Shown: piece by piece, positions 1 to 64,000 of the stretch
Position numbering within the stretch: the first letter of the stretch is position 1
Layout of the letters: the number at the start of each line of letters is the position of its first letter
Translations under genes and position numbers: made by a program
NCBI RefSeq assembly: GCF_964355755.1
Contig: NC_092678.1
Coordinates: 14,010,352 to 14,074,351, forward strand
Origin: Antedon mediterranea
Taxonomy: Eukaryota; Animalia; Echinodermata
Direction of reading: 5' to 3'
DNA length: 64,000 bases
The notes under the pieces: model-generated
The model's database searches: none
What the model was told of the DNA's origin: nothing
The model's input: the letters and a program-made list of their open reading frames with translations, nothing else

Positions 1-743
1 CTAGGCCTAGGCCCGCTAGGCTAGTTTCCTTTTGCACCTGCCTTGTATTTTAACCAACTTTATCCTGAATACCACAGCTTAGAATTAGTAGGCCTACTTT
101 AATGAAGAAAAATCACATAAAAGTAACAATAAATCCATTAAATTGGTGATTTTACAGACGTTGTTTTTCTCGCATTTCGCACACTCAATGTTCAATATTT
201 TGGTTTCTATGGAACGCCAAAAGAGCAAAATTAATTAGAGGGCTAAAAACTCCATTTATATTTAACGCATTATTTGGTGAAAATCAAGTACAATTTCAAT
301 AGATTTTGTCACTGTCAGTAAGGAAAAATGTTACTGTTGATAATGTACACGGTTTCGTTAACCTTTTAAAGAATAAAATAGAAAAATTCATCATAATATC
401 CTTAGTAGGATGTCCTAGGTCTAGACTAGGTAGTGATGTTGATTTAGGATCGATTATTATTCTTTGAAAACAGAATAGTATCAGCAGTAACATATTACAG
501 CATTTTTATTGACAAATTAACAAATATATTGAAATAAAACGTGTTTTTCACCAATAAATGCATGAGAAATTGATGCATTCCACTGAGTTTTAGTCCTCTA
601 TTATCGTTGCTCTTTTGGCGCTCCATAGAAACAAAAATATTGAACATTGAATAAGTTAAGGATTTATTTGTTACTTTTTATGTGATTCTTTCATTAAAGT
701 ACTCATGAGGTATACTTCTAAGGTGTGGTATTCACACGATAAA
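1..743. mobile_element. Palindromic MITE/foldback element; its right arm is split by the LINE and resumes at ~4255-4305
   Basis: Bases ~20-250 are the imperfect reverse complement of ~585-740 plus 4255-4305 (e.g. tcaatgttcaatattttggtttctatggaacgccaaaagagc vs gctcttttggcgctccatagaaacaaaaatattgaacattga). The left end may lie outside the window. Confidence 0.65.
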
Positions 744-941
744 ATAACTGTGCGAGTCGGTACGATTGGACGTGTACGCCAACAATGTTCATTTTGTAAT
801 GATTTAAACTGCATTAAATCTCAAACGGGTCTCAAATCATCATTTTTTATGAAGTTAGTCTAACAGGTCTTACTGAAGACGGAACCTAAACTGTGATTTA
901 GCCTACTAAACAAATAGAATCTGTTTCTAAAAGCTAGCCTC

Positions 942-1768
942 ATGACATCTAACTCGAAGGAAACTCCCGCCTCAACTGGCCCGTCTACACGGCAGTCCAA
1001 ACAAGCTCGATCGACTTTGTCGGAAATTATTAACAGTACCGATATGCTCTCACTCATTGAAGATAACATCAAAAAAGCTTTTAATGGACCATTAATGGCT
1101 GAACTTATCGGTAAGCTGATACGTTTTCAAATGAAACATTTATTAACTTAATTAACAAAACCGTTAAGAAAAGCCTTGAGGCGACTATGGACAGAATCGA
1201 TCGTGTTGAAGGCTCACTATTTGTTTGTGAAAGCAAAATAGATGACATAACAAATGAATTTGAGTCCATCAGCTCCTTTGTAGATGATATAAAAACTGAA
1301 ATGCACAATATACACAACTCAGTTGATGATCTAGAGCAATATTCACGCAGAAATAATATCAGAATTTTTGGAATGCCTGAATCTGACAACGAGAACACTG
1401 ATGAATTAGTATGCAAATTAGCAAGCAGCAAGCTGGGTGTAAACATCAACTTACACGACATTGACCGCTCACACCGAACAGGACGAAAGAATGCTAAAGC
1501 ACGTCGACCTAGGCCAATTATTGTAAAGTTTACCTCATATAGAAGTCGAAGAAACGTTATAACAGTGAGAAGGAAATTAAAAGGCTCTGGGATATCTATC
1601 CAAGAGGATCTTACCCTAAAAAGACGCAATCTTCTGGCTCAATTGAAGCAACATCAGAATACAAACAGTGTTTGGTCGATTGATGGACGTATTTTTGCAA
1701 CCATCTTGAAGAATGGCAGGGAAGTTGTAACTCCTATACTTTCTATTTCTGACATTGGCAAATCTTAA
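942..1768 (+). pseudogene. LINE ORF1 (coiled coil plus L1-type RRM/CTD), frameshifted near 1105-1150
   Basis: DDLEQYSRRNNIRIFG, DIDRSHR, PRPIIVKF and ISIQEDLT are typical ORF1p motifs; split over ORFs 942-1151 and 1187-1768. Confidence 0.85.
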
Positions 1769-2149
1769 TTTTAAACTATTGTATTATTATTCTTATTACT
1801 ATAGTTATTGATATACTTTATTATAATCGTTTAATCTGCTGTTTTTGCGTATCAGTTCCAAATTAACACTTCTGATTAAACCATTTTTCACGTGTATATT
1901 TATACCATTGCGGTATTAGTTACTATTATTATTATCTTGCTATTCCATCACATACTTATCACATTTAGTGTCTCTATGCTGACTTCATCATTATTTTATT
2001 CCCCATACATTAAATGCATTGAATTTAAATCATTTAATTAAATTCTATCATCTCTGGGCATTTTAGAACTCTGTGCCTGTGATGTATGTGCTTATTGTGT
2101 ATGAATATGTATTTATGTGTGTATGTGTATATATGTATATAATACGGAA

Positions 2150-3858
2150 CTTTTTAATAAAATTAATTAATTAATAAAAGAACCTTTAATAGTAGCAAAT
2201 CTATTCAATGACCACTTTACAAATATTGGACCCAACCTTGCTGGAAAAATAAACAATGACTCTGATAAAACTTTTCATCACTTCTTACATCCCCCTATTC
2301 CTAACTCAATTTTTCTTTCACCTGTAACCGAACAAGAAGTGCACAAAATCACAAATTCATTTAAAAGCAACAAGGCCTCTGGCATCGATGACATTTGTGC
2401 TAAAGTTATTAAAAAATCCATTGACACTATTCTCTCTCCTCTCACTTACATTTTTAATTTATCTCTTACATCTGGTGTTTTTCCCAACTCCCTAAAAATT
2501 GATAAAGTTATTCCAATTTTCAAGAAAGGTAGCAAGTCCGATCCAAATAACTATCGTCCAATCTCCATCCTTCCCTTTTTTTCAAAGATTCTTGAAAAGA
2601 TTATTTATAACCACGTCTATGATTTTATAAGCAAGCACAATATTCTTTATAATAAACAATTCGGATTTAGGAAAAACTATTCTACGTCTTTTGCGCTAAT
2701 TGATTTATCCAACAACATTATTGATGCAATTCAAAACAATTCTTTTCCCTCTGGCTTGCTTATTGACCTGTCGAAAGCTTTTGATACTATTGACCATCAT
2801 ATTCTGATTACTAAACTTTCAAATTATGGTATCCGTGGTGTTGCTCTTAAACTTTTAAAAAATTACTTATCAAATAGATTTCAATGTACTTCTGTTAACA
2901 ATCATACCTCTGATCTTAAGCCCATTACCTGTGGTGTTCCCCAAGGGTCCTTGCTTGGCCCTCTTTTATTTCTAATTTACATCAATGATTTACCAAACGC
3001 CTCAGATATCCTTACCTTTTATCTTTATGCAGATGACACGACTTTATTTTTTAAAAGTGTTAACTTTCAATCAATTTTTCATACTTTTAACCAAGAATTA
3101 ATTAATATTAACGATTATTTTAATGTGAATAAACTTTCAATAAACCTAAGTAAATGCAACTTTATGTTGTTTGGAATACGTCATCAAAAACTGACCGACG
3201 AGTCTCATAAAATTCTGATTGGTGATCAAGTAATTCCCCATGTTAAGCAAACCAAATTTCTAGGTGTTTTAATTGACCAAGAGCTAAATTTTAAAAATCA
3301 TATAAAAGAAATTGAATTAAAAATTTCTAAAAACATTGGCATACTTTATCGTCTGTCTTCTTTTTACCGTCTCAAATTTTACGCAATATTTACTGTTCCT
3401 TTATTCTGCCTTTTATTAGTTACTGTAACATTGTATGGGCCAATAATTACCCTTCAAATCTTAGTAAAATACACGTCCTTCAAAAGAAAGCTGTTCGTCT
3501 TATCTCGGGTAACTCACGTCTTGCTCATACTAATATTCTTTTTTATAACCTTAAACTCTTAACTGTGCACGATATTAATAAACTCCAACAATGCATTTTC
3601 GTTTATGAACATATTAATTCCAAACTGCCTTCTAACTTTTCCTGTAATTTTTTAACTAACTCTGAAATCCATTCGTATAACACAAGGGCATCACAGGACC
3701 TTCATCTTCCTCAACCTAAACTAACTAAAATGAAACATAACATTCGCTATAGTGGTTCTAAACTATTCAATAATCTACCTCCCGAAATGTCATCATCGTC
3801 TTCTAGCAAAATGTTCTCTTTTAAACTTAAAGAATATCTTATTTCAAATTATAACTAA
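2150..3858 (+). pseudogene. LINE ORF2 reverse transcriptase, N-terminally deleted and frameshifted near 3360
   Basis: NYRPISILP, QFGFR, DLSKAFD, GVPQGSLLGP and YADD motifs; C-terminal HSYNTR motif in ORF 3565-3858. Confidence 0.9.
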
Positions 3859-5250
3859 TTGTTTTCTCTATTTTGTAATATTTTTTTAACTTTAGAAACT
3901 TTTTCGAAATTGCTTCCTTTACTGTTGGTGTGTGTGTGTGTGTGTCTGTTGATCTATATGTGTTTGTGTATTTATATGTTTACATTTATATATATAAGTA
4001 TATAATGTTCTTACATGGCTTCCCAACATACAAGTTTTAATTGGATTTTTTTTTCCAATTGATCGATACTTTCTTGGGTTTTTTTGCCTCTTTCATTTTG
4101 TATATAACTGAATCATCTTTTTATACATTATGATTTACTGTATTATATCTCTAAAAAAAAAAAAAATATTTATTTATAAAATATCAGAAATTATAATGTT
4201 TTTTTACTCAAATATGAATGAAAGAAATAAATGTTTATTTGAATTTGAATTTGAATAAAGTTAGTTATCAAATTTGGAGTAAAAATACAAGCGAAGGAAA
4301 CTAGTGCCAGGTTTATTAGTACGTACATGGACAACAATAAATAAAAATCGTTCGTAATATACCTAGCTTACTAAAACAGGAATAGTGTATCATTATTAAA
4401 TATTACACCAATTATTATTATATCAAAATTGATTAAATTATTTTCTACATAGGCCTCTTATCTAGGTTAGGGCTAAGCATATTAGCTAAAGTTAAATTTT
4501 AGGCCTAGTATTACAATTATCGGACGTAAGTCTTTTTTCACACGCGCTCCAGAATTCTGTTGCAATTTTTTTCTTTGCGGCATGTTATTGGATCGCCATA
4601 TCAGTTACCTTTTATTCACCGCCAGTTATTGAACTTGTCCTGGCAATCGCTGTTCACCTTATTTGCGAGAGAGGTACACGTGTTGTTCCTAGAGAATGGA
4701 AGGTCAAAAATGTCTTTGGCACGCCGCTCAGAGAGAAGTCTGTGCGTTGCTGCTGAAACCACGTGCTATAGGAGGGGAATGCACCACAATAATCCTCTGA
4801 GCTGAGGGCTGAATCATTCCGCTACCTGCTAAATAGTAAAGAGGGATTTTCCATCTCTCGGGTCTACCGGATCTAGGCGCAGGGGTGTGACAAAATATTA
4901 TTTTCACTCTGCTATGTTCGAGAGACATGTGAGTGAACACGCTCGAAATGCCAACAAACATTGCAGTCAAATGAAGTACATTCATAAATTATCGGAATAT
5001 ATTGTGTGGAAATTGTAAAATCAGTATATAAGATTACATCGAGAGAACTTACAATGAGGCCTATATTAGAAATCGGGTGAAACCCCAATAGCCGAATAAG
5101 GTAGCTGAGTTGTTATGTTAGGTCTGTAACTGCGTGTGTCGCGGATGTCAATCATATTTTACAAGATGTTTAGGCGCCGATGTTTAAACTAAATAATTAA
5201 TACCAATTAGGCCTACCATATTTATTTGAATAAAGCACCCGTCTCCTGTA

Positions 5251-7108
5251 CACACAGTCTCATGGATGCCAATGCTGAAACATACCCGCACACAATAACA
5301 CGAGGATGCTTCGCATTTACCTAGATTCGTTTTTGACGACTAAAGCAATCGAATCTAGGTAAAACGATTTAACATGACACGCTGTTTTACAATATAAATA
5401 GTTTGTTAAATTGAATTGCTGGTCTCATTTCTTTCCGTACCCAACTTTATTTTGAATAGGATTTATTCATGTTATGCATTTTTTTTTGTTCTGTAATAGC
5501 CTACATTGTGTAAATAGTTTATTGTTTACGTACTCTTTTCAAATGTATGTTGTGTTTTTTGTTATTTAGCAGACTTGTATTTGTTGCACATACTCTATCT
5601 TAGGTTTTTTATAATAAATGGGCACACTTTTATTCAACTACTACATGCTATCGTATCTGCTACGTGTGGAGTGCCTTGCGTTCACTTATGTACAGTACGG
5701 CGAAGCTTTATTCGAATGATCCTGGGTACGTACTAGGGAGTAAACTCCCGTATAGCTGATATTGCAAACTATCGAATCCCATGAGTTATCTATAGTTCCA
5801 TTTATTATCATTGAAACAGAAAAAAGATATATGACACGTTGAAAAGTTAGTTTTGAAGTAATACACACCCTTTTTTAACTTCCTATCAATTCTGTTTGAT
5901 ATCACATTTTCACGCATTTTCTTGGTTAGCTCGGCAACTGTACAAAAATTGCAACTGGTAAGAAAAGTTTATATACAAATTTGTTTTTTAGAGTTTATGA
6001 AAAACACTGAATTGCATTTAATCTATATCAATGTGTACTTCAATTATTTTAAAGCATTACACAACCTAGTGCTTATTCCTAACACAGTGTTGGTAAATTC
6101 TCTAAATAAGCCTATACAATGTGAAAAAGAGCAAAATATAAAACTTGACAAACTACACTCTTTTCTTTGATCAATTCAACATAATTTAAACGAATAATTT
6201 ACCGTTTTAATATTCAATTTTATCCCATTTGCTCTCTCCATTTGCATGAAAAGCAGTCAGTGTAACGATACCATCCGTCGATGGTTCTTTGGGATTGAAT
6301 CTATGTTAAAAATGTAAGTAAGTTGAACAGTAATTTGCTTTAATTATTATCATCTACATCAAATGTATAAGTAAAATTCTTGATATATCAATACCGAAAC
6401 GTATGTTACATACTAATACTAATAATAATAAAACAATATCTTTTAAAAAACATGGATATTCTAAAAATTAAAAAAGAGGTAATCAATAATCAACACGTTT
6501 AAACTTATTATAAATTTTAAATTTTTTTTGAAACAGATGATTAATAATATCCTGATTTTGTCAACACAAAATATGTCAAACATTTGTATTTTGTTTACCT
6601 CTCTCTAAGCATGGCCTTTACGTATTATATTATTATGTGTTTATAATGTAAAAGTAGGGGCTACCCACACTCACAGTGATAAAGTTTATTAGTATATTTG
6701 TTTCTATAATATCTAACAGTACCAACACTACCGATCAAAAGTGGTTAGTACCTATTTGCAGTATTGTATAGCATTACAATACTATTTCTGTTTATTCTCC
6801 AAGGGTCTATACATTTACCTACTTGTGTTAAACCATGGAGGTATGCAAGTATGGTTAAACCAAATAATTTGGAATGTTCCATTCATTGCAAATCAATACA
6901 TTTGTATAAACGTATATTAAATCGATCAAAATAGTATTTTTTTAAAGAAAATCGGCCTGTCTTCAACATTATGATGCTGTACTCGAGCTGTTCAACCGGT
7001 TTTCAGCCATTAAAAACAGTTATCGTAGGAAGAGATAGGAAAATGCGAAGCATCCTCGTATTATTGTATGCAGGTATTTTTCACGGTGGACATGCATTAG
7101 ACAGTGTA
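5251..7108. mobile_element. Non-autonomous TIR DNA transposon (~1.86 kb, TA-flanked)
   Basis: ~70-bp imperfect inverted repeats: 5251-5320 (...acaataacacgaggatgcttcgcattt) vs 7041-7108 (aaatgcgaagcatcctcgtattattgt...gacagtgta). Confidence 0.6.
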
Positions 7109-7280
7109 TACCACGATCGGAAAACACCCCTTTTTGGGGCAAATCGTTGAACCTAAATTCGTTTTAATTGTCAATAACTAATTATCTGACTCAATTTAAT
7201 TAGTAAGCAGGTTTACATCAGGTGGTTAAAATCAGTACCGGAAGTACGAACCAACTTTATTATACCATCGAGTAAAAATT

Positions 7281-7835
7281 CTAGAAGTAAGGCGCGATTT
7301 ACCGAATTTTGCCCTTACGTAAATTTATATATAGAAGCATGTGTGCGAGTTTGGTGTAATGGTTATGTAACAAGCCTTTCAATTAACAATAGCTTCAGTT
7401 GACTAACAATAGAACAGCAACGCGAAAATCAAACAAGTGAATTTGAAAAGAAATAGGTTTTTTAAACTACTCGCATCAAAAAACGTGTACATTAAATAAA
7501 ATTATGTTTTAAAATTACAAATCACAAATTATAACTCTTGGCTCTTGTTAAAAAATGAAGTTTTTTTGACAAATAGTTCTCGAGAAAATGCAATTTCAGT
7601 TTACTTGTTACTTTAAGACTGCTCGCCGGCTTTTGAACAATTCTAGCAGGTCTAAAAAAGTATACTAAAAAGTGGTCCAGAATTGGGACCATGGTCCGAA
7701 ATGGTCCCAAAATTTAATGGAATGGTCCTTGACCACATATCTATCTGTACATTCATTTTGGTAAAGATCTTGTAATTACTTTTTGAGTAATCCTGCTAAC
7801 AAACAAACAAACAGACAGACAAACAAACAAACAAA
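7281..7835 (+). mobile_element. Short Helentron-associated element (HINE-like) ending in (AAAC)n/(AGAC)n
   Basis: Starts at CTAG; shares blocks with 7955-8410; ends in a tetranucleotide microsatellite, as DINE/HINE elements do. Confidence 0.5.
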
Positions 7836-9322
7836 CTAGCCTTCGCGCATAGCGCGATACTTGGCCAAATCAAAATTGGCCTCCTGACATTGACCCAATT
7901 TTCACCAAAAGTGTGTGTCTTATGCTGTGTGATTTAGGCTAATTTCACTACAATCATGTGTATACGAGTTTGGTGTAAAGGTTTGTAACCAGCCTTTCAA
8001 CTAACATTACGTGTACAGCCCCATTAGAGAATGTGTTCATTTTTACCCGAAGTTTTTCAAAACTTTGGGTAAATGTCACTTAACCTCCTACTGTGACATG
8101 TGTTTATATAAGTCCAACTTTGATAGACAGGTCGTTAAACCTTTTGATCATTGCTGACTTCTGCTAGTTTTTGCCTGACCATTGACCTTGCATACTGAAG
8201 AATGTACCTTTTCCTAATCAATCAATTACAAGAAAGCTAATAAAATCACAGGGGTATAATAGGATTCAGGTCATTAATCACCTGCTTAGTTGATTTATCT
8301 GATAAGGATTTTGACCAAAAAGTTCTAATGGGGATGTACACCTAATGAACAATAGCTCAGACAACTAACAATAGAACAGCAACGCGAAAAACACACGGGT
8401 GAATTTGAAAAATAGGCATATTTTCATCATTGTTTAGCCTATGCGTGCGTAGCCTGTCACTTTTGACGTGCTCGTATAACGCAATTTTGAGTTTAAAAAT
8501 GAATAAAATGTCATTAAATTGTTGTAGAAAGGTTTTAAAACAGAAATCATGCAGAAATGGTGCGCATTAACGTTTTATGCACATTGCGCACGCAAAAATG
8601 TGCGCAATTTTTAAACATTTAAAAGTACCTGAAACGTACTCTAATTTCATAAATAATGAATTTTGACTTTTTTAAAAATGTTAAGCGCAGATACGCGTAT
8701 ATGCGCTACGCACGTAATTATATTGCCATATGATGACCTGAAATTTATGAGTACCAAATTTGGTTTAATTATGATAAATGCTTGTGAAGATATGATTACA
8801 AACGTGACTTTGTTAATTCGCGCGTAGACTGCGTAATTTTTGATTGCGCATCGTGACAAGATAACCACATCGATTCCTGGCCATAAGAAATATACTCTGA
8901 AAAAATGACGTAGCTAGATGAAACATATATCTCAAGATAATTGACGGACAAATTATAATCTATAATTCATCACAATGACGAATTATAGGTTATATGCATT
9001 GATTTAAGTAATAAGATAATTGATTTTTAAAAGATATATTTATTTTGTCATGGTGTTAGGCCAATTTATAATAATTATATGAAAGAGATTTTGGTATTAT
9101 GCTAATACAATAACCGGTATCATCACTGCACATCGAGCCACTTGCATAAAAACAACCCGATCAAAGATCCGTATACATTATAAACTTTTCTTATTACATA
9201 ATAATAAATACATAATTTTTATATATGTTTCATTATAAATCAGGCGTATAATTTATACACTACATGAGAAATAAAATTGAACAAACAATACGGATATAAC
9301 AAAATCTTATTTCGTTTTGTTT

Positions 9323-9396
9323 CCAAGGCGAGACTCGAACACGGTACCACGAGTGGTATAGACGCGATCACAGACCATTGAGCCATACGCACTTGG
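9323..9396 (-). other. tRNA-like Pol III promoter segment inside the Helentron leader
   Basis: Minus strand reads ccaagtgcgtaTGGCTCAATGGtctgtgatcgcgtctataccactcgtggtaccgtGTTCGAGTCtcgccttgg: A box, B box and a CCAAG/CTTGG closing stem, but no canonical cloverleaf. Confidence 0.45.
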
Positions 9397-9650
9397 TTGA
9401 AGAAATCATCCGTGTATTTACTATGCAGTAACCACTTTGGTGCAATTTTATTACATACGGTTCAGCTGTTATGACCATGCAAATTTGGTTTCCGGGTGAA
9501 ATTTTCTTCAGTTTAACAGTTATCGTTTTGTATAGTATACTCTAACTGAACCTACGTACAGATATTAAATTATTTACTTAATTCTCATATACATATACAG
9601 GTATGTTTTGTAATTTTATCCTGTAATATACAATTAACAAAATTTTCATA

Positions 9651-12600
9651 ATGGCTCATGCAAAAAGTGCTGCACAAAGAGGAAAAGAGCAGAAAATGAA
9701 ACAACGAGAGGTCCGTGCCTGTCAATCTCAAGAGAAGTTAGAAGAAACTCGCAAAAAATCTAGGGAAAGAATGGCTCTAAAACAAAATGCTGAAACAAAG
9801 GAAGAAAGAAATTTGAGGATCAAAAAGGAGAAATTAACTATGGAAACAAAGAGGGCAAATGAGACTGAGGAAAAAACTAAGAAAAGGCTTGATGGAGAAA
9901 AACGTGCAGTGGCCGAAAAACGTAAACAAGAGACTGGGAACCAGACTAAGGAAAGACTTAAGAGAGAAAAACGTGCTGTGTCTGAAAGACGTAAACAAGA
10001 GACTGAGAACCAGACTAAGGAAAGACTAAAGAGAGAAAAACGTGCTGTGTCTGAAAGACGTAAACAAGGGACTGGGAACCAGACTAAGGAAAGACTTAAG
10101 AGAGAAAAACGTGCTGTGTCTGAAAGACGTAAACAAGAGACTGGGAACCAGACTAAGGAAAGACTTAAGAGAGAAAAACGTGCTGTGTCTGAAAGACGCA
10201 AACAAGAGACTGGGAACCAGACTAAGGTTAAGAATTAAGAGAGAAAAATGTGCAGTGTCTGAAAGACGTAAAAAAGAGACTGGGAACCAGACTAAGGAAA
10301 GACTTAAGAGAGAAAAACGTGCTGTGTCTGAAAGACGTAAACAAGAGACTGTGAACCAGACTAAGGAAAGACTTAAGAGAGAAAAACGTGCAGTATCTGA
10401 AAGACGTGAACAAGAGACTGGGAACCAGACTAAGGAAAGGCTTGAGAGAGAAAAACATGCAGTGTCTGAAAGACGGAAAAAGGAGACTGGTGTACAGAGA
10501 ACACTGAGGCTTCGGGAAAAAAGGACTACCGAGTCACTAAGACGTGACAACAAGTGCTCGGACAAACGGTCGAAAAGACTGAAAATAGCCGATTAACGAT
10601 GCAAAATATAAAACAACTAAGACGTACAAAAATACCTAGTAACGATGATATTGTGTCCGATTTTTTGAAAAATGTTAAGGATTCGGCATTTTATGTGTGC
10701 TGCTCTTGTCACCGGATGATGTTCAGAATAACGGTTGTTGAATTACATGGCGATCGCTACCCAAAAGCTAAACCATCAATGCTGGAAAATGTACTTTCAT
10801 ACAGAATCACATCGGCAATTGGGAAACAATAGATTTGCAGAACTTGTCATTTAACACTCAAACGAGGAAAAATGCCCACGCAAGCAAAAGCTAATAATTT
10901 GTCTTTGACTGACCAACCACGAGCGCTAAAAAATTTGAATGCTCTTGAACTGAGATTGATATGTCAACAAGTTCCTTTCATGAAGATGGTTGGGTTGCCT
11001 CGTGGAAAACAACATGGTATCCATGGTCCCGCAGTCAATGTACCAGCAAAACTTGATACAGTATGTTCTTTATTTCCACGATTACCATCGGAGACACAAC
11101 TAATTCCAATGAAGTTTAAAAGAAGTTTAAAACATTCCTCGCATTATATCTATGACTATGTTGATATCGGACGAGTATAAACAGCTTTGAGATACTTGAA
11201 AAGAAACCATGTGTGGTACCACGAGATCGATATCAGAGACAATTGGGTTTTGGATGCTGAAAACGATGACAAAGAGCTCTTTCAAGCTTTAGTATGTACC
11301 GGTTCAGATAGAAAATCAGATGAGAATCTAAAAACACCCGATGAAAACAGTGACTCAGAAAATAACGGTCAAAGTGATGGTGAGAAATTTGACCAAGCTT
11401 GCACATGCACTGAGGTTGCTGAAACGAGTGGAGTCACATACCAAATTTGTAACGTTGACGAAAATAGCGATTTGGGGAAATTGAACACAATGGCAAAGGA
11501 AAATAACATGAACATTGTCGATGTTCCTGGAGATGGGGATTGTATTTTCTACTGCGTGTGTTATCAGCTTGAAAGATTAGAGATCACAAAGCTGAATGTC
11601 AAGGAGTTACGAAGTTGTCTATCAAAATATATGGTTGACAATGCAGATTGCTATCGAGACTTTGTTTGTGCTAGCGTAGAATCCAATGGTCTGTCCAATG
11701 CAGATACCGAGCAACCAACTGGCAACGATCCTGCAATTTCCTTGATAAGCGATGTCGAAACAAGAAAAGAAATACAATGGATAAAATACTTGGACCGTTT
11801 AGAATCTGGAACTCAGTGGGGTGAACATATTTCACTACAAGCTATTGCAGATATGTTTTCTTTGTGCGTGTTTGTTCATACAACAACAAATATGTTAAAG
11901 CATTCTGTTCGCTCTAAGATCGGAGGTGAAACATAGTTTTCATGTTGGGATTGATTGGACAGTCTCATTACGTTGTGTTTGAACCTTATGCTCAAGAAAA
12001 TAATGACAACGATGTCGAGCTGCCTGAATCTGTGTGGCAAAATTATGATGACGATGTTGATCAATTATTGGCAGTACATGAGATAAATGAAGAGGGTAAT
12101 AATGACAGTGATGAAAATGATGCTGAAGATGCTGATGCTTTTGAAGCGGCTTCAAAGATTCGTGGCTTGCCCTATGAAACTAGCATGGTCAAAGAAAACG
12201 CTGATCTTAAAATTAAATTGATAAGCGTCGCTCCAGCCGAATCGGAAAAACCGCAGCCGATACTCTGTGATCTTAATTTTGAAGAGCTATCGAATCCTGA
12301 TAAATATCATGATGGCAAGAATGCTCTAACAGCTGAAAGACCAATTGAAATAGCTCCACGGAAATACTTCAATCAAAGACTTCTTGATGTGGATGGACGT
12401 TTTGCGAAATCTATTGAATATCTTCTGAGCGAACAATATGCTGTGGAAAACAAACAAGTTCAGGGTGACATAAACCACTTTATATTTCGCAGAACGGCCG
12501 GAAAACAATGTCATGGTACATGTCTAAATGTTGGCCTTACTAAGAATGTTGAGAAGATGAATGAACTGATAAAGGGCAACCATGCATACAAGATTCTAAA

Positions 12601-14190
12601 AAATATACGAGGTACACGTAGCCATCAAAAACAAACAGAAAGTAATTCCGTACAGAATCTTTCTCAGTGGACCTGGTGGAGCAGGAAAAACTCACGTGAT
12701 CAGACTGATTCATTCAGACACCAAAGCTGCTTTCCCTTTCACGGATCATAAAGCCAAATGATGTGACAGTTCTTCTGACAACACCAACAGGTGTGGCAGC
12801 TTTTAACGTGGGAGGTATGACAGTCCATTCTGCTTTGCTATTAAGAGTCAAGAAATATGGACAAGGAGGTGAACCACTTACGTTTGAGAAGTTTATCACC
12901 CTGCAATCTAAACTTGAGAACCTACAACTGGTCATCATTGATGAAGTTTCAATGATTGGTTCCGATTTGCGGGACAGACAGACAGCGGGATTGCACACAG
13001 TGTTGATTCTAGCTGAACGAGCACGAGTCATGCTGACATATAACGTTGACACAGCAGATGGTTTGGTAAATAGCGTCATAGGAACGGTTACATCAGTGGT
13101 AAAAAACGACAAAGGGAAGGTACTAACTGTTCTTGTTTGCTTTGATAATGAGCAGGTTGGACTAAAGGCGAGATCTACAAGCCAATGGAAAGACATATAC
13201 CCACTTGCAGTTCCAATTAAGCGTCATGAAGGTAAATTTGATAAAGGTGGGAAAAAAGGTGCACAAATTGCCCGGAGGCAGTTTCCTTTGACGTTAGCGT
13301 GGGCTGTGACAATTTATAAATGTCAAGGACTCACTGTTGATCAGATTGTTGTTAGTATGAAAAATTCCAGACGGTTTGGACAAGGACAAGCCTATGTGGC
13401 ATTTAGTTGTGTGCGATCTTTTAATGGTCTCTTTATCACAGATTTTGACGAGACAGGAATTAGAACCAGCCAAAAAATAGAAACAGAAATGAATGAAATG
13501 CGTGATCAATTGGTGCATTCTATTCCAAAGCCAAACTTTGTCAAACTTCCCAAACCTGAATGGATCACACTTGGTCATCTCAATGTTCACTACTTCTTAG
13601 AGAAATTATGTGACTTGAACAGCCACCATGAATCTGAACTTCTGGCAAAGACAGACGTCATGTGCTTTACCGAGACCTAATTGAAAAAGGAGCACACCAT
13701 CGATCAATTTTTAATGATGCATAACTATATAGCGTTCAGAGAAAATGTGCCAGATGAACAAAACCACGCCGGCGGACATGGTGTTATGATATGTGCGTCG
13801 TCACCAGACTTAAGACCATTGGAGCTTCCTTTGATCTCAGTAACTGGGCTAGAATCAAAAGTAGTTGTTCTCACGACAACAACATTTCGACTAATCGTTT
13901 CCGTTATGTATAGAAAACCTTCACAATCAACAAAAGATTTCATGCATTTACTAGACTCACTGCTTGCCCTGATGCCCTTGAATATTCCAACAATTATACT
14001 TGGTGATTTCAATGATAATTTAGTCAATGAGAAACAGTCCTCATTAACAGATTTCATGGCGCGGAATGGCTTTAAGCAGTACGTGTGCAGTGCGACAACT
14101 GATGGCGGATCTTTGTTGGATCATATTTACTTTAACAGACATGATATTAATTTGAATGGTACTGTGTTCAGATTCATGTGCATGTATCTA
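9651..14190 (+). pseudogene. Helentron polyprotein: charged repeats, Cys-rich/DUF6570-like region, OTU protease, partial Rep, PIF1 helicase, EEP endonuclease
   Basis: CCSCHR..ICRTCH..ANNL..VNVP; OTU DVPGDGDC..WG..HY; YFNQRLL..DGRFA; Walker A SGPGGAGKT in a shifted frame near 12665; PTGVAAFNVGGMTVHS, IIDEVSM, QFPLTLAWAVTIYKCQG; EEP HLNV..ET, YRKP, GDFN, LLDHIY. Many stops and frameshifts. Confidence 0.9.
9861..10490 (+). repeat. 69-bp coding minisatellite (~9 copies of ETGNQTKERLKREKRAVSERRKQ)
   Basis: Unit gagactgggaaccagactaaggaaagacttaagagagaaaaacgtgctgtgtctgaaagacgtaaacaa recurs at 9930, 9999, 10068, 10137, 10206, 10276, 10345 and 10414, with a frameshift near 10228. Confidence 0.95.
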
Positions 14191-14509
14191 TTATTAAACT
14201 TTAAATGCGCGTGTGCGCGTAACTTCTTGTGAAACATGCCATTTTTAATCCATAGAAAGTTTGCCCTTGATATGAAATATTCACCAAGTGTCAATACTAA
14301 ATGACTTTTGGTTTTTAATCTATGATCAATCATTGAAATTGATAAAATCGCACATAAATTACGCTGCGCGACTCTAACGTCATATAACAAAGTTTCCTGC
14401 ACATCTACAGCTACAGGTCAATCTTATGACAAAGTTATACCAAGAATATGTCTACAAACATTTGAGATATAGCTGCAACAAAAATCTGGGAAAGAAAGAA
14501 GAATAAAGA

Positions 14510-16210
14510 CTAGATTTGAACACTTTGACGAGTTCAGGTTATCCGCGCAAACGCAACATGCACATATTTTAAACTATACGAACCTCGACAATTATTAAGC
14601 CATCCTATGACATGAAATAAATATGTTTACAGTGCTGAATTGTACCTATTTTATAGCACAGTATTTACAGAATACACTGTATATGTTATATACAGTGTAG
14701 CGTGGACGGAATTACGAGACCCATCTTTTAAATCCAATTATTAACACGATGATGTCAAATTGACATAAAAAATAACAATTTTAGAAGATTATCTAATTAA
14801 TTACATTAATACAAATTTGAAGAATTTTGGGCACGTAAAAGTGAGATGAGCTCTCGTTAAACGCAATGAACTTTTATGCAAGAGGTGAAAATACGACTTT
14901 TTTTATTCAATTGGCTATATGATGACTTCACAACATCTGATTGGCAAAATGTTCACATGATTTCGTATCTACAATCCAATAGCTTCCTGAAAACGTTTTA
15001 ATCATGACTATCACTTTTTATTCAGACGAGCTATAACAGATTAAAATTGACTGTAAAAATGAAAATAAGTGACCCACGTTATTTACATTTTTACACATTA
15101 TGACGTCATAACAATTAAAATATTTTTAACTCATGCGAAAGATAGTTGATTGACGTAGACAATAATAAAATGTTGGAGGAAATGGAATTTGTATAAGCGA
15201 GATGCGCTTTGTTGAATGTGATGAGCAATAAGGAAATAGACAAAAATCCTATTTTTTACATTCGTGTGGCCATACAATGATGTCATAACATCCGAGAGGT
15301 AAAAATGTTGCATGAATTCATATCTACAATTTATCTTCTTGCATAATAAGTTAAAAAAATTGGGGTCACCTTTGATACTGAAGAGCTATAATAGAATCAA
15401 AATAGGCATTATTTTGACAATATTTTCTAACATTTTCAACAGAAACGCGAGCAAATGGTCTAAATCAACGTGCTCGTATGACCTGATTTTAAGTCTAAAT
15501 TGTTTAAAAGTTGGTAAAATTACTAGAAAAAGGCTGAAAAAACATAAATCACGGCAAAAAATGTATTTTTAACGCTACGTGCGCACCACGCTCGTAAAAT
15601 ATTTTGCGCGCGCGGTAATTTTTGACATGCTCAAAATGTCATGATCAGCGTAGAAAGTTGATTAAATTATGCTTGGTTTTTAGTCTATGATCAATCATAA
15701 AAAATCATAAAATCGCGCGTAAGTCATGTTGCGCAACTCTGACGTCATTCAAAAATAGGAGGTGCACAACTTCACGTAAATGCCCATATGTTGACAAAGT
15801 TATGAAATGTTATGTTTACAAGTTTTTGAGATACGTTCTGCACAAAAATGGGGGAGAAAGAAAGAAGCAGAAAAAGATCCAGGACGATTAAAAGGAGTTA
15901 TTCGCTCAATGAGGATAACTAAAAATTGAAACAGGACGATTACAAGGAGTTATTCGCTCAATACGGATAACTAATAATGCAAAATAAAAGACACAGGACA
16001 GTTACAAGGAGTTATCCGCTGAATGCGGATAACTAATAATTGAAATTCATAAAATACCGCGTAACTTACGCTGCGCGACTCTAACGTTATATAACAAAGT
16101 TTCTTGCGACATAAAAAAATCCGGGAAAGAAAGAAGAATAACAAAGAAGATGAAAAAAAAAAGATATTTACAATCACAAGGGTTATCCTGCAACTAAGTT
16201 GCGGATAACC
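14510..16210 (+). mobile_element. HINE family 1 copy followed by several terminal-hairpin remnants
   Basis: Starts CTAGATTTGAAC..TTTGACGAGTTCAGGTTATCCGC; body homologous to 16213-17499 and 21358-22903; GTTATCCGC..GCGGATAAC-type hairpins at ~15896-16040 and 16180-16210. Confidence 0.75.
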
Positions 16211-17499
16211 AACTAGATTTGAACTCGTCACTTTGACGAGTTCGGGTTATCCGCGCAAACGCAACATGCACATACGTTTATATATATATGAACGCCGACA
16301 ATTATTATGCAAGCATATGAAATGAAATAAATATGTTTACAGTGCTGAATTGTACCTATTTTGTAGCATACAGCATATTACAGTATTTATACAGAATACA
16401 CTGTACATATGTTAAATACAGTGTAGCATAGACGAAATTACGAGACCCATCTTTTAAATCCAATTATTACACGATGAGGTCATAAATTGACATATAAACA
16501 TAACTATTTTAGAAGCTAATTATCTAAATAATTACATTAATACAAATTAGAAGAATTTTGGGCAGGTAAAAGTGAGATGCTCTCTCGTTTAAACGCAATG
16601 AACATTTACGCAAGAGATGAAAATAAGACTTTTTGAATTCAACTGGCCATATGATGACGTCATGACATCAGATAGACAAAATTTGTATATGAATTCATAT
16701 CTACAATTCAACAACTTCTATAATAAGTTTTAATTATGCGCGTCACTTTTTATTCTGACGAGCTATAACAGATTGAAGTTTACTGTAAAGATGAAAAGAA
16801 GTGACCCTCGTTATTGACATTTTTAGACATGATGACGTCATAAAAATTAAAATATTTTAATTCATGCGAAAGATAGTTGATTGACGTTGACAATCTTAAA
16901 ATCTCGGGGAAAATGGAATACGTATAAGCAAGATGCGCTCTGTTGAATGTGATGAGCAATAACAAAAGAGACAAAAATCATATATTTTACATGCGTGTAG
17001 CCATACGATGACGTCATAACATCCGAGAGGTAGAAATTCTGCATGAATTCATTTCTACAATTTATCTTCTTGCATAATAAGTTAAAAAAATTGGGGGTCA
17101 CCTTCGATCCTGAAGAGCTATATAATAGATTCAAAATAGGCATTATTTTGACAATATTTTATAACTTTTTAAACTAAAACGCGCGCAAATTGTCTAAATC
17201 AACGTGTTCGTATGACGTCATTTAATTTGAAATGATGTCAATCTTTTTTTAAATGACTAGGAAAGGCTGTAAAATCATAATTCACGAGAAAAAAACATGA
17301 TTTTCGTACTCCGTGCGCACCATACGTGTACAATTTTTCGCACGCGTCTGAATTTTACTCATGCTCAAAATGTCATGATCAGATTAGATATGATTAGAAA
17401 TTAATTTTGCGCATTTTCCAACTTTAAATGCGCTTGCGCGCGTAACTTTTTGTGAAACATGCCATTTTTAATCCATAGAAAGTTTGCCCTTGATATAAC

Positions 17500-20400
17500 A
17501 AGAAAATTAAGAGCTATTATTAAGAAAGATGAAAATTTGTGTTATAAATCTACTAAGGAGCTAGGTAGATAGAAATGTATAAGAATTATGCAAGATTATA
17601 TTGTCAAATTGTTATTAATAATATATAATGTCATTATTATAATTATTATATTTATTATTTTAATGTTAATATTACCTATTATTTTATTTTTCTCGACATG
17701 TCGGTTTTATAAAAGCGCAACTATAAATTTATATGCACGTCATTACATTTATATTTATGATACTGTACAATTAATATGATGTATACAACTTTTTCTCAAC
17801 TTCCATTCCACGATATAGATTATTCTGATGAATTACATGCATCACATATACCTCCAGAAATAAATAATGCTGATTTTAATCCTCTGATAGATAACGACCT
17901 AAAATTCGACCAACAATCCAACATGTTAATAGATCATCTTAATTTAAGGTCATCCACGCTTGATAATTGCAAATATCATGATATCAATATATTTAATAAT
18001 TTTACTGGCAAATTACCAGATAGTAATCACCTATCTCTATTACATCTTAACATCAGAAGTGTATCTAATAAATTTGATAAACTTAACGAACTCGTACATT
18101 CTATTAACTTAAAATTCAGCATAATTGGCCTTTCTGAAACCTGGTTGAATGAAAGCAAAATGCATCCATTTCTTCATAATTATACTTTTTTATCTAGTGA
18201 TCGCATTGGCAATAAAACAGGAGGTGGTGTTGGCTTGTTTGTTAAAAACCATATTAATTATAATATCAGAAATGACTTAATATTGCCAAAAGAAATATGT
18301 GACTCACTATTTATAGAAATCATTCATAAAAATAAGAAAAATTCTATTATTGGCATTATCTATAGACCACCGGATTCCAATATTGATACCTTCTCTACAA
18401 TAATAAATGACCTACTAACTAAAATAAATTCTGAAAATAAATATTGTAATATAATGGGAGATTTTAATATTGACCTTATTAAATTTCATAACCATAATCA
18501 TATAAATAATTATCTAAATACTATTTTATTAAATTCTTTTTTTCCTACTATTTCGAAACCAACCAGAATTACAAAAAATACTGCGACTCTTATTGATCAT
18601 TTTTATACAAATCACATAAATCTTGAAATAACATCCGGAATAATAATATCAGATATCTCTGACCATCTACCTATATTCCAAATAATTGACTATGATTTAT
18701 GTTTTAAAAACACCTCAATTGATTACTCACATTATGTTGCAGACATAAATTCACTAAATTTTGATCTATCGCAGGCTGATTGGTCAAGTGTTTATAATGC
18801 TGATTATAAATCTGCTATTGATACATTTAATGATATATTTTTTAGTATTTATCAACGACACTTGGTCACTAAAGAAATTAAAATAAATAAATATAAAAAA
18901 TGCAAACAGCCTTGGATGACCCCTACTCTTCTTAAAAGCAGTCAACGAAAACACTACCTTTATAAAAAATATATTAAATCTCAGAGCCCAAACGACAAAA
19001 CAACATACACAAGTTATAATAATTTGTTTATTGCTCTTTGTCGTACTGCTAAAAAAACAATATTATGAAAGAAAATTCAATCAAGTCAAAACAAATATTA
19101 AGAAAGTTTGGGGTGTGATCAATTCTGTTTTAAATCCAGCTAGAAAAAATAATAAAAATCCCTCAGTCTTGAAAATTGGGGATGAATTTATTTATGATAC
19201 TAACTCTATATGTGATCACTTTAACAAATATTTTTCAGAAATCGGTTTAAAAACGCTCAACTCCATCCCAGATAATAATATTGATCCAATGTCGAATTTA
19301 CCACCCCCACCCATTAATTCATTTTTTATTAACCCAGTCACTGAAAATGAAGTGTTGAACATGATCAACAGTCTAGACTCTAATAAAGGATCAGGACTCC
19401 CTTACACCTTCTGTTCTTAAAAAAGTTACTCCTTTTATTTTAATTCCTTTTACTTATGTTATCAATTTATCTTTTACTACAGGAATCGTACCTGATCATA
19501 TAAAATTAGCTAAAGTGGTCCCAGTTTTTAAAAAGGGAAATGCAAACTTACTTAACAATTATAGACCGATTTCCGTTCTCCCCATTCTCTCAAAAATAAT
19601 AGAAAAATTAATGCATACTCGTCTTTATACATATTTAACTAAACATAACATCCTAAATAATCATCAATATGGTTTTCGTAAAAAACACTCTACCTGTCAC
19701 GCTATGCTTGAACTTATACATTCAATTAATAATGCATTTGAAAATAAAGAATTTTTGTTAAGCACTTTTCTTGATCTATCCAAAGCTTTTGATGTTGTGA
19801 ATCATGATATTTTACTTTCAAAACTGTTACGTTATGGCATTAGAGGTGTTTCGTTAAAATGGTTTATTAGTTATCTTAGTAATCGTAAACAATATGTACA
19901 GATTGGTAACTGTAAATCATCGGCAAAGAACGTTCCATGTGGTGTACCACAGGGGTCGGTCCTTGGACCCTTATTATTTCTTATTTACGTAAATGACATA
20001 ACCTTTGTTAGTGATACACTGAATATTGTTTCCTTTGCCGATGATACAACTTTATTTTATTCAAACAAAAATATTGATTTATTAGTAAATACCTTTAATT
20101 TAGAATTAAATAAGATTGAAAATTGGTTTTCTTCTAATAAATTATTGATTAATACTTCAAAAACAAATTTCATTATATTTCACTCCCATCGAAACAGGCA
20201 TAAATTAAGTAACAAAAACATTCAAGTTGTTCTAAATGGTAAAAATCTGGACCGAAAAAGCGAAACTTTATTTCTTGGAATTTTAATTAATGAAAACTTA
20301 AATTGGACCGGTCATCAGAAAAATATTTCAATCAAAATGTCTAAATGCATTGGTGTTATAAACCAGATAAAATATTTTTTTCCTCAACACATTTTACTTT

Positions 20401-21123
20401 CTTTGTATAATTCGCTGATATTACCACATTTACTTTATTGCAATATTATATGGGCAGCTGATTATCCTTCAAATTTACATAGAATTTTCATTTTACAAAA
20501 ACGTATTGTTCGATTATTAAACTTTGAACAATCTACATCTGCATCAGAACCTTTGTTTAAAAAACTTAAAATTTTAAAAATATATGACCTTCATAAACTT
20601 CAAGTTACTTCTTTTATGTTTGAATATGTTACTGGTTTACTACCAAAGTCTGTTTCAATGTTATTTTCAAATCGTTTATTAGATCATACCTATAACATAA
20701 GAAATCCACATAAATTGTATGTTCCATTTGTTAAACTTAGAAAAAGCCAGTTTTTTATTACTTATTTAGGACCAACGTATTGGAATAATCTAGATTCAAC
20801 TGCCATAAATCATTTATATACTGTAAATTCATTTAGAAAGCATATAAAAACCCTTTATTTATCTTGTTACCAAACCTACTAAATATGTTGCGCATTGTAT
20901 AATTTATTTAATTGTATGCGTTGTATTTGTATATTTATACGGTACCGTTCTTATTTTTGTTTGAATTATTATTATTATTTTAGGGGTCAATGTGAGACAA
21001 GTTCTACTTCTAATTTTGATCCCTAAGATGGTCTTATATTAATTGTTTATTATTGTTTATTGTAATATTGTTTGTTATATATTGTGACCATCTTAAATAA
21101 ATGTATTATTGAATGAATGAATG
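17500..21123 (+). mobile_element. 5'-truncated CR1/L2-group LINE
   Basis: Endonuclease plus RT ORF2, AATAAA and (TGAA)n tail at 21110-21125, minimal AAC duplication, no ORF1. Confidence 0.88.
17776..20882 (+). pseudogene. LINE ORF2 (APE endonuclease plus RT), frameshifted near 19055 and ~19400
   Basis: HLNIRS, SETW, GGGV, IYRPP, GDFN, TLIDH, SDHLP; NYRPIS, DLSKAFD, GVPQGSVLGP, FADD. Confidence 0.92.
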
Positions 21124-21357
21124 AACTTAAATTTTCACCAAGTGTCAATACAAAATGACTTTTGGTTTATAATCTATGACCAATCATTGAAATTCATAAA
21201 ATTGCGCGTAACTTACACTGCACGACTCTAACGTCATTAAAAATATGGAGGTGCACAACTTCAGGTAAATGTCCATATAATGACAAGTTTATACAAAAGA
21301 TATATTCACAAGCAATAGGGGAATGCTGCTCACAAAAATCCGGGAAAGAAAGAAGAA

Positions 21358-22903
21358 CTAGACATGAAACTCGTCACTGTGACGAGTTAGTTATCCGCAC
21401 CACGACAAACGCCACGTGCACGTCATACGTTGGAATATTGCACACAGATAAAGATTATGGCATTATGACAAGAACTGAAGAATATGATATGCTGTTAGTG
21501 CTGAATTCTGTCAATTTTGTGTCATATAGTATATACAGTGCAAACAGTATCTGTATACATATTACATACAGTGTAAAATAGGTGAAATTACGGGACCCGC
21601 CATTTATTCCAATTTTTAACATGGCGACGGTATCAAAATGAAACACTTAGATAGCAATTTCAGAAGGAAATTATCTCAGGAACAACATATTAACGTGTGA
21701 AAGAAATTTGAATACGTAAAATATAGATGCGCACCCTTTTAAATGTTATGAACTATCACGCAAAATATGAAAATACGACTTTTTTTATTCAACTGGCAAT
21801 ATGATGACTTCACAACATCTGATTGGCAAAATGTTTACATGAATTCGTATCTACAATCCAATAGCGTCCAGAAAACGTTTTAATCATGATTATCACTTTT
21901 TATTCTGACGAGCTATAACAGATTGAACTTTACTGTAAAAATGAAAATAAGTGACCCACGTTGTTTACATTTTTAGACATGATGACGTCATAAAAATTAA
22001 AATATTTTTAACTCTTACGGAAGATAGTTGATTAACGTAGACAATATTAAAATCTCGGGGGAAATGGAATACGTATAAGCGCGATGCGCTCTGTTGAATA
22101 TGATGAGCAATAACGAAACAGACAAAAATCCTATATTTTACATTCGTGTGGCCATACGATGACGTCATAACATCCGAGAGGTAAAAATTCTGCATGAATT
22201 CATATCTACAATTTATCATCTTACACAATAAGTTAAAAAAATTGGGGTAAACCTTTGATCCCGAAGAGCTATAATAGATTCAAAATTGGCATTATTTTGA
22301 CAATATTTTATAACTTTTTTAACTAAAACGCGCACAAATGGTCTAAATCAACATGTTCGTATGACGTCATTTTAATTTGAAATGATGTTAATCTTTTTTA
22401 AACTGACTAGGAAAGGCTGTAAAATCATAATTCAAGAAAAAAACACATGATTTTCATGCTCCATGCGCAGCTTACGCGTAAAATGTTTCGTGCGCGTGGG
22501 AATGATCAGCGTAGAAAGTTGATTAGAAATTATTTTTGCGCATTTTGAAATTTTAAATGCGCGTAAGCGCGTAACTCCTTGTGAAGCATGCCATTTTTAA
22601 TCCATTGAAAGTTTGCCCTTAATATGACTTAAATTTTCACTAAGTGTCAATACAAAATAACTTTTGGTTTATAATCTATGATCAATCATTGAAATTCATA
22701 AAAACACGCGTAATTCATGTTGCGCAACTCTGACGTCATTCAAAAATAGGAGGTGCACAAGTTCACGTAAATGTCGATATGTTGACAAAGTTACGATATG
22801 TTCTGTTTACACGTTTTAGAGAAACGTGACGCACAAAAATGACAGAAGGAAAGAAGTATAATACAGAAAAAAAAAAAATATGATGAAACAGGACGATTAC
22901 AAG
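21358..22903 (+). mobile_element. HINE family 2 copy, split by the 16.3-kb insertion; its terminal hairpin lies at 39199-39228
   Basis: Starts CTAGACATGAAACTCGTCACTGTGACGAGTTAGTTATCCGC; acaggacgattacaag|...|caaggagttatccgc matches the unsplit acaggacgattacaaggagttattcgc at 15931. Confidence 0.8.
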
Positions 22904-24370
22904 TAGCCTGGGTGCAGTACAAATTTTGCGGGAAAAAATTATAGGACAAATTTTTTCTTTTTTTTCTGATAGAGTATACCATATAGAATGTCAGAAAAAA
23001 AATTCCCATCCCAGGGTCTTGGGGAAAATTTTTTACGGCACTTTTAAATTTTGGCCTATATACACACACAAATGCCTATTAACAACTACTAGGCCTAGGC
23101 TAGCTAGTATACTGGACATCATCGCTGATTTAATCATTATTATTACCCAGTCCACCCCATCCAGATATCCATCCTACCTAGGCTAGCCTATGTTAAGTTT
23201 TACAATTTTACATTAATATTATCAAAATTATAACTTTTCTATATCAATGTAAACACATTACCAGCAACAACACAGTGGATTATACAAAACATAACTCACT
23301 AAGTCCATAGGCATACTACATGCAACACTTTATATATTGACTGTATGTACAGGTATTCCAAAAGCAGTAACAATAAAATACATTTTGGGGGACAGGCCTA
23401 CCTGGCTGCGATTTTGTTTTTCGTACATAAGTTGGGGACCCCTCATGAAACGTCACAAAATAAACATGAATAATTCATCAGTTAATAAAATGTTCTTGTT
23501 CCGTTTGCACCCGAAGCATATAGCAACAAGAAGTGATTACACAAGTGCGCGCGCGGTACGATTCTAGGCCTATCTCCGCTGTGGTTGCGGCGTGCGATTT
23601 CATAAAAGAATAACGGCGTTTTGTGTGGATTGTCAAAATAATCAGCCTTTAGTTTATGGTGTTTTTAATATAATTTATTACTAAAGAATTACGTGTTAAA
23701 AAATGATAGTTTCTATTAATACTACATGTATTAGGCCTAATGTTAGTCTCTAAACCCATGTCTATTCAAGTAGTAGCTGTGTGTGTGTGTGTTAGGTATG
23801 ACACAGTCCGAGTAATACTAATATAAGTCAGCAAAATTAAACAATAAACATTACACAAAAATACATTTTTTATTCTCGTGGGTCTAATCTTTCCCATCTC
23901 ATGTGTTCATATACGCGCATTTTTCTTTGAGTACATATTGTTTGATAATAAAATAGCAGAATTACGATTAGCCTTAAAATCGCTACCTGGCTAGCAACTT
24001 GCAATACATGCAATTTAGGCCTACCTAGCCTAGACGTGACCTATGCATAAGTAATTAGAAAAGTAATAGAAGAAGATGAAGCAGAAAAACAATTTTTTTT
24101 CTTACTTACATCATCCAAATGTCTCGTGAGTTTTTATTGTAAAACTCCCGGTGATAATCAGACATTGATAACCTATGTTGAGCAGCCGAAAACGTACCGT
24201 ACAATATGGACATTGCATTGGTCGTCGAGAGCACAAACACTACGAGTGTCATCAAATCCATTTCTCTTGCATAGTGATTGTAAACGGAGAGTCGTACTAT
24301 AATACATTATACTTGTATGATGTCACCTACCCATGATGATGTCAGCTATATTTAGTACACGTAAGATGCT

Positions 24371-25035
24371 AAAATAATGGCGGTGCAATATTATTATACC
24401 TACGGTTGCAATCTGGATGCGTTATGAAATACGTCAGATACCCACCGTTTGTTGTAGATGACGTCGATATAAAGACTAATATTCACCCTAGATGCTATGT
24501 TTAATACACACACATACACACACACACATAAAATAATGATGGTGCAATATTATACCCACGCTTGCAATCTGGATGCGTTATGAAATACGTCAGATACCCA
24601 CCGTTTGTTGTAGATGACGTCGATATAAAGACTAATATTCACCCTAGATGCTATGTTTAATACACACACACACACACACACATAAAATAATGATGGTGCT
24701 ATATATTATACCCACGCTTGCAATCTGGATGCGTTATGAAATACGTCAGATACCCACCGTTTGTTGTAGATGACGTCGATATAAAGACTAATACTGTATT
24801 CACCCTAGATGCTATGTTTAATACACACACACATAAATAATGATCGTGCTATATTATACCCACGCTTGCAATCTGGATGCGTTATGAAATACGTCAGATA
24901 CCCACCGTTTGTTGTAGATGACGTCGATATAAAGACTAATATTCACCCTAGATGCTATGTTTAATACACACACATAAAATAATGATGGTGCAATATTATA
25001 CCCACCGCGTTTGTTGTGGATTATAATAAAGACTA
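24371..25035. repeat. Tandem array, ~150-160-bp unit, 4 copies plus a partial, each with a variable (CA)n tract
   Basis: ttgcaatctggatgcgttatgaaatacgtcagatacccaccgtttgttgtagatgacgtcgatataaagactaata recurs at ~24406, 24562, 24718 and 24866. Confidence 0.95.
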
Positions 25036-25337
25036 AATAATAGAGTTTAAAATACATTATAATCCGCCAAGAAACAAACAAAACCTACTATAATAATATC
25101 GAAACGTATTCGATAACAGATGCATTACTAGTTCACATGCATACAAAATCGAATCAGGCACGCAAAAGCTCGTATACCTTTCAGATACTTTACCTATATA
25201 CGCTTTAGCGAATTATTCGTTTCGCTAAGAATGCATAAAATGGAACTTGACGTTTCCAAAACATCTCAGTCGAATGTCAGATTTTGCCGAAAAGACATCT
25301 AAAAAATAAATAAATAAAAAAATTAAAAAGAATTAAA

Positions 25338-26666
25338 ATGGCAGGAAGAAGAAAAAGAAGGAAACGAGCGAAACGATGTCAAAAACGAACGAACGACCGT
25401 TGTAATTTGTGCAACCTGCCGACCGAATTGCTGCTGTACATTTTCTCCTTCATGGATTACGTGTCTCAGTTAGAGTTGGCCAACTCAAGTCCCTACATGA
25501 CCGGATTGTTGGGCGATTTGGAATTGATCGCAACCGAGGCGGCCGTACAACTGTGCAAACGTAAACGTCACGGTACGGTTGACACGTTTCAAAGCTGCCG
25601 ACCATCCGCCGGAAGCCTGTTGATGTGCGTGAAGCGAAAGTTTAAGCCGGTTCTCGATTCGCAATCGACTTTGCCGCAATTCTACATGTCTAACCTAGTG
25701 CTGAAGAATGTGCATTTTAGAGAGGGAACACTGCATCGCATCTTGGAAGAAACGGTGGTCTGCTTGGAGTATTTGGAATTGGACTCGTGCACCGGTGTTG
25801 TTTTCCACCCGGCTGCCAATCAACTAATCCCGTCGGACAAAATAGGACATTCATCGATACATTGCAAAAACATGAAAGTGCACTTGGACGACGTTCGCCA
25901 AACCCTGGTTCCCGATGGATTTTCTAGCAAATATACCTACTACGTGGTACTGACCGACTGCGACATGACGGAGACGGATCAAAATCTGAACTACAGGCTG
26001 TTGATCGTGTACGACGGCCGCTCCAACGGGGCAGATGTTGGACGTTACTTTAACCTAATCACAGTCTCGTCCGTGTGGAAAGAAACCGAAGTGTTGAAGG
26101 TTCGTCCTTACACACGAAACGAAGAAGACACAGTGTGGATGCCGATGGTCAATCGGACCAGTTTAAATGCGGCCATCGACCATTTCGCCGAATCTTCAAA
26201 AGAAACCTCTCTAGAACTTTCGTTGGACGGCTACACGGATGACCGAGTCGACATGTCAGTCGGCTTGCGATTGATGAGCTGGGACTCTTTGACCACCTTG
26301 TTTCTGCTAAATTCAATAGTGGACGAAGGTTTTCTTTCTGTTGTCATGTCGGAACATCCGAACCTGAACACGATAACGATAAAGAATTGCGAAGGTGATC
26401 CGTTCGGTGAGATGGAAACGAGCCCCAACACCGCACTGAGGCATTTGAACCTGATCGAAATGAATATCGACGAGGCAGGCATGGCTGAATTCATGACACC
26501 AATCATCAACGTCGTCAAGTTAACTTTACATAATATGTGTTTCTTCGACGAACGTCTTTTCGCTAAACGATTGTACGAGACATCCGGCTATCGTTGGCTC
26601 GATTGTGAGTATGTCCGCGAGCCAGGCGTATTGGTTCCCATTGAGATGTTTCTTGAAACGGGTTGA
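25338..26666 (+). CDS. Intronless F-box protein with a basic N-terminal NLS and LRR-like C-terminal region (442 aa)
   Basis: RRKRRKRAKR, then F-box LCNLPTELLLYIFSFMDYVSQLELA; LxxLxL units (LEYLELDSC, LTTLFLLNS, LNTITIKNC, LRHLNLIEM); AAAATGG start context; AATAAA at ~26740. Confidence 0.8.
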   Translation: MAGRRKRRKRAKRCQKRTNDRCNLCNLPTELLLYIFSFMDYVSQLELANSSPYMTGLLGDLELIATEAAVQLCKRKRHGTVDTFQSCRPSAGSLLMCVKRKFKPVLDSQSTLPQFYMSNLVLKNVHFREGTLHRILEETVVCLEYLELDSCTGVVFHPAANQLIPSDKIGHSSIHCKNMKVHLDDVRQTLVPDGFSSKYTYYVVLTDCDMTETDQNLNYRLLIVYDGRSNGADVGRYFNLITVSSVWKETEVLKVRPYTRNEEDTVWMPMVNRTSLNAAIDHFAESSKETSLELSLDGYTDDRVDMSVGLRLMSWDSLTTLFLLNSIVDEGFLSVVMSEHPNLNTITIKNCEGDPFGEMETSPNTALRHLNLIEMNIDEAGMAEFMTPIINVVKLTLHNMCFFDERLFAKRLYETSGYRWLDCEYVREPGVLVPIEMFLETG

Positions 26667-26813
26667 AGAAATCGATTTTTTTATATAACAAGTATACATA
26701 ACATGTGTTTATAATAATAACAAAACAAAAATGTTCTGTAATAAAAATGATATTTATTCGAGAAAAAGAATTATTAAAAGAAAAAGCAAATGCATTCTAT
26801 ATTTTTTTTTTTT

Positions 26814-27548
26814 TCAATCATGATGAATTTGAAATATTACAAATGTCTTCATTACATCGTCTTTGTCAGCTTCTTCTTCACTCTTCTTTAGACGGAATCT
26901 TTCGGAAATGCGAATGTCGTCCGGAATATCAGATGTAGTGAATTTAGAATATTCTTGTATGAGCTCCGGTGTCATGTGGGGATGTAATTTCTTCATGATA
27001 AATTTATATTCCTTTTGCATAGCCATCTGCGTGCCTGCTATAAACGACTTTGGAAGAGGAGAGAGTCCCTGTGGAACGTAAATGTTCTCTACTACATCAT
27101 GATAGAAAGTTGTCAAGACTTCCCTCTTTCCTGTCTTTGTAAAATCGTAAAACTGTACAATTACGCCTTTGATGTATTGCAACCGAATTCCTTGCAGATA
27201 CTCGTCCAATTCCTCAATGAAATACGTAGGCCTACGTCGACCAGTGTATGCGAATTCTATATTCGCTCCCTGGAGTAGATATGCGATCATCATTTTCAAT
27301 ATCGGTTTTCCTAACAAGTCCGTGTGTGCTATCGTTGGATGAAAGTCCATACTTTTCGAAATCCGGACATCCGCTTCCCCCGGAATGTACCATTGATGGT
27401 CATAATAAATTTCGTGAGTGGTATGGTCTGTGTAAACGTCTCGATGTACATCGTAGCCTTTGATCAACAGAATTCGTTTAAATCTCCCTTCAAAGTATTC
27501 TGTTCTTTGAATTCTCAGCTTTTCAGTTACTGATCTTCGCAGCATCAT
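26814..27548 (-). CDS. Intronless orphan protein (244 aa)
   Basis: Uninterrupted ATG-initiated ORF convergent with the F-box gene; TATAAAA upstream on the minus strand near 27595; no family recognised. Confidence 0.65.
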   Translation of the reverse strand: MMLRRSVTEKLRIQRTEYFEGRFKRILLIKGYDVHRDVYTDHTTHEIYYDHQWYIPGEADVRISKSMDFHPTIAHTDLLGKPILKMMIAYLLQGANIEFAYTGRRRPTYFIEELDEYLQGIRLQYIKGVIVQFYDFTKTGKREVLTTFYHDVVENIYVPQGLSPLPKSFIAGTQMAMQKEYKFIMKKLHPHMTPELIQEYSKFTTSDIPDDIRISERFRLKKSEEEADKDDVMKTFVIFQIHHD

Positions 27549-29608
27549 TTCCCGTTTTGTTGTGCTTTTTTTTCTGTTAAAATTTCTCTTTTTATATCTA
27601 CCATTTCCCTCGCCCCCCCCCCCCCCATAATAGCCTAATGTATGTGTGAGTGTGAGTGTCCAAAGACGCGCGGCGACGTTTAGTTTGCATCCTATTTTAC
27701 AAAAGAGATATGTGTCGTGTCACCACAAAAGGAGCTTTGGGTTGAAATTATTTTTTTTTTTTTAAATTATTATTATAATATTAATCTCCATTCTTTAAGC
27801 TTTCTAAAAAAAATAATGTAACTTGCTTTATAATTTATTTCAAGGCAATTAAGATATGACCCTATTTCAACCAAGAACTTCCGAATTCAATAGATTACTT
27901 CCGAATTCAATAGATTATCAACAATTAGAAAACAGCCTTTTAAGTTCAGTGGACCATTACATTGGTTTTATTCAATAACCACAACACATTCGCCTTGGAT
28001 ACCATTAGTTATTATTACTGAATCTACATGAAATTTTAAACACTTAAACAATGAATACGAGTATAGATTACACTTTAATTTCTTTCAATTTTATTATCAT
28101 CTTCATATATAAAATACAACAATTAAAAATTACATAATTATGTTGATTAATGGATTATTTTGAGCACACACAATCTGTTAACATAACTCACTTCTACTCT
28201 AGATCATGATTAGGCCTATACAAATTCTTACACATTCTTCTTCGTTTTCAATAACTATCCTCGCCGTCAGAATCTTCGTCGTCTATCCCCATCATCCAGG
28301 CTTTAGCATTAGCAAGAAGGCTAGCATTTAAAGCGTCAGCTATGACTTTTTCCGATCGTTCATTATCAGAATTAGACATTTCTATTAATTATATCAAACT
28401 ATTAATTTGAATGATGCAAAAGAATTATAGTATAGTTTATTAAAAGATTGTAAATTATAACACTAAAGTAGGACAATAATGTAGTAGCACACTGTAAACC
28501 TCGTGCGAACAGCTTACCAAGGTAGTAAACAATACGTCTACGCACGTTCACAAGTGATTGACCAATCAGAGGACGCGATTAGTCCCTTTTGTTTGGCTGT
28601 ATTTAAGGCCGAAGCCTTTATAAAAGTGATTGTGATTGGACTATGATTGCATATTTAAATGTTTATTCATGATATTCTGAAAGATGACGTTACAAGCTTT
28701 AAAACCATACCAGTTGTGACAATGTTTGGAAAGGCGGGAACATTCGATTGAAAAATAAGGTAGATGATTTTTGGCCGGCCGTTTACGGCTGAAATAGTCA
28801 GAATTCCACACAAAACCTTACAATATTGTCTATAAAAAAACGTCAAAATGTATGTATTTTGGAACAAAATTAAGTTTTAAGGACAAGTAAACTATAATAG
28901 TTGAATATGTCGAATATGTAAGAAAAAAAAAATTATTTTAAATTGACTATTCCAACATTCAAAGCTAATTATAGCAATATTATAGCTTTTGCGACACAAG
29001 GCCGGCGGCTCCTTTCGTTGTGACGCGACCCATATAGACGCGCGCGGGGGGGGGGGGGGAGATGTGGAGAACGCATTAGTAATGCTTAACATCAGTTTCT
29101 ATAAGAGCGAGATGAGAGAGAGAGATAGAGAGAGAGAAAAACAAAAACAAAAAAATGTGCTGTATCAAATTTATTTTCTTTTATTAATCCATAAGAAAGT
29201 GACAACATTAAAATAAAAGTGAATTACATACAAAAAGTTTTGCATTTATTTATTTGGAATTACACCTTTAGATCGGTAGCACACTTAGCACAAAGGTGCA
29301 TCCTTCACAATATAAAATATAACAATTAACAGAAAAGTAAAAAAAGGCAAAAGCAACTATCCTACCCCCCCCCCCCCCCCTCAATTTACATCGATACATA
29401 CAGTAGATCATTACTTTACACAAATGAATACAAAACAAGATATAGTAAAAGTGTACAAAATAAAATCAACTGATAAACACAGCTTATTACGTAAAAACCC
29501 CAACCTCTCCTCCCCCCCCCCCTTTTTTTTTTTCAATTTACTTAATGTAGCAATGTAGATAACATAGTTGCATTGCAGTTAAAGTTTGGTGCTGTATATA
29601 TACAATTT

Positions 29609-30124
29609 TTAAATGTCGCATACGCACAAGATTTCTATCGACATCGGCTCATATACTGCCGCGTCTACATTACATCGTTGAAAGCACTCATCCGATACGG
29701 GAATAGTTTCTGGATAACCAAACAGAGCGGGAACGCACCTTCCCACGTTTTCACCTAATGGAAAAAAGCAATGAGAACCAAACAGATCGCATCCATCATT
29801 GTCCGGTACGAGAAGCCATTGATCATCAGCCGATCGGTTTAGGCTACACGTTTCTAAAGAATATTTCATACCGTCCCATCGATCGCATTCATCACAACAC
29901 GTAACAATATGAGTACCGTCTTCGATGATGTCAATGCACGCATATTTTTCGCTCTCTCTAATGCATGCGTCGTGATATAGAAACGGCGATACTCCGTCAA
30001 CGTACACCGATCCAATTAACAAGTCCGGACGTTCATCGATGCACATTACACAACGATGGTGGTAAAGTAGTAGTAGTAATATGAGTAGTAGTAGTAAAAT
30101 GTGTTTCAACGCCTCTGTATCCAT
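29609..30124 (-). CDS. Cys-rich secreted or membrane-anchored protein (171 aa)
   Basis: N-terminal hydrophobic run ILLLLLILLLLLY followed by a cysteine-dense domain; the start overlaps the upstream ORF by 19 nt. Confidence 0.7.
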   Translation of the reverse strand: MDTEALKHILLLLLILLLLLYHHRCVMCIDERPDLLIGSVYVDGVSPFLYHDACIRESEKYACIDIIEDGTHIVTCCDECDRWDGMKYSLETCSLNRSADDQWLLVPDNDGCDLFGSHCFFPLGENVGRCVPALFGYPETIPVSDECFQRCNVDAAVYEPMSIEILCVCDI

Positions 30125-30396
30125 GCGTCACAATTGGTTCTGATGTAAAGCGATACCAACGAAAACAAAGGCCAATGTCTTGTCTCATTATGTTCTGTAA
30201 CGGGCATGCAAACGTGATGAAAATGTTTTGAGAATCCACTTCGTATAGACGCTGATATGACGTGTGACGGAGGACGAGGTCCGGCGTTTTCAAATTTTAC
30301 GAACCTGTTCAATTTGGTTGGAGCCATAGAATGCCAAGACCTTGTTGCCGGGTTGTAACCGCCAATCATGCGTGGTATTCCGTCTAATACGTCGTA
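30106..30396 (-). CDS. Probable -1-frame C-terminal continuation of the kelch-like protein
   Basis: The track ORF 30106-30441 starts at GTG, not ATG; it contains kelch-like IGGYNPATRSWHSMAP and joins the upstream ORF at a T7 run (30396-30402). Confidence 0.55.
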   Translation of the reverse strand, partial: YDVLDGIPRMIGGYNPATRSWHSMAPTKLNRFVKFENAGPRPPSHVISASIRSGFSKHFHHVCMPVTEHNETRHWPLFSLVSLYIRTNCDAWIQRR

Positions 30397-32258
30397 AAAA
30401 AAGGAAACTTTACGGTTGATCTGACTTTTTGCCTGAACCACGGGCCGTGTTTTTCATTACGTTTGAAAACATGTTCATTGTTGACAACAAAAATGTGTCC
30501 ACTGTCGTGTATAAGCGACGTGTTTTTGTCCAAGTGTCGAATGTATGATTTGGCAAAATTATCAACGAAACGAGACGGAAGTATTCTGTTCGGAATGTCA
30601 ACGTCGGCCATCAATTGGCTCGAGATTATTGAAAGCTTAGAAACAACCGTTTTAGGCTCAGCTCTAGTGCACATGACGTTGCCGATAGTGAACAGTTCGA
30701 TTTCACCGTTTGACTCGTTTCCTTTGCACCATTTACTCGAGTAATAACGATACGTCGTATTGAAAGCAAACCACTCTTTTCGTATCGTGTCATACACGAA
30801 TCCATATTTTTCAGTATCGCATCTACTCGTGTCGGTTCCTAGAAAGTCTAACATGTCAGTCGGTGCGCCGGTTTCGAATCTACCACCAACAAACACTAGC
30901 AATCTATCCAGAAAACAAAACATTTGCATTCCACAACGATGCCGGCAAACGACAGGCATTTCGCCAATTTTAGTCCATTCTGCTATACCGCCCTTGTTCA
31001 GGGTTTCTCTGGTGCACTCGTACACTTGAAAATCTGTTTCAAAGACGGCGTACAGTGTGTTCTTGTTACTCGTGCAACTTAAAACGCCCTTTATTGTTAC
31101 GTCATGAAACAATGGTCGAATGACAAGTATGGTTGTACCTGTGAACGCGTGATTCATGTACACGTCACCGGAAGAAAGAACGGTAAAAACAGATGCGTTC
31201 GGTGTGTCCTGACAGGCAAGTTGACGTTCCGGTGGTCGAGCAGACATTTTCAAGAGCGTCTTGATTCTGTCGGTGGTTCGTAAATCATCGACGACGACGT
31301 TGTTGTTGTGTTCGTTCATTCTATACGGCGAGAATACGGACGAGTCGAGAAGAATGCCCATGCTTGTCGCGTTGATCTTGTTGTCGGGCAATGATGCAAC
31401 CCATACGGTCACTAACCGATTCACGTCTGCATTGTAACCGCTTTTGCGAGCGTTTCGACTCAGTAATTTGTCAAAGAAACATGGCGGAATCTGAGACATC
31501 CACATGGAAATCAAATCTGGTTTCTTAACAAACAAATCGTGAATGAGCGGTGCCCAGAAAATCAACGAATCGGCAATGACACTCGATATTGCGTATGCTT
31601 TTTCCCGTTGGATTGTCGCGTGAATCAATTGGAGTACAACTGCAGTTCTAATCGGATCAAAAAACATTACTGTCGCTTCTTTCGAAATTGTTTCAATTGT
31701 ATCCGTTGAGATTTTTGGGAATACAATGCCTGTGTTTATGAGCATTTGCTTGATTTTATCCAGAGCAATTGTATTGTTCAAGTACACAGACAGTTTTGTA
31801 AACGAAACGATGTTTTCAATTGTAAACGGTTCATTTCTTTTGGTAAAGTTGTTTACGGCGTTTGCGTCCAACCATTTCGGTACTTTATACCAAATGTTGC
31901 CGCTTACTTTATCTTTTACAAAATGAAGATTTCTTATCTTATTTTTTGAGTCGTCGTGTTGTACTCTGTACGACGAATCGGTATCACGTTCCAAAAACCC
32001 GTCGTCGTATACATCACCTGTATGCTGCTGCTGCTCCGGTTGAACTTCAGTCTCCGAATCAATTTCGGGCACGTTATTCGGCGGCCGTTGAAATATTTCA
32101 TAATTTAAAGGTGTTACGGTAGCAGATTTTGCTAACGTTGAAGGTCCATCATCATCATCATCTTCATCATCAGATGATATCCACACAGTATCAAGTTTTC
32201 TTACTTTCTTACTGTCTTCGTGACGTTCATTAGAACCGTGCCTGCGTCTGGACGCCAT
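30384..32258 (-). CDS. Kelch-like beta-propeller protein with a basic/acidic N-terminus (624 aa from first ATG; ~717 aa if frameshift-extended)
   Basis: WTKIGEMPVVCRHRCGM..LLVFVGG and YDTIRKEW resemble kelch blades; first ATG (MASRRRH) at 32258; intronless and CpG-rich. Confidence 0.7.
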   Translation of the reverse strand: MASRRRHGSNERHEDSKKVRKLDTVWISSDDEDDDDDGPSTLAKSATVTPLNYEIFQRPPNNVPEIDSETEVQPEQQQHTGDVYDDGFLERDTDSSYRVQHDDSKNKIRNLHFVKDKVSGNIWYKVPKWLDANAVNNFTKRNEPFTIENIVSFTKLSVYLNNTIALDKIKQMLINTGIVFPKISTDTIETISKEATVMFFDPIRTAVVLQLIHATIQREKAYAISSVIADSLIFWAPLIHDLFVKKPDLISMWMSQIPPCFFDKLLSRNARKSGYNADVNRLVTVWVASLPDNKINATSMGILLDSSVFSPYRMNEHNNNVVVDDLRTTDRIKTLLKMSARPPERQLACQDTPNASVFTVLSSGDVYMNHAFTGTTILVIRPLFHDVTIKGVLSCTSNKNTLYAVFETDFQVYECTRETLNKGGIAEWTKIGEMPVVCRHRCGMQMFCFLDRLLVFVGGRFETGAPTDMLDFLGTDTSRCDTEKYGFVYDTIRKEWFAFNTTYRYYSSKWCKGNESNGEIELFTIGNVMCTRAEPKTVVSKLSIISSQLMADVDIPNRILPSRFVDNFAKSYIRHLDKNTSLIHDSGHIFVVNNEHVFKRNEKHGPWFRQKVRSTVKFPFFTTY

Positions 32259-32311
32259 CGCAATACTACAGCAACACGCACGCACACACACAATATGATC
32301 GCTAATATTAC

Positions 32312-32644
32312 TCACTTCAATAACTGCTTAAGAAATGTGGTTAACGTTTCAGAATATTCCTCCTTGTTTTTACTGGAACTAGCAAATTCACGTGCAACGT
32401 GAAGTGTGACAATAATGCGGCCCTCATTCACGTGGCCGTCTTCAAACATGCCCACGAGCAGATCGTGTAATGACTTGGCGCTGCGACATTTCACCTTATC
32501 AACTTGATTCTTGATTTCAGTTTTCAATTCTGCGTTGCTAAATGTTTCCGGATATTCACGTTCAACTTTTTCCTCGTTTTCCAAATAATTTTTGGCCAAA
32601 ACGATCAATTTATCAACATCAAAACCACCGTTTCTCTTTAACAT
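32312..32644 (-). CDS. Truncated Bcl-2-like protein (110 aa from first ATG)
   Basis: MFEDGHVNEGRIIVTLHVA matches the BH1 pattern (LFxDG.NWGRIVxL) with W to E; BH3-like EKVEREYPETFSN upstream; no BH2 or transmembrane tail; TATAAA just upstream. Confidence 0.65.
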   Translation of the reverse strand: MLKRNGGFDVDKLIVLAKNYLENEEKVEREYPETFSNAELKTEIKNQVDKVKCRSAKSLHDLLVGMFEDGHVNEGRIIVTLHVAREFASSSKNKEEYSETLTTFLKQLLK

Positions 32645-32822
32645 CTTGTTCAACAATATTTCTTTTTTTGAAGTGACTTTCTCGTTTATACGCACATCAA
32701 TTTATAGTACCGGAATGATTCTCTGTCAACAATCCCGTTTGTACGGTTCCGGTCTAGGATTTGCGTTTGTGATGACCGCTATGTTATGTAAATGAGCCTG
32801 TGCAGCTGGTGTATTAATAATT

Positions 32823-32865
<43 letters not shown>

Positions 32866-32890
32866 ACACACACGTTTCATAAGTTTGGTT

Positions 32891-33515
32891 ATGGATTCAG
32901 AACAGGGCTTAATTGGAGACCAGGGGTATGCTACGTCTAAAGCCAAAAACTTGGACATTAACCAGGTATCTGATGGTTTTGATGCCAAGTTGAACAATTT
33001 TAAAAGGCATGTTGCCGAGGAGTCATATTCAGCATTGAAACGTGCTCGGTCAGCGCATTTCAACGATGAATTAAAGATAGTGTATGAAAACAACGATCAG
33101 AGTGAAACGCTCACCGAAGGTATTATGATTCTTGAGAAATGACAAAAATTAAAAAATTTAAAAAAATAAATAAATAAATAAATAATTTATAATAGCTTAT
33201 TTTTTTTATTATTTTTTGTGTGTTTCAGATGAAGACTTTGGACCACTCACAGATCTGCGTATTTCCGAGTTGGCAAGAGAGCTGGGCAATGATTGGTCAA
33301 TGATAGCAACATATTTAGGAATTTCACTCGCTCAACAACAAGATTTACGTCAGGCTCATTACATTTGTAGTCGGGAACGTAATCAAGAAATGCTTGTTAT
33401 ATGGCGCAAGAGAGATTCATGCTGCCAAAAATCAGACAAACTACAATCATTAATGAATGCATTGGAAAAAAGTGGAAGAATCGACTTAAAAAACAAAATC
33501 AGTCTATGGCAATGA
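32891..33515 (+). CDS. Death-domain protein, two exons (32891-33119 and 33229-33515), 171 aa
   Basis: LTDLRISELARELGNDWSMIATYLGIS..QEMLVIWRKR..LMNALEKSGRIDL is a death-domain pattern; GAAG|GTATTA donor and pyrimidine-rich TTTCAG|AT acceptor give a phase-matched 109-bp AT-rich intron. Confidence 0.78.
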
Positions 33516-33846
33516 AAGTCAAAACTATAGCATTCGTATTTATAAAAGGTGTACGGTAGAGTACGTTTCTTCAATAATGAATCATAGCATTCGATCTATA
33601 TTAGTTTTGTTTTGAAAAGAGTTTATTAAAAAAAGAAAACACCTTTAACCGAGAACACCGTGTACTGTTATTGTAAAAAAATTTCGTTTCTAAAAGTTCA
33701 CGTTCACAACAAGAAGGATAGCGCGCAAGCAACTTGGCCATCTAGAATTCGTTCGATAATGTTTTAGAAAAAAATAAAAGCTTTACTTCGACGCCTAATG
33801 ACAGCGTGCGTCAATGTTTTAAAAAAGAGAGAACATACTTCCCCCT

Positions 33847-36800
33847 TATATACAATAACGTTTATAACTTTCCAGATCATACTTCTTTTTCTATTCGATT
33901 ACAGTTTCTAATGATAGCATACTTCAGGAATGATCCTGATTGTTCTTATATTAATTATTATACATGGTTTCTTAAATCCAAACACACTCTTATTCTAGAA
34001 AGTTCATGTAGATACATACACCGTCTCTTTACCGAATGAACTGATAAGGTCGTGCAATCAATAAGAGGCATAACATGCCGTGCATTCGTCGTGCGTTGTA
34101 TATCGAGAGAACAAATGAAAATATTGTTTACTTCGAGAATAAGCAATACACCGTCTCTTTACCGAATGAGCTGATAAGGTCGTGCAATCAGTAACAGGCA
34201 TAACATGCCGTGCATTCGTCGTGTGTTGTATATCGAGAGAACAAATGAAAATATTGTTTACTTCGAGAATAAGCAATACACCGTCTCTTTACCGAATGAG
34301 CTGATAAGGCCGCGCAATCAGTAACAGGCATAACATGCCGTGCATTCATCGCGTGTTGTATAATTATTATACATGGTTTCTTAAATCCAAACACACTCTT
34401 ATTCTAGAATGTTCATGTAGATACATACACCGTCTCTTTACCGAACTAACTGATAAGGTCGTGCAATCAATAAGAGGCATAACATGCCGTGCATTTGTCG
34501 TGGGTTGTATATCGAGAGAACGGATGAAAATCTTTTTTTTTTTTTTTTTACTTCTAGAAGAAGCAATACACCGTCTCCTTACCAATCGAGCTGATAAGGA
34601 AGGCCGCGCAATCAGTAACATGCATAACATGCCGTGCATTCATCGCGTGTTGTATAATTATTATACATGGTTTCTTAAATCCAAACACACTCTTATTCTA
34701 GAATGTTCATGTAGATACATACACCGTCTCTTTACCGAATGAACTGATAAGGTCGTGCAATCAATAAGAGGCATAACATGCCGTGCATTCGTCGCCTGTT
34801 GTATATCGAGAGAACAAATGAAAATATTGTTTACTTCGAGAATAAGCAATACACCGTCTCTTTACCGAATGAGCTGATAAGGCCGTGCAATCAGTAACAG
34901 GCATAACATGCCGTGCATTCATCGCGTGTTGTATAATTATTATACATGGTTTCTTAAATCCAAACACACTCTTATTCTAGAATGTTCATGTAGATACATA
35001 CACCGTCTCTTTACCGAATGAACTGATAAGGTCGTGTAATAAATAAGAGGCATAACATGCCGTGCATTTGTCGTGGGTTGTATATCGAGAGAACGGATGA
35101 AAATCTTTTTTTTTTTTTTTACTTCGAGAAGAAGCAATACACCGTCTCCTTACCAATGGAGCTGATAAGGAAGGCCGCGCAATCAGTAACATGCATAACA
35201 TGCCGTGCATTCATCGCGTGTTGTATAATTATTAGACATGGTTTCTTAAATCCAAACACACTCTTATTCTAGAATGTTCATGTAGATACATACACCGTCT
35301 CTTTACCGAATGAACTGATAAGGTCGTGCAATCAATAAGAGGCATAACATGCCGTGCATTCGTCGCCTGTTGTATATATACAATAATGTTTATAACTTTC
35401 CAGATCATACTTCTTATTCTATTCGATTACAGTTTCTAATGATAGCATACTTCAGGAATGGTCCTGATTGTTCTTATATTAATTATTATAGGCCTACATG
35501 GTTTCTTAAATCCAAACGCACTCTTATTCTAGAATGTTCATGTAGATACATACACCGTCTCTTTACCGATCGAGTTGGATACGGTCGTGCAATCAATAAG
35601 AGGCATAACATGCCGTGCATTCATCGCGTGTTGTATACCGAGAGAACAAATGAAAATATTGTTTACTTCGAGAATAAGCAATACACCGTCTCTTTACCGA
35701 TCGAGTTGATAAGGCCGTGCAATCAGTAACAGGCATAACATGCCGTGCATTCATCGCGTGTTGTATAATTATTATACATGGTTTCTTAAATCCAAACACA
35801 CTCTTATTCTATAATGTTCATGTAGATACATACACCGTCTCTTTACCGAACTAACTGATAAGGTCGTGCAATCAATAAGAGGCATAACATGCCGTGCATA
35901 CGTCGTGTGTTGTATATCGAGAGAACGGATGAAAATATTTTTTTTTTTTTTTTTTTTACTTCGAGAAGAAGCAATACACCGTCTCCTTACCAATGGAGCT
36001 GATAAGGAAGGCCGCGCAATCAGTAACATGCATAACATGCCGTGCATTCATCGCGTGTTGTATAATTATTATACATGGTTTCTTAAATCCAAACACACTC
36101 TTATTCTAGAATGTTCATGTAGATACATACACCGTCTCTTTACCAATCGAGTTGATACGGTTGTGCAATCAATAAGAGGATAACATGTCGTGCATTCGTC
36201 GCCTGTTGTATATATACAATAATGTTTATAACTTTCCAGATCATACTTCTTATTCTATTCGATTACAGTTTCTAATGATAGCATACTTCAGGAATGGTCC
36301 TGATTGTTCTTATATTAATTATTATAGGCCTACATGGTTTCTTAAATCCAAACACACTCTTAGTCTAGAATGTTCATGTAGATACATACACCGTCTCTTT
36401 ACCGATCGAGTTGATACGGTCGTGCAATCAATAAGAGGCATAACATGCCGTGCATTCGTCGCCTGTTGTATATCGAGAGAACAAATGAAAATATTGTTTA
36501 CTTCGAGAATAAGCAATACACCGTCTCTTTACCGAATGAGCTGATAAGGCCGTGCAATCAGTAACAGGCATAACATGCCGTGCATTCATCGCGTGTTGTA
36601 TAATTATTATACATGGTTTCTTAAATCCAAACACACTCTTATTCTAGAATGTTCATGTAGATACATACACCGTCTCTTTACCGAATGAACTGATAAGGTC
36701 GTGTAATCAATAAGAGGCATAACATGCCGTGCATACGTCGTGTGTTGTATATCGAGAGAACGGATGAAAATCTTTTTTTTTTTTTTTTACTTCGAGAAGA

Positions 36801-38057
36801 AGCAATACACCGTCTCTTTACTAATGGAGCTGATAAGGAAGGCCGCGCAATCAGTAACATGCATAACATGCCGTGCATTCATCGCGTGTTGTATAATTAT
36901 TATACATGGTTTCTTAAATCCAAACACACTCTTATTCTAGAATGTTCATGTAGATACATACACCGTCTCTTTACCGATCGAGTTGATACGGTTGTGCAAT
37001 CAATAAGAGGCATAACATGCCGTGCATTCGTCGCCTGTTGTATATATACAATAATGTTTATAACTTTCCAGATCATACTTCTTATTCTATTCGATTACAG
37101 TTTCTAATGATAGCATACTTCAGGAATGGTCCTGATTGTTCTTATATTAATTATTATAGGCCTACATGGTTTCTTAAATCCAAACACACTCTTATTCTAG
37201 AATGTTCATGTAGATACATACACCGTCTCTTTACCGAATGAACTGATAAGGTCGTGCAATCAATAAGAGGCATAACATGCCGTGCATTCGTCGCCTGTTG
37301 TATATCGAGAGAACAAATGAAAATATTGTTTACTTCGAGAATAAGCAATACACCGTCTCTTTACCGAATGAGCTGATAAGGCCGTGCAATCAGTAACAGG
37401 CATAACATGCCGTGCATTCATCGCGTGTTGTATAATTATTATACATGGTTTCTTAAATCCAAACACACTCTTATTCTATAATGTTCATGTAGATACATAC
37501 ACCGTCTCTTTACCGAACTAACTGATAAGGTCGTGCAATCAATAAGAGGCATAACATGCCGTGCATACGTCGTGTGTTGTATATCGAGAGAACGGATGAA
37601 AATCTTTTTTTTTTTTTTTTTACTTCGAGAAGAAGCAATACACCGTCTCCTTACCAATGGAGCTGATAAGGAAGGCCGCGCAATCAGTAACATGCATAAC
37701 ATGCCGTGCATTCATCGCGTGTTGTATAATTATTATACATGGTTTCTTAAATCCAAACACACTCTTATTCTAGAATGTTCATGTAGATACATACACCGTC
37801 TCTTTACCGATCGAGTTGATACGGTTGTGCAATCAATAAGAGGCATAACATGCCGTGCATTCGTCGCCTGTTGTATATATACAATAATGTTTATAACTTT
37901 CCAGATCATACTTCTTATTCTATTCGATTACAGTTTCTAATGATAGCATATTTCAGGAATGGTCCTGATTGTTCTTATATTAATTATTATAGGCCTACAT
38001 GGTTTCTTAAATCCAAACAAACTCTTATTCTAGAATGTTCATGTAGATACATACACC
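33847..38057. repeat. Complex tandem array: ~25 copies of a ~75-bp core with 3-4 alternating linker types, forming an ~834-bp higher-order repeat
   Basis: Core atacaccgtctctttaccgaatgaactgataaggtcgtgcaatcaataagaggcataacatgccgtgcattc; the long linker recurs at 35381, 36217, 37049 and 37882. Confidence 0.95.
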
Positions 38058-39028
38058 ACACAAATACCTATATATAGGGGATAGGGAAAACCAATTCACG
38101 TTTTTTTTTTACTTGGAGTTGTGTTATGATGATTAAAATTTGCTGAGGCTTACTTTAATAACTACTTCTCATAGTAGTTGATAAATCGAGTCGATAACAA
38201 TGACATCATCATGCCAGAATCCAATATGGCGTCCAATTTGGCGGAAAAAACAGGGTATTGCTAACCCCGCAAACCCTTGCAAACCTACTTGTAAAAAAAA
38301 ACATAGCAAACCCCACCGAACCAACACAAAAGTGTAGTGATTGAATCATGTAGTGTACGACCCACTGGGTATATCCATGTAAAAAAAAAAATTAAATTTC
38401 TACGGTTAACTACTTATTTTTGGGGTAAAACCTCATTTTTTGGTCAAAAATGATTGCTAAACCCTGCAAACCTCCAAAAAAACATAGCAATCCCCACCGA
38501 AACAACATAATAAAAGTGATTGAATCATGTAGTGTACGACCCACTGGGTATATCCATGTTTAAAAAAAATAAAATTTCTACTGTTAACTACTTATTTTTG
38601 GGGTAAAACATCATTTTTTTTGTAAAAAATGATTGTTAATTTTTAACCAAAAAATGATGTTTTATCCCAAAAATAAGTAGTTAATTCAGTAGAAATTTTA
38701 ATTTTTTTTTACATGGACATACCCAGTGGGACGAACACTCCATGATTCAATCACTTTTATGTCGGTTCGGTGCGGTTTTCTATGGTTTTTTTTAGGTTTT
38801 CAGGGGTTTGCGGGGGTTTAGCAATACCCTGTTTTTCCCGCCAAATTGGACGCCATATTGGATTCTGGCATGATGATGTCATCGTATCAACTTGATTCAT
38901 CAACTACTATGAGAAGTAGTTATTAAAGTAAGCCTCTACTAATTTTAATCATTAAAACACAACTGCAAGTAACAAAAACTGTTAATTGATTTCCCTATCC
39001 CGTGTATGTTAATAGGAATTTGTGTGTG
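38057..39028. repeat. ~970-bp foldback (imperfect palindrome) forming the inner body of the TIR element
   Basis: gggatagggaaa..ctttaataactacttctcatagtagttgat..atgccagaatccaatatggcgtccaatttggcgg is mirrored at 38640-39001; the left arm has an internal ~180-bp duplication. Confidence 0.9.
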
Positions 39029-39198
39029 TTCTATAGGCCAAAATTTAAAAGTGCCATGAAAAATTTTCCCCAAGACCCTGGGATGGGGATTTTTTTTCTG
39101 ACATTCCATATGGTATACTTTATAAGAAAAACCAAAAAAACATTTTCCTATACTTTTTTCCCGCAAATGTGTATAATAATTGTTCTGCACCCAGGCTA

Positions 39199-39733
39199 CA
39201 AGGAGTTATCCGCTACTAAGCGGATAACAAATAAAGATGAAAAAAAAAGATATTTACAATCACAAGGGTTATCCGCAACTTAATAAGTTGCGGATAACCA
39301 ATTAATAAGTTGCGGATAACCAAAAAAAGATATTTACAATAACATGGGTTATCCGCAACTACTAAGTTGCGGACAACCAATGAAAAAAAAGATATTTACA
39401 ATAACAAGGGTTGTCCACAACTACTAAGTTGCGGATAGCCAACTAGATTTGAACTCGTCAAAATGACCTTTGGTTTATAATCTATGACCAATCATTGAAA
39501 TTCATAAAATTGCGAGTAACTTACGCTGCGCGACTCTAACGTCATTAAAAATATGGAGGTGCACAACTTCAGGTAAATGTCCATATAATGACAAAGTTAT
39601 ACAAAAGATATATTCACAAGCAATAGGGGATATGCTGTAGACAAAAATCCGGGAAAGAAAGAAGAATAACAAAGAAGATGAAAAAGATATTTACAATCAC
39701 AAGGGTTATCCTGCAACTAAGTTGCGGATAACC
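39199..39733 (+). repeat. Stack of HINE terminal hairpins plus an internally deleted HINE (39443-39733)
   Basis: Repeated aaaagatatttacaat(c/a)aca(a/t)gggttatccgcaact..agttgcggataacc units; CTAGATTTGAACTCGTCA at 39443 is fused directly to the distal block. Confidence 0.8.
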
Positions 39734-41118
39734 AAAAAAAAAAAAGATCCGGACAATAACCAATTAATCAAAACATATCCCAAAGGCCTCTATAATTCTT
39801 AAAAACGAAGTACTGTAGGAAAAGTTGGTAATATCTGGATGTATTTTAAGAGTTGAAGATGATCTTTGACTGACTAAACAATAGACTGTTTATAATACCA
39901 GGTTTGCATGTTCATAGTAGGAAACTGCTAGGAGGCAATAGAGAGTGAACATTAAATTAAGATAAAAGATATCTTTCTGTAGTCAACACCTTTCAGTACA
40001 TCTATGAATGAATAAGTAGTTGAGAGCAGGAATGCTAGTAAACTAAACCCAGTACCATTTTGATTTGACAAGAAATTATCTCTCTCTCTTTTGAAAATGT
40101 CTTCAACACATTCAGGTATTCTGTAGGAGTATAGTATCTTGGTGTGTAAAAGTTTATTAATAATTGTCTTTGTTACATGTTTAGAAGAGAATTTATATCT
40201 GATCGTAGTTGTACTACACTGTTTGGTAAGCCGTGTGTTGTTATTCAAATGAGTTTTTGTTTGTTAATTTTTTGTTAATTTTGTATATTAGAAGTTGCCT
40301 AGTATTGTATTAACTTTTTCCTGCCATACAACTTTATGCTGTACTGTTGGTTACACCGGTAGGGAGATATCTGGTTCATGCCAGATATTTTATTGTAATA
40401 TGTTATGCATTAATATTAATCGCTCTTGATCTTGGAACTTTAAATATTGTGTGGTCGCCACTCGAGGCTGGATGGAATTTTTTTAGAGATTTTTCCCCGA
40501 TTCGGTTATCAGGGGTTTTATTCATTGCCTATCGCAAGGTTAAGAGTGTTTTAGTAGAACATTACAGGTTAGCATCTGTTTGCCTTCAGTTCATTTAATT
40601 GAAAACAGAACAGAAAAGTAAAAAACACACGACTATTTAATTTTCGTCATTTTATCTAGAAACGAATATTGCATTTATTTTGTTTGTTTGTTATTTATAC
40701 GGGGTTATGGAAGTTGGCGTGTGTGACCGCACTTTCCCAGAATAAACATGTTTTAAACAGATATTTTGTCTCCATTGGTTCATGTATGGGGTTAACAGTG
40801 GCTGAGATGAGATCCAAATTTAACTGTGCTGTGGGCATTAGGTTAGATCGATCACACTCCCACACCTCAAAAGACAAGGCCTGCTATTGGTTAATAAAGG
40901 ATTTAAAGCAACTTACTGAGATCTAAATGTTGAACTTTTGGGCGATCTGAGTATGGATCATTTTTGTACAATGTATCCAGTATCTTCTCCTTTACTTGAC
41001 TGATGGTGTCACAGCTAAGAACTTTCACTTTTTGAAATGCACCACTGTCAGAATGTTGTATTGCATTCAGTGTCTGTAAAATAAAAATAAAATTTATTTC
41101 TAGAATATTAAGTTGTAA

Positions 41119-42659
41119 CTAGAATTTAATTCGTCACTTTGACGAATTATAGGTGATCATTTTTATCATTTTATTGACATTCATATTTTTTAAACATGCA
41201 CGTATGTTAACATACAATCGGAAAATGTTGATGTATGCCATCCTATTATACGCTATAGTGCTGAGTTGTGCCTATCATATGCCATATATACATTATGTAC
41301 AGTATATACTGTATATCTATATACAGTGTAGCATTAGTGAAATTAGGGACACACATCGTGTTCTAATTTTTTGGCACTGATGACATTATCAAAATAAACT
41401 TGTGGATAACAATATCGAAAGATAAAGAATTGAGCAATAAAATATAACAATTGGAAGAAAATTTGGCACGTAGAAGCGCGGTGCACGCTCTTTAAAATTT
41501 GTATAACTTTGACGAAAGAGATGAAAAATTTGCTTTTTAACTTCAACTTGCCATATTATAACGTCACAAGATTCCATAGGCTTAATTTTTATATAAATTC
41601 ATATCTACATTTAACCAGCTCTAATAATAAGTTATAAACATCAAGGTCAACTTTAATTCAGAAGAGCTGTAAGTTATTCAAATGTACCTTATAGGTGAAT
41701 TTACGTAACCACAGTTATTCAAATTTTAAGACGTGATGACGTCATCAAAATGAAAATGTTGGCAACTCATGAGTAACATAATTGGTTGAGGTAGAATATA
41801 TTAAAATTATAAAAGAAAATCAATTACAGATAAGCGAGTTGCGCTCTGTTGAATATGGTAGTCTATAACAAAAGGGGAAAAAACCCTGTTTTAAAAATAC
41901 ATGTGGCCCAAATGATGACATCATTCCATTTTGTACGTCTAATGTGTATATACATTTATATCTACAACTCATTGGCTTCCATAATAAGTTAAAAAAATTG
42001 GGGGTCACCTTCCATTCTGAACAGTTATATTCATTTTAAAAAGGCCTTATTTTTTACAATTTTTAGCACTTTTGTATAATTAATGTGCGCATTTTGTCAT
42101 TTTTAACGTGCTCGTATAGCACTATTTTAAGTCGAAATGGACTCAAATTTGTTGAATGTACTATGGAAGTTGAGTAGAATGCAATTTGTACCAAAAAAAT
42201 GATATTTTTTACGCTTTCTATGTACGCACGCGCAAAAACGTGTTTTTGCGCAGTAATTTTTTAAAACATGCAAATGGCCTGCTCTAAATTGATCAAAACG
42301 TAATTTTGAGCTTTTTAAATTTTTAACGCGCTCACGCGCATGACCCTGCGTGCTCGTGCGTTTTTATTTGCTAATATTTTTACCCTTGACCTGATGTTTA
42401 CGTGTAGTGAATTCATTAATATGTGATAATTAATTATGGAGATATGATTGATATTGCAATTTCACAAAATGGCATATAAATGACGTCACGGGTGAGGGAT
42501 CACGCTGAAAAGCTTATTAGGACTAAGTTAAAGTATTTGAAAGACATTCTGAAATTTTGATAATCATTGACATTAAAGTTTTTGAGATATTTGTTACACA
42601 AAATCTGTACAGAAAGAAATTGCAAAGAAACATTTTTTTTTTACAAAAACAATTTCTCA
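41119..42659 (+). mobile_element. HINE family 3 copy lacking its terminal hairpin
   Basis: Starts CTAGAATTTAATTCGTCACTTTGACGAATTATAGGTGATCA; homologous to 42660-44212 and, inverted, to 46673-48195. Confidence 0.8.
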
Positions 42660-44212
42660 CTAGAATTTAATTCGTCACTTTGACGAATTATAGGTGATCA
42701 TTTTATCATTTTATTGACATTAATTAATTATTACCTGAAAACAATTTGTTTTAAACATGCACGTACGTTATAATACGATCGGAAAATGATGATACATTCC
42801 ATCCTATTATATGCCATATACATACAGTATACCGTATATCTACAGTCTATACAGTGTAGCATAGGTGAAATTACAGGACACACATCATGTTATAATTTTT
42901 TGGTATGATGGAATTATCAAAATAAACTCTAAGATGACAATTTCGAAAGATAATGAATTGAGCAAATAAATACAAGAATTAGAAGAGAATTTGCCACGTA
43001 GAAGCGCTGTGCGCGCTCTTTGAAATTTGTAAAACTTTGACTAAAGAAATTTAAAAACTACTTTTTAACTTCAACTGGCCATATGATGACATCACAAAAT
43101 CCGATCGAGTTAATTTTTTTATGAATTCATATCTACATTTCATCAGCTTTCTTAATAAGTTAACATTTTCAAGGTCACCTTTAATTATGATGAGCTGTAA
43201 GATATTAAACTGTATGGTGTAGGTGAAATTACACGACTCACGTTATTCAAGTTTTTACACGTGATAACGTCATCAAAATGAAAACGCTGACAACTTATGA
43301 GAAAGATAAATAATTAAGCAAGGACACACTGAAATTTGTGCAAAAATCGGACTCAAATAACGGAGATGCGCTCTATTGAATACGATAACCTACACAAAAC
43401 GGGAAAAAAATCCACATTATTAAATTTAAGTGGCCATTTGATGACGTAATACCATTTTGTACGTCTAATGTGTATATACATTTATATTTACAACTTATAT
43501 TGGCTTCCATATTAAGTTTAAAAAATTGGGGGTCACCTGCCATTCTGAAGAGTTATATTCATTTTAAAAAGGCCTTAATTTTTACCATTTTTTGCAATTA
43601 ATGTGCGAATTTTGTCATGTTTAACGTGCTCGTACAGCGTCATTTTAAGTCGGAATGGACTCAAAGTCAGAGAATGTACTAAGGATTGTGAGTAGAATGT
43701 GATGTATACATAAAATTTTATTTTTTACGCATTTTAAGAATCGCGTGCGCAAAAACGTGTTTTTGCGCAGTAATTTTTTGAAACACGCAAATGGCCTAGT
43801 TTATGCTCTAAATTGATCAAAACTTAATTTTGAGCTTTTTAAAATTTTAAGGCGCAATTTCACGTACATGACCTTGAAACGCGCGAGTTTTTATTTGCCA
43901 ATATATTTTATCTTAACCTGAAGTTTACGTGTAGTGAATTTCATTAATATGTGATGATATGATTATGTGATTTCACAAAACGGCGTATACGTGACGTCAA
44001 GGATGAGTGATCACGCTGAAAAGCTTATTATGGCTAAGTTAAAGTATTTGAAAGACATGGTAAAATTTTTGTGATCGTTGCCATTCAACTTTTTGAGATA
44101 TTTGTTACACAAATTTGTACAGAGAGAAATAAATAATAAGAATAAGAATAGGAAGAATAAAGATTTCATACAATAACAATAGGTGATCATTTTATTCTAA
44201 ATGATCACCTAA
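42660..44212 (+). mobile_element. HINE family 3 complete copy
   Basis: Same CTAG/hairpin start; ends in the hairpin taggtgatcattttattctaaatgatcaccta. Confidence 0.82.
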
Positions 44213-44661
44213 TTAAAGTAATGAATATAGTACACACACAAGAGAAAGTAAATACAGAGATTAACTCTGACTGTTTACTGTTGTTTTAATAGAAATCCAT
44301 TGTGGCCATGAAATTTCATCTAATAATGAAAATGGAATGCATGTATACAGGGAAATAGTTAATAGAATACATACAATGACTTGAGGACGTTTGTCTGACT
44401 GAAGGCAATCATCAAGGTTCAATGAGTATGTAGCACGTCCAGTAATGGCATCTACTGGACCCATCTCAATCCTTAACTTCAGTGCATGGTACAGAACATA
44501 CAGTGGATGCCCGGCATAGTCCTGTAAAACACAATGTTTAAATGAGCAAATGGCCAAAAAGTTAAGACATTGGAACTGTAATCCATAGCCTTATGCCAAG
44601 GGTTTGAGGCTCACTTGCTCCATGGTTCTGGTGGTAGAACGAGTCTTCTTGGATAGTTAAT

Positions 44662-45352
44662 TGTTTTTAACTGTGTGCTAGTTTATTAGGTGATCATTTA
44701 GAATAAAATGATCACCTATTGTTATTGTACAAAATCTTTATTGTTGTTTTTTAGTTATCCGCATTCAGCGGATAACTCCTTGTAACTGTCCTGTTTCATC
44801 ATCTTTTTTTTCTGTATTCTTCTTTCTTTCTGTCATTTTTGTGTCACGCGTAACTCAAAAACGTGTAAACATAACATTTCATAACTTTGTCAACATATGG
44901 GCATTTATGTGAAATTGTGCACCTCCTATTTTGAATGACGTCAGAGTTGCGCAACATGACTTACGCGCGTTTTTACGAATTTCGCGTATTTAACATAGAT
45001 CGATAGATAATGTTTTTAACTGTGTGCTAGTTTATTAGGTGATCATTTAGAATAAAATGATCACCTATTGTTATTGTACAAAATCTTTATTGTTGTTTTT
45101 TAGTTATCCGCATTCAGCGGATAACTCCTTGTAACTGTCCTGTTTCATCATCTTTTTTTTCTGTATTCTTCTTTCTTTCTGTCATTTTTGTGTCACGCGT
45201 AACTCAAAAACGTGTAAACATAACATTTCATAACTTTGTCAACATATGGGCATTTATGTGAAATTGTGCACCTCCTATTTTGAATGACGTCAGAGTTGCG
45301 CAACATGACTTACGCGCGTTTTTACGAATTTCGCGTATTTAACATAGATCGA
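44662..45352. repeat. Near-perfect ~342-bp tandem duplication
   Basis: 44662-45003 is repeated at 45011-45352 with a short filler. Confidence 0.9.
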
Positions 45353-48195
45353 AAACCATATAACAATTTAATATGAAACTTGACAAAAAGTTTAAGTTAT
45401 ATCTTGCGCTAACTGACTATAGGGAAAAAATGGCATGTTTTACACGAAGTTACGCGCGCACGCGCGTTTAAAATTTCAAAATGCGAAAAATCAATTTCTA
45501 ATCAACTTTCTACGCGTTTCATGTAATTTTAAGCATGTAAAAAATTCCCACGCGCCCGCATTTTTTTACGCGCATGGTGCGTGCGTTGAAAACAATTTTT
45601 TTTTTGTGATTTCAGTTTTTTCAGCCTTTTCTAGTAATTTTACCAACTTTTAAACAATTTCGACTTAAAACTACGTCATACGGGCACGTTGAATTGGATA
45701 ATTTACGTGCGTTTTTGATGAAAAAGTTTAAAAATTGGTCAAAATTATGCCTTTTTTTAAACAGTCATAGATTCTAAACAACGAGGTGAACTTTTTTTTA
45801 ATTACATATTCTGGAAGTTGAAGAGTTGTAGATATCGGATCATGAATCGATACGGCTAACCAGACATTGTGACGTCATCGTATGGCCACACGAATGTAAA
45901 ATATAGGATTTTTGTCTCTTTCGTTATTGCTCATCATATTCAATGGAGCGCATCACGCCTATCTGTATTCCTTTTTTTCCAAGACTTTAATATTTTCTAG
46001 GTCAATCAACTATCTTACGAATGAGTTAAAAATATTTTAATTTTTATGACGTCATCATGCCTAAAAATTATAATTAACAGGGTCATTAATTTCATCTTTA
46101 CAGTAAATTTTAATCTGTTATAGCTTGTAAGAATAAAAAGCTATAATTATGATTAAAACATTTTCTGGAAGCTATTGGACTGTAGATACGAATTAATGTG
46201 AACATTTTGCCAATCGGATGTTGTGAAGTTATCATATGGCCAGTTGAATAAAAAAAAGCCGTATTTTGATATTATGCGTCATAGTTCATCACATTTAAAC
46301 GAGCACGCATCCATATTCTACGTATTCAAATTTCTTCTACACGTTAATATGTTGTTGGTGAGATAATGTCCTTCCGAAATTGCTATCTTAGTGTTTAATT
46401 TTAATACCGTCACCATGTTAAAAATTGGAATAAACGGTGGGTCCCGTAATTTCACCTATTCTACACTGTATGTAATATGTATACAGATTATACTGTATAT
46501 ACACTATATGACACAAAATAGACAGAATTCAGCACTAACAAGATATGATATTCTTCAGTTCAGGTCATAATGCCATAATCTTTTTCTGTGTGCAATATTC
46601 AAACGTATGACGTGCACGTGGCGTTTGTCGTGCGGATAACTAACTCGTCAAAGTGACGAGTTTCATGTCTAGTGTTATTATTCTTCTTTCTGTACACTTT
46701 TGTGTAACAAATATCTCAAAAACTTGAAGAGCAATGATCACAAAAATTGTACAATGTCTTTCAAATAATTTAACTTAGCCATAATAAGCTTTTCAGTGTG
46801 ATCACTCAACCGTGACGTCAATAATACGCGATTTTGTGAAATCACGCTATCAATCATATCTCCATAATTAATTATCAGATATCAATGAAATTCACTACAC
46901 GTAAACTTCAGGTCAAGGGTAAAAATATAAGCAAATAAAAACTTGCGTGTTTCAAGGTCATGCGCGTGAAATCACACGTTAAAAATTTTAAAAGATCAAA
47001 ATTATGTTTTGATCAAATTAGAGCTTGAATTAGGCCATTTGCGTGTTTCAAAAAATTACTGCGCAAAAACACGTTTTTGCGCACGTGAATTTTAAAAAGC
47101 ATAACAAATAAAATTTGATGTATACATCACATTCTACTCACAATCCTTAGTACATTCACCAAATTTGAGTCCATTTCGACTTAAAATAGTGCTCTACAAG
47201 TACATTACAAATGACAAAATGCACACATTAATTGTACTAAAGTGCTCAAAATGGTAAAAAATAAGGCCTTTTTAAAATGAATATAACTCTTCAGAATGGA
47301 AGGTGACCCCCAATTTTTTTAACTTATTATGGAAGCCAATGAGTTGTAGATATAAATGTATATACACATCAGATGTACAAAATGGTATGACGTCATCATT
47401 TGGCCACATGAATTTTTTAAGTAGTTTTTTTTCACCTTTTGTCAAGACCACTATAATCAACAGAGTGCAACTCGCTTATCTGTGATCGATTTTCTTTAAA
47501 TTTTTAATATATTCTACCTCAACCAATTATGTTACTTATGAGTTACCAAGATTTTCATTTGGATGACGTCATCACGTCTTAAAATTTAAATAACGGTGGT
47601 TACGTAATTCCACCTACAAGGTAAATTTGAATACATTACAGCTCTTCTGAGTTAAAGTTGACCTCAATGTTTATAACTTATTATAAGAGCTGGTGAAATG
47701 TAGATATTAATTCATATAAAAATTAAGCCTATCGGATGTTGTGACTTTATCGTATGGCCAGTTGAATTTAAAAAGTATTTTTTTCATCGCTTTCGTAAAA
47801 GTTATACAATTTTTAAATAGCGCGCACCGCCCTTCTACGTGCCAAATTTTCTTCCAATTGTTATATTTTATTACTCAATTCATTATCTTTCGATATTGTT
47901 AACTTCAAGTTTATTTTGACAACGTCATCATACCAAAAAATTAGAATATGATGTGGGTCCCGTAATTTCACCTATGCTACACTGTATATAGATATACACA
48001 GTACAGTATATACTGTACATATTGTATATGGCATATAATAGGCACAACTCAGCACTATAAGCGTATAATAGGATGGCATACATCAACATTTTCCGATTGT
48101 ATGTTAACATACGTGCATGTTTAAAAAATATGAATGTCAATAAAATGATAAAAATGATCACCTATAATTCGTCAAAGTGACGAATTAAATTCTAG
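44685..48195 (-). mobile_element. Inverted HINE family 3 copy containing a nested family 2 copy (~45100-46672)
   Basis: tgatcacctataattcgtcaaagtgacgaattaaattctag ends at 48195; gcggataactaactcgtcaaagtgacgagtttcatgtctag ends at 46672; both terminal hairpins at 44687-44777. Confidence 0.8.
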
Positions 48196-48196
48196 T

Positions 48197-48425
48197 TTTT
48201 TATTCTTTTATTTTATTTCATACACATCCAACAGCGAGTACAAACTCGCCAATTACAGGATGGATGAACTATTTTATCGTGCTTATAAACTAAGTCTGAT
48301 TTGAGTGTTAGAGAGTGGAGTTAAAAGAGTCTTGAGTTACAACCCTGCCACGAGGTCAGGATTGAACCCTGGACCTTGGGATTGGAAGGCAAGCATGTTT
48401 TAACCACCAATCTACAGCTCCACTA
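48197..48425 (-). mobile_element. tRNA-derived SINE
   Basis: Minus strand gagctgTAGATTGGTGGttaaaacatgcttgccttccaatcccaaggtccagGGTTCAATCCtgac gives A and B boxes; A-rich tail near 48200. Confidence 0.6.
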
Positions 48426-49550
48426 CAATGCGATATGCTATGCTTTTCTGTTCAATGCGCATACTACACTCAGGGAGTGGAAAGAAAAAATAAAAATATA
48501 ATAATTTTCTCGATAGAACCACACTTCCTACACACAGAGTAAATTGAACTTACTGGCATATAATTGCATCACAACGCATTCGCATTAATAGATGAAAGTT
48601 GATCCAATGAATATGATAACAATGTGCAATTCTTTCTGGGTTAATTTCAATGTTAATATAAAACTAATAAACATTTTAAGTAAATCTTCCAAATAATTAT
48701 TTTAATTATATGAATGTAAGAAAAGCAATATAAACATACCTTAAGATAATTGTACATTGATAAAGCTATCCAATTGGACAACAGCTTTGCAGTCACAGAG
48801 TCTGTTCTATAAATGTTAAACAACAATTCAGTTTGAATATGTTGGAAACTTATTTTCACATTTACTGTAACTAACAATAAATACATTGACTTTCATTGCA
48901 CCAACATTAACAATGTACAGTAACATAGTAGTAAACATATTTTCTATTTTCTAGTAAGAATGTGCCCTCTAATTTGCATAGAACACAAGATAATATACAC
49001 AAGATGACCTGAAGTAGTTATGACAGTGAACAACTTTAACAATTTGGTTTGATACTCAATGCAGAAACTAATGCCATCTCAGCAACTCCATTTTGCAAAG
49101 ACAATGATTTTAACATAGAATACATCTGACTCAAAATAATGAGACAGAAGCTATGATTGAGCCACCGTTTTGATCTTTATTGGATCAATAAAGATTGAAA
49201 CGTTGAAAACTGACTTCTCTCTCATTATTTGGATTTAGTTTTCCATGCTATCTAATATTGGATTAAGTTTGTAGATCATCTTGTGTTTTTGTTGTCTTGC
49301 TTTAGTATAATATCGGACATTATTATACGCTGTTGACAAAGGAAAAATAAAAACAAACTGACCTGGCTAGGACTTGCTTGGCTTTATGCGATGACACACA
49401 ATAATCAATGTTGTCAATTAACAACTCCTCAAGTACCCTATAACACAACACAAATTATTGTCAGTTTCATTTATTTACACAATTAATTGTAACCAATAAA
49501 TGTCTATATTTTCTGGATTGTTGTGGTGAAACAAGACTTAAAGACACTTA

Positions 49551-50477
49551 CGCCCGTATTCTTAAACCGGACTTTAGTCGTAGTTCGAAGTTCGACTTGG
49601 AAAAGTCGTAGTTCGAGCTATTACTTCAAATTCGATTCAAAAACGAAGTAGTCGAAGTTTGCAGTTCGACTTAATGAAGTCGAGCTTTTAGTCGAGTTGC
49701 ACACGTCTGGGTAACAAAGGCTATACATTGGCCAATGACAAGAGAGTATTTGAGGAGCAGACGAAATTTTGCGCATTGATATCACTTTCCATTTCTTACA
49801 ACACTTTTTACGCATCAGGACTATATACATGAAAAATAATTTTAATCGTTAATTATTAGAACAATATCAGTATTAATTTAACAGTGAAGTATATTTGATT
49901 AACAACAAATAAAATCTTAAAAATATATTTAGGAACCATGGCGGTACGGTAACTTTTATATTTTCTAGGCCCCCAACAAAGTATGATCGCCACGAACCAC
50001 GCACTTCATAGCGTGACAAGAAAGCGTTAGGCCCCCTAAACATTCCATCGCGTGGTGAATTGCCGCATCTCCCATTGTCGCTATGGCGTGACGTAGCTCA
50101 AGTCGGACTTGCGCGAAGAAAATAATGTAATTTGTATACAGTTGTAAATAAAGATGACTTTCATTATTATAATTTATACCAATGTATATTTAATTAAGCT
50201 AATATAAATATAGATATTTCATTCTTCAATATCTGGCCAATATAACAACTCAATGACTGTTACGTTTTTTATAAACATCGTTTAAAAACCATTTAGTCGA
50301 CCATTTAGTCTGCCCCCTCCAGGACTAAAAAAATCGATCAAAATCCGTCTCGATTTAGTCGAGGTTGGCCTGATTTAGTCGGTGATTTAGTTGAAGTTCG
50401 GTTTATGAATTAAAATGACGTCATTTTTTTAGTTTTAGCTCGAACTACGACTAAAGTCCGGTTTAAGAATACGGGCG
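49551..50477. mobile_element. PIF/Harbinger-type MITE
   Basis: 38-bp perfect TIR cgcccgtattcttaaaccggactttagtcgtagttcga; TTA TSD at 49548-49550 and 50478-50480. Confidence 0.88.
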
Positions 50478-53400
50478 TTAAGGTTGGCTTTCTTCCAGAT
50501 TATGTATTTTATTGTTTTACTGATAATCTGTATTAATGTTTGATGAAGTGTGAAATAAAAACGAAAAAAAAAAAAAAAAAACACGGTTTGAACATTAAAA
50601 TTGTTCAATTTGATTAAGACAAAATGGAAGTGAAATTATTTCCATCAAATGTATTACACTTTAAACCATTGTTTAATTACAACTTTTTGGAAAAAACTAT
50701 TAAAAAACTCTTGTAAGGACAAAATAATATAAGGACTAATTAATATGTTTCTTATATATAAATCTTAGATGTAAAATTATGGGAAAAGTGGCAATTTACA
50801 ATAAAAAATAATCAATGAAAGTATAAACATTAGCATATCTTGCAATCAATTTGGACTACAAGTAGATCACAACTTTATAAGTAAAAAAATGGTTTTTAGA
50901 GGAGTTAACATGCAAATATTTAATCCAACAAAAACATGCTAGGTTATAGAATGTAAGGCTTCATACAATCAAATAGGTTAAGGTGTCTAGCAATAAATAG
51001 TGTTTTATTCACACTATCCTGTATTGTAATAATTATTATTATATGTTATGTACTGTATATAAATTGTTATGTTGTATCTTGAAATAAAAGAATGTTCAAC
51101 ATATGACATTGGTCAACAAGAAAAAAAATATGTTGCCTAACATTGCATTAAATTTAATTAAATGAATTTGAGCTGATTTTGCAATTTAAATTTGGTTAAA
51201 AAACTGTAGACTGTAAATTGTAGACCTGAACTTTTCCATCATTTTGTGTCAATGATAACAGGTTTTGAATTTATAAAGCACACAATTAAGCTAAACTTTA
51301 AAGGTTATCTTCTTTAAAGATGGTTTTAAAAAAACAAATTATATTCAGTTTAAATGAAAAAACAAAAACCACAATATTAAAGTAAAAATAATTTAAAATA
51401 AAACGTTACATCACAATTAATATTTGTCCCCATTTGTTTTTCAAACATGCAGCAAGTTTTCAATAAAATGGAATAAACAACATGAACAACAATATGTATA
51501 GGGAGGTAAACATAAAATGTGGTACAAATAATGTAACCATATCAACAACAAAAAGAATAAAACAGTTTGAATGCAAACAAATTAACTGAACCAAAATGTT
51601 GAGTGCAAAAGGTAAAAAACCCAAACTTTACCACAATGAACTGAAAACTGTAAAAGCTGTGGAGAAATGGTATGATATTAACTTGAGGCAAATAAAAAAA
51701 AAAATATATGTTGTGATACACCTTCTTTGAGACCTCCAATTAAGGGAATACACACCTCTATTAAAACAAACTTTCATGTGAAATGAACAAGGGCAATATT
51801 GTTTCAACATTATGGCCAATTACCTTGTTAGTCCAGTCAATCTATGACAAAAAAGGGCGTAACCCAAAACAAATTGCAATAGTTTCCAAACCTTTTTTAT
51901 TTGATTCTATAAGCATCTGGGAAGATCATTTCCAAAATCTACCAAAATCGGTTCAGTGGAACATACTTTTTAAGGGGTTTTAAGGTCATAGGGGTCAAAT
52001 TACACATTTTTCTATTTTGAAAACTACTAGGCGTAGCATGTTAATTTTGGTGTCAAACTATTCAGAAGACCCATATTTATATGTACTCTAATGAAACCTT
52101 TTTACCAAAAATTACAGGAAAGCATGTTTTTTACCTTTGACCTATTTTATTGTATATTTTCGTATATTCGTATCTTAGTAACCAGTGGGCGTAGATGAGC
52201 GTTATTTGCGTCAAACTACTTAGAAGGTCAATGTTTATATTAGCTCTAATGGAAAAGATTCATGTAAAATGACCGGAAGTCATTATTTTGACCTCTGACA
52301 CATATTCATTATTTTAGATTTCTCAGTAAATACATTTTTTATATCTCAGTAACCACTGAGCACAACTTCGTCAATTTTGTGTCAAAAGATTCAGAAGACT
52401 CATATTTATATTCACTATAATGAAAAAGTTTTTTAAAAAATGGATAGAAACTGTTTTTGACCTTTGACCTATTATACCAGTATATTTGTTTATATTTACT
52501 CTAATGAAAACAAATGCAAATGTACAATATAACCGAAAATCATTATTTTGACCGTTAACATTTTCTAGTCGTGTCATGAATAAATCTCGAGTCTAGAGTA
52601 TAAAATTTTAAATTTGACCAAATAATAAGTGCGGCGATCTGGCAGACGTTGGGCTGGAATATCAACTGATCTTGCCATAGAACAGTGTCTTATGCGTAGC
52701 ATAAAAACAGGAGGAGGTCTAACAAGAGGGCGAGGATTAACTTGTCTGGGTCCTTTCAACTCCAGTCACTACTGTCATGTGAAATGAACAAGGGCAATAT
52801 TGGCCAATTACCTTGTTTAGTGGACACTTTCTTGTGAACAGACAAAGGGTAATGTGTTTTAACACTACGCTAACCACTATTCAGGAAACATCTTAATTAA
52901 GGCAAAGTTTTTTTTTTGAGTTGATGTATACTTTAAAATGCCAAAAAATTATACAACTCTTATAATTTCGGTTTGTAAATTCAATTTGAGACAATATTTT
53001 CTAGTACAGGCTAGATTGTGTCAATATTATAATAATAATATTTGCCTTCATCTTGATTTGTAGGATTATGTTCATTTTTGGAATTTGAAACAGTATATAA
53101 AACATACGTAAAGATGGCTCACTAATAATTGAAATGTGCAGTATTAAGGGTAAAAAACTTACTTCTCTTTAACAGTAACTTTTGAATTGCTGTCCAACAT
53201 TTTGATGAAAGTTAACAAGAAACTCTTGTTAAGAAGAAGCTCTGAAAGTTGTTGTAAACGTTTTGTAATGTTTTCACTATCCTAAGTAAAGTAAATTATT
53301 AGAAAAGAAATAATTACTACACAAATATTTATTTCATATTATTAATTTTATTGATCAGAGTGTTTAAACGCAAGAAATTGGAATGTTGATCGTTGTCGAA

Positions 53401-56400
53401 GAACACTGGGACTTTTAAGACCAAAGATTACCGTACACCTTGCGTTAGATAACTAACCTAACGCTGTGAGTCTGAACAAACAGAAATGTTTGCTGCTTAA
53501 CTGTTACTTTGACCACTATCACTCATCCATATTTATTGCATATGACCATGGAGTACAACTCGGGTTGTATACAACTGAATAGGAAATAGTTGAATGTTAA
53601 GTTTTTTCGTTCATAGTTGTTTTAACTCTTTCTAATTATCACTTCATAATATCAGGCTTGGGAGTGCTTGCCTAATACACTCGAAAAAATGCCCTGGAGT
53701 CGTGCCATTTACTGCACGTTTGGTAAACTTTTACACATGAACAGCAACAGCAAACCTATAGCACACTATGTGCTGAGGAGTACAATGTGTAGCACACTAG
53801 CAATTTTAAAGACACAAAGCCTGTGATATGATATAATATGAGTGGAGAAAATAAACAAACAAACTTACTTTGTTTTGTGAATCTGGAATGTTCAAAGCCA
53901 TTGAACATCATGTTACAGACATATTGTTTGTGAGTAACAAAAGGCATTACAATCCCTTGAAAATCATCTGCCGTCAAATCAGTCAAGTAAACAGTTAAAT
54001 CAGCGAATGCTATTACAAAAATAAATAAAAATGATAAGTTTGTGTTTACTAAATATTTAACCAAATATTCTACACTATGTTATAATGTTCTTTACAAAAT
54101 ATTCACATTTCTATACTTCATTCAATATGATTGTGTTTGTATTTTGAGAAAAATACTTTTTTTTATTGAGGTTGCATGACAAAGCTATATGAAGTCATCA
54201 TTGCTTACAATTTGCAACTGTTGAGTTGGTTAGGACCATCAAACCGGGCAGGGTTGGGTTTCACGGTGCAAATGAAATTGTTGGCCTAAGGATTGTAGAG
54301 TACAGCCAGGTGTACATGTAATAAGAGGCAGTTGTAAAGGTTGTATATTCTGGCCAGTAAGTTTCATCCACTAAAGACACAACAGAATGCCGAGTACTTT
54401 GGCAATAAAAAAAAAAGATGGGAATTTTGTGTACATAATTGAAATATTGGGACATACTTATGAGAATGAATGACATTATACCAGTTTAAAAGTACTAATT
54501 ATGGTAAATTAAATTGTAAATTAAATTATAATGGTAACCTTCAATTTGGTCAGTGTTATGCCCAAATAAGGTCAAGTTATGCTTGAATTAATGATTCACT
54601 CATTCATTTCAACATAAGCTTTTTTGTTTTCTTTGTCATATTGTTTAATCCTTCTTCTATGGATCAGAAGAATGATAAAGAAAAGAAGTATTGCAACACC
54701 TATTACTGAACAAATTACAATAATTATTTCTACTTGAATGTTGGAAGAATATTCGATGGGCCCAAACGTCACATTAATGTTACCATGTTGAATCTGAAAA
54801 GAAAAAAAATTGAATTATAATACTATACACCATTATTTTGTTTTTTGTAAAATAATATTTTGAACTTTTATATTTTGCAGTAGTTTAAAAAAATAGATAA
54901 AAACATTCTAAAAAGCATTTAAAAACATAAATTCTTGGTTATTGTGGAATAGCATTAAAAAAAAACTATCATTAATTTGGATATTATACACATAATGAAT
55001 GTTTATGAGTTGATGGTTGAAAGATTGACTGCTCCCATTTAACGGGTACCAAGAGTACAATCATAGGTGTTATAAAAGCCATTATTTGTGATAAAAGATA
55101 TGTCAATTGCAGAAGATTTGGCAAAATCAGGAGCAGAGTATTTTATTTTGAAATGAGAGGTTACCTCACTTGGCTTTTAATTGAACTAAAAATTCTATAT
55201 AATAATATTATAAAATGTCCTTTTCTGTACCATGCTGTCTTAGAGGTTACTTTTAAAATGAGTAATAATTAGATTATGATTCTTGTGATCTGGTGACCAC
55301 AAACATTTGCAATACATGTACCTTAACTATAGGATGATCTTCACCATCTACTGGATTAGGTTCCTTGTCTGGTACTTCAACAATAACTACTGTACGTGTT
55401 ATTGAATTTACAGTGCATTTAACCCTTCCTATGAAGACTTCAACATCCTCAATGTCACTAGCAAGGTTGATGTCAGAACCCTAATAATAATAAATTACAA
55501 TCAGTAAATAACTGATTAAGGATTTAAAAAGTTCTTTTTCAAATTTTAAAATAAATGTAGCTCAATAATACACTTTACACTGAACAAAAACTAACTAACT
55601 AAATAATTATAAAAATTATGAGATTTGTGTAAATATTTTGTGCAGCAGTAGAAACTAAGTTTGGTTGCTCCTGAGCACGCATTGCATGATGTAAGCACAA
55701 CACAAGTAACTTGACTATTCATGACACGACTGATGGATCAACCATTGCATCATGATAATAGTCAAATTGCTTGCGTTGTCAATTACATCCTTCCATTGTG
55801 TTAAGTAGAGTTGATTTAATGCTTTTACGCAATACACTGCTGAAGAAATAAAACTATATACAGTATTTACCATCAACTTTATAAATTCATCAATATCTTT
55901 GTCATATCTGTATATTCCATCAACTACAGTCTCTCCATAAAAAGAAATATTATCAAAGGGATAATATATTGGATTAGGGTAAACTGAGAATCCAAAATCA
56001 CCACTCAATGCAGGAACGAAACCATCAATGAAAAGGTCAACCTGATGTGGAGAGATCAGCTGGTGGACTTTCACAATCCATCTCTTCATTTGACAGAATT
56101 ATACAGTTCTGAAAAAACAACACATCATTTCTTTATTTATTAATTAAAGAACAATTTACAAGGAATTTTCAAAATAATTAATTAATTTTCATAAAGTCAT
56201 ATACTTTGCTTAAATCTGACAAAACAATTCTACTTAGTAACAATTATAATCAAAATAAATACACAAAAGGCCTATATTGTGTAAATAAGACAGAAGAGAA
56301 AACAGAGTGTTAATGTTGGAAAACAAAAACATGATCTTAAAATTATCTTTACTTGATAATCAGATGCTTTTGGAGATGATTTAATGTACTGAGCATTGAG

Positions 56401-57019
56401 TACAATTACATCAGAGAAGGACTTATGCTTGGTTACTACTAGAGATGCACAAGGACGCATGTAACATAAGTGATTTGACCAATCACAAGCGATTGATTAT
56501 TCCAACTGTTACTTTTCATTGGTCAACTAGCTTGCGTTGGGTCTACATCCTTGAGTTGCGTCTCTAGTGGCAACCAAGCTTTAAAGCACTCAGATTTTAT
56601 GGATGGATTATGGATATATTCTTATGGATGAATGATATGGATGTAAACATTGTTGACTTCTAAGGAAAACCTCTCTTTCTGTTGAAATTTATTATATTAG
56701 AAATGTATATGTATCTAAAGCTTACATTTTCAGCTGATACGATATTTAACAACATCGTTGCTTTCTGTACATATTGGAAATTTGTTCCGGTCACTCTGAT
56801 GTTTTGACCACCTCTGCAAAAATAAGCATTTTAAACATTATCATTACATGGAATATGGTGCTTTAAGTATGAAGGAGTCAATTGATTTTACTTCCAATTC
56901 TTAAAGCCCAACATTGTCACATTGTTTTGTATAATAATTTAATACACTGAGCTTTTGTATCAAGGTCAGTACAGTTTGTATCTTACTATAGTAAAGCAAG
57001 GTCAGTTGGCTTGGAACTT

Positions 57020-58129
57020 TCCATTTTTCATTTTTTTGACACACGATTTTCAGCCTGAATGAAAAATTAAGAATAATTTTGTTAACTGGCATATGTAGAG
57101 TTTCTCAGTTTACTACCACTGCACAGTTGTATATTATATCTATTTGTTGGCCTACTTCTAATTTTAAGTCTAGTTACTTTCACTGTTCGAGTCACTGTCA
57201 GGGCCAAGCCCTAGCTAGGACTAGATAAAGGACCTTATTTTGGAAAGGTAGGAGGAGGGGATTCTTCTGTTGGCCTAATTTTATATATTTTGGTTTGAAT
57301 GGTGGCACTAAAGGAAATAAACCTAGGCTAGTGAATGTGTTAAACTTACCAATTCTATCGTTCTTGTGTTGATATATTTACGATAACAATGGTGATGAAA
57401 TTCAAAATATGGATGCTTTGTTATTATGTCTTCATATGACGCATTAAGAATATCTAGCTCAGATACTAGTTTATTAGCAATATCTTTACAGGTACCATCT
57501 AAGTTTACCCAGGGAAGAGTTAAATTGTAATTTAACTCTTCCCTGGTTTACCCATAACTTGGTACAAGCAACAACCTTATAAAATCGAACTTCCGTAATT
57601 GGAAATGCCGTTTTATCAGTAATGTTTTCATGGTGAAAACAACATTTTATTTGAAGATCACACACGTGGCTTTCATCAATCGAAGCCATGTTGTTGTTTG
57701 TGCACAGTTCATGTCACGCGTCCATATTCACCAAATCGTTAACAATTGTTGTACTAAAATTACGATAATACTGTTTTATTATCAAGTTTCCTGTTATAAT
57801 TAATATACTAAATATCACTGAGCTTATTCAATGTAGTTTTTGTGAATAAATATTTTATTTAATGAATAAAACCTTAATGAAAAAAAAAATTTTTTTGGCT
57901 AAAGGAGTTTCTCGTGTGGAAAAGGTCATGGGTCAACACAATGTAAAAAAATTTTCAAATACTGACGTTGAAATGTGATTTCCTTGTTATATGATACGTT
58001 TTTTAGGTGAAACTTTGTGTTAAAACTTATTACTTTTAAAATATTATTAACATAATTATCATGTAGAGTTTTTTTAGGCTAATGAGACTGGAACGGGATT
58101 GAACGATAGGGTTTTCACCCGATGGCCTA
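57020..58129 (-). mobile_element. Truncated DNA transposon with a TAG terminus and a transposase-like first exon (57349-57689); Academ-like
   Basis: Terminus TAGGCCATCGGGTGAAAACCC at 58129; removing a 36-bp insert gives MASIDESHVC..CCFH..LWVNLDGTCK..FHHHCYRKY..IEL followed by a GTAAG donor. The distal boundary is uncertain. Confidence 0.45.
57510..57545. mobile_element. 36-bp palindromic micro-insertion with a 7-bp TSD
   Basis: gtttacc|CAGGGAAGAGTTAAATT-GT-AATTTAACTCTTCCCTG|gtttacc. Confidence 0.85.
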
Positions 58130-58577
58130 AAATAAATAATGAATTTCTCTATAAAATCATTAACTTAAAATGTTTACCTTTGTTGCATTTGGTAAATTCC
58201 TAATTGGTATTATGACTTCTTTCTGTAATTGTGCATGAATAAGTTCCTCATCTGGTTGATAAATTTGTGGACATGACCCTTGACCTTGAAAACCATTTGG
58301 TGGTGATGCTGCCTACATATTAAAACAATAGCTTATAAGTGATATTATAACAATAATGTCGTAAAACATTTTGAATGCCATAATTACAAAAATAGATAAT
58401 TTTCTGTTTGTTCTTCTCACCGATAACTGTAGATGATCTAATGGAAACTGTTAATACGAACCGTGGTAACTACTGTAAATTACTGACAAAGATCACTAAA
58501 ATATATTAAGAATACACCATTATTCTTACAAGTTCTTTATCTGGCACGGCACCTAATGTTCCATCTGCATAGATTAA

Positions 58578-59249
58578 GGGTATGTTCAGACTCACGGAGT
58601 TACGATGGAGTTATGTAAGCGGCGTACATATTTTTGTGTTTGAACCAGGCCGCGGATTAGCGTTAGGAAGCTGTTACTCCGCGCCAGTGGCGTTATTAAC
58701 TTTGGCTGGAGAGGGTAGATTTAATAACGCTAATCCAGTGATGCATCAGTGATTTTAACCCTAACCAATGAAAAGAAACGACCACGATTAGCAGACAGCA
58801 ACTACATACCTGTACCCTAGTATACAACAGCGAAATAGCTATGTCAAATGTATTTTAGGTTTCCAAGTTTAAAGAACAGTAAAGTTGGTGTCAGTGATAT
58901 GATATTTGCCTAAAATAAATCAATTAATCAGAACATTTTCCGTGTAATAATTATGCTTTAACTTATTTTGAATTAAAATGCAATTCTACAAGTAGCAAGA
59001 ACAAATAAGTATATGTAACATTATATAAATACAAATAACAAAAACCAATTTAACGATGTAAACTTTCATGCATTGTCATAAATGTATACATATTATAATT
59101 CAATCTGTTTTGACCTGATCAGAGTTTTTTAAACGCAAGGCATTGGAATGTTGATCGTTGTGTCTGAACACCTTGGCTTTTAACGCCACAGATCACCGTA
59201 CGCCTTGAATAGATAACTCCACCGTAACTCTGTGAGTCTAAACATACCC
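58578..59249. mobile_element. PIF/Harbinger-type MITE; related fragment at ~53353-53480
   Basis: TAA|GGGTATGTTCAGACTCACGGAGTTACG...CGTAACTCTGTGAGTCTAAACATACCC|TAA. Confidence 0.8.
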
Positions 59250-61638
59250 TAAAGTATCTTGCCTAAGGACACAAGGCATGCCACCTCATAATATAATTTC
59301 TATAAGCGGCATACTATAAACTGAGCAACCCATTCGCACCTTACCAACCCCTTCCAAATACAATTAGCCTAACCATGTTGTCTCAAAAAGTGCTTATTTG
59401 AGCAATACAAGTTCCATTTGATTATATAGCACAAAAAAGAAAAAAAAGTCATAATTACTTACGTTTCCTTTCAAAATAATTTTGTCTGCTGTGCACAATA
59501 TTGATGCATTATGGGTACATTTGTTGTCGTAGACACACCAATCACAAGTAAAACTTAAAACACATCCAGAACAGCTACAGTATTGAAAATAAAAACAAAA
59601 TAACATTGTTAAAAAGTAAAACACCATTTACTTATTTTGCACAACAAATGACAAAGTGCCAATCATTATCTTATGTAATGTCAATGCCAACAATATAAAG
59701 ATGTTGTTAAAGATAATTATTAAATCATATACTATCATTTTTCTACTCCTCAGGGGACACTTTACTGCCAAACGAGGAGGACTATATTTTAACACTGCGG
59801 CCAACCCTTACAAAAGGAACACCTACACTGGGCCTAAAAAAATCACTGAATTAACATAATGATCTATTGTATATTTCACAATTCTGAGCACAAATGTATA
59901 CAGTAATTTGTTAAGGTAATAACCAGTGCAAACGCATCACAGTTTGCTAAAGTTTAAATTCTCAATTTCAAGAGCCAATTCATTAATTTTTTTTTTTTTT
60001 TTGCATATTTTTTTTTTCATAAGGAGAATTTTTTTAGGTCCCAATAGTGTCCCCTAATAAGGGGGTCTACTGTATAATATTTTGATATTGTTAATATTAT
60101 TTTGAACAATGGGAGAAAATTAATCACAGCACATGGTACAAAATGAATGAAATTGGTGGATACACTTAGGTCTGTTACAGTACATTTAACAGCAGAATAA
60201 CTCACTGAGTTCAGATTTGAGAGAGCATTAGTATTAGTTTGTTATATTGAACAAAAGTACAGTATTGGTAAAACGGTATGAACACATTTTCCCACGCCAA
60301 CTTCCCTTTGACTCAAAATAACCTTTTGTGTTACAAAAATAATAGGCTAAATTTAGGTAAAGTTATTGTTGAAATAAAATTCAATAAACAATACAGAAAA
60401 CTTTAACAACAGAATCAAATCCTTGATGATATAATACTTAATAGAGAAGGTTTACAGTTCTGGTTTCCGTAACAGCAAGTCAGAGGCTGACAAGTTAATA
60501 CCAAGAAGCAAAGATTGATGTATTTTGTATCGTTGATTAAATAACCTGATTAATTAAGTATGTGAATGAATGGCATTAAAGCATGCTTGACTGCACAGGC
60601 AAGTCAAGCAAATGCTGTCAAATGGTTCGATTAACATTGCATACAATTATACTGTGGAATTTATTAGGGTTGAGGGAATGTTATGGTTCCAGGTAACTGT
60701 AAGCTTATATTGGACATGTCCACATGCTTTTTCGACTTCTTGTTAAATGTTCTGTGAAGGTTAAAGATCATTCAGGAAAGCATTTTCCTTACAAACCTAT
60801 ACATTTAATAGGCTAACTACTATCTACTCAAAATAACACATATAATAACTTAACTTAATTCAATAATAATAATAATCAAATGAATCATTTGAATCTAGTT
60901 CAATTATCAAAACACTAACAGTAACTGTTTTTAACACAGTGAGAGTATCACTCTCAATAGTTATGTTTTAAATTATAAACAGTTTTCTCTTACAATCTAA
61001 ACTAAATTCCTTCATGTACACCAAGTAGTTTATGATTTATGACATGCAAATACAGTCAACTTTCCTGTCAGTCAAAATTAGAAACTAAGCTGTCAAAATC
61101 ACAATGTGCTTAAGAATCCAAAAGTTCTTGATAATTGTGGAAAAACCTTAGTGTGCTCTAAGACATTGCCATGCTTTTAAAAAGCCAGATATTTATTTTT
61201 TTCTGATCTCTGAAGACTTTGGAACAACCCAACCCAAGAGTTTGATTGATAATATTTGAATTTTTAAAAAATACTTAAATTACATTACAACAAAGATAAA
61301 TAAAAAAGGTGTTATTTAATCTACAATAAACACGTAACTGATGAGTTGATTGTCTTGAAAGGAAGATATATTGGTTAATTTGGCTGAACTATCTATCTGA
61401 TTACAAATAGGGAAGTATAACAATGATGATTCAGTGTTGACACATTGGTTTTTTAACTGTGTTTATTCATTCCCTCACAGCTATCAATATTTGCTATCCT
61501 GGTTCCAATATAAAATCAATTTGAAGGAACCACTCTCATATGCATTGTAAATGTTTGTACAGTAACGTGTTACACAATTATAACTGTCCCATTACAACAA
61601 TACTATCAATATTGTATTTGATTTCCTTATGTACTTAA

Positions 61639-62243
61639 CACGTTCACTGCCACGGCGTATTTATACGTCAAAAATTGCGTGTCGCTACTTGCCAAGACGT
61701 AATACTACGTCAAAATCGTAGCACTTTTGTATTGTATGTAGAATCGCTGGCAGTGGTGATTGGAACAGGAATTATCGCATGGCAGTTTATGAATGATGTA
61801 CGTAAACGATAATCTAAAAATAAATATCATATGTTTGTTTGTGTTTATTCCCTCATGCATTGAATATGGTTGATACGATGGCGCCCTCACACTCAATATA
61901 ATCATCTCAAACATGTCATAAATTGCGCTAATAGTAAATAAAAATAATAAAGGATGAAATGATTCAGTGTGGTTTACTGTTTTTATCTCTCGATGATAGG
62001 TTTGACCGATTTTAGCGCGGAAAATCCCCGACGTATATTTACGTTCCTGGCAAAGTCAATAAAATTTTTGGACCATTGCCAGTGACGTATTTATACGTCT
62101 CAACGGTTTTTCCCGCCATCGTATTTTGAATGACATCATGATAGTCTGTGACCAGATGTTACACTTTCAAACTGTAATTTAATATGTAAACGGGACTTGG
62201 CACTGGGACAGAAATTACGGAAAATGCCTTGGCAGTCAATGTG
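61639..62243. mobile_element. TTAA-specific non-autonomous element (piggyBac-like)
   Basis: TTAA|CACGTTCACTGCCACGG...CCTTGGCAGTCAATGTG|TTAA. Confidence 0.7.
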
Positions 62244-62244
62244 T

Positions 62245-62761
62245 TAAAGATGACAGTGAGATTACAACAAATTATGTACATTGCAACCTGGTAAAGATGA
62301 CAGTGAGATTATAACAAATTATGTACATTGCAACCTGGTAAAGATGACAGTGAGATTATAACAAATTATGTACATTGCAACCTGGTAAAGATGACAGTGA
62401 GATTATAACAAATTATGTACATTGCAACCTGGTAAAGATGACATTGAGATTATAACAAATTATGTACATTGCAACCTGGTAAAGATGACAGTGAGATTAT
62501 AACAACTTATGTACATTGCAACCTGGTAAAGATGACAGTGAGATTATAACAAATTATGTACATTGCAACCTGGTAAAGATGACAGTGAGATTATAACAAC
62601 TTATGTACATTGCAACCTGGTAAAGATGACAGTGAGATTATAACAAATTATGTACATTGCAACCTGGTAAAGATGACAGTGAGATTATAACAAATTATGT
62701 ACATTGCAACCTGGTAAAGATGACAGTGAGATTATAACAAATTATGTACATTGCAACCTGG
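62245..62761. repeat. 47-bp minisatellite, 11 copies
   Basis: Unit taaagatgacagtgagattataacaaattatgtacattgcaacctgg, near-identical copies. Confidence 0.97.
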
Positions 62762-64000
62762 TACAGTAGAAACTAACTAAACAATATGTTCATTTCCTTA
62801 AAATAATGTGTCAATTGAATTTCAGATCCTTTTATTTCGTTATTATCTTTAGAAAATGTTTGTTTACAATAAAAATTTGATATTTAAAGTAATGAAATTT
62901 GAAATAATTTTAAATGTTTATTTATTACACATGCTTATAAAAAAAATTCAGTCAGAAAAGTCAGTACTTACAAAGTAATGGCACTGCAGTCAAAGAATGT
63001 GAAGTCAGTGGAAACAAAATCAACATGAGTTACGGATGAGTGAACTGATAAAATAACATCTACAGAAGCTGTAAACAAATTATTTAAAGGTTAGCTACTG
63101 TGTAGGACTAGGCCTTAATTTCAAATGCATTTCATTGGTAATACAAAATAATTGAAAATTAAATACAAAAATCTCTACAAAAATCCTAAATGTAATATTT
63201 AATTACTTTTTTTTCCAGAGGTAGATAGGTTTAAATACTTGGTGCAAACGTCTCCCAAAAAATGTGATATGCCCATATATAGAGACGATGATGTGATATC
63301 ACTACCATTTTTGGGCATATCACTACCATATTTGTTTTGTTATTCAAGTTTGATAGTGTAGACAAAGCTTAAGATATCAGTAGGTTGAAACAAGGGTCAC
63401 TTTGGGGGAATCCCCTTGTTGCGAATGTAGAGTAGTGAGTGCATAATTTCTGTAATCCATGGTGTGTACTAAAACCTATTTCCTCATGAGCTATTAATAG
63501 TTATACACCTCCTACAGAGGAGAATGCATACCATGTGTGAAATACTAGTACAGCCACGTGCTACAGTTACATTAAATAAAGAAAAATAAAACAGAAAGTA
63601 AAGCATATTAGCATAATGTTTAACTCACCTTGGCTGGTTGGTATCTGTGGCACATGTGATGATGGCGGTGAATTACAAGTCAATGTTTCTGCATCTTTTA
63701 TTGCAGATGATTGAAAGTCACCAAATTTACAATTATAATTTTGGTTGATGTTTAAAGGAGGAAGTTGCTCAACAGTTAGAGAAATCTATGAATACAAAAA
63801 AAAATATTCCAGATTTAATTTTAAGATATCTGTTTAATTGGAGTGTACTGTACAAAAACTTGTATATAATAGGTTTTGGTCCCACAACAACCTATAAATC
63901 CTGGCTTGACACACTGATCTAGATATCAAGCCAGGCTTCACAATGTTGGGAGTAATAGTTACTTGGGATGACCTCTAGAGTCAATACATGTTGGTGCACA

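Follow-up and report, generated by a model that had tools for sequence, protein, structure and literature searches.

Introduction

The single-copy Pack-TIRs of animals are described as arising mostly by gap filling with microhomology, and their captures have a median length of 224 bp (PMC8277862). Some endogenous nimaviruses use TIRs and a borrowed transposase (PMC10871703). Target duplications of 3-4 bp are given for AcademX DNA transposons and of 6 bp for Polinton/Maverick elements (PMC10045372).

The locus compared here with these systems is a 16.3-kb element (22904-39198) in a 64-kb window, i.e. the whole stretch of DNA that was analysed. A preliminary description presented it as a TIR-bounded mobile unit with virus-derived cargo. 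Its features are sorted by position in Table 1. Depths are those of contigs in sequencing runs such as X1, X5 (organism B) and X10, and are not copy numbers.

Table 1. Features of the element and of its host site (aa, amino acids; strand ".", no orientation given).
Feature	Position	Strand	Characteristics
Left part of interrupted host repeat	21357..22903	+	Helitron-like non-autonomous (HINE-type according to the preliminary description); 81% to 46673-45128
Target duplication CAAG, left copy	22900..22903	+	Single CAAG at related repeat copies 15934, 15996, 44783, 45132
Left TIR, outer ~180 bp of MITE left arm	22904..23084	+	TAG end; 85% to 39198-39007
Arm segment repeated either side of cargo, left copy	23057..23079	+	21/23 identical to 38048-38071
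Cargo block, ~15 kb	23085..38057	.	In MITE left arm; apart from the arrays, nothing in it matches the rest of the window
Nested high-copy repeat	23401..23990	.	Short imperfect inverted ends (15-nt inverted pair)
Left tandem array	24370..25005	.	~4 x 156 bp; period 156
P1, 442 aa	25338..26666	+	F-box-like N-terminus, possible LRR (Pfam); predicted SCF adaptor
P2, 244 aa	26814..27548	-	Orphan; no family match
Seventh ORF, 43 codons	28248..28379	-	Acidic tail; within ~1.4-kb segment with imperfect inverted ends
Nested high-copy repeat	29230..29604	.	X5 contig joins 29229 to 29605, skipping the repeat
P3, 171 aa	29609..30124	-	Orphan; hydrophobic N-terminus, 15 cysteines
P4, C-terminal piece	30106..30369	-	Other frame; end overlaps P3 start by 19 nt
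P4, main piece, 624 aa	30384..32258	-	Broken at homopolymer run near 30400
P5, 110 aa	32312..32644	-	Bcl-2-like, BH1-like NEGRI, no transmembrane tail; Pfam below cut-off
P6, two exons (32891-33119, 33229-33515)	32891..33515	+	C-terminal death domain; predicted GT-AG phase-1 intron
Right tandem array, 4.2 kb	33810..38057	.	Subunits 130-149 nt; ends mid-unit at MITE junction
Rest of palindromic MITE	38053..39198	.	Inner left arm, centre, right arm, right TIR (arm self-alignment)
Target duplication CAAG, right copy	39199..39202	+	Host repeat continues after it (sequence comparison)
Host plexin gene, at least 10 coding exons	40906..63785	-	Pfam TIG_plexin, PSI, Plexin_cytopl, Plexin_RBD

Architecture and host site

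The ~180-190-bp TIRs first reported are present: the inverted ends align over 192 columns and both begin with TAGCCTGGGTGCAG, which is found once per strand across the window. The MITE termini are TAGCCTGGG ends. The anatomy is nested, which had been missed when the whole was taken for a simple TIR-bounded unit. Self-alignment matches 38053-38451 with 39029-38639 (349 of the 381 aligned bases identical), and further arms reach 38619/38649; 38053-38451 is thus a second, inverted copy of the right arm, and the right 1.15 kb is a palindromic MITE. This foldback-like MITE misses just its first ~165 bp, and the missing part sits at the left end of the element: the arm position where the left TIR ends is about the one where the inner arm restarts. 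Given this inner arm and the direct repeat flanking the cargo, the ends are those of a MITE of ~1.3 kb whose left arm has received an insert of ~15 kb. The direct repeat, whose two copies differ from each other, was equalled in score in 0 of up to 3000 random windows. At the right junction, the low-complexity motif ATACAC is common to the array end and to the MITE arm. As in Pack-TIRs, non-transposon sequence is internal to a TIR element whose ends and target duplication are intact.

The same junctions bear on another reading, in which the block is separate mobile DNA (e.g. a circular viral or episomal fragment) that integrated in the MITE arm, either by recombining at a short core common to both or by making a long target duplication of its own; the MITE would then be a mere landing site. 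A direct repeat of ~15-23 bp either side, arrays close to both ends and X1 variants below haploid depth (133 and 437-528), which could be non-clonal or extrachromosomal, fit this reading, and endogenous nimaviruses are described as integrating at short motifs (PMC10871703). No recombinase or integrase is present, however, the two cargo ends are dissimilar, the right one being a partial array unit rather than a defined terminus, and the low depths may reflect library bias. Both this origin and the two routes to it are considered improbable.

The target duplication and the split host repeat, with an empty site at 15934, stand as first described, and three more empty sites are found (Table 1). 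The host repeat matches its relative at 46673-45128 as far as the insertion site, and the latter continues through the empty site. One extra base pair (G...C) is complementary at the junction, so that GTAGCC ends with a 2-bp AA duplication are an equally valid reading. Academ transposons have TAG termini. The 4-bp reading agrees with the 3-4 bp of AcademX (PMC10045372), so the Academ label proposed earlier holds as far as duplication length goes; the 2-bp reading is also possible, 4-bp duplications are made by other superfamilies too, and this element has no transposase to compare. Within the MITE family, the left-TIR letters at 22939, 22947 and 23004 are rare, which fits an old copy and also a separate cargo-bearing subfamily.

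The last plexin exon found lies 1.7 kb from the insertion. The remaining exons were not found (none in the 65 of 114 candidate frames scanned, none by eye), so we can only infer that the insertion is intronic in the plexin gene.

Organization of the cargo

All six genes and both arrays of the preliminary description are present; the 43-codon ORF had been overlooked. It has no Pfam match, and the depth of its segment is above that of the neighbouring cargo. The absence of a mobility gene from the cargo is confirmed, as is the compact, mostly intronless gene block: 29609-33515 is 89% coding, P4 overlaps P3, the 53-nt gap between P5 and P4 has no AATAAA, and polyadenylation signals lie back to back between P1 and P2. 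GC3 is 0.40-0.58 in five ORFs vs 0.29 in the plexin exons. This density, the overlaps, the sharing of polyadenylation signals between genes and the GC3 unlike that of plexin exons point to a virus-like organization: dense, mostly intronless, overlapping genes of host-control type, as in large DNA viruses.

The element is, as had been noted, richer in GC (37.6% vs 33.0% and 31.7% in the flanks) and in CpG (o/e 1.26 vs 0.98 and 0.76). High CpG is not peculiar to the cargo, since 1-kb windows across flanking repeats reach up to 1.3-1.8, and CpG richness was not taken as proof that the cargo is viral. Helitron-type ends were considered for the cargo (CTAG-rich left end) and rejected, the other end being without TC. 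The first nested repeat, with a summed X1 depth of up to 1.75 million at 23438 vs 1097 at 23371, is likely a second MITE; for the second nested repeat this depth is up to 395,000.

Proteins encoded by the cargo

The death domain called earlier is clear, whereas the Bcl-2 and F-box matches are weak and below Pfam cut-offs. P6 matches Pfam Death with E 1.9e-10 (41.1 bits vs a cut-off of 22.6), and its best PDB match is the PIDD death domain (E 1.7e-5); its exon 2 is host-like in composition (GC3 0.31, CpG 0.76). For P5, Pfam Bcl-2 gives E 1.7e-4 (22.5 bits vs 31.4); 55 of its 56 PDB sequence matches are to Mcl-1 (best E 0.06), and these weak alignments are consistent, with NEGRI for NWGRI. For P1, Pfam F-box gives E 8.5e-4 (19.6 bits vs 20.5), three F-box models falling on the same stretch, and LRR gives E 0.009.

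P4, first described as kelch-like, now appears BTB-kelch-like from modelling and lies in two frames. Its main piece has a single homolog among 1.84 billion proteins, P0001 (38% identity, E 2.7e-106), which comes from a 24.6-kb contig; the ORF 30106-30369 matches the C-terminus of P0001 (38% over 97 aa, E 1e-19) and is the C-terminal piece of P4. The break is either an acquired frameshift or an assembly slip. P4 has no Pfam match. With a low-confidence fold model (pLDDT 34.7), the best VIA row is the KLHL26 BTB domain (Z 7.2, rmsd 3.2, 75 aligned), 12 of the 50 VIA rows name BTB/POZ, and the top seven Foldseek PDB rows are KBTBD2 (E 1.1e-3 to 8e-3). P4 is likely, according to these models, a BTB-BACK-kelch protein and a predicted Cul3 adaptor.

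P3 is likely a secreted orphan. It has no homolog, fold or ESM Atlas match, and with a fold model of pLDDT 44 the null result of the fold search is no proof of a new fold. A cystine knot, suggested by its C-terminal CVC, is unsupported. P2 has no homolog, family or ESM Atlas match; a variant of it with a net +66-nt in-frame change is found in three of the four runs. Five window proteins were looked up in the protein collection as exact sequences and none is present. PHROGs, NCBIfam, phage tblastn and Rfam gave nothing useful for the element. Among the 40 of 589 rows of differences listed, 18 differences are coding (7 synonymous, 11 not).

A cluster of fast-evolving but ordinary host genes of immunity or apoptosis, captured by the MITE, would account for the intron and host-like composition of P6, for the fact that every recognized domain is an animal domain, and for differences between organisms A and B that are alike in cargo (2-7%) and host flanks (3-7%), as vertical descent predicts. 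Such a source is nonetheless very improbable: the intronless genes overlap and share 3' ends, their composition is unlike that of the plexin exons, P1, P2 and P3 have no homolog of near length among 5.8 billion proteins and P4 has one among 1.84 billion, and the near-haploid X1 depth implies that this individual is not fixed for a parental locus of this subtype.

Search for viral relatives

The cargo had been called a virus-derived module. Its gene organization is indeed virus-like; no hallmark viral gene (polymerase, capsid, terminase, packaging ATPase) was found in stop-free frames of at least 120 aa or by Pfam search of the six ORFs, and no relative among viral contigs. The viral contigs had no match for P0001, the P4 alignment, P1, P2, P3, P6 exon 2 or the TIR pattern, and the metagenome contigs gave no match either, the TIR pattern included. 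Three viral-contig matches of P5 were rejected: in L001 the match comes from a short peptide shared with a 1002-aa protein amid phage-like structural genes, and L002 and L003 have the same score. Nor is the element a Polinton/Maverick, as the ORFs encode no protein-primed polymerase or integrase and the duplication is of 4 bp. Neither this element nor any TIR-bounded Bcl-2/death-domain/F-box/kelch cassette was found described in the openly accessible literature searched, Repbase Reports aside. The block likely derives from a virus-like donor, and no close relative of this donor turned up in the protein searches.

Copy number and related organisms

In X1, which is from another individual, all eight cargo contigs listed have depths of 948-1202. 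Seven of the eight host contigs listed have 1124-2788 (4677 for the other), and a heterozygous site is split 999 of 2087. These depths, read against each other, suggest about one cargo copy per diploid genome, i.e. one haploid copy. TIR positions have depths of 40,000-213,000 and the MITE remainder (38053..39198) a mean of 341,000; judged from contig depth, the arms of this MITE thus exceed the cargo in frequency by a factor of tens to hundreds. The earlier claim that ends and cargo form one mobile family has so far found no support.

Of the 1332 bases of P1, four are different in X1, and the window's letter is found there in no contig; X1 thus represents a second haplotype, which makes the block genuine DNA of the species. 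A second cargo subtype, ~90% identical, appears in X1, X5 and X10, and contig depths place it in two related organisms. Organism B has cargo contigs at 327-661 and ~150 vs host contigs at 111-226, hence 2-4 apparent copies. From 23983, an X5 contig of 5702 nt and depth 152 continues leftwards for 4.4 kb, a stretch that is not among the listed matches to the locus. X10, which had been guessed to be an RNA run, was discarded as evidence of expression as its coverage includes introns.

No contig in the runs examined crosses either junction or the whole element, and both junctions lie in repeats, as would be expected if repeats had been joined to a contaminant contig during assembly. Such a chimera is hardly credible in view of the exact target duplication facing four empty sites, the host repeats nested inside the cargo, and the finding of the cargo both in an independent haplotype, where its depth equals that of a haploid host copy, and in a related organism.

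It is unlikely that ends and cargo transpose as one 16.3-kb non-autonomous unit that was assembled elsewhere and then jumped here. The same holds for its routes of capture: a template switch followed by transposition, or a fusion in which two adjacent MITEs lost their inner ends, which needs two independent deletions no more than ~20 bp apart on the arm. Intact TAG ends, a perfect CAAG duplication, a near-haploid depth as for a polymorphic insertion, two cargo subtypes, the 2-4 apparent copies in organism B and the family-rare letters of the left TIR all agree with such a unit, and Ssk-FB4 in flies (PMC8277862) and Pack-CACTA hybrids (PMC13317346) are precedents. Yet no second TIR-cargo-TIR site is seen and the closest subtype is at about one copy; the TIRs are just 85% alike; the nested repeats and the frameshift suggest an ageing copy; and, in the organism B contig, the 4.4 kb to the left of the array contain different DNA.

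Origin of the block

In the best explanation, which is about as likely as not, the element would be a giant Pack-TIR: a ~15-kb block gap-filled into a MITE arm from a virus-like donor. Arm capture is supported by the nesting, by the 21/23-bp repeat and by the array ending mid-unit with a shared ATACAC; a length of 15 kb vs a median of 224 bp and the non-identical copies of the junction repeat count against gap filling. The block is likely a one-off capture rather than a proven mobile cassette. The donor was probably a virus or virus-like element, although the intron and host-like composition of P6 count against this. An accessory region of a giant transposon is an unlikely donor and an ordinary host cluster quite an unlikely one.

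The MITE would first have transposed into the Helitron-like repeat (the order of events is a reconstruction). A break in the fold-prone arm would then have been repaired by copying 15 kb, with a template switch, from the donor, which was likely a virus-like mobile element of this animal lineage, larger than the block and low in copy number. Synthesis would have returned to the arm where the donor's tandem array ends, through a short AC-rich microhomology, so that ~15-20 bp of the arm were repeated. Two small repeats would later have inserted, and the BTB-kelch gene gained its frameshift, unless the break is an assembly slip. In the donor, the block may have kept the carrier cell alive and dampened its signalling: P5 would bind pro-death Bcl-2 proteins, P6 would act as a death-domain decoy, P1 and P4 would recruit host targets to SCF and Cul3 ligases, respectively, and P3 would be secreted.

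It is rather unlikely that an undescribed virus or virus-like element survives at low copy in this animal lineage and that its complete host-control module (Bcl-2-like, death-domain, F-box, BTB-kelch, secreted orphan), once acquired by a MITE of Academ type, moves between loci as a multi-gene cassette with presence/absence variation; that animals thus have a counterpart of the giant elements that move cargo is part of this joint reading and equally doubtful. A polymorphic anti-apoptosis and ubiquitin-adaptor block in related species would allow spread by transposition to be tested against benefit to the carrier cell. If the block is merely a decaying one-off capture, the main interest lies in finding its donor.

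Comparison with known systems

Poxviruses encode BTB-kelch, F-box and Bcl-2-like host-range proteins, the same three protein classes as the cargo. With the model of P0001, poxvirus kelch proteins rank high in the viral library (E 3.6e-4 at best); their identity is ~10% and human KBTBD2 has a similar score, which indicates fold class, not descent.

Teratorn, a piggyBac-herpesvirus fusion, likewise has transposon ends around virus-type genes and an Mcl1-like apoptosis inhibitor; it differs by its 180 kb, its transposase and all core herpesvirus genes, none of which is found here (PMC5601938). Endogenous nimaviruses are also insertions of large DNA viruses in invertebrates, with anti-apoptotic and other eukaryote-like genes, some with introns; they span hundreds of kb, have core genes and an integrase (PMC10871703), and have no sequence link to this element. 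Burro giant LTR retrotransposons are selfish elements equally rich in apoptosis (BIR, BCL2-like) and ubiquitin-related domains; there, these domains share a single polyprotein with gag, pol and LTRs, at high copy number (PMC6431247).

In Pack-CACTA and Pack-MULE elements, as here, captured genes lie between the outer ends of a non-autonomous DNA transposon, and complementary terminal deletions of two neighbours would yield a similar map (PMC13317346). Those of plants carry mainly gene fragments; the breakpoints here are at nearly the same arm position, with a small overlap. Animal Pack-TIRs, including Ssk-FB4, share with this element internal non-transposon DNA, a near single copy and possibly microhomology at a breakpoint, and the FB4 carrier is of foldback type, like this MITE (PMC8277862). 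In contrast to their short captures, six or seven whole, dense genes are found here; the cargo looks viral and no parental host locus was found for it. If the reading preferred here, a giant Pack-TIR, holds, accessory genes of a selfish element or virus are exposed, and capture by animal Pack-TIRs extends from a few hundred bases to a 15-kb multi-gene block.

Structure of the element and its host locus

The element exists as described in outline, and both its size and its gene content are unusual; its parts are listed in the table. The inverted ends and CAAG duplication of the preliminary description are genuine: the TIRs align at 85% identity over 192 columns, both start with TAGCCTGGGTGCAG, and CAAG flanks the element left and right and is single in four related repeat copies of the window (15934, 15996, 44783, 45132). 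Along 1.5 kb and as far as the insertion site, the left flank is 81% identical to one related copy. Because one further base pair is complementary, GTAGCC ends with a 2-bp AA duplication describe the junction just as exactly. The positions first given for the six ORFs and the two arrays are also correct.

The single TIR-bounded element first described has real ends, but its nesting was missed. Its right part contains two inverted copies and their symmetry runs on to a centre near 38630, so the rightmost 1.15 kb is a palindromic, foldback-like MITE. The inner left MITE arm starts about 165 bp in from the MITE end; the left TIR is the outer part absent from the right-hand MITE. A short arm segment recurs at the far end of the cargo; among as many as 3000 random windows, no window reached its score. 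The 4.2-kb array breaks off inside a unit at the right junction, where ATACAC is common to array and arm. The two cargo ends share no similarity, and the cargo outside the arrays has no match in the rest of the window. The simplest map is a repeat holding a ~1.3-kb MITE, itself holding the ~15-kb cargo in its left arm.

The plexin gene identifies the host as an animal. Since its remaining exons were not found in the window, the insertion may lie inside a long plexin intron.

Features of the element and of its surroundings
Feature a	Position	Strand	Remarks
Element	22904-39198
TIRs	22904-23084; 39198-39007
Cargo	23085-38057
Arrays	24370-25005; 33810-38057
P1	25338-26666	+	F-box-like
P2	26814-27548	-	Orphan
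P3	29609-30124	-	Orphan, likely secreted
P4	30384-32258	-	Likely BTB-BACK-kelch
P5	32312-32644	-	Bcl-2-like
P6	32891-33515	+	Two exons, death domain
Nested repeats	~23401-23990; ~29230-29604		High-copy; the second is skipped by one X5 contig
Inner segment b	27601-29067		Imperfect inverted ends, 43-codon ORF
Repeated arm segment	23057-23079; 38048-38071		21/23 identical
Inverted copies	38053-38451; 39029-38639		349/381 aligned bases
Plexin gene c	63785-40906	-	At least 10 coding exons
Intronic insertion d	41118-44214		3.1 kb of repeats between two plexin exons
Helitron-like region e	9627-14229		Broken; 69-bp repeats; OTU protease, PIF1 helicase, endonuclease frames
LINE elements	1115-3855; 17761-20879		Two, degraded; endonuclease and reverse transcriptase frames
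Tandem duplication	44652-45352		349 bp, near-perfect
Minisatellite	62245-62763		47 bp x 11

a P1 to P6, cargo genes. X1, X2, X5, X8, X10, public sequencing runs with contigs matching the locus (X1, organism A; X5, organism B, a relative; X8, organism C). b Possibly a small repeated module of its own: summed depth at 28060-28443 in X1 is ~10 times that of neighbouring cargo, and X10 has a diverged 1474-nt contig. c The gene body (51001-61000) is CpG-depleted, o/e down to 0.16, versus 1.3-1.8 in repeats; the pattern resembles the mosaic methylation of invertebrates. d Polymorphic; X1, X2 and X5 each have contigs that pass over it. e Possible partner of the many nearby HINE-type repeats.

Cargo proteins

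The death-domain gene was confirmed: exon 2 of P6, preceded by a predicted phase-1 intron, encodes a clear death domain (E 1.9e-10; best solved relative, PIDD). P5 matches Bcl-2 below the cut-off (E 1.7e-4); its alignments to Mcl-1 are weak but agree with one another, and it lacks a membrane tail. The F-box match of P1 is sub-threshold. Homolog searches among proteins of similar length, together with fold (P3) and Atlas searches, gave no usable match for P2 and P3, which remain orphans.

A search of 1.84 billion representatives gave a single homolog of P4 (P0001, 788 aa, 38%, on a 24.6-kb contig). ORF 30106-30369 matches the C-terminus of P0001, so the P4 frame is interrupted at the homopolymer run near 30400, whether through a mutation, recoding or a slip in the assembly. 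With a low-confidence model of the P4-P0001 pair (pLDDT 35), VIA gives BTB domains (best Z 7.2, 12 of 50 rows), the viral library gives poxvirus kelch proteins, and the top seven rows of the PDB fold search are KBTBD2. None of these matches is strong alone; combined, they make BTB-BACK-kelch likely. The kelch-like gene first described is probably kelch-like in fold class; it is split across two frames. P0001 shares the last residues of P4 (NCDAW..RR, 30106-30126), precisely the part that the P3 start codon overlaps; this is a hint that the distant relative has kept the overlap too.

Is the cargo viral?

The virus-derived module first proposed is favoured by packing, overlaps, composition and gene classes. 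Coding sequence occupies 89% of 29609-33515; the end of P4 overlaps the start of P3 by 19 nt; the P5-P4 gap lacks AATAAA; P1 and P2 are convergent, with back-to-back signals within a 147-nt gap. Five cargo ORFs have GC3 of 0.40-0.58 and CpG o/e of 1.2-1.6 (plexin exons: 0.29 and 0.32). Poxviruses carry a gene set of this kind. So do Teratorn, Mcl1-like gene included (PMC5601938), and endogenous nimaviruses (PMC10871703).

Against a viral origin, no viral hallmark gene was found in the cargo, and no relative among the viral and metagenome contigs searched. The reported CpG enrichment is not peculiar to the cargo, which the flanking repeats equal in CpG. Giant retrotransposons have similar domains (PMC6431247), and P6 looks host-derived. 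The coding differences listed (at least 18; 7 synonymous, 11 not) indicate selection neither way.

Copy number and occurrence

Part of the cargo is present in ten public runs from four studies; the four runs with at least half of the cargo words are one sample. Contig depths were taken from five of the ten. In X1, the eight cargo contigs listed have depths of 948-1202, seven of the eight host contigs listed 1124-2788, and a heterozygous site splits 999 of 2087, which puts the closest cargo subtype near a single haploid copy. Of the 1332 bases of P1, 4 are different in X1, and the window's letter occurs there in no X1 contig; X1 is therefore a different haplotype. Summed depth is 40,000-213,000 at TIR positions and 341,000 at inner MITE arms, a contrast with the cargo of at least 40-fold in summed depths, which are not copy numbers.

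A second subtype, ~90% identical, occurs in X1 (depth 437-528), X5 (150-162) and X10; its P2 has a net 66-nt in-frame change. Cargo of organism B is 93-98% identical (depths 327-661 and ~150; host contigs mostly 111-226). One 5702-nt X5 contig spans 23983-24601, then runs 4.4 kb leftward with no locus match among the matches listed, which is a hint. X8 has short cargo pieces (depth 3-12). A P3-region variant (29929-30292) has depth 973-2841 in organism B but 133 in X1, roughly one-tenth of the haploid level; this is read as additional paralogues of P3 in B, whereas the copy in A would be non-clonal or carried over.

No contig crossing any junction was seen in the examined runs; an assembly chimera is nonetheless highly improbable.

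Origin of the cargo

The reading put forward, held at about even chances, is that the MITE was in place first: it would have inserted into the repeat, and the block would then have been copied into its arm in the course of repair. Such copying is described for single-copy animal Pack-TIRs (PMC8277862). In its donor, the block is predicted to guard the carrier cell against death and to redirect cullin ligases. According to the main rival, the block was captured at another site and ends and cargo then transposed together; this fits the intact ends and near-haploid depth, but signs of ageing count against it, as does the lack of any second site seen. This rival, the mobile cassette first proposed, is rather unlikely. 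Integration of an independent mobile DNA is improbable, and a captured host cluster slightly more so.

Comparison with known systems

No description of the element was found in the literature searched. The MITE has TAG ends, as is the rule in Academ. By duplication length it is compatible with AcademX (PMC10045372), as a candidate member. The element is not a Teratorn, a Polinton or a complete endogenous virus. It would work like a Pack-TIR, whose structural definition it fits.

Follow-up and report, generated by a model that had tools for sequence, protein, structure and literature searches.

Organization of the locus

The window, i.e., the whole stretch of 64,000 nucleotides analyzed here, is animal-type DNA with a GC content of 33% that carries LINE reverse transcriptases and a broken Helitron-like element. 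The features delineated at the locus under study are as follows:

22900..22903, + strand: left target-site duplication CAAG; empty paralogous sites have a single CAAG
22904..23084, + strand: outer left arm of a foldback MITE, starting TAGCCTGGGTGCAG; high-copy family in organisms A and B, of which other copies begin at 22904
23065..23084, + strand: left copy of a 20-bp junction repeat
23085..23224, + strand: first 140 bp of the cargo; in an X1 sibling contig this part is flanked by other letters, 14 upstream and 100 downstream
23222..23224, + strand: internal junction with a 3-bp overlap, TCA; additional sequence is present there in the siblings from organisms A and B
23408..23983, no strand assigned: nested high-copy repeat of 576 bp with 8-bp inverted ends and the 9-bp target duplication TACCTGGCT; present in organism A siblings, not in the organism B contig
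24370..25005, + strand: tandem array 1, about 4 copies of a unit of about 150 bp
25338..26666, + strand: 442-aa ORF with an N-terminal F-box (Pfam E 8.5e-4, below the cut-off) and a weak LRR-like hint
26814..27548, - strand: 244-aa orphan ORF
29609..30441, - strand: two Cys-rich orphan ORFs of 171 and 111 aa
30384..32258, - strand: 624-aa orphan ORF, BACK/kelch-like by eye only
32312..32701, - strand: Bcl-2-like ORF (Pfam E 1.7e-4, below the cut-off) with a BH1-like motif
32891..33515, + strand: death-domain gene (Pfam E 3e-10) of two predicted exons, with a predicted in-frame GT-AG intron at 33120-33228
33840..38056, + strand: tandem array 2, composed of 25 units (130-260 bp) with a common core, which is cut by the right junction
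38057..38640, + strand: resumed left arm, i.e., the right copy of the junction repeat followed by a 185-bp tandem duplication
38641..39198, + strand: right arm of the MITE, about 560 bp, with the terminus CTGCACCCAGGCTA, delineated by arm pairing and folding
39199..39202, + strand: right target-site duplication CAAG

A foldback MITE encloses the cargo

The outer frame of the locus is a non-coding foldback MITE (22904-39198) with TAG..CTA ends and 14-bp perfect inverted ends, its 3′ end being the exact complement of its start, TAGCCTGGGTGCAG. The initial annotation had described a foldback element whose left arm breaks after 23084, gives way to a cargo, and resumes at 38057; the coordinates and letters of both points proved to be as written there, and the interruption was borne out by arm pairing on both sides of the cargo. 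Positions 22904-23084 pair with 39007-39198 (168 matches, 11 mismatches, and 6 gaps), and 38057-38460 pair with 38630-39026 (349 matches, 38 mismatches, and 11 gaps). The segment 38057-39198 was predicted to form one long hairpin at −351 kcal/mol, a value that has no shuffle control at such a length.

The CAAG match mentioned in the same annotation was upheld as a target duplication by the older host repeat surrounding the MITE. At paralogous sites of this repeat within the window, CAAG occurs once in four of five cases (the fifth reads AAAG), and the chance of a CAAG match at one fixed place is 0.003. Because four of the five empty paralogues read a single CAAG, we conclude that the duplication is real and that both outer ends come from one insertion. 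A 2-bp AA duplication is also compatible with the empty site, but among the four listed contigs that pass the end into other flanks, three have the MITE start at 22904. A TA-type duplication was rejected, since the empty site is not rebuilt by TA. As for the annotated length of about 1.3 kb, it fits the cargo-free element as present here (1303 bp) but includes the 185-bp tandem duplication of the left arm, whose copies are 8% apart and which is private to the window MITE; without it the element measures about 1.12 kb.

The family is very abundant in the sequencing-run contigs of organisms A and B. Among these contigs, all of 100-300 bp, no full-length cargo-free copy was seen. Rfam returned no match, and the end pattern gave 5 matches in metagenomes, 5/5 of which were confined to the pattern of 19-20 bp and are attributable to chance. 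The window MITE resembles non-autonomous Academ elements of the AcademX type in its 4-bp target duplication and its TAG..CTA ends, the latter presumably being the Academ signature, and its tentative assignment to this group is based on the ends. In the accessible part of one report, the AcademX target duplication is given as 3 or 4 bp (PMC10045372).

Gene content and composition of the cargo

The cargo consists of dense, mostly single-exon ORFs whose composition is unlike that of the host, together with two tandem arrays that show no likeness to each other beyond chance (best E 0.14). The observed/expected CpG ratio was 1.16-1.52 in five of the six coding blocks, the exception being the death-domain block with 0.90; the corresponding values were 0.48-0.54 for host DNA and 0.74-0.81 for the LINEs and the Helitron of the window. 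In a table covering 40 of 513 differences among the family copies, 36 of the 40 fell within ORFs, and 30 of these were in the F-box ORF. Third positions accounted for 23/36 of the ORF differences (p 2e-4), and 19/36 were synonymous versus 22% expected without transition bias. These sequence comparisons support the view that the F-box ORF would be under purifying selection, and they bear on that ORF alone, the other ORFs having too few rows.

Searches for the identity of the cargo were largely negative. The 624-aa, 442-aa, and Bcl-2-like ORFs had no homologue in a set of 5.8 billion sequences, searched at near lengths only, and the 244-aa ORF had none among 1.84 billion representatives and no usable match in the Atlas; a single match to it, a low-complexity repeat protein, was rejected. 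Nothing was found in viral contigs with four queries or in metagenome contigs with one query, in NCBIfam and PHROGs beyond the weak Bcl-2 signal, or in PDB sequences for three orphans. Single-sequence AlphaFold models (pLDDT 35 and 32) were unusable and the fold matches meaningless (TM about 0.1), and therefore the kelch-like label of the 624-aa ORF is by eye only. The 15-kb fragment, whose parent is longer, contains no viral hallmark (polymerase, capsid, or packaging ATPase/terminase), and the cargo has no transposase, integrase, or terminal repeat. Polinton/Maverick was rejected for this fragment, as a protein-primed polymerase, an integrase, long TIRs, and a 6-bp duplication are all missing from it. 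Helitrons have a TC start, a CTRR end with a hairpin, and an A-T target, and they too were rejected for the fragment, the cargo ends reading otherwise on both strands. In the open literature searched, a scope outside which most subscription papers and Repbase lie, we found no description of the donor family or of a MITE with such a block.

The cargo belongs to a separate, apparently younger multicopy family

Across the left junction, the summed contig depth falls from 37,138 to 1,120 in X1 and from 18,368 to 270 in X5 (about 33-fold and 68-fold, respectively), and the main cargo contigs lack the MITE, with 14 non-MITE letters upstream of 23085 in the principal one. These data indicated that the MITE and the cargo are separate families. 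The depth arithmetic leaves 64 units for any contig across the left junction and 0 at 23224, which shows only that the MITE-cargo composite is not the common form, since contigs drop rare variants.

Parts of the cargo were present in ten runs from four studies and three organisms (A, B, and C); no RNA run was listed among them, X9 being at most a tentative candidate. Over 25010-32820, the window differed from six X1 contigs at 10 of 4,490 letters (0.22%), a figure that covers six of the eight listed X1 contigs; the two omitted differ at 22 and 25 of about 260 letters and represent a diverged subfamily. Cargo contigs were 93-100% identical to the window in organism B and 88-99% in organism C, at low depth in the latter. 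The main cargo contigs had a depth of about 950-1200 versus about 130-330 for locus-specific looking contigs, suggesting several cargo copies and further diverged subfamilies, with depth serving as a crude guide and not as a copy number.

The MITE segments, for their part, are 6-12% apart from each other, and at 3 or more of the 181 letters of the left arm, at least 97% of the family depth has a different reading (Fisher p 0.012, with subfamilies pooled). The MITE sequence thus appears to be older than the split of the cargo from its siblings, an age contrast that is weakened by the pooling of subfamilies. That the donor was chromosomal follows from the nested 576-bp host repeat, which the siblings share. 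The left 1.3 kb of the cargo is about 92% alike in organism B, where its depth is 152 versus 327-661 for the genes, and this part may be host flank carried along.

Structure of the junctions

The left arm breaks off at 23084, and the MITE picks up again at 38057, which lies 20 bp upstream in element coordinates. The short duplicated junction of the initial annotation is indeed present and could be refined to a 20-bp repeat (23065-23084 versus 38057 to about 38072), with one substitution and a 4-bp gap between the copies and a perfect 12-bp palindrome (38067-38078) at the right one. In six contigs of organism B (agreement 0.71), the arm is followed by the AAATACCTATA variant seen in the right copy; this form is therefore a variant of the MITE family. 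Two events within the repeat have a probability of 0.004 at the divergence of the cargo, 0.06 at a divergence of 1%, and 0.6-0.8 between two family copies. Because its copies are too divergent for the youth of the cargo, re-entry on a second template is a better explanation of the repeat than a target duplication.

The left junction looks blunt: the main X1 sibling contig (depth 1056) aligns from exactly 23085, with 14 other letters before it, and no microhomology was seen between this contig and the window. An organism B contig continues for at least 151 further letters upstream. The right junction cuts inside the array core, where the annotation had seen a shared CAC; this did not hold, as one base is common in register, and instead there is a 6-nt match, ATACAC, one base out of register. 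Among 200,000 random array-arm joins, such an ATACAC-type match arose in 0.18%, a post hoc estimate on CA-rich sequence. At the internal junction, sibling contigs stop at 23224 (100 unmatched letters) or start at 23222 (48 unmatched letters), and other sequence is also found there in organism B contigs, 238 letters on one and 4.3 kb on another; this junction is likely a deletion private to the window copy. The contig alignments at the left junction comprised the best 32 of about 7,900 pieces, which are the longest records, and no contig bridging either window-specific junction was present among these 32, with contigs dropping rare variants. The contig data covered the left side, and both window-specific junctions are taken from the assembly alone.

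Proposed mechanism and alternative explanations

The established parts are one insertion site, foldback arms, a cargo from another family, and three junctions. On balance, we favor the reading that the 15-kb cargo was copied into the MITE by template switching during repair of a break, and not by an integrase of its own. A break would have occurred about 180 bp into the left arm of the hairpin-forming MITE, and the broken end would have been linked, without homology, to a chromosomal copy of the donor family, from which 140 bp were copied. Copying would then have skipped ahead over a 3-bp overlap, proceeded through the genes into the array, and left it at ATACAC to resume in the MITE, 20 bp upstream of the break. 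The template at this point would probably have been a second one, supplied by another family copy or by the other arm. Such second-template re-entry would explain the imperfect repeat and possibly also the 8%-diverged 185-bp duplication; alternatively, given the perfect palindrome at 38067-38078, the repeat could have a snap-back origin, and the accessible part of one study describes foldback insertions at breaks (PMC11724301). The pattern of the three junctions (blunt, 3-bp overlap, and 6-nt near-register match) is as expected of template switching. A tract of 15 kb is long for gap filling.

Of the two routes offered in the initial annotation, capture by microhomology-mediated repair or template switching is supported by the separate cargo family, the near-register match on the right, and the third junction with its 3-bp overlap, but the left junction has no microhomology. 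The other route, recombination between two MITE copies, stands insofar as a second MITE template is likely; the single CAAG target duplication rules out simple recombination of two independent insertions as the sole cause. The two routes are thus compatible with each other, and the interpretation given in the annotation is partly supported. We agree with the annotation that the order of capture and transposition is indistinguishable here, and our data add only that the MITE sequence seems to predate the split of the cargo from its siblings.

Template switching would act in the same way if the cargo were an ordinary host segmental duplication of fast-evolving immune/apoptosis genes. This source would fit the lack of any viral hallmark or homologue in the searches, the one predicted intron, the host-like left 1.3 kb with its nested repeat, and the presence of related copies in three organisms; the dense, mostly single-exon ORFs, the high CpG relative to host DNA, the arrays on both sides, and the several diverged subfamilies make it rather doubtful. 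It is also conceivable that the composite was formed elsewhere and moved here as one 16.3-kb unit by the transposase of the MITE, as a FoSTeST-like event or a two-MITE composite. The 14-bp ends and the CAAG duplication are both perfect, the two arms, like the junction copies, seem to derive from different family members, and the break, switch, and re-entry steps could have taken place at another locus. We nevertheless consider this less likely, as no high-depth contig joins MITE and cargo (the excess depth being 64 at the left junction and 0 at the internal one), two independent truncations would fall within 25 bp with a chance of 0.04, and animal Pack-TIRs, in the sections available of the survey, are mostly single-copy and arise in place (PMC8277862).

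Insertion of the cargo into the MITE as an element with its own ends, the 20-bp repeat being its target duplication, is improbable. The cargo does have a direct repeat on both sides, and only 14 upstream letters separate the start of the sibling contig from the junction, which may indicate a terminus close by; however, the repeat copies differ by two events against a cargo divergence of 0.2% (p 0.004-0.06), the right end is cut inside the array core, the organism B sequence extends upstream by at least 151 more letters, and the cargo lacks a terminal repeat, an integrase, and a transposase. An assembly chimera of a collapsed array and a high-copy MITE would account for a right junction within a 4-kb array and for the lack of a bridging contig among the best 32 of about 7,900. 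It would, however, have to re-enter the same MITE copy 20 bp upstream and restore the continuity of the host repeat as well as the CAAG site, and the cargo copy has private differences and not the majority letters, which renders a chimera very improbable.

Comparison with known systems

With animal Pack-TIRs, the locus shares a non-autonomous TIR element with both ends, a target duplication, and an internal breakpoint at which hardly any of the element was lost; the match at the right breakpoint, 1 nt in register and 6 nt one base off, may correspond to their microhomology, while none was seen on the left. A foldback carrier is also found in Ssk-FB4 of Drosophila. According to the available sections of Tan et al. 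(2021), animal Pack-TIRs have small gaps and internal breakpoints, with microhomology at one breakpoint or more in 68% (PMC8277862). The present locus differs in having a 15-kb cargo with whole ORFs, in drawing it from a multicopy orphan family and not from a unique host locus, and in having element sequence duplicated at the break and not deleted. A parental copy at 90% identity or more was found, i.e., X1 contigs that are 99.8% alike and lack the MITE, and the parent of a Pack-TIR is a single unambiguous non-TE one; the family found here is multicopy with subfamilies and may be TE or non-TE in nature.

As in Pack-MULEs, foreign genes lie between TIRs and would be mobilizable in trans, but the 4-bp duplication and the TAG ends are not those of a MULE, and Pack-MULEs are mostly 1-2 kb, with none above 7 kb in the set cited in the accessible text (PMC6431247). 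Teratorn, the piggyBac-herpesvirus fusion, similarly has a virus-like gene block bounded by DNA-transposon ends in the part available of that source (PMC6431247); here, in contrast, there is no transposase, no herpesvirus core gene, and no sign of unit movement, and the locus is a single low-copy fragment. Endogenous large dsDNA viral regions of invertebrates, as portrayed in the available portion of a recent survey, are likewise compact gene blocks unlike the host in composition (bioRxiv 10.1101/2025.04.19.649669); that portion calls for two or three viral hits, and none was obtained here.

Nature of the donor and implications

With both MITE ends kept, the composite would, judging from its sequence, be mobilizable in trans; contig depths gave no sign of its amplification. 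The capture itself is a large variant of the known Pack-TIR process, of a size well above the Pack-MULE range in the text accessible to us (PMC6431247). The donor matters more: a young, multicopy, CpG-rich block of orphan genes, present in at least three organisms and matched in none of the protein searches, points to a virus-like or giant mobile family, so far undescribed, in an animal lineage. The likely donor is an undescribed family of endogenous large DNA viruses or giant transposons with host-manipulation genes, the virus-like label being inferred from gene types, density, composition, and arrays. As a speculation to which we give little credence so far, the cargo could be the host-manipulation arm (F-box, Bcl-2-like, death domain, orphans, and flanking arrays) of an undescribed endogenous large-DNA-virus lineage that is amplifying in several related animals, with 15-kb segments of it being repackaged by host MITEs into TIR-bounded units, which a host transposase could then mobilize. 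If this were true, the locus would represent a Teratorn-like fusion caught at its first step. The locus illustrates one route by which such genes acquire transposon ends.

Repeats and mobile elements surrounding the cargo

Besides the foldback MITE and the 15-kb gene block that it carries as cargo, the following elements and repeats were located in the window.

1187-3562 and 17776-20882: a LINE-type element at each place, both with reverse transcriptase
9651-14232: Helitron-like element, broken, containing STPR repeats, DUF6570, OTU, PIF1 helicase pieces and endonuclease pieces
14275-17499, 21129-22903 and 45128-46673: copies of a single 1.5-kb host repeat family
41117-48197: element of ~7 kb with inverted ends
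62245-62763: minisatellite with a 47-bp unit, 11 copies, matches 98%

An endonuclease was present in one of the two LINE-type elements. The several copies of the host repeat in the window are ~80% alike and terminate in short palindromic units, and nested insertions are drawn to them. Related to the host repeat surrounding the MITE is the ~7-kb element, whose inverted ends (138 bp) are 100% complementary and whose interior holds nested inverted repeats; no clear target duplication was found for it in the window sequence.

Cargo sequences in organisms A and B

Within the cargo, a high-copy repeat is nested at 23408-23983, flanked by a perfect 9-bp target duplication, from the length of which we take it to be Mutator-like. 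This repeat was found in the organism A siblings (cargo-family copies known from sequencing-run contigs) and was missing from the organism B contig. Two more cargo repeats, at about 29244-29496 and 27816-28400, showed very high contig depth, and neither ends nor a duplication was found for them.

The cargo also contains a 624-aa orphan ORF (30384-32258, minus strand). Over its region (30504-32139), organisms A and B were 98-100% alike, while the left non-coding part of the cargo was about 92% alike between them. This high likeness in sequence may reflect strong constraint on the orphan region or recent exchange.

Follow-up and report, generated by a model that had tools for sequence, protein, structure and literature searches.

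A Bcl-2-like gene and a death-domain gene of Antedon mediterranea are carried within a 16.3-kb element with terminal inverted repeats

In a stretch of 64,000 nucleotides from the Antedon mediterranea genome (the window), a short Bcl-2-like open reading frame (ORF) and a death-domain gene are placed head to head. What kind of unit is this gene pair, and on whose behalf might it act? A preliminary description regarded the genes as a co-regulated pair resembling viral decoys of death or immune pathways. The pair is real and is arranged head to head; however, it is not free-standing but belongs to a multi-gene cassette in a 16.3-kb element with terminal inverted repeats (TIRs). Thus, the larger feature is a cargo-carrying transposon with a virus-like host-control cassette. 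The coordinates of the features are given in Table 1.

The element (22904-39198) is a 16,295-bp insertion with TIRs of approximately 180 bp and a 4-bp target duplication. The core of the inverted-repeat pair (22925-23060 and 39032-39167; 90%) extends outward to positions 22904 and 39198. Both ends of the element read TAGCCTGGG, and CAAG flanks each side. When five end positions were tried, the longest exact duplication was 4 bp; TAG ends with 4 bp were the sole perfect parse, and the uninterrupted target copies agree with this parse without any mutation. The flanks of the element are the two halves of a single host repeat, which is present in uninterrupted form in five copies elsewhere in the window (0 in 100 shuffles). 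Moreover, two contigs from run X11 leave the window sequence at 22903 and then run directly into the right-flank sequence. Therefore, the TIRs and target duplication, the uninterrupted target copies and the X11 contigs together show that the 16,295 bp were inserted as a single unit. We are confident that the Bcl-2-like and death-domain genes are cargo of this element. Two other parses, an 8-bp duplication (7 of 8 matching) and a 6-bp duplication with the ends shifted by one base (AG termini, 5 of 6 matching), were rejected in favor of the 4-bp TAG parse, which is perfect and fits the uninterrupted target copies. Five matches to the start of the TIR (L004-L008) were also rejected, being without likeness to the element.

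Several other properties of the element were observed. The region just inside the right TIR (38060-39020) is palindromic and MITE-like, with 179-bp internal repeats. Ten of the 14 TAGGCCTA motifs in the window fall inside the element; this motif is frequent in echinoderm-type genomes. In run X5, the summed contig depth was 10,000-26,000 at the TIR (22940-22960) and mostly 180-1,100 across the cargo genes (25250-33800). From this contrast, numerous short relatives that share the ends may be suspected, depth not being equal to copy number.

Table 1 Features of the element and its surroundings in the window.
Feature	Position	Strand	Basis
Left target-site duplication (TSD) copy, CAAG	22900..22903	.	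End parse; 5 uninterrupted host-repeat copies in window
Left TIR, first letters TAGCCTGGG	22904..23084	+	Inverted-repeat pair, 136 nt core, 90%
Tandem array, ~150-bp units, left end	24370..25005	.	Repeat scan
442-aa protein, N-terminal F-box and LRR-like body	25338..26666	+	Pfam F-box E 8.5e-4, 19.6 bits vs cut-off 20.5
244-aa orphan ORF	26814..27548	-	Related contigs in runs X10, X5
43-aa acidic ORF, coding status uncertain	28248..28379	-	ORF scan
171-aa cysteine-rich ORF, hydrophobic N-terminus	29609..30124	-	ORF list; no Pfam match
BTB-kelch-like gene, split near 30400	30106..32258	-	Atlas features; homolog P0001 matches both pieces
Possible intron, 50 nt, GTGAGT donor overlapping Bcl-2 stop	32266..32315	-	Splice scan
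Bcl-2-like ORF, 110 aa, predicted helical bundle corresponding to Bcl-2 helices 1-6	32312..32644	-	Pfam, PDB, AlphaFold, Foldseek, VIA
Divergent spacer, 246 bp, 2 TATAAA and (CA)n tract	32645..32890	.	Repeat and motif scans
Probable exon 1, death-domain gene, 76 codons + 1 base	32891..33119	+	ATG 32891; X5 paralog alignment
Probable intron, 109 nt, phase-1, long pyrimidine tract	33120..33228	+	GT..AG inspection
Death-domain exon	33229..33515	+	PF00531 E 1.9e-10; best PDB match PIDD death domain E 1.7e-5
Tandem array, ~130/149/279-bp units, right end	34016..37878	.	Repeat scan
Right TIR	39007..39198	-	Inverted-repeat pair and end parse
Right TSD copy, CAAG	39199..39202	.	End parse
Host plexin exons	40906-41118, 44264-44590, 59397-59627	-	RBD E 2e-16, cytoplasmic domain E 1.2e-10, PSI E 1.3e-6

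The host sequence around the element was also inspected. Plexin exons are located to the right of the element; therefore, the host is an animal. Because the last plexin exons were not found in the window, the element is probably inside a long plexin intron. Among the repeats in the flanks, the segment 9651-14232 contains broken ORFs of Helitron-type appearance (helicase-like, OTU-like and endonuclease-like pieces, judged by eye) and a 69-bp tandem array. LINE-like remnants (ORF1-like, endonuclease-like and reverse-transcriptase-like pieces, also by eye) lie at 1187-3562 and 17776-20882, and an abundant host repeat forms a large inverted arrangement at 41117-48197 with a perfect 138-nt outer pair.

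We examined the Bcl-2-like ORF by several methods. The 110-aa ORF (32312-32644, minus strand) indeed has NEGR at the BH1 position, as the preliminary description had noted, and the reported lack of BH2 and a transmembrane segment was confirmed: the ORF ends after a helix at residues 94-108, and the hydrophobic tail is absent. NEGR itself is not fixed, since residue 74 is A in X5, X10 and the second X1 copy. Pfam PF00452 matched with an E value of 1.7e-4 and 22.5 bits, below the cut-off of 31.4, over profile positions 6-84 of 100; TIGR00865 matched with an E value of 0.0074. Mcl-1 accounted for 55 of the 56 PDB sequence matches, all of which were weak (best E 0.06), and NEGR was aligned on NWGR. 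AlphaFold, run on the single sequence, gave an all-helical model with a pLDDT of 84. When this model was submitted to Foldseek, 43 of the 46 rows shown were from the Bcl-2 family (best E 0.62; TM 0.33-0.56). In VIA-align (48,161 chains), the top eight rows were all Bcl-2 family members with Z values of 5.7-7.0 over 85-101 residues, a range that helical bundles can also reach through their common arrangement. Thus, the domain call agrees with consistent Pfam, Foldseek and VIA matches, although the PF00452 score is below the cut-off and the Foldseek E values are at least 0.62. Each line is weak by itself and the lines are consistent together; we consider with moderate confidence that the ORF encodes a cut-down Bcl-2 fold of helices 1-6. 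Because NWGR, BH2 and the anchor are missing, canonical mitochondrial Bcl-2 action seems unlikely. If the fold is correct, the protein would be a very small natural Bcl-2 fold and would serve as a probe of what this fold can do without BH2 and an anchor.

Relatives of this protein were sought. Word-based searches, which are weak evidence, gave no homologs at near and longer lengths, and Foldseek against viral structures (best E 1.4) indicated no relationship. Three viral loci (L001-L003; 34% over 53 aa) were rejected as chance matches; L001 is without a Pfam match, and the loci show no DNA likeness to the element. It had also been considered that the short ORF might be a nonsense-truncated longer Bcl-2 gene. 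No longer gene was found in the related copies seen, and we rejected this idea: no BH2 sequence follows the ORF, and in the DNA of the present copy the kelch ORF is read in another frame. A BH2-type motif was absent downstream in every frame of the element, the six-frame scan giving two matches, both in unrelated frames. With the indels listed for X5 in the spacer between the Bcl-2-like and kelch ORFs, a second stop would appear within four codons; this count takes in the listed changes. A second Bcl-2-like copy (X1 and X10; from 32629 upward) differs N-terminally, before codon 6; its sequence there is open across the 10 codons shown and contains no Met. Therefore, start sites vary among copies.

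The death domain was identified with more certainty. It lies at 33231-33512 (plus strand) and matches PF00531 at 41.1 bits, well above the cut-off of 22.6, in line with the death-domain call of the preliminary description. The stretch 33231-33515 has no early Met of its own. From the ATG at 32891, 76 codons stay open up to a GT, and 109 nt further on there is a pyrimidine tract with AG in the right phase. Judging from these signals, the gene probably has two exons, of which the death-domain stretch is the second. The putative donor is a weak one, its score being reached by 13% of GT sites, and the intron joint was not present among the contig joints listed. A death-domain paralog contig from X5 aligns from 32888 with a net insertion of +3, which counts toward exon 1. 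An X10 paralog contig stops about two bases short of 33231, close to where the exon is proposed to start; this was discounted because a masked repeat is located there and the contig comes from one study. The CpG observed/expected ratios of the two exons are 0.93 and 0.76. Among solved structures, the best relatives after PIDD are THOC1 (E 5.9e-5) and RIPK1, RAIDD and FADD (0.03-0.05). Because the best PDB matches are spread over these five proteins, the domain cannot be assigned to a single host adaptor. Exon 1 gave no Pfam or PDB match. Its hydrophobic spacing resembles that of the first two DED helices, and a FADD-like origin is offered as a lead only; a literature search on FADD gene structure returned nothing. 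Like PIDD, FADD and RAIDD, the predicted protein has a death domain and a two-part layout, here with an N-terminal region of DED-like spacing; in contrast to these adaptors, it possesses no intact DED, CARD or LRR.

The preliminary description placed approximately 250 bp, with TATAAA and a (CA)n tract, between the two genes. We obtained 246 bp between the start codons, a value conditional on the ATG at 32891 and the putative 109-nt intron (33120-33228). TATAAA and (CA)n are both present; however, their orientation, chance occurrence and commonness make them weak as evidence for co-regulation. The two TATAAA sites (32685 and 32701) are both on the minus strand and face the Bcl-2-like gene, none faces the death-domain gene, and a spacer of this kind should contain 0.55 by chance alone. 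CA/TG tracts number 15 in the window, including the (CA)n tract (32829-32873), and 12 of them are within the element. Co-regulation of the pair is thus suggested solely by the divergent layout.

The other cargo genes are as follows. The 442-aa F-box protein is likely to be an SCF adaptor. The 244-aa ORF had no match in Pfam, NCBIfam, PHROGs, Atlas or viral contigs. The 43-aa acidic ORF may belong to a small spliced gene: by eye, its upstream region (28500-28630) shows CCAAT boxes, a TATA-like site and a GTAAGC donor. The 171-aa cysteine-rich protein is possibly secreted. The BTB-kelch-like gene consists of a 624-aa ORF (30384-32258, minus strand) and a tail in another frame (30106-30453, minus strand). 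The best 10 of 10 matches of the 624-aa ORF in Atlas features were BTB/kelch proteins (scores 0.89-0.92, 180 features in common). In Pfam, this ORF gave no BTB or kelch match, so that the BTB-kelch label comes from the Atlas features alone. The single-sequence structure model had a pLDDT of 36 and was unusable. Among 1.84 billion representatives, the kelch protein had one homolog (P0001, 788 aa, 36% identical, from a 24,652-bp contig); a word-based homolog search, which is weak evidence, gave none for the 624-aa ORF. The tail is 38% identical to the end of P0001 (E 1e-19). Because P0001 matches both frames, the kelch gene is frameshifted near 30400 in the present copy. The frame break is near a homopolymer run, where an assembly error is possible. 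When viral and metagenome contigs were scanned with the kelch protein, the kelch alignment and the 244-aa ORF, no relative was found.

Are these genes maintained? Eleven runs, from five studies and with four organism labels, hold part of 30300-33600, and the contig comparison took in six of the 11. X5 covers 30 of 30 bins of 22000-34200; one of its contigs spans the kelch start and the Bcl-2-like ORF, and another spans the Bcl-2 start and the spacer. The indels in the Bcl-2-like ORF were +3 (X5) and a 27-letter gap (X10), and four of the six listed substitutions were silent (pN/pS 0.12, p 0.017). A death-domain paralog of approximately 85% identity was found in X1, X5, X9 and X10. Of its listed differences, 13.5 of 30 were silent (pN/pS 0.31, p 0.001), and there was no stop. 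It should be mentioned that these figures are indicative, as they derive from the listed best-supported variants (six for Bcl-2 and, for the death-domain paralog, 30 of 41), and this subset is biased. Within the listed variants, both frames are kept in related copies and silent changes are in excess.

Because the Bcl-2 stop overlaps a donor-like sequence, it is conceivable that the Bcl-2-like ORF is a first exon and that splicing out a 50-nt intron, and the stop with it, makes the ORF continue in frame into the BTB-kelch ORF. By a weight matrix, the donor (GAA, then GTGAGT) scores best within 32258-32720 and is among the highest 0.65% of 7,423 GT sites. The nearest acceptor that could be used keeps the frame, the Bcl-2 stop and the kelch ATG are only 53 nt apart with no AATAAA in between, and both X5 spacer indels fall inside the would-be intron. 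However, the frame agreement is weak, as six of the 11 YAG sites downstream would preserve the frame, and 50 nt is short for an animal intron. In addition, the initial Met of P0001 aligns with the Met of the kelch ORF (14 of 41 residues identical N-terminally) and P0001 has no Bcl-2 part, although its gene caller may miss introns. No contig with the joint was present among the joints listed, and an X10 contig continues 34 nt beyond the donor unspliced, where our view of X10 as RNA is a guess. We therefore regard such a fusion as rather doubtful. If present, it would most likely be an alternative isoform, and it would be compatible with the transposon context. A Bcl-2-headed cullin-3 adaptor of this kind would capture death proteins and ubiquitinate them.

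To which class does the element belong? AcademX elements have 3- or 4-bp target duplications (PMC10045372), and the TIRs and 4-bp duplication of the element agree with this. Repbase practice (PMC4455052) is to classify by the first 11 terminal bases matching a classified element. The element is also longer (16.3 kb) than the mean bivalve Academ consensus of 5.6 kb (PMC10294476). No Academ transposase or nuclease was found among the cargo ORFs and 87 short frames, as expected for a non-autonomous copy. TAG termini are Academ-like, and 4-bp duplications are made by other superfamilies too. Thus, the element appears to work like a non-autonomous Academ-like transposon, a tentative label that derives from the duplication length and the TAG terminus. 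It shares TIRs, the 4-bp duplication and these termini with Academ; in contrast to Academ, it is without a transposase or nuclease and carries host-control cargo.

The element could instead derive from a Polinton/adintovirus, in defective or satellite form, or be a fragment of a large DNA virus, with the cassette as its accessory region. Its length is within the Polinton range of 15-25 kb (PMC6431247), its genes are compact and intron-poor, and CpG is undepleted in five cargo ORFs (observed/expected 1.16-1.60) against 0.87 in the flanks. Bcl2 and IAP homologs are carried by adintoviruses (PMC8502044), so that here too a mobile element of similar size has an anti-apoptotic homolog, and a one-base shift of the ends would give AG termini with a 5/6 duplication. 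However, TAG ends with 4 bp are the only perfect parse and the uninterrupted target copies fit it, whereas the (AGT)2 and (AG)3 end motifs and 6-bp duplication of vertebrate Mavericks (PMC8097293) are absent at the element ends. Transposase, polymerase, integrase, capsid and viral families, including the Polinton/Maverick core genes (protein-primed PolB, integrase and capsid), were not found among the cargo ORFs and the 87 short frames from the non-coding parts, a scan that took in a minor part of the tandem array at 34-38 kb, and no relative was found among viral contigs. The ends and duplication length thus differ from those of adintoviruses, and we consider this origin of the element very unlikely; the cargo itself may come from a virus. 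Another reading, which we judge quite improbable, is that the genes have no role for the element and are neutral passengers, derived from pieces of host genes that were captured in Pack-MULE fashion and are now decaying. The frameshift of the kelch gene, the degenerate BH1, the missing BH2 and the lack of a transposase in the search above agree with it. The excess of silent changes and the frame-keeping indels do not, and the proteins are remote from host-type sequence (one kelch homolog, as stated above, and none for the Bcl-2-like ORF); therefore, long separate evolution fits better than recent capture. Furthermore, Pack-MULEs mostly carry fragments of 1-2 kb (PMC6431247). Selection might also act at the host level, if the cassette consisted of, for example, mobile immune or stress-tolerance genes. 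Purifying selection among the listed variants and the presence of related cargo in runs that bear the labels organism A, B and C would suit this account, but the intact ends, the position inside a host repeat and, probably, a plexin intron, the coexistence of several diverged paralogs in one run and the partly broken state of the present copy leave it only a slight chance of being correct.

We propose that the two genes, as cargo of the element, encode decoys that damp host death or immune signalling for the benefit of the element. We put the chances of this whole account at slightly better than even; the decoy functions are predicted from sequence and fold, and the kelch gene is frameshifted in the present copy. 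A transposase of an autonomous relative, most likely Academ-type, would move the element in trans, and both genes would be driven by the divergent spacer. The death-domain protein, lacking an intact second domain, would act as a competitor in death-domain assemblies. Because PIDD is the best structural match, the DNA-damage PIDD-RAIDD-caspase-2 route would be the first candidate target and FADD/RIPK1 complexes the next, although the lead of PIDD over THOC1 is narrow (E 1.7e-5 vs 5.9e-5). Because the anchor, BH2 and the BH1 tryptophan are missing, the 110-aa Bcl-2-fold protein may be soluble and bind proteins like vaccinia A52 and B14, rather than being a mitochondrial guard. Cullin ligases would be turned toward host targets by the F-box and BTB-kelch proteins, like those under A55 (PMC9502310). 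The net effect would be that cells survive when the family cuts their DNA, with less death or alarm; germ cells are plausible candidates. A stronger form, a transposon family with its own non-viral poxvirus-like kit (a death-domain decoy, a Bcl-2-fold binder, two cullin adaptors and a stop-codon splice switch that places the Bcl-2 domain at the head of a cullin-3 adaptor for destroying the death proteins it captures), is in our opinion unlikely.

The likeness to viral decoys drawn in the preliminary description is reasonable; however, no virus was found, and the cassette is within a cut-and-paste transposon. In the poxvirus set (Bcl-2-fold A52, B14, K7 and N1, and BTB-kelch A55), as presented in PMC5691641 and PMC9502310, a small Bcl-2 fold without canonical motifs stands beside cullin adaptors and a death-fold decoy, as is predicted for the element. 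Here, in contrast, the genes are transposon-borne in an animal chromosome, the best viral fold match has an E value of only 1.4, and one gene probably has an intron. Burro, a group of giant LTR retroelements of planarians, is also a case of transposons with BCL2-like and ubiquitin-related domains, for which interference with host apoptosis and ubiquitination was proposed (PMC6431247). Burro is a retroelement with the domains inside one polyprotein, whereas the present element is a non-autonomous DNA element with separate genes. Like the Pack-MULEs, it is a non-autonomous TIR element that holds gene sequences and would be moved in trans; unlike those short elements with gene fragments, it is 16 kb long and its highly diverged genes are apparently whole and under selection (PMC6431247). 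In the full-text literature, a coverage that leaves out subscription journals and Repbase Reports, no DNA transposon with a comparable cassette was found.

The DNA breaks made by cut-and-paste transposons trigger cell death, and these transposons are usually thought to carry little besides a transposase. If our account is correct, a selected anti-death and ubiquitin cassette would let a 16-kb transposon counter host quality control as large DNA viruses do. The element would also offer a direct test of the idea put forward for Burro (PMC6431247).
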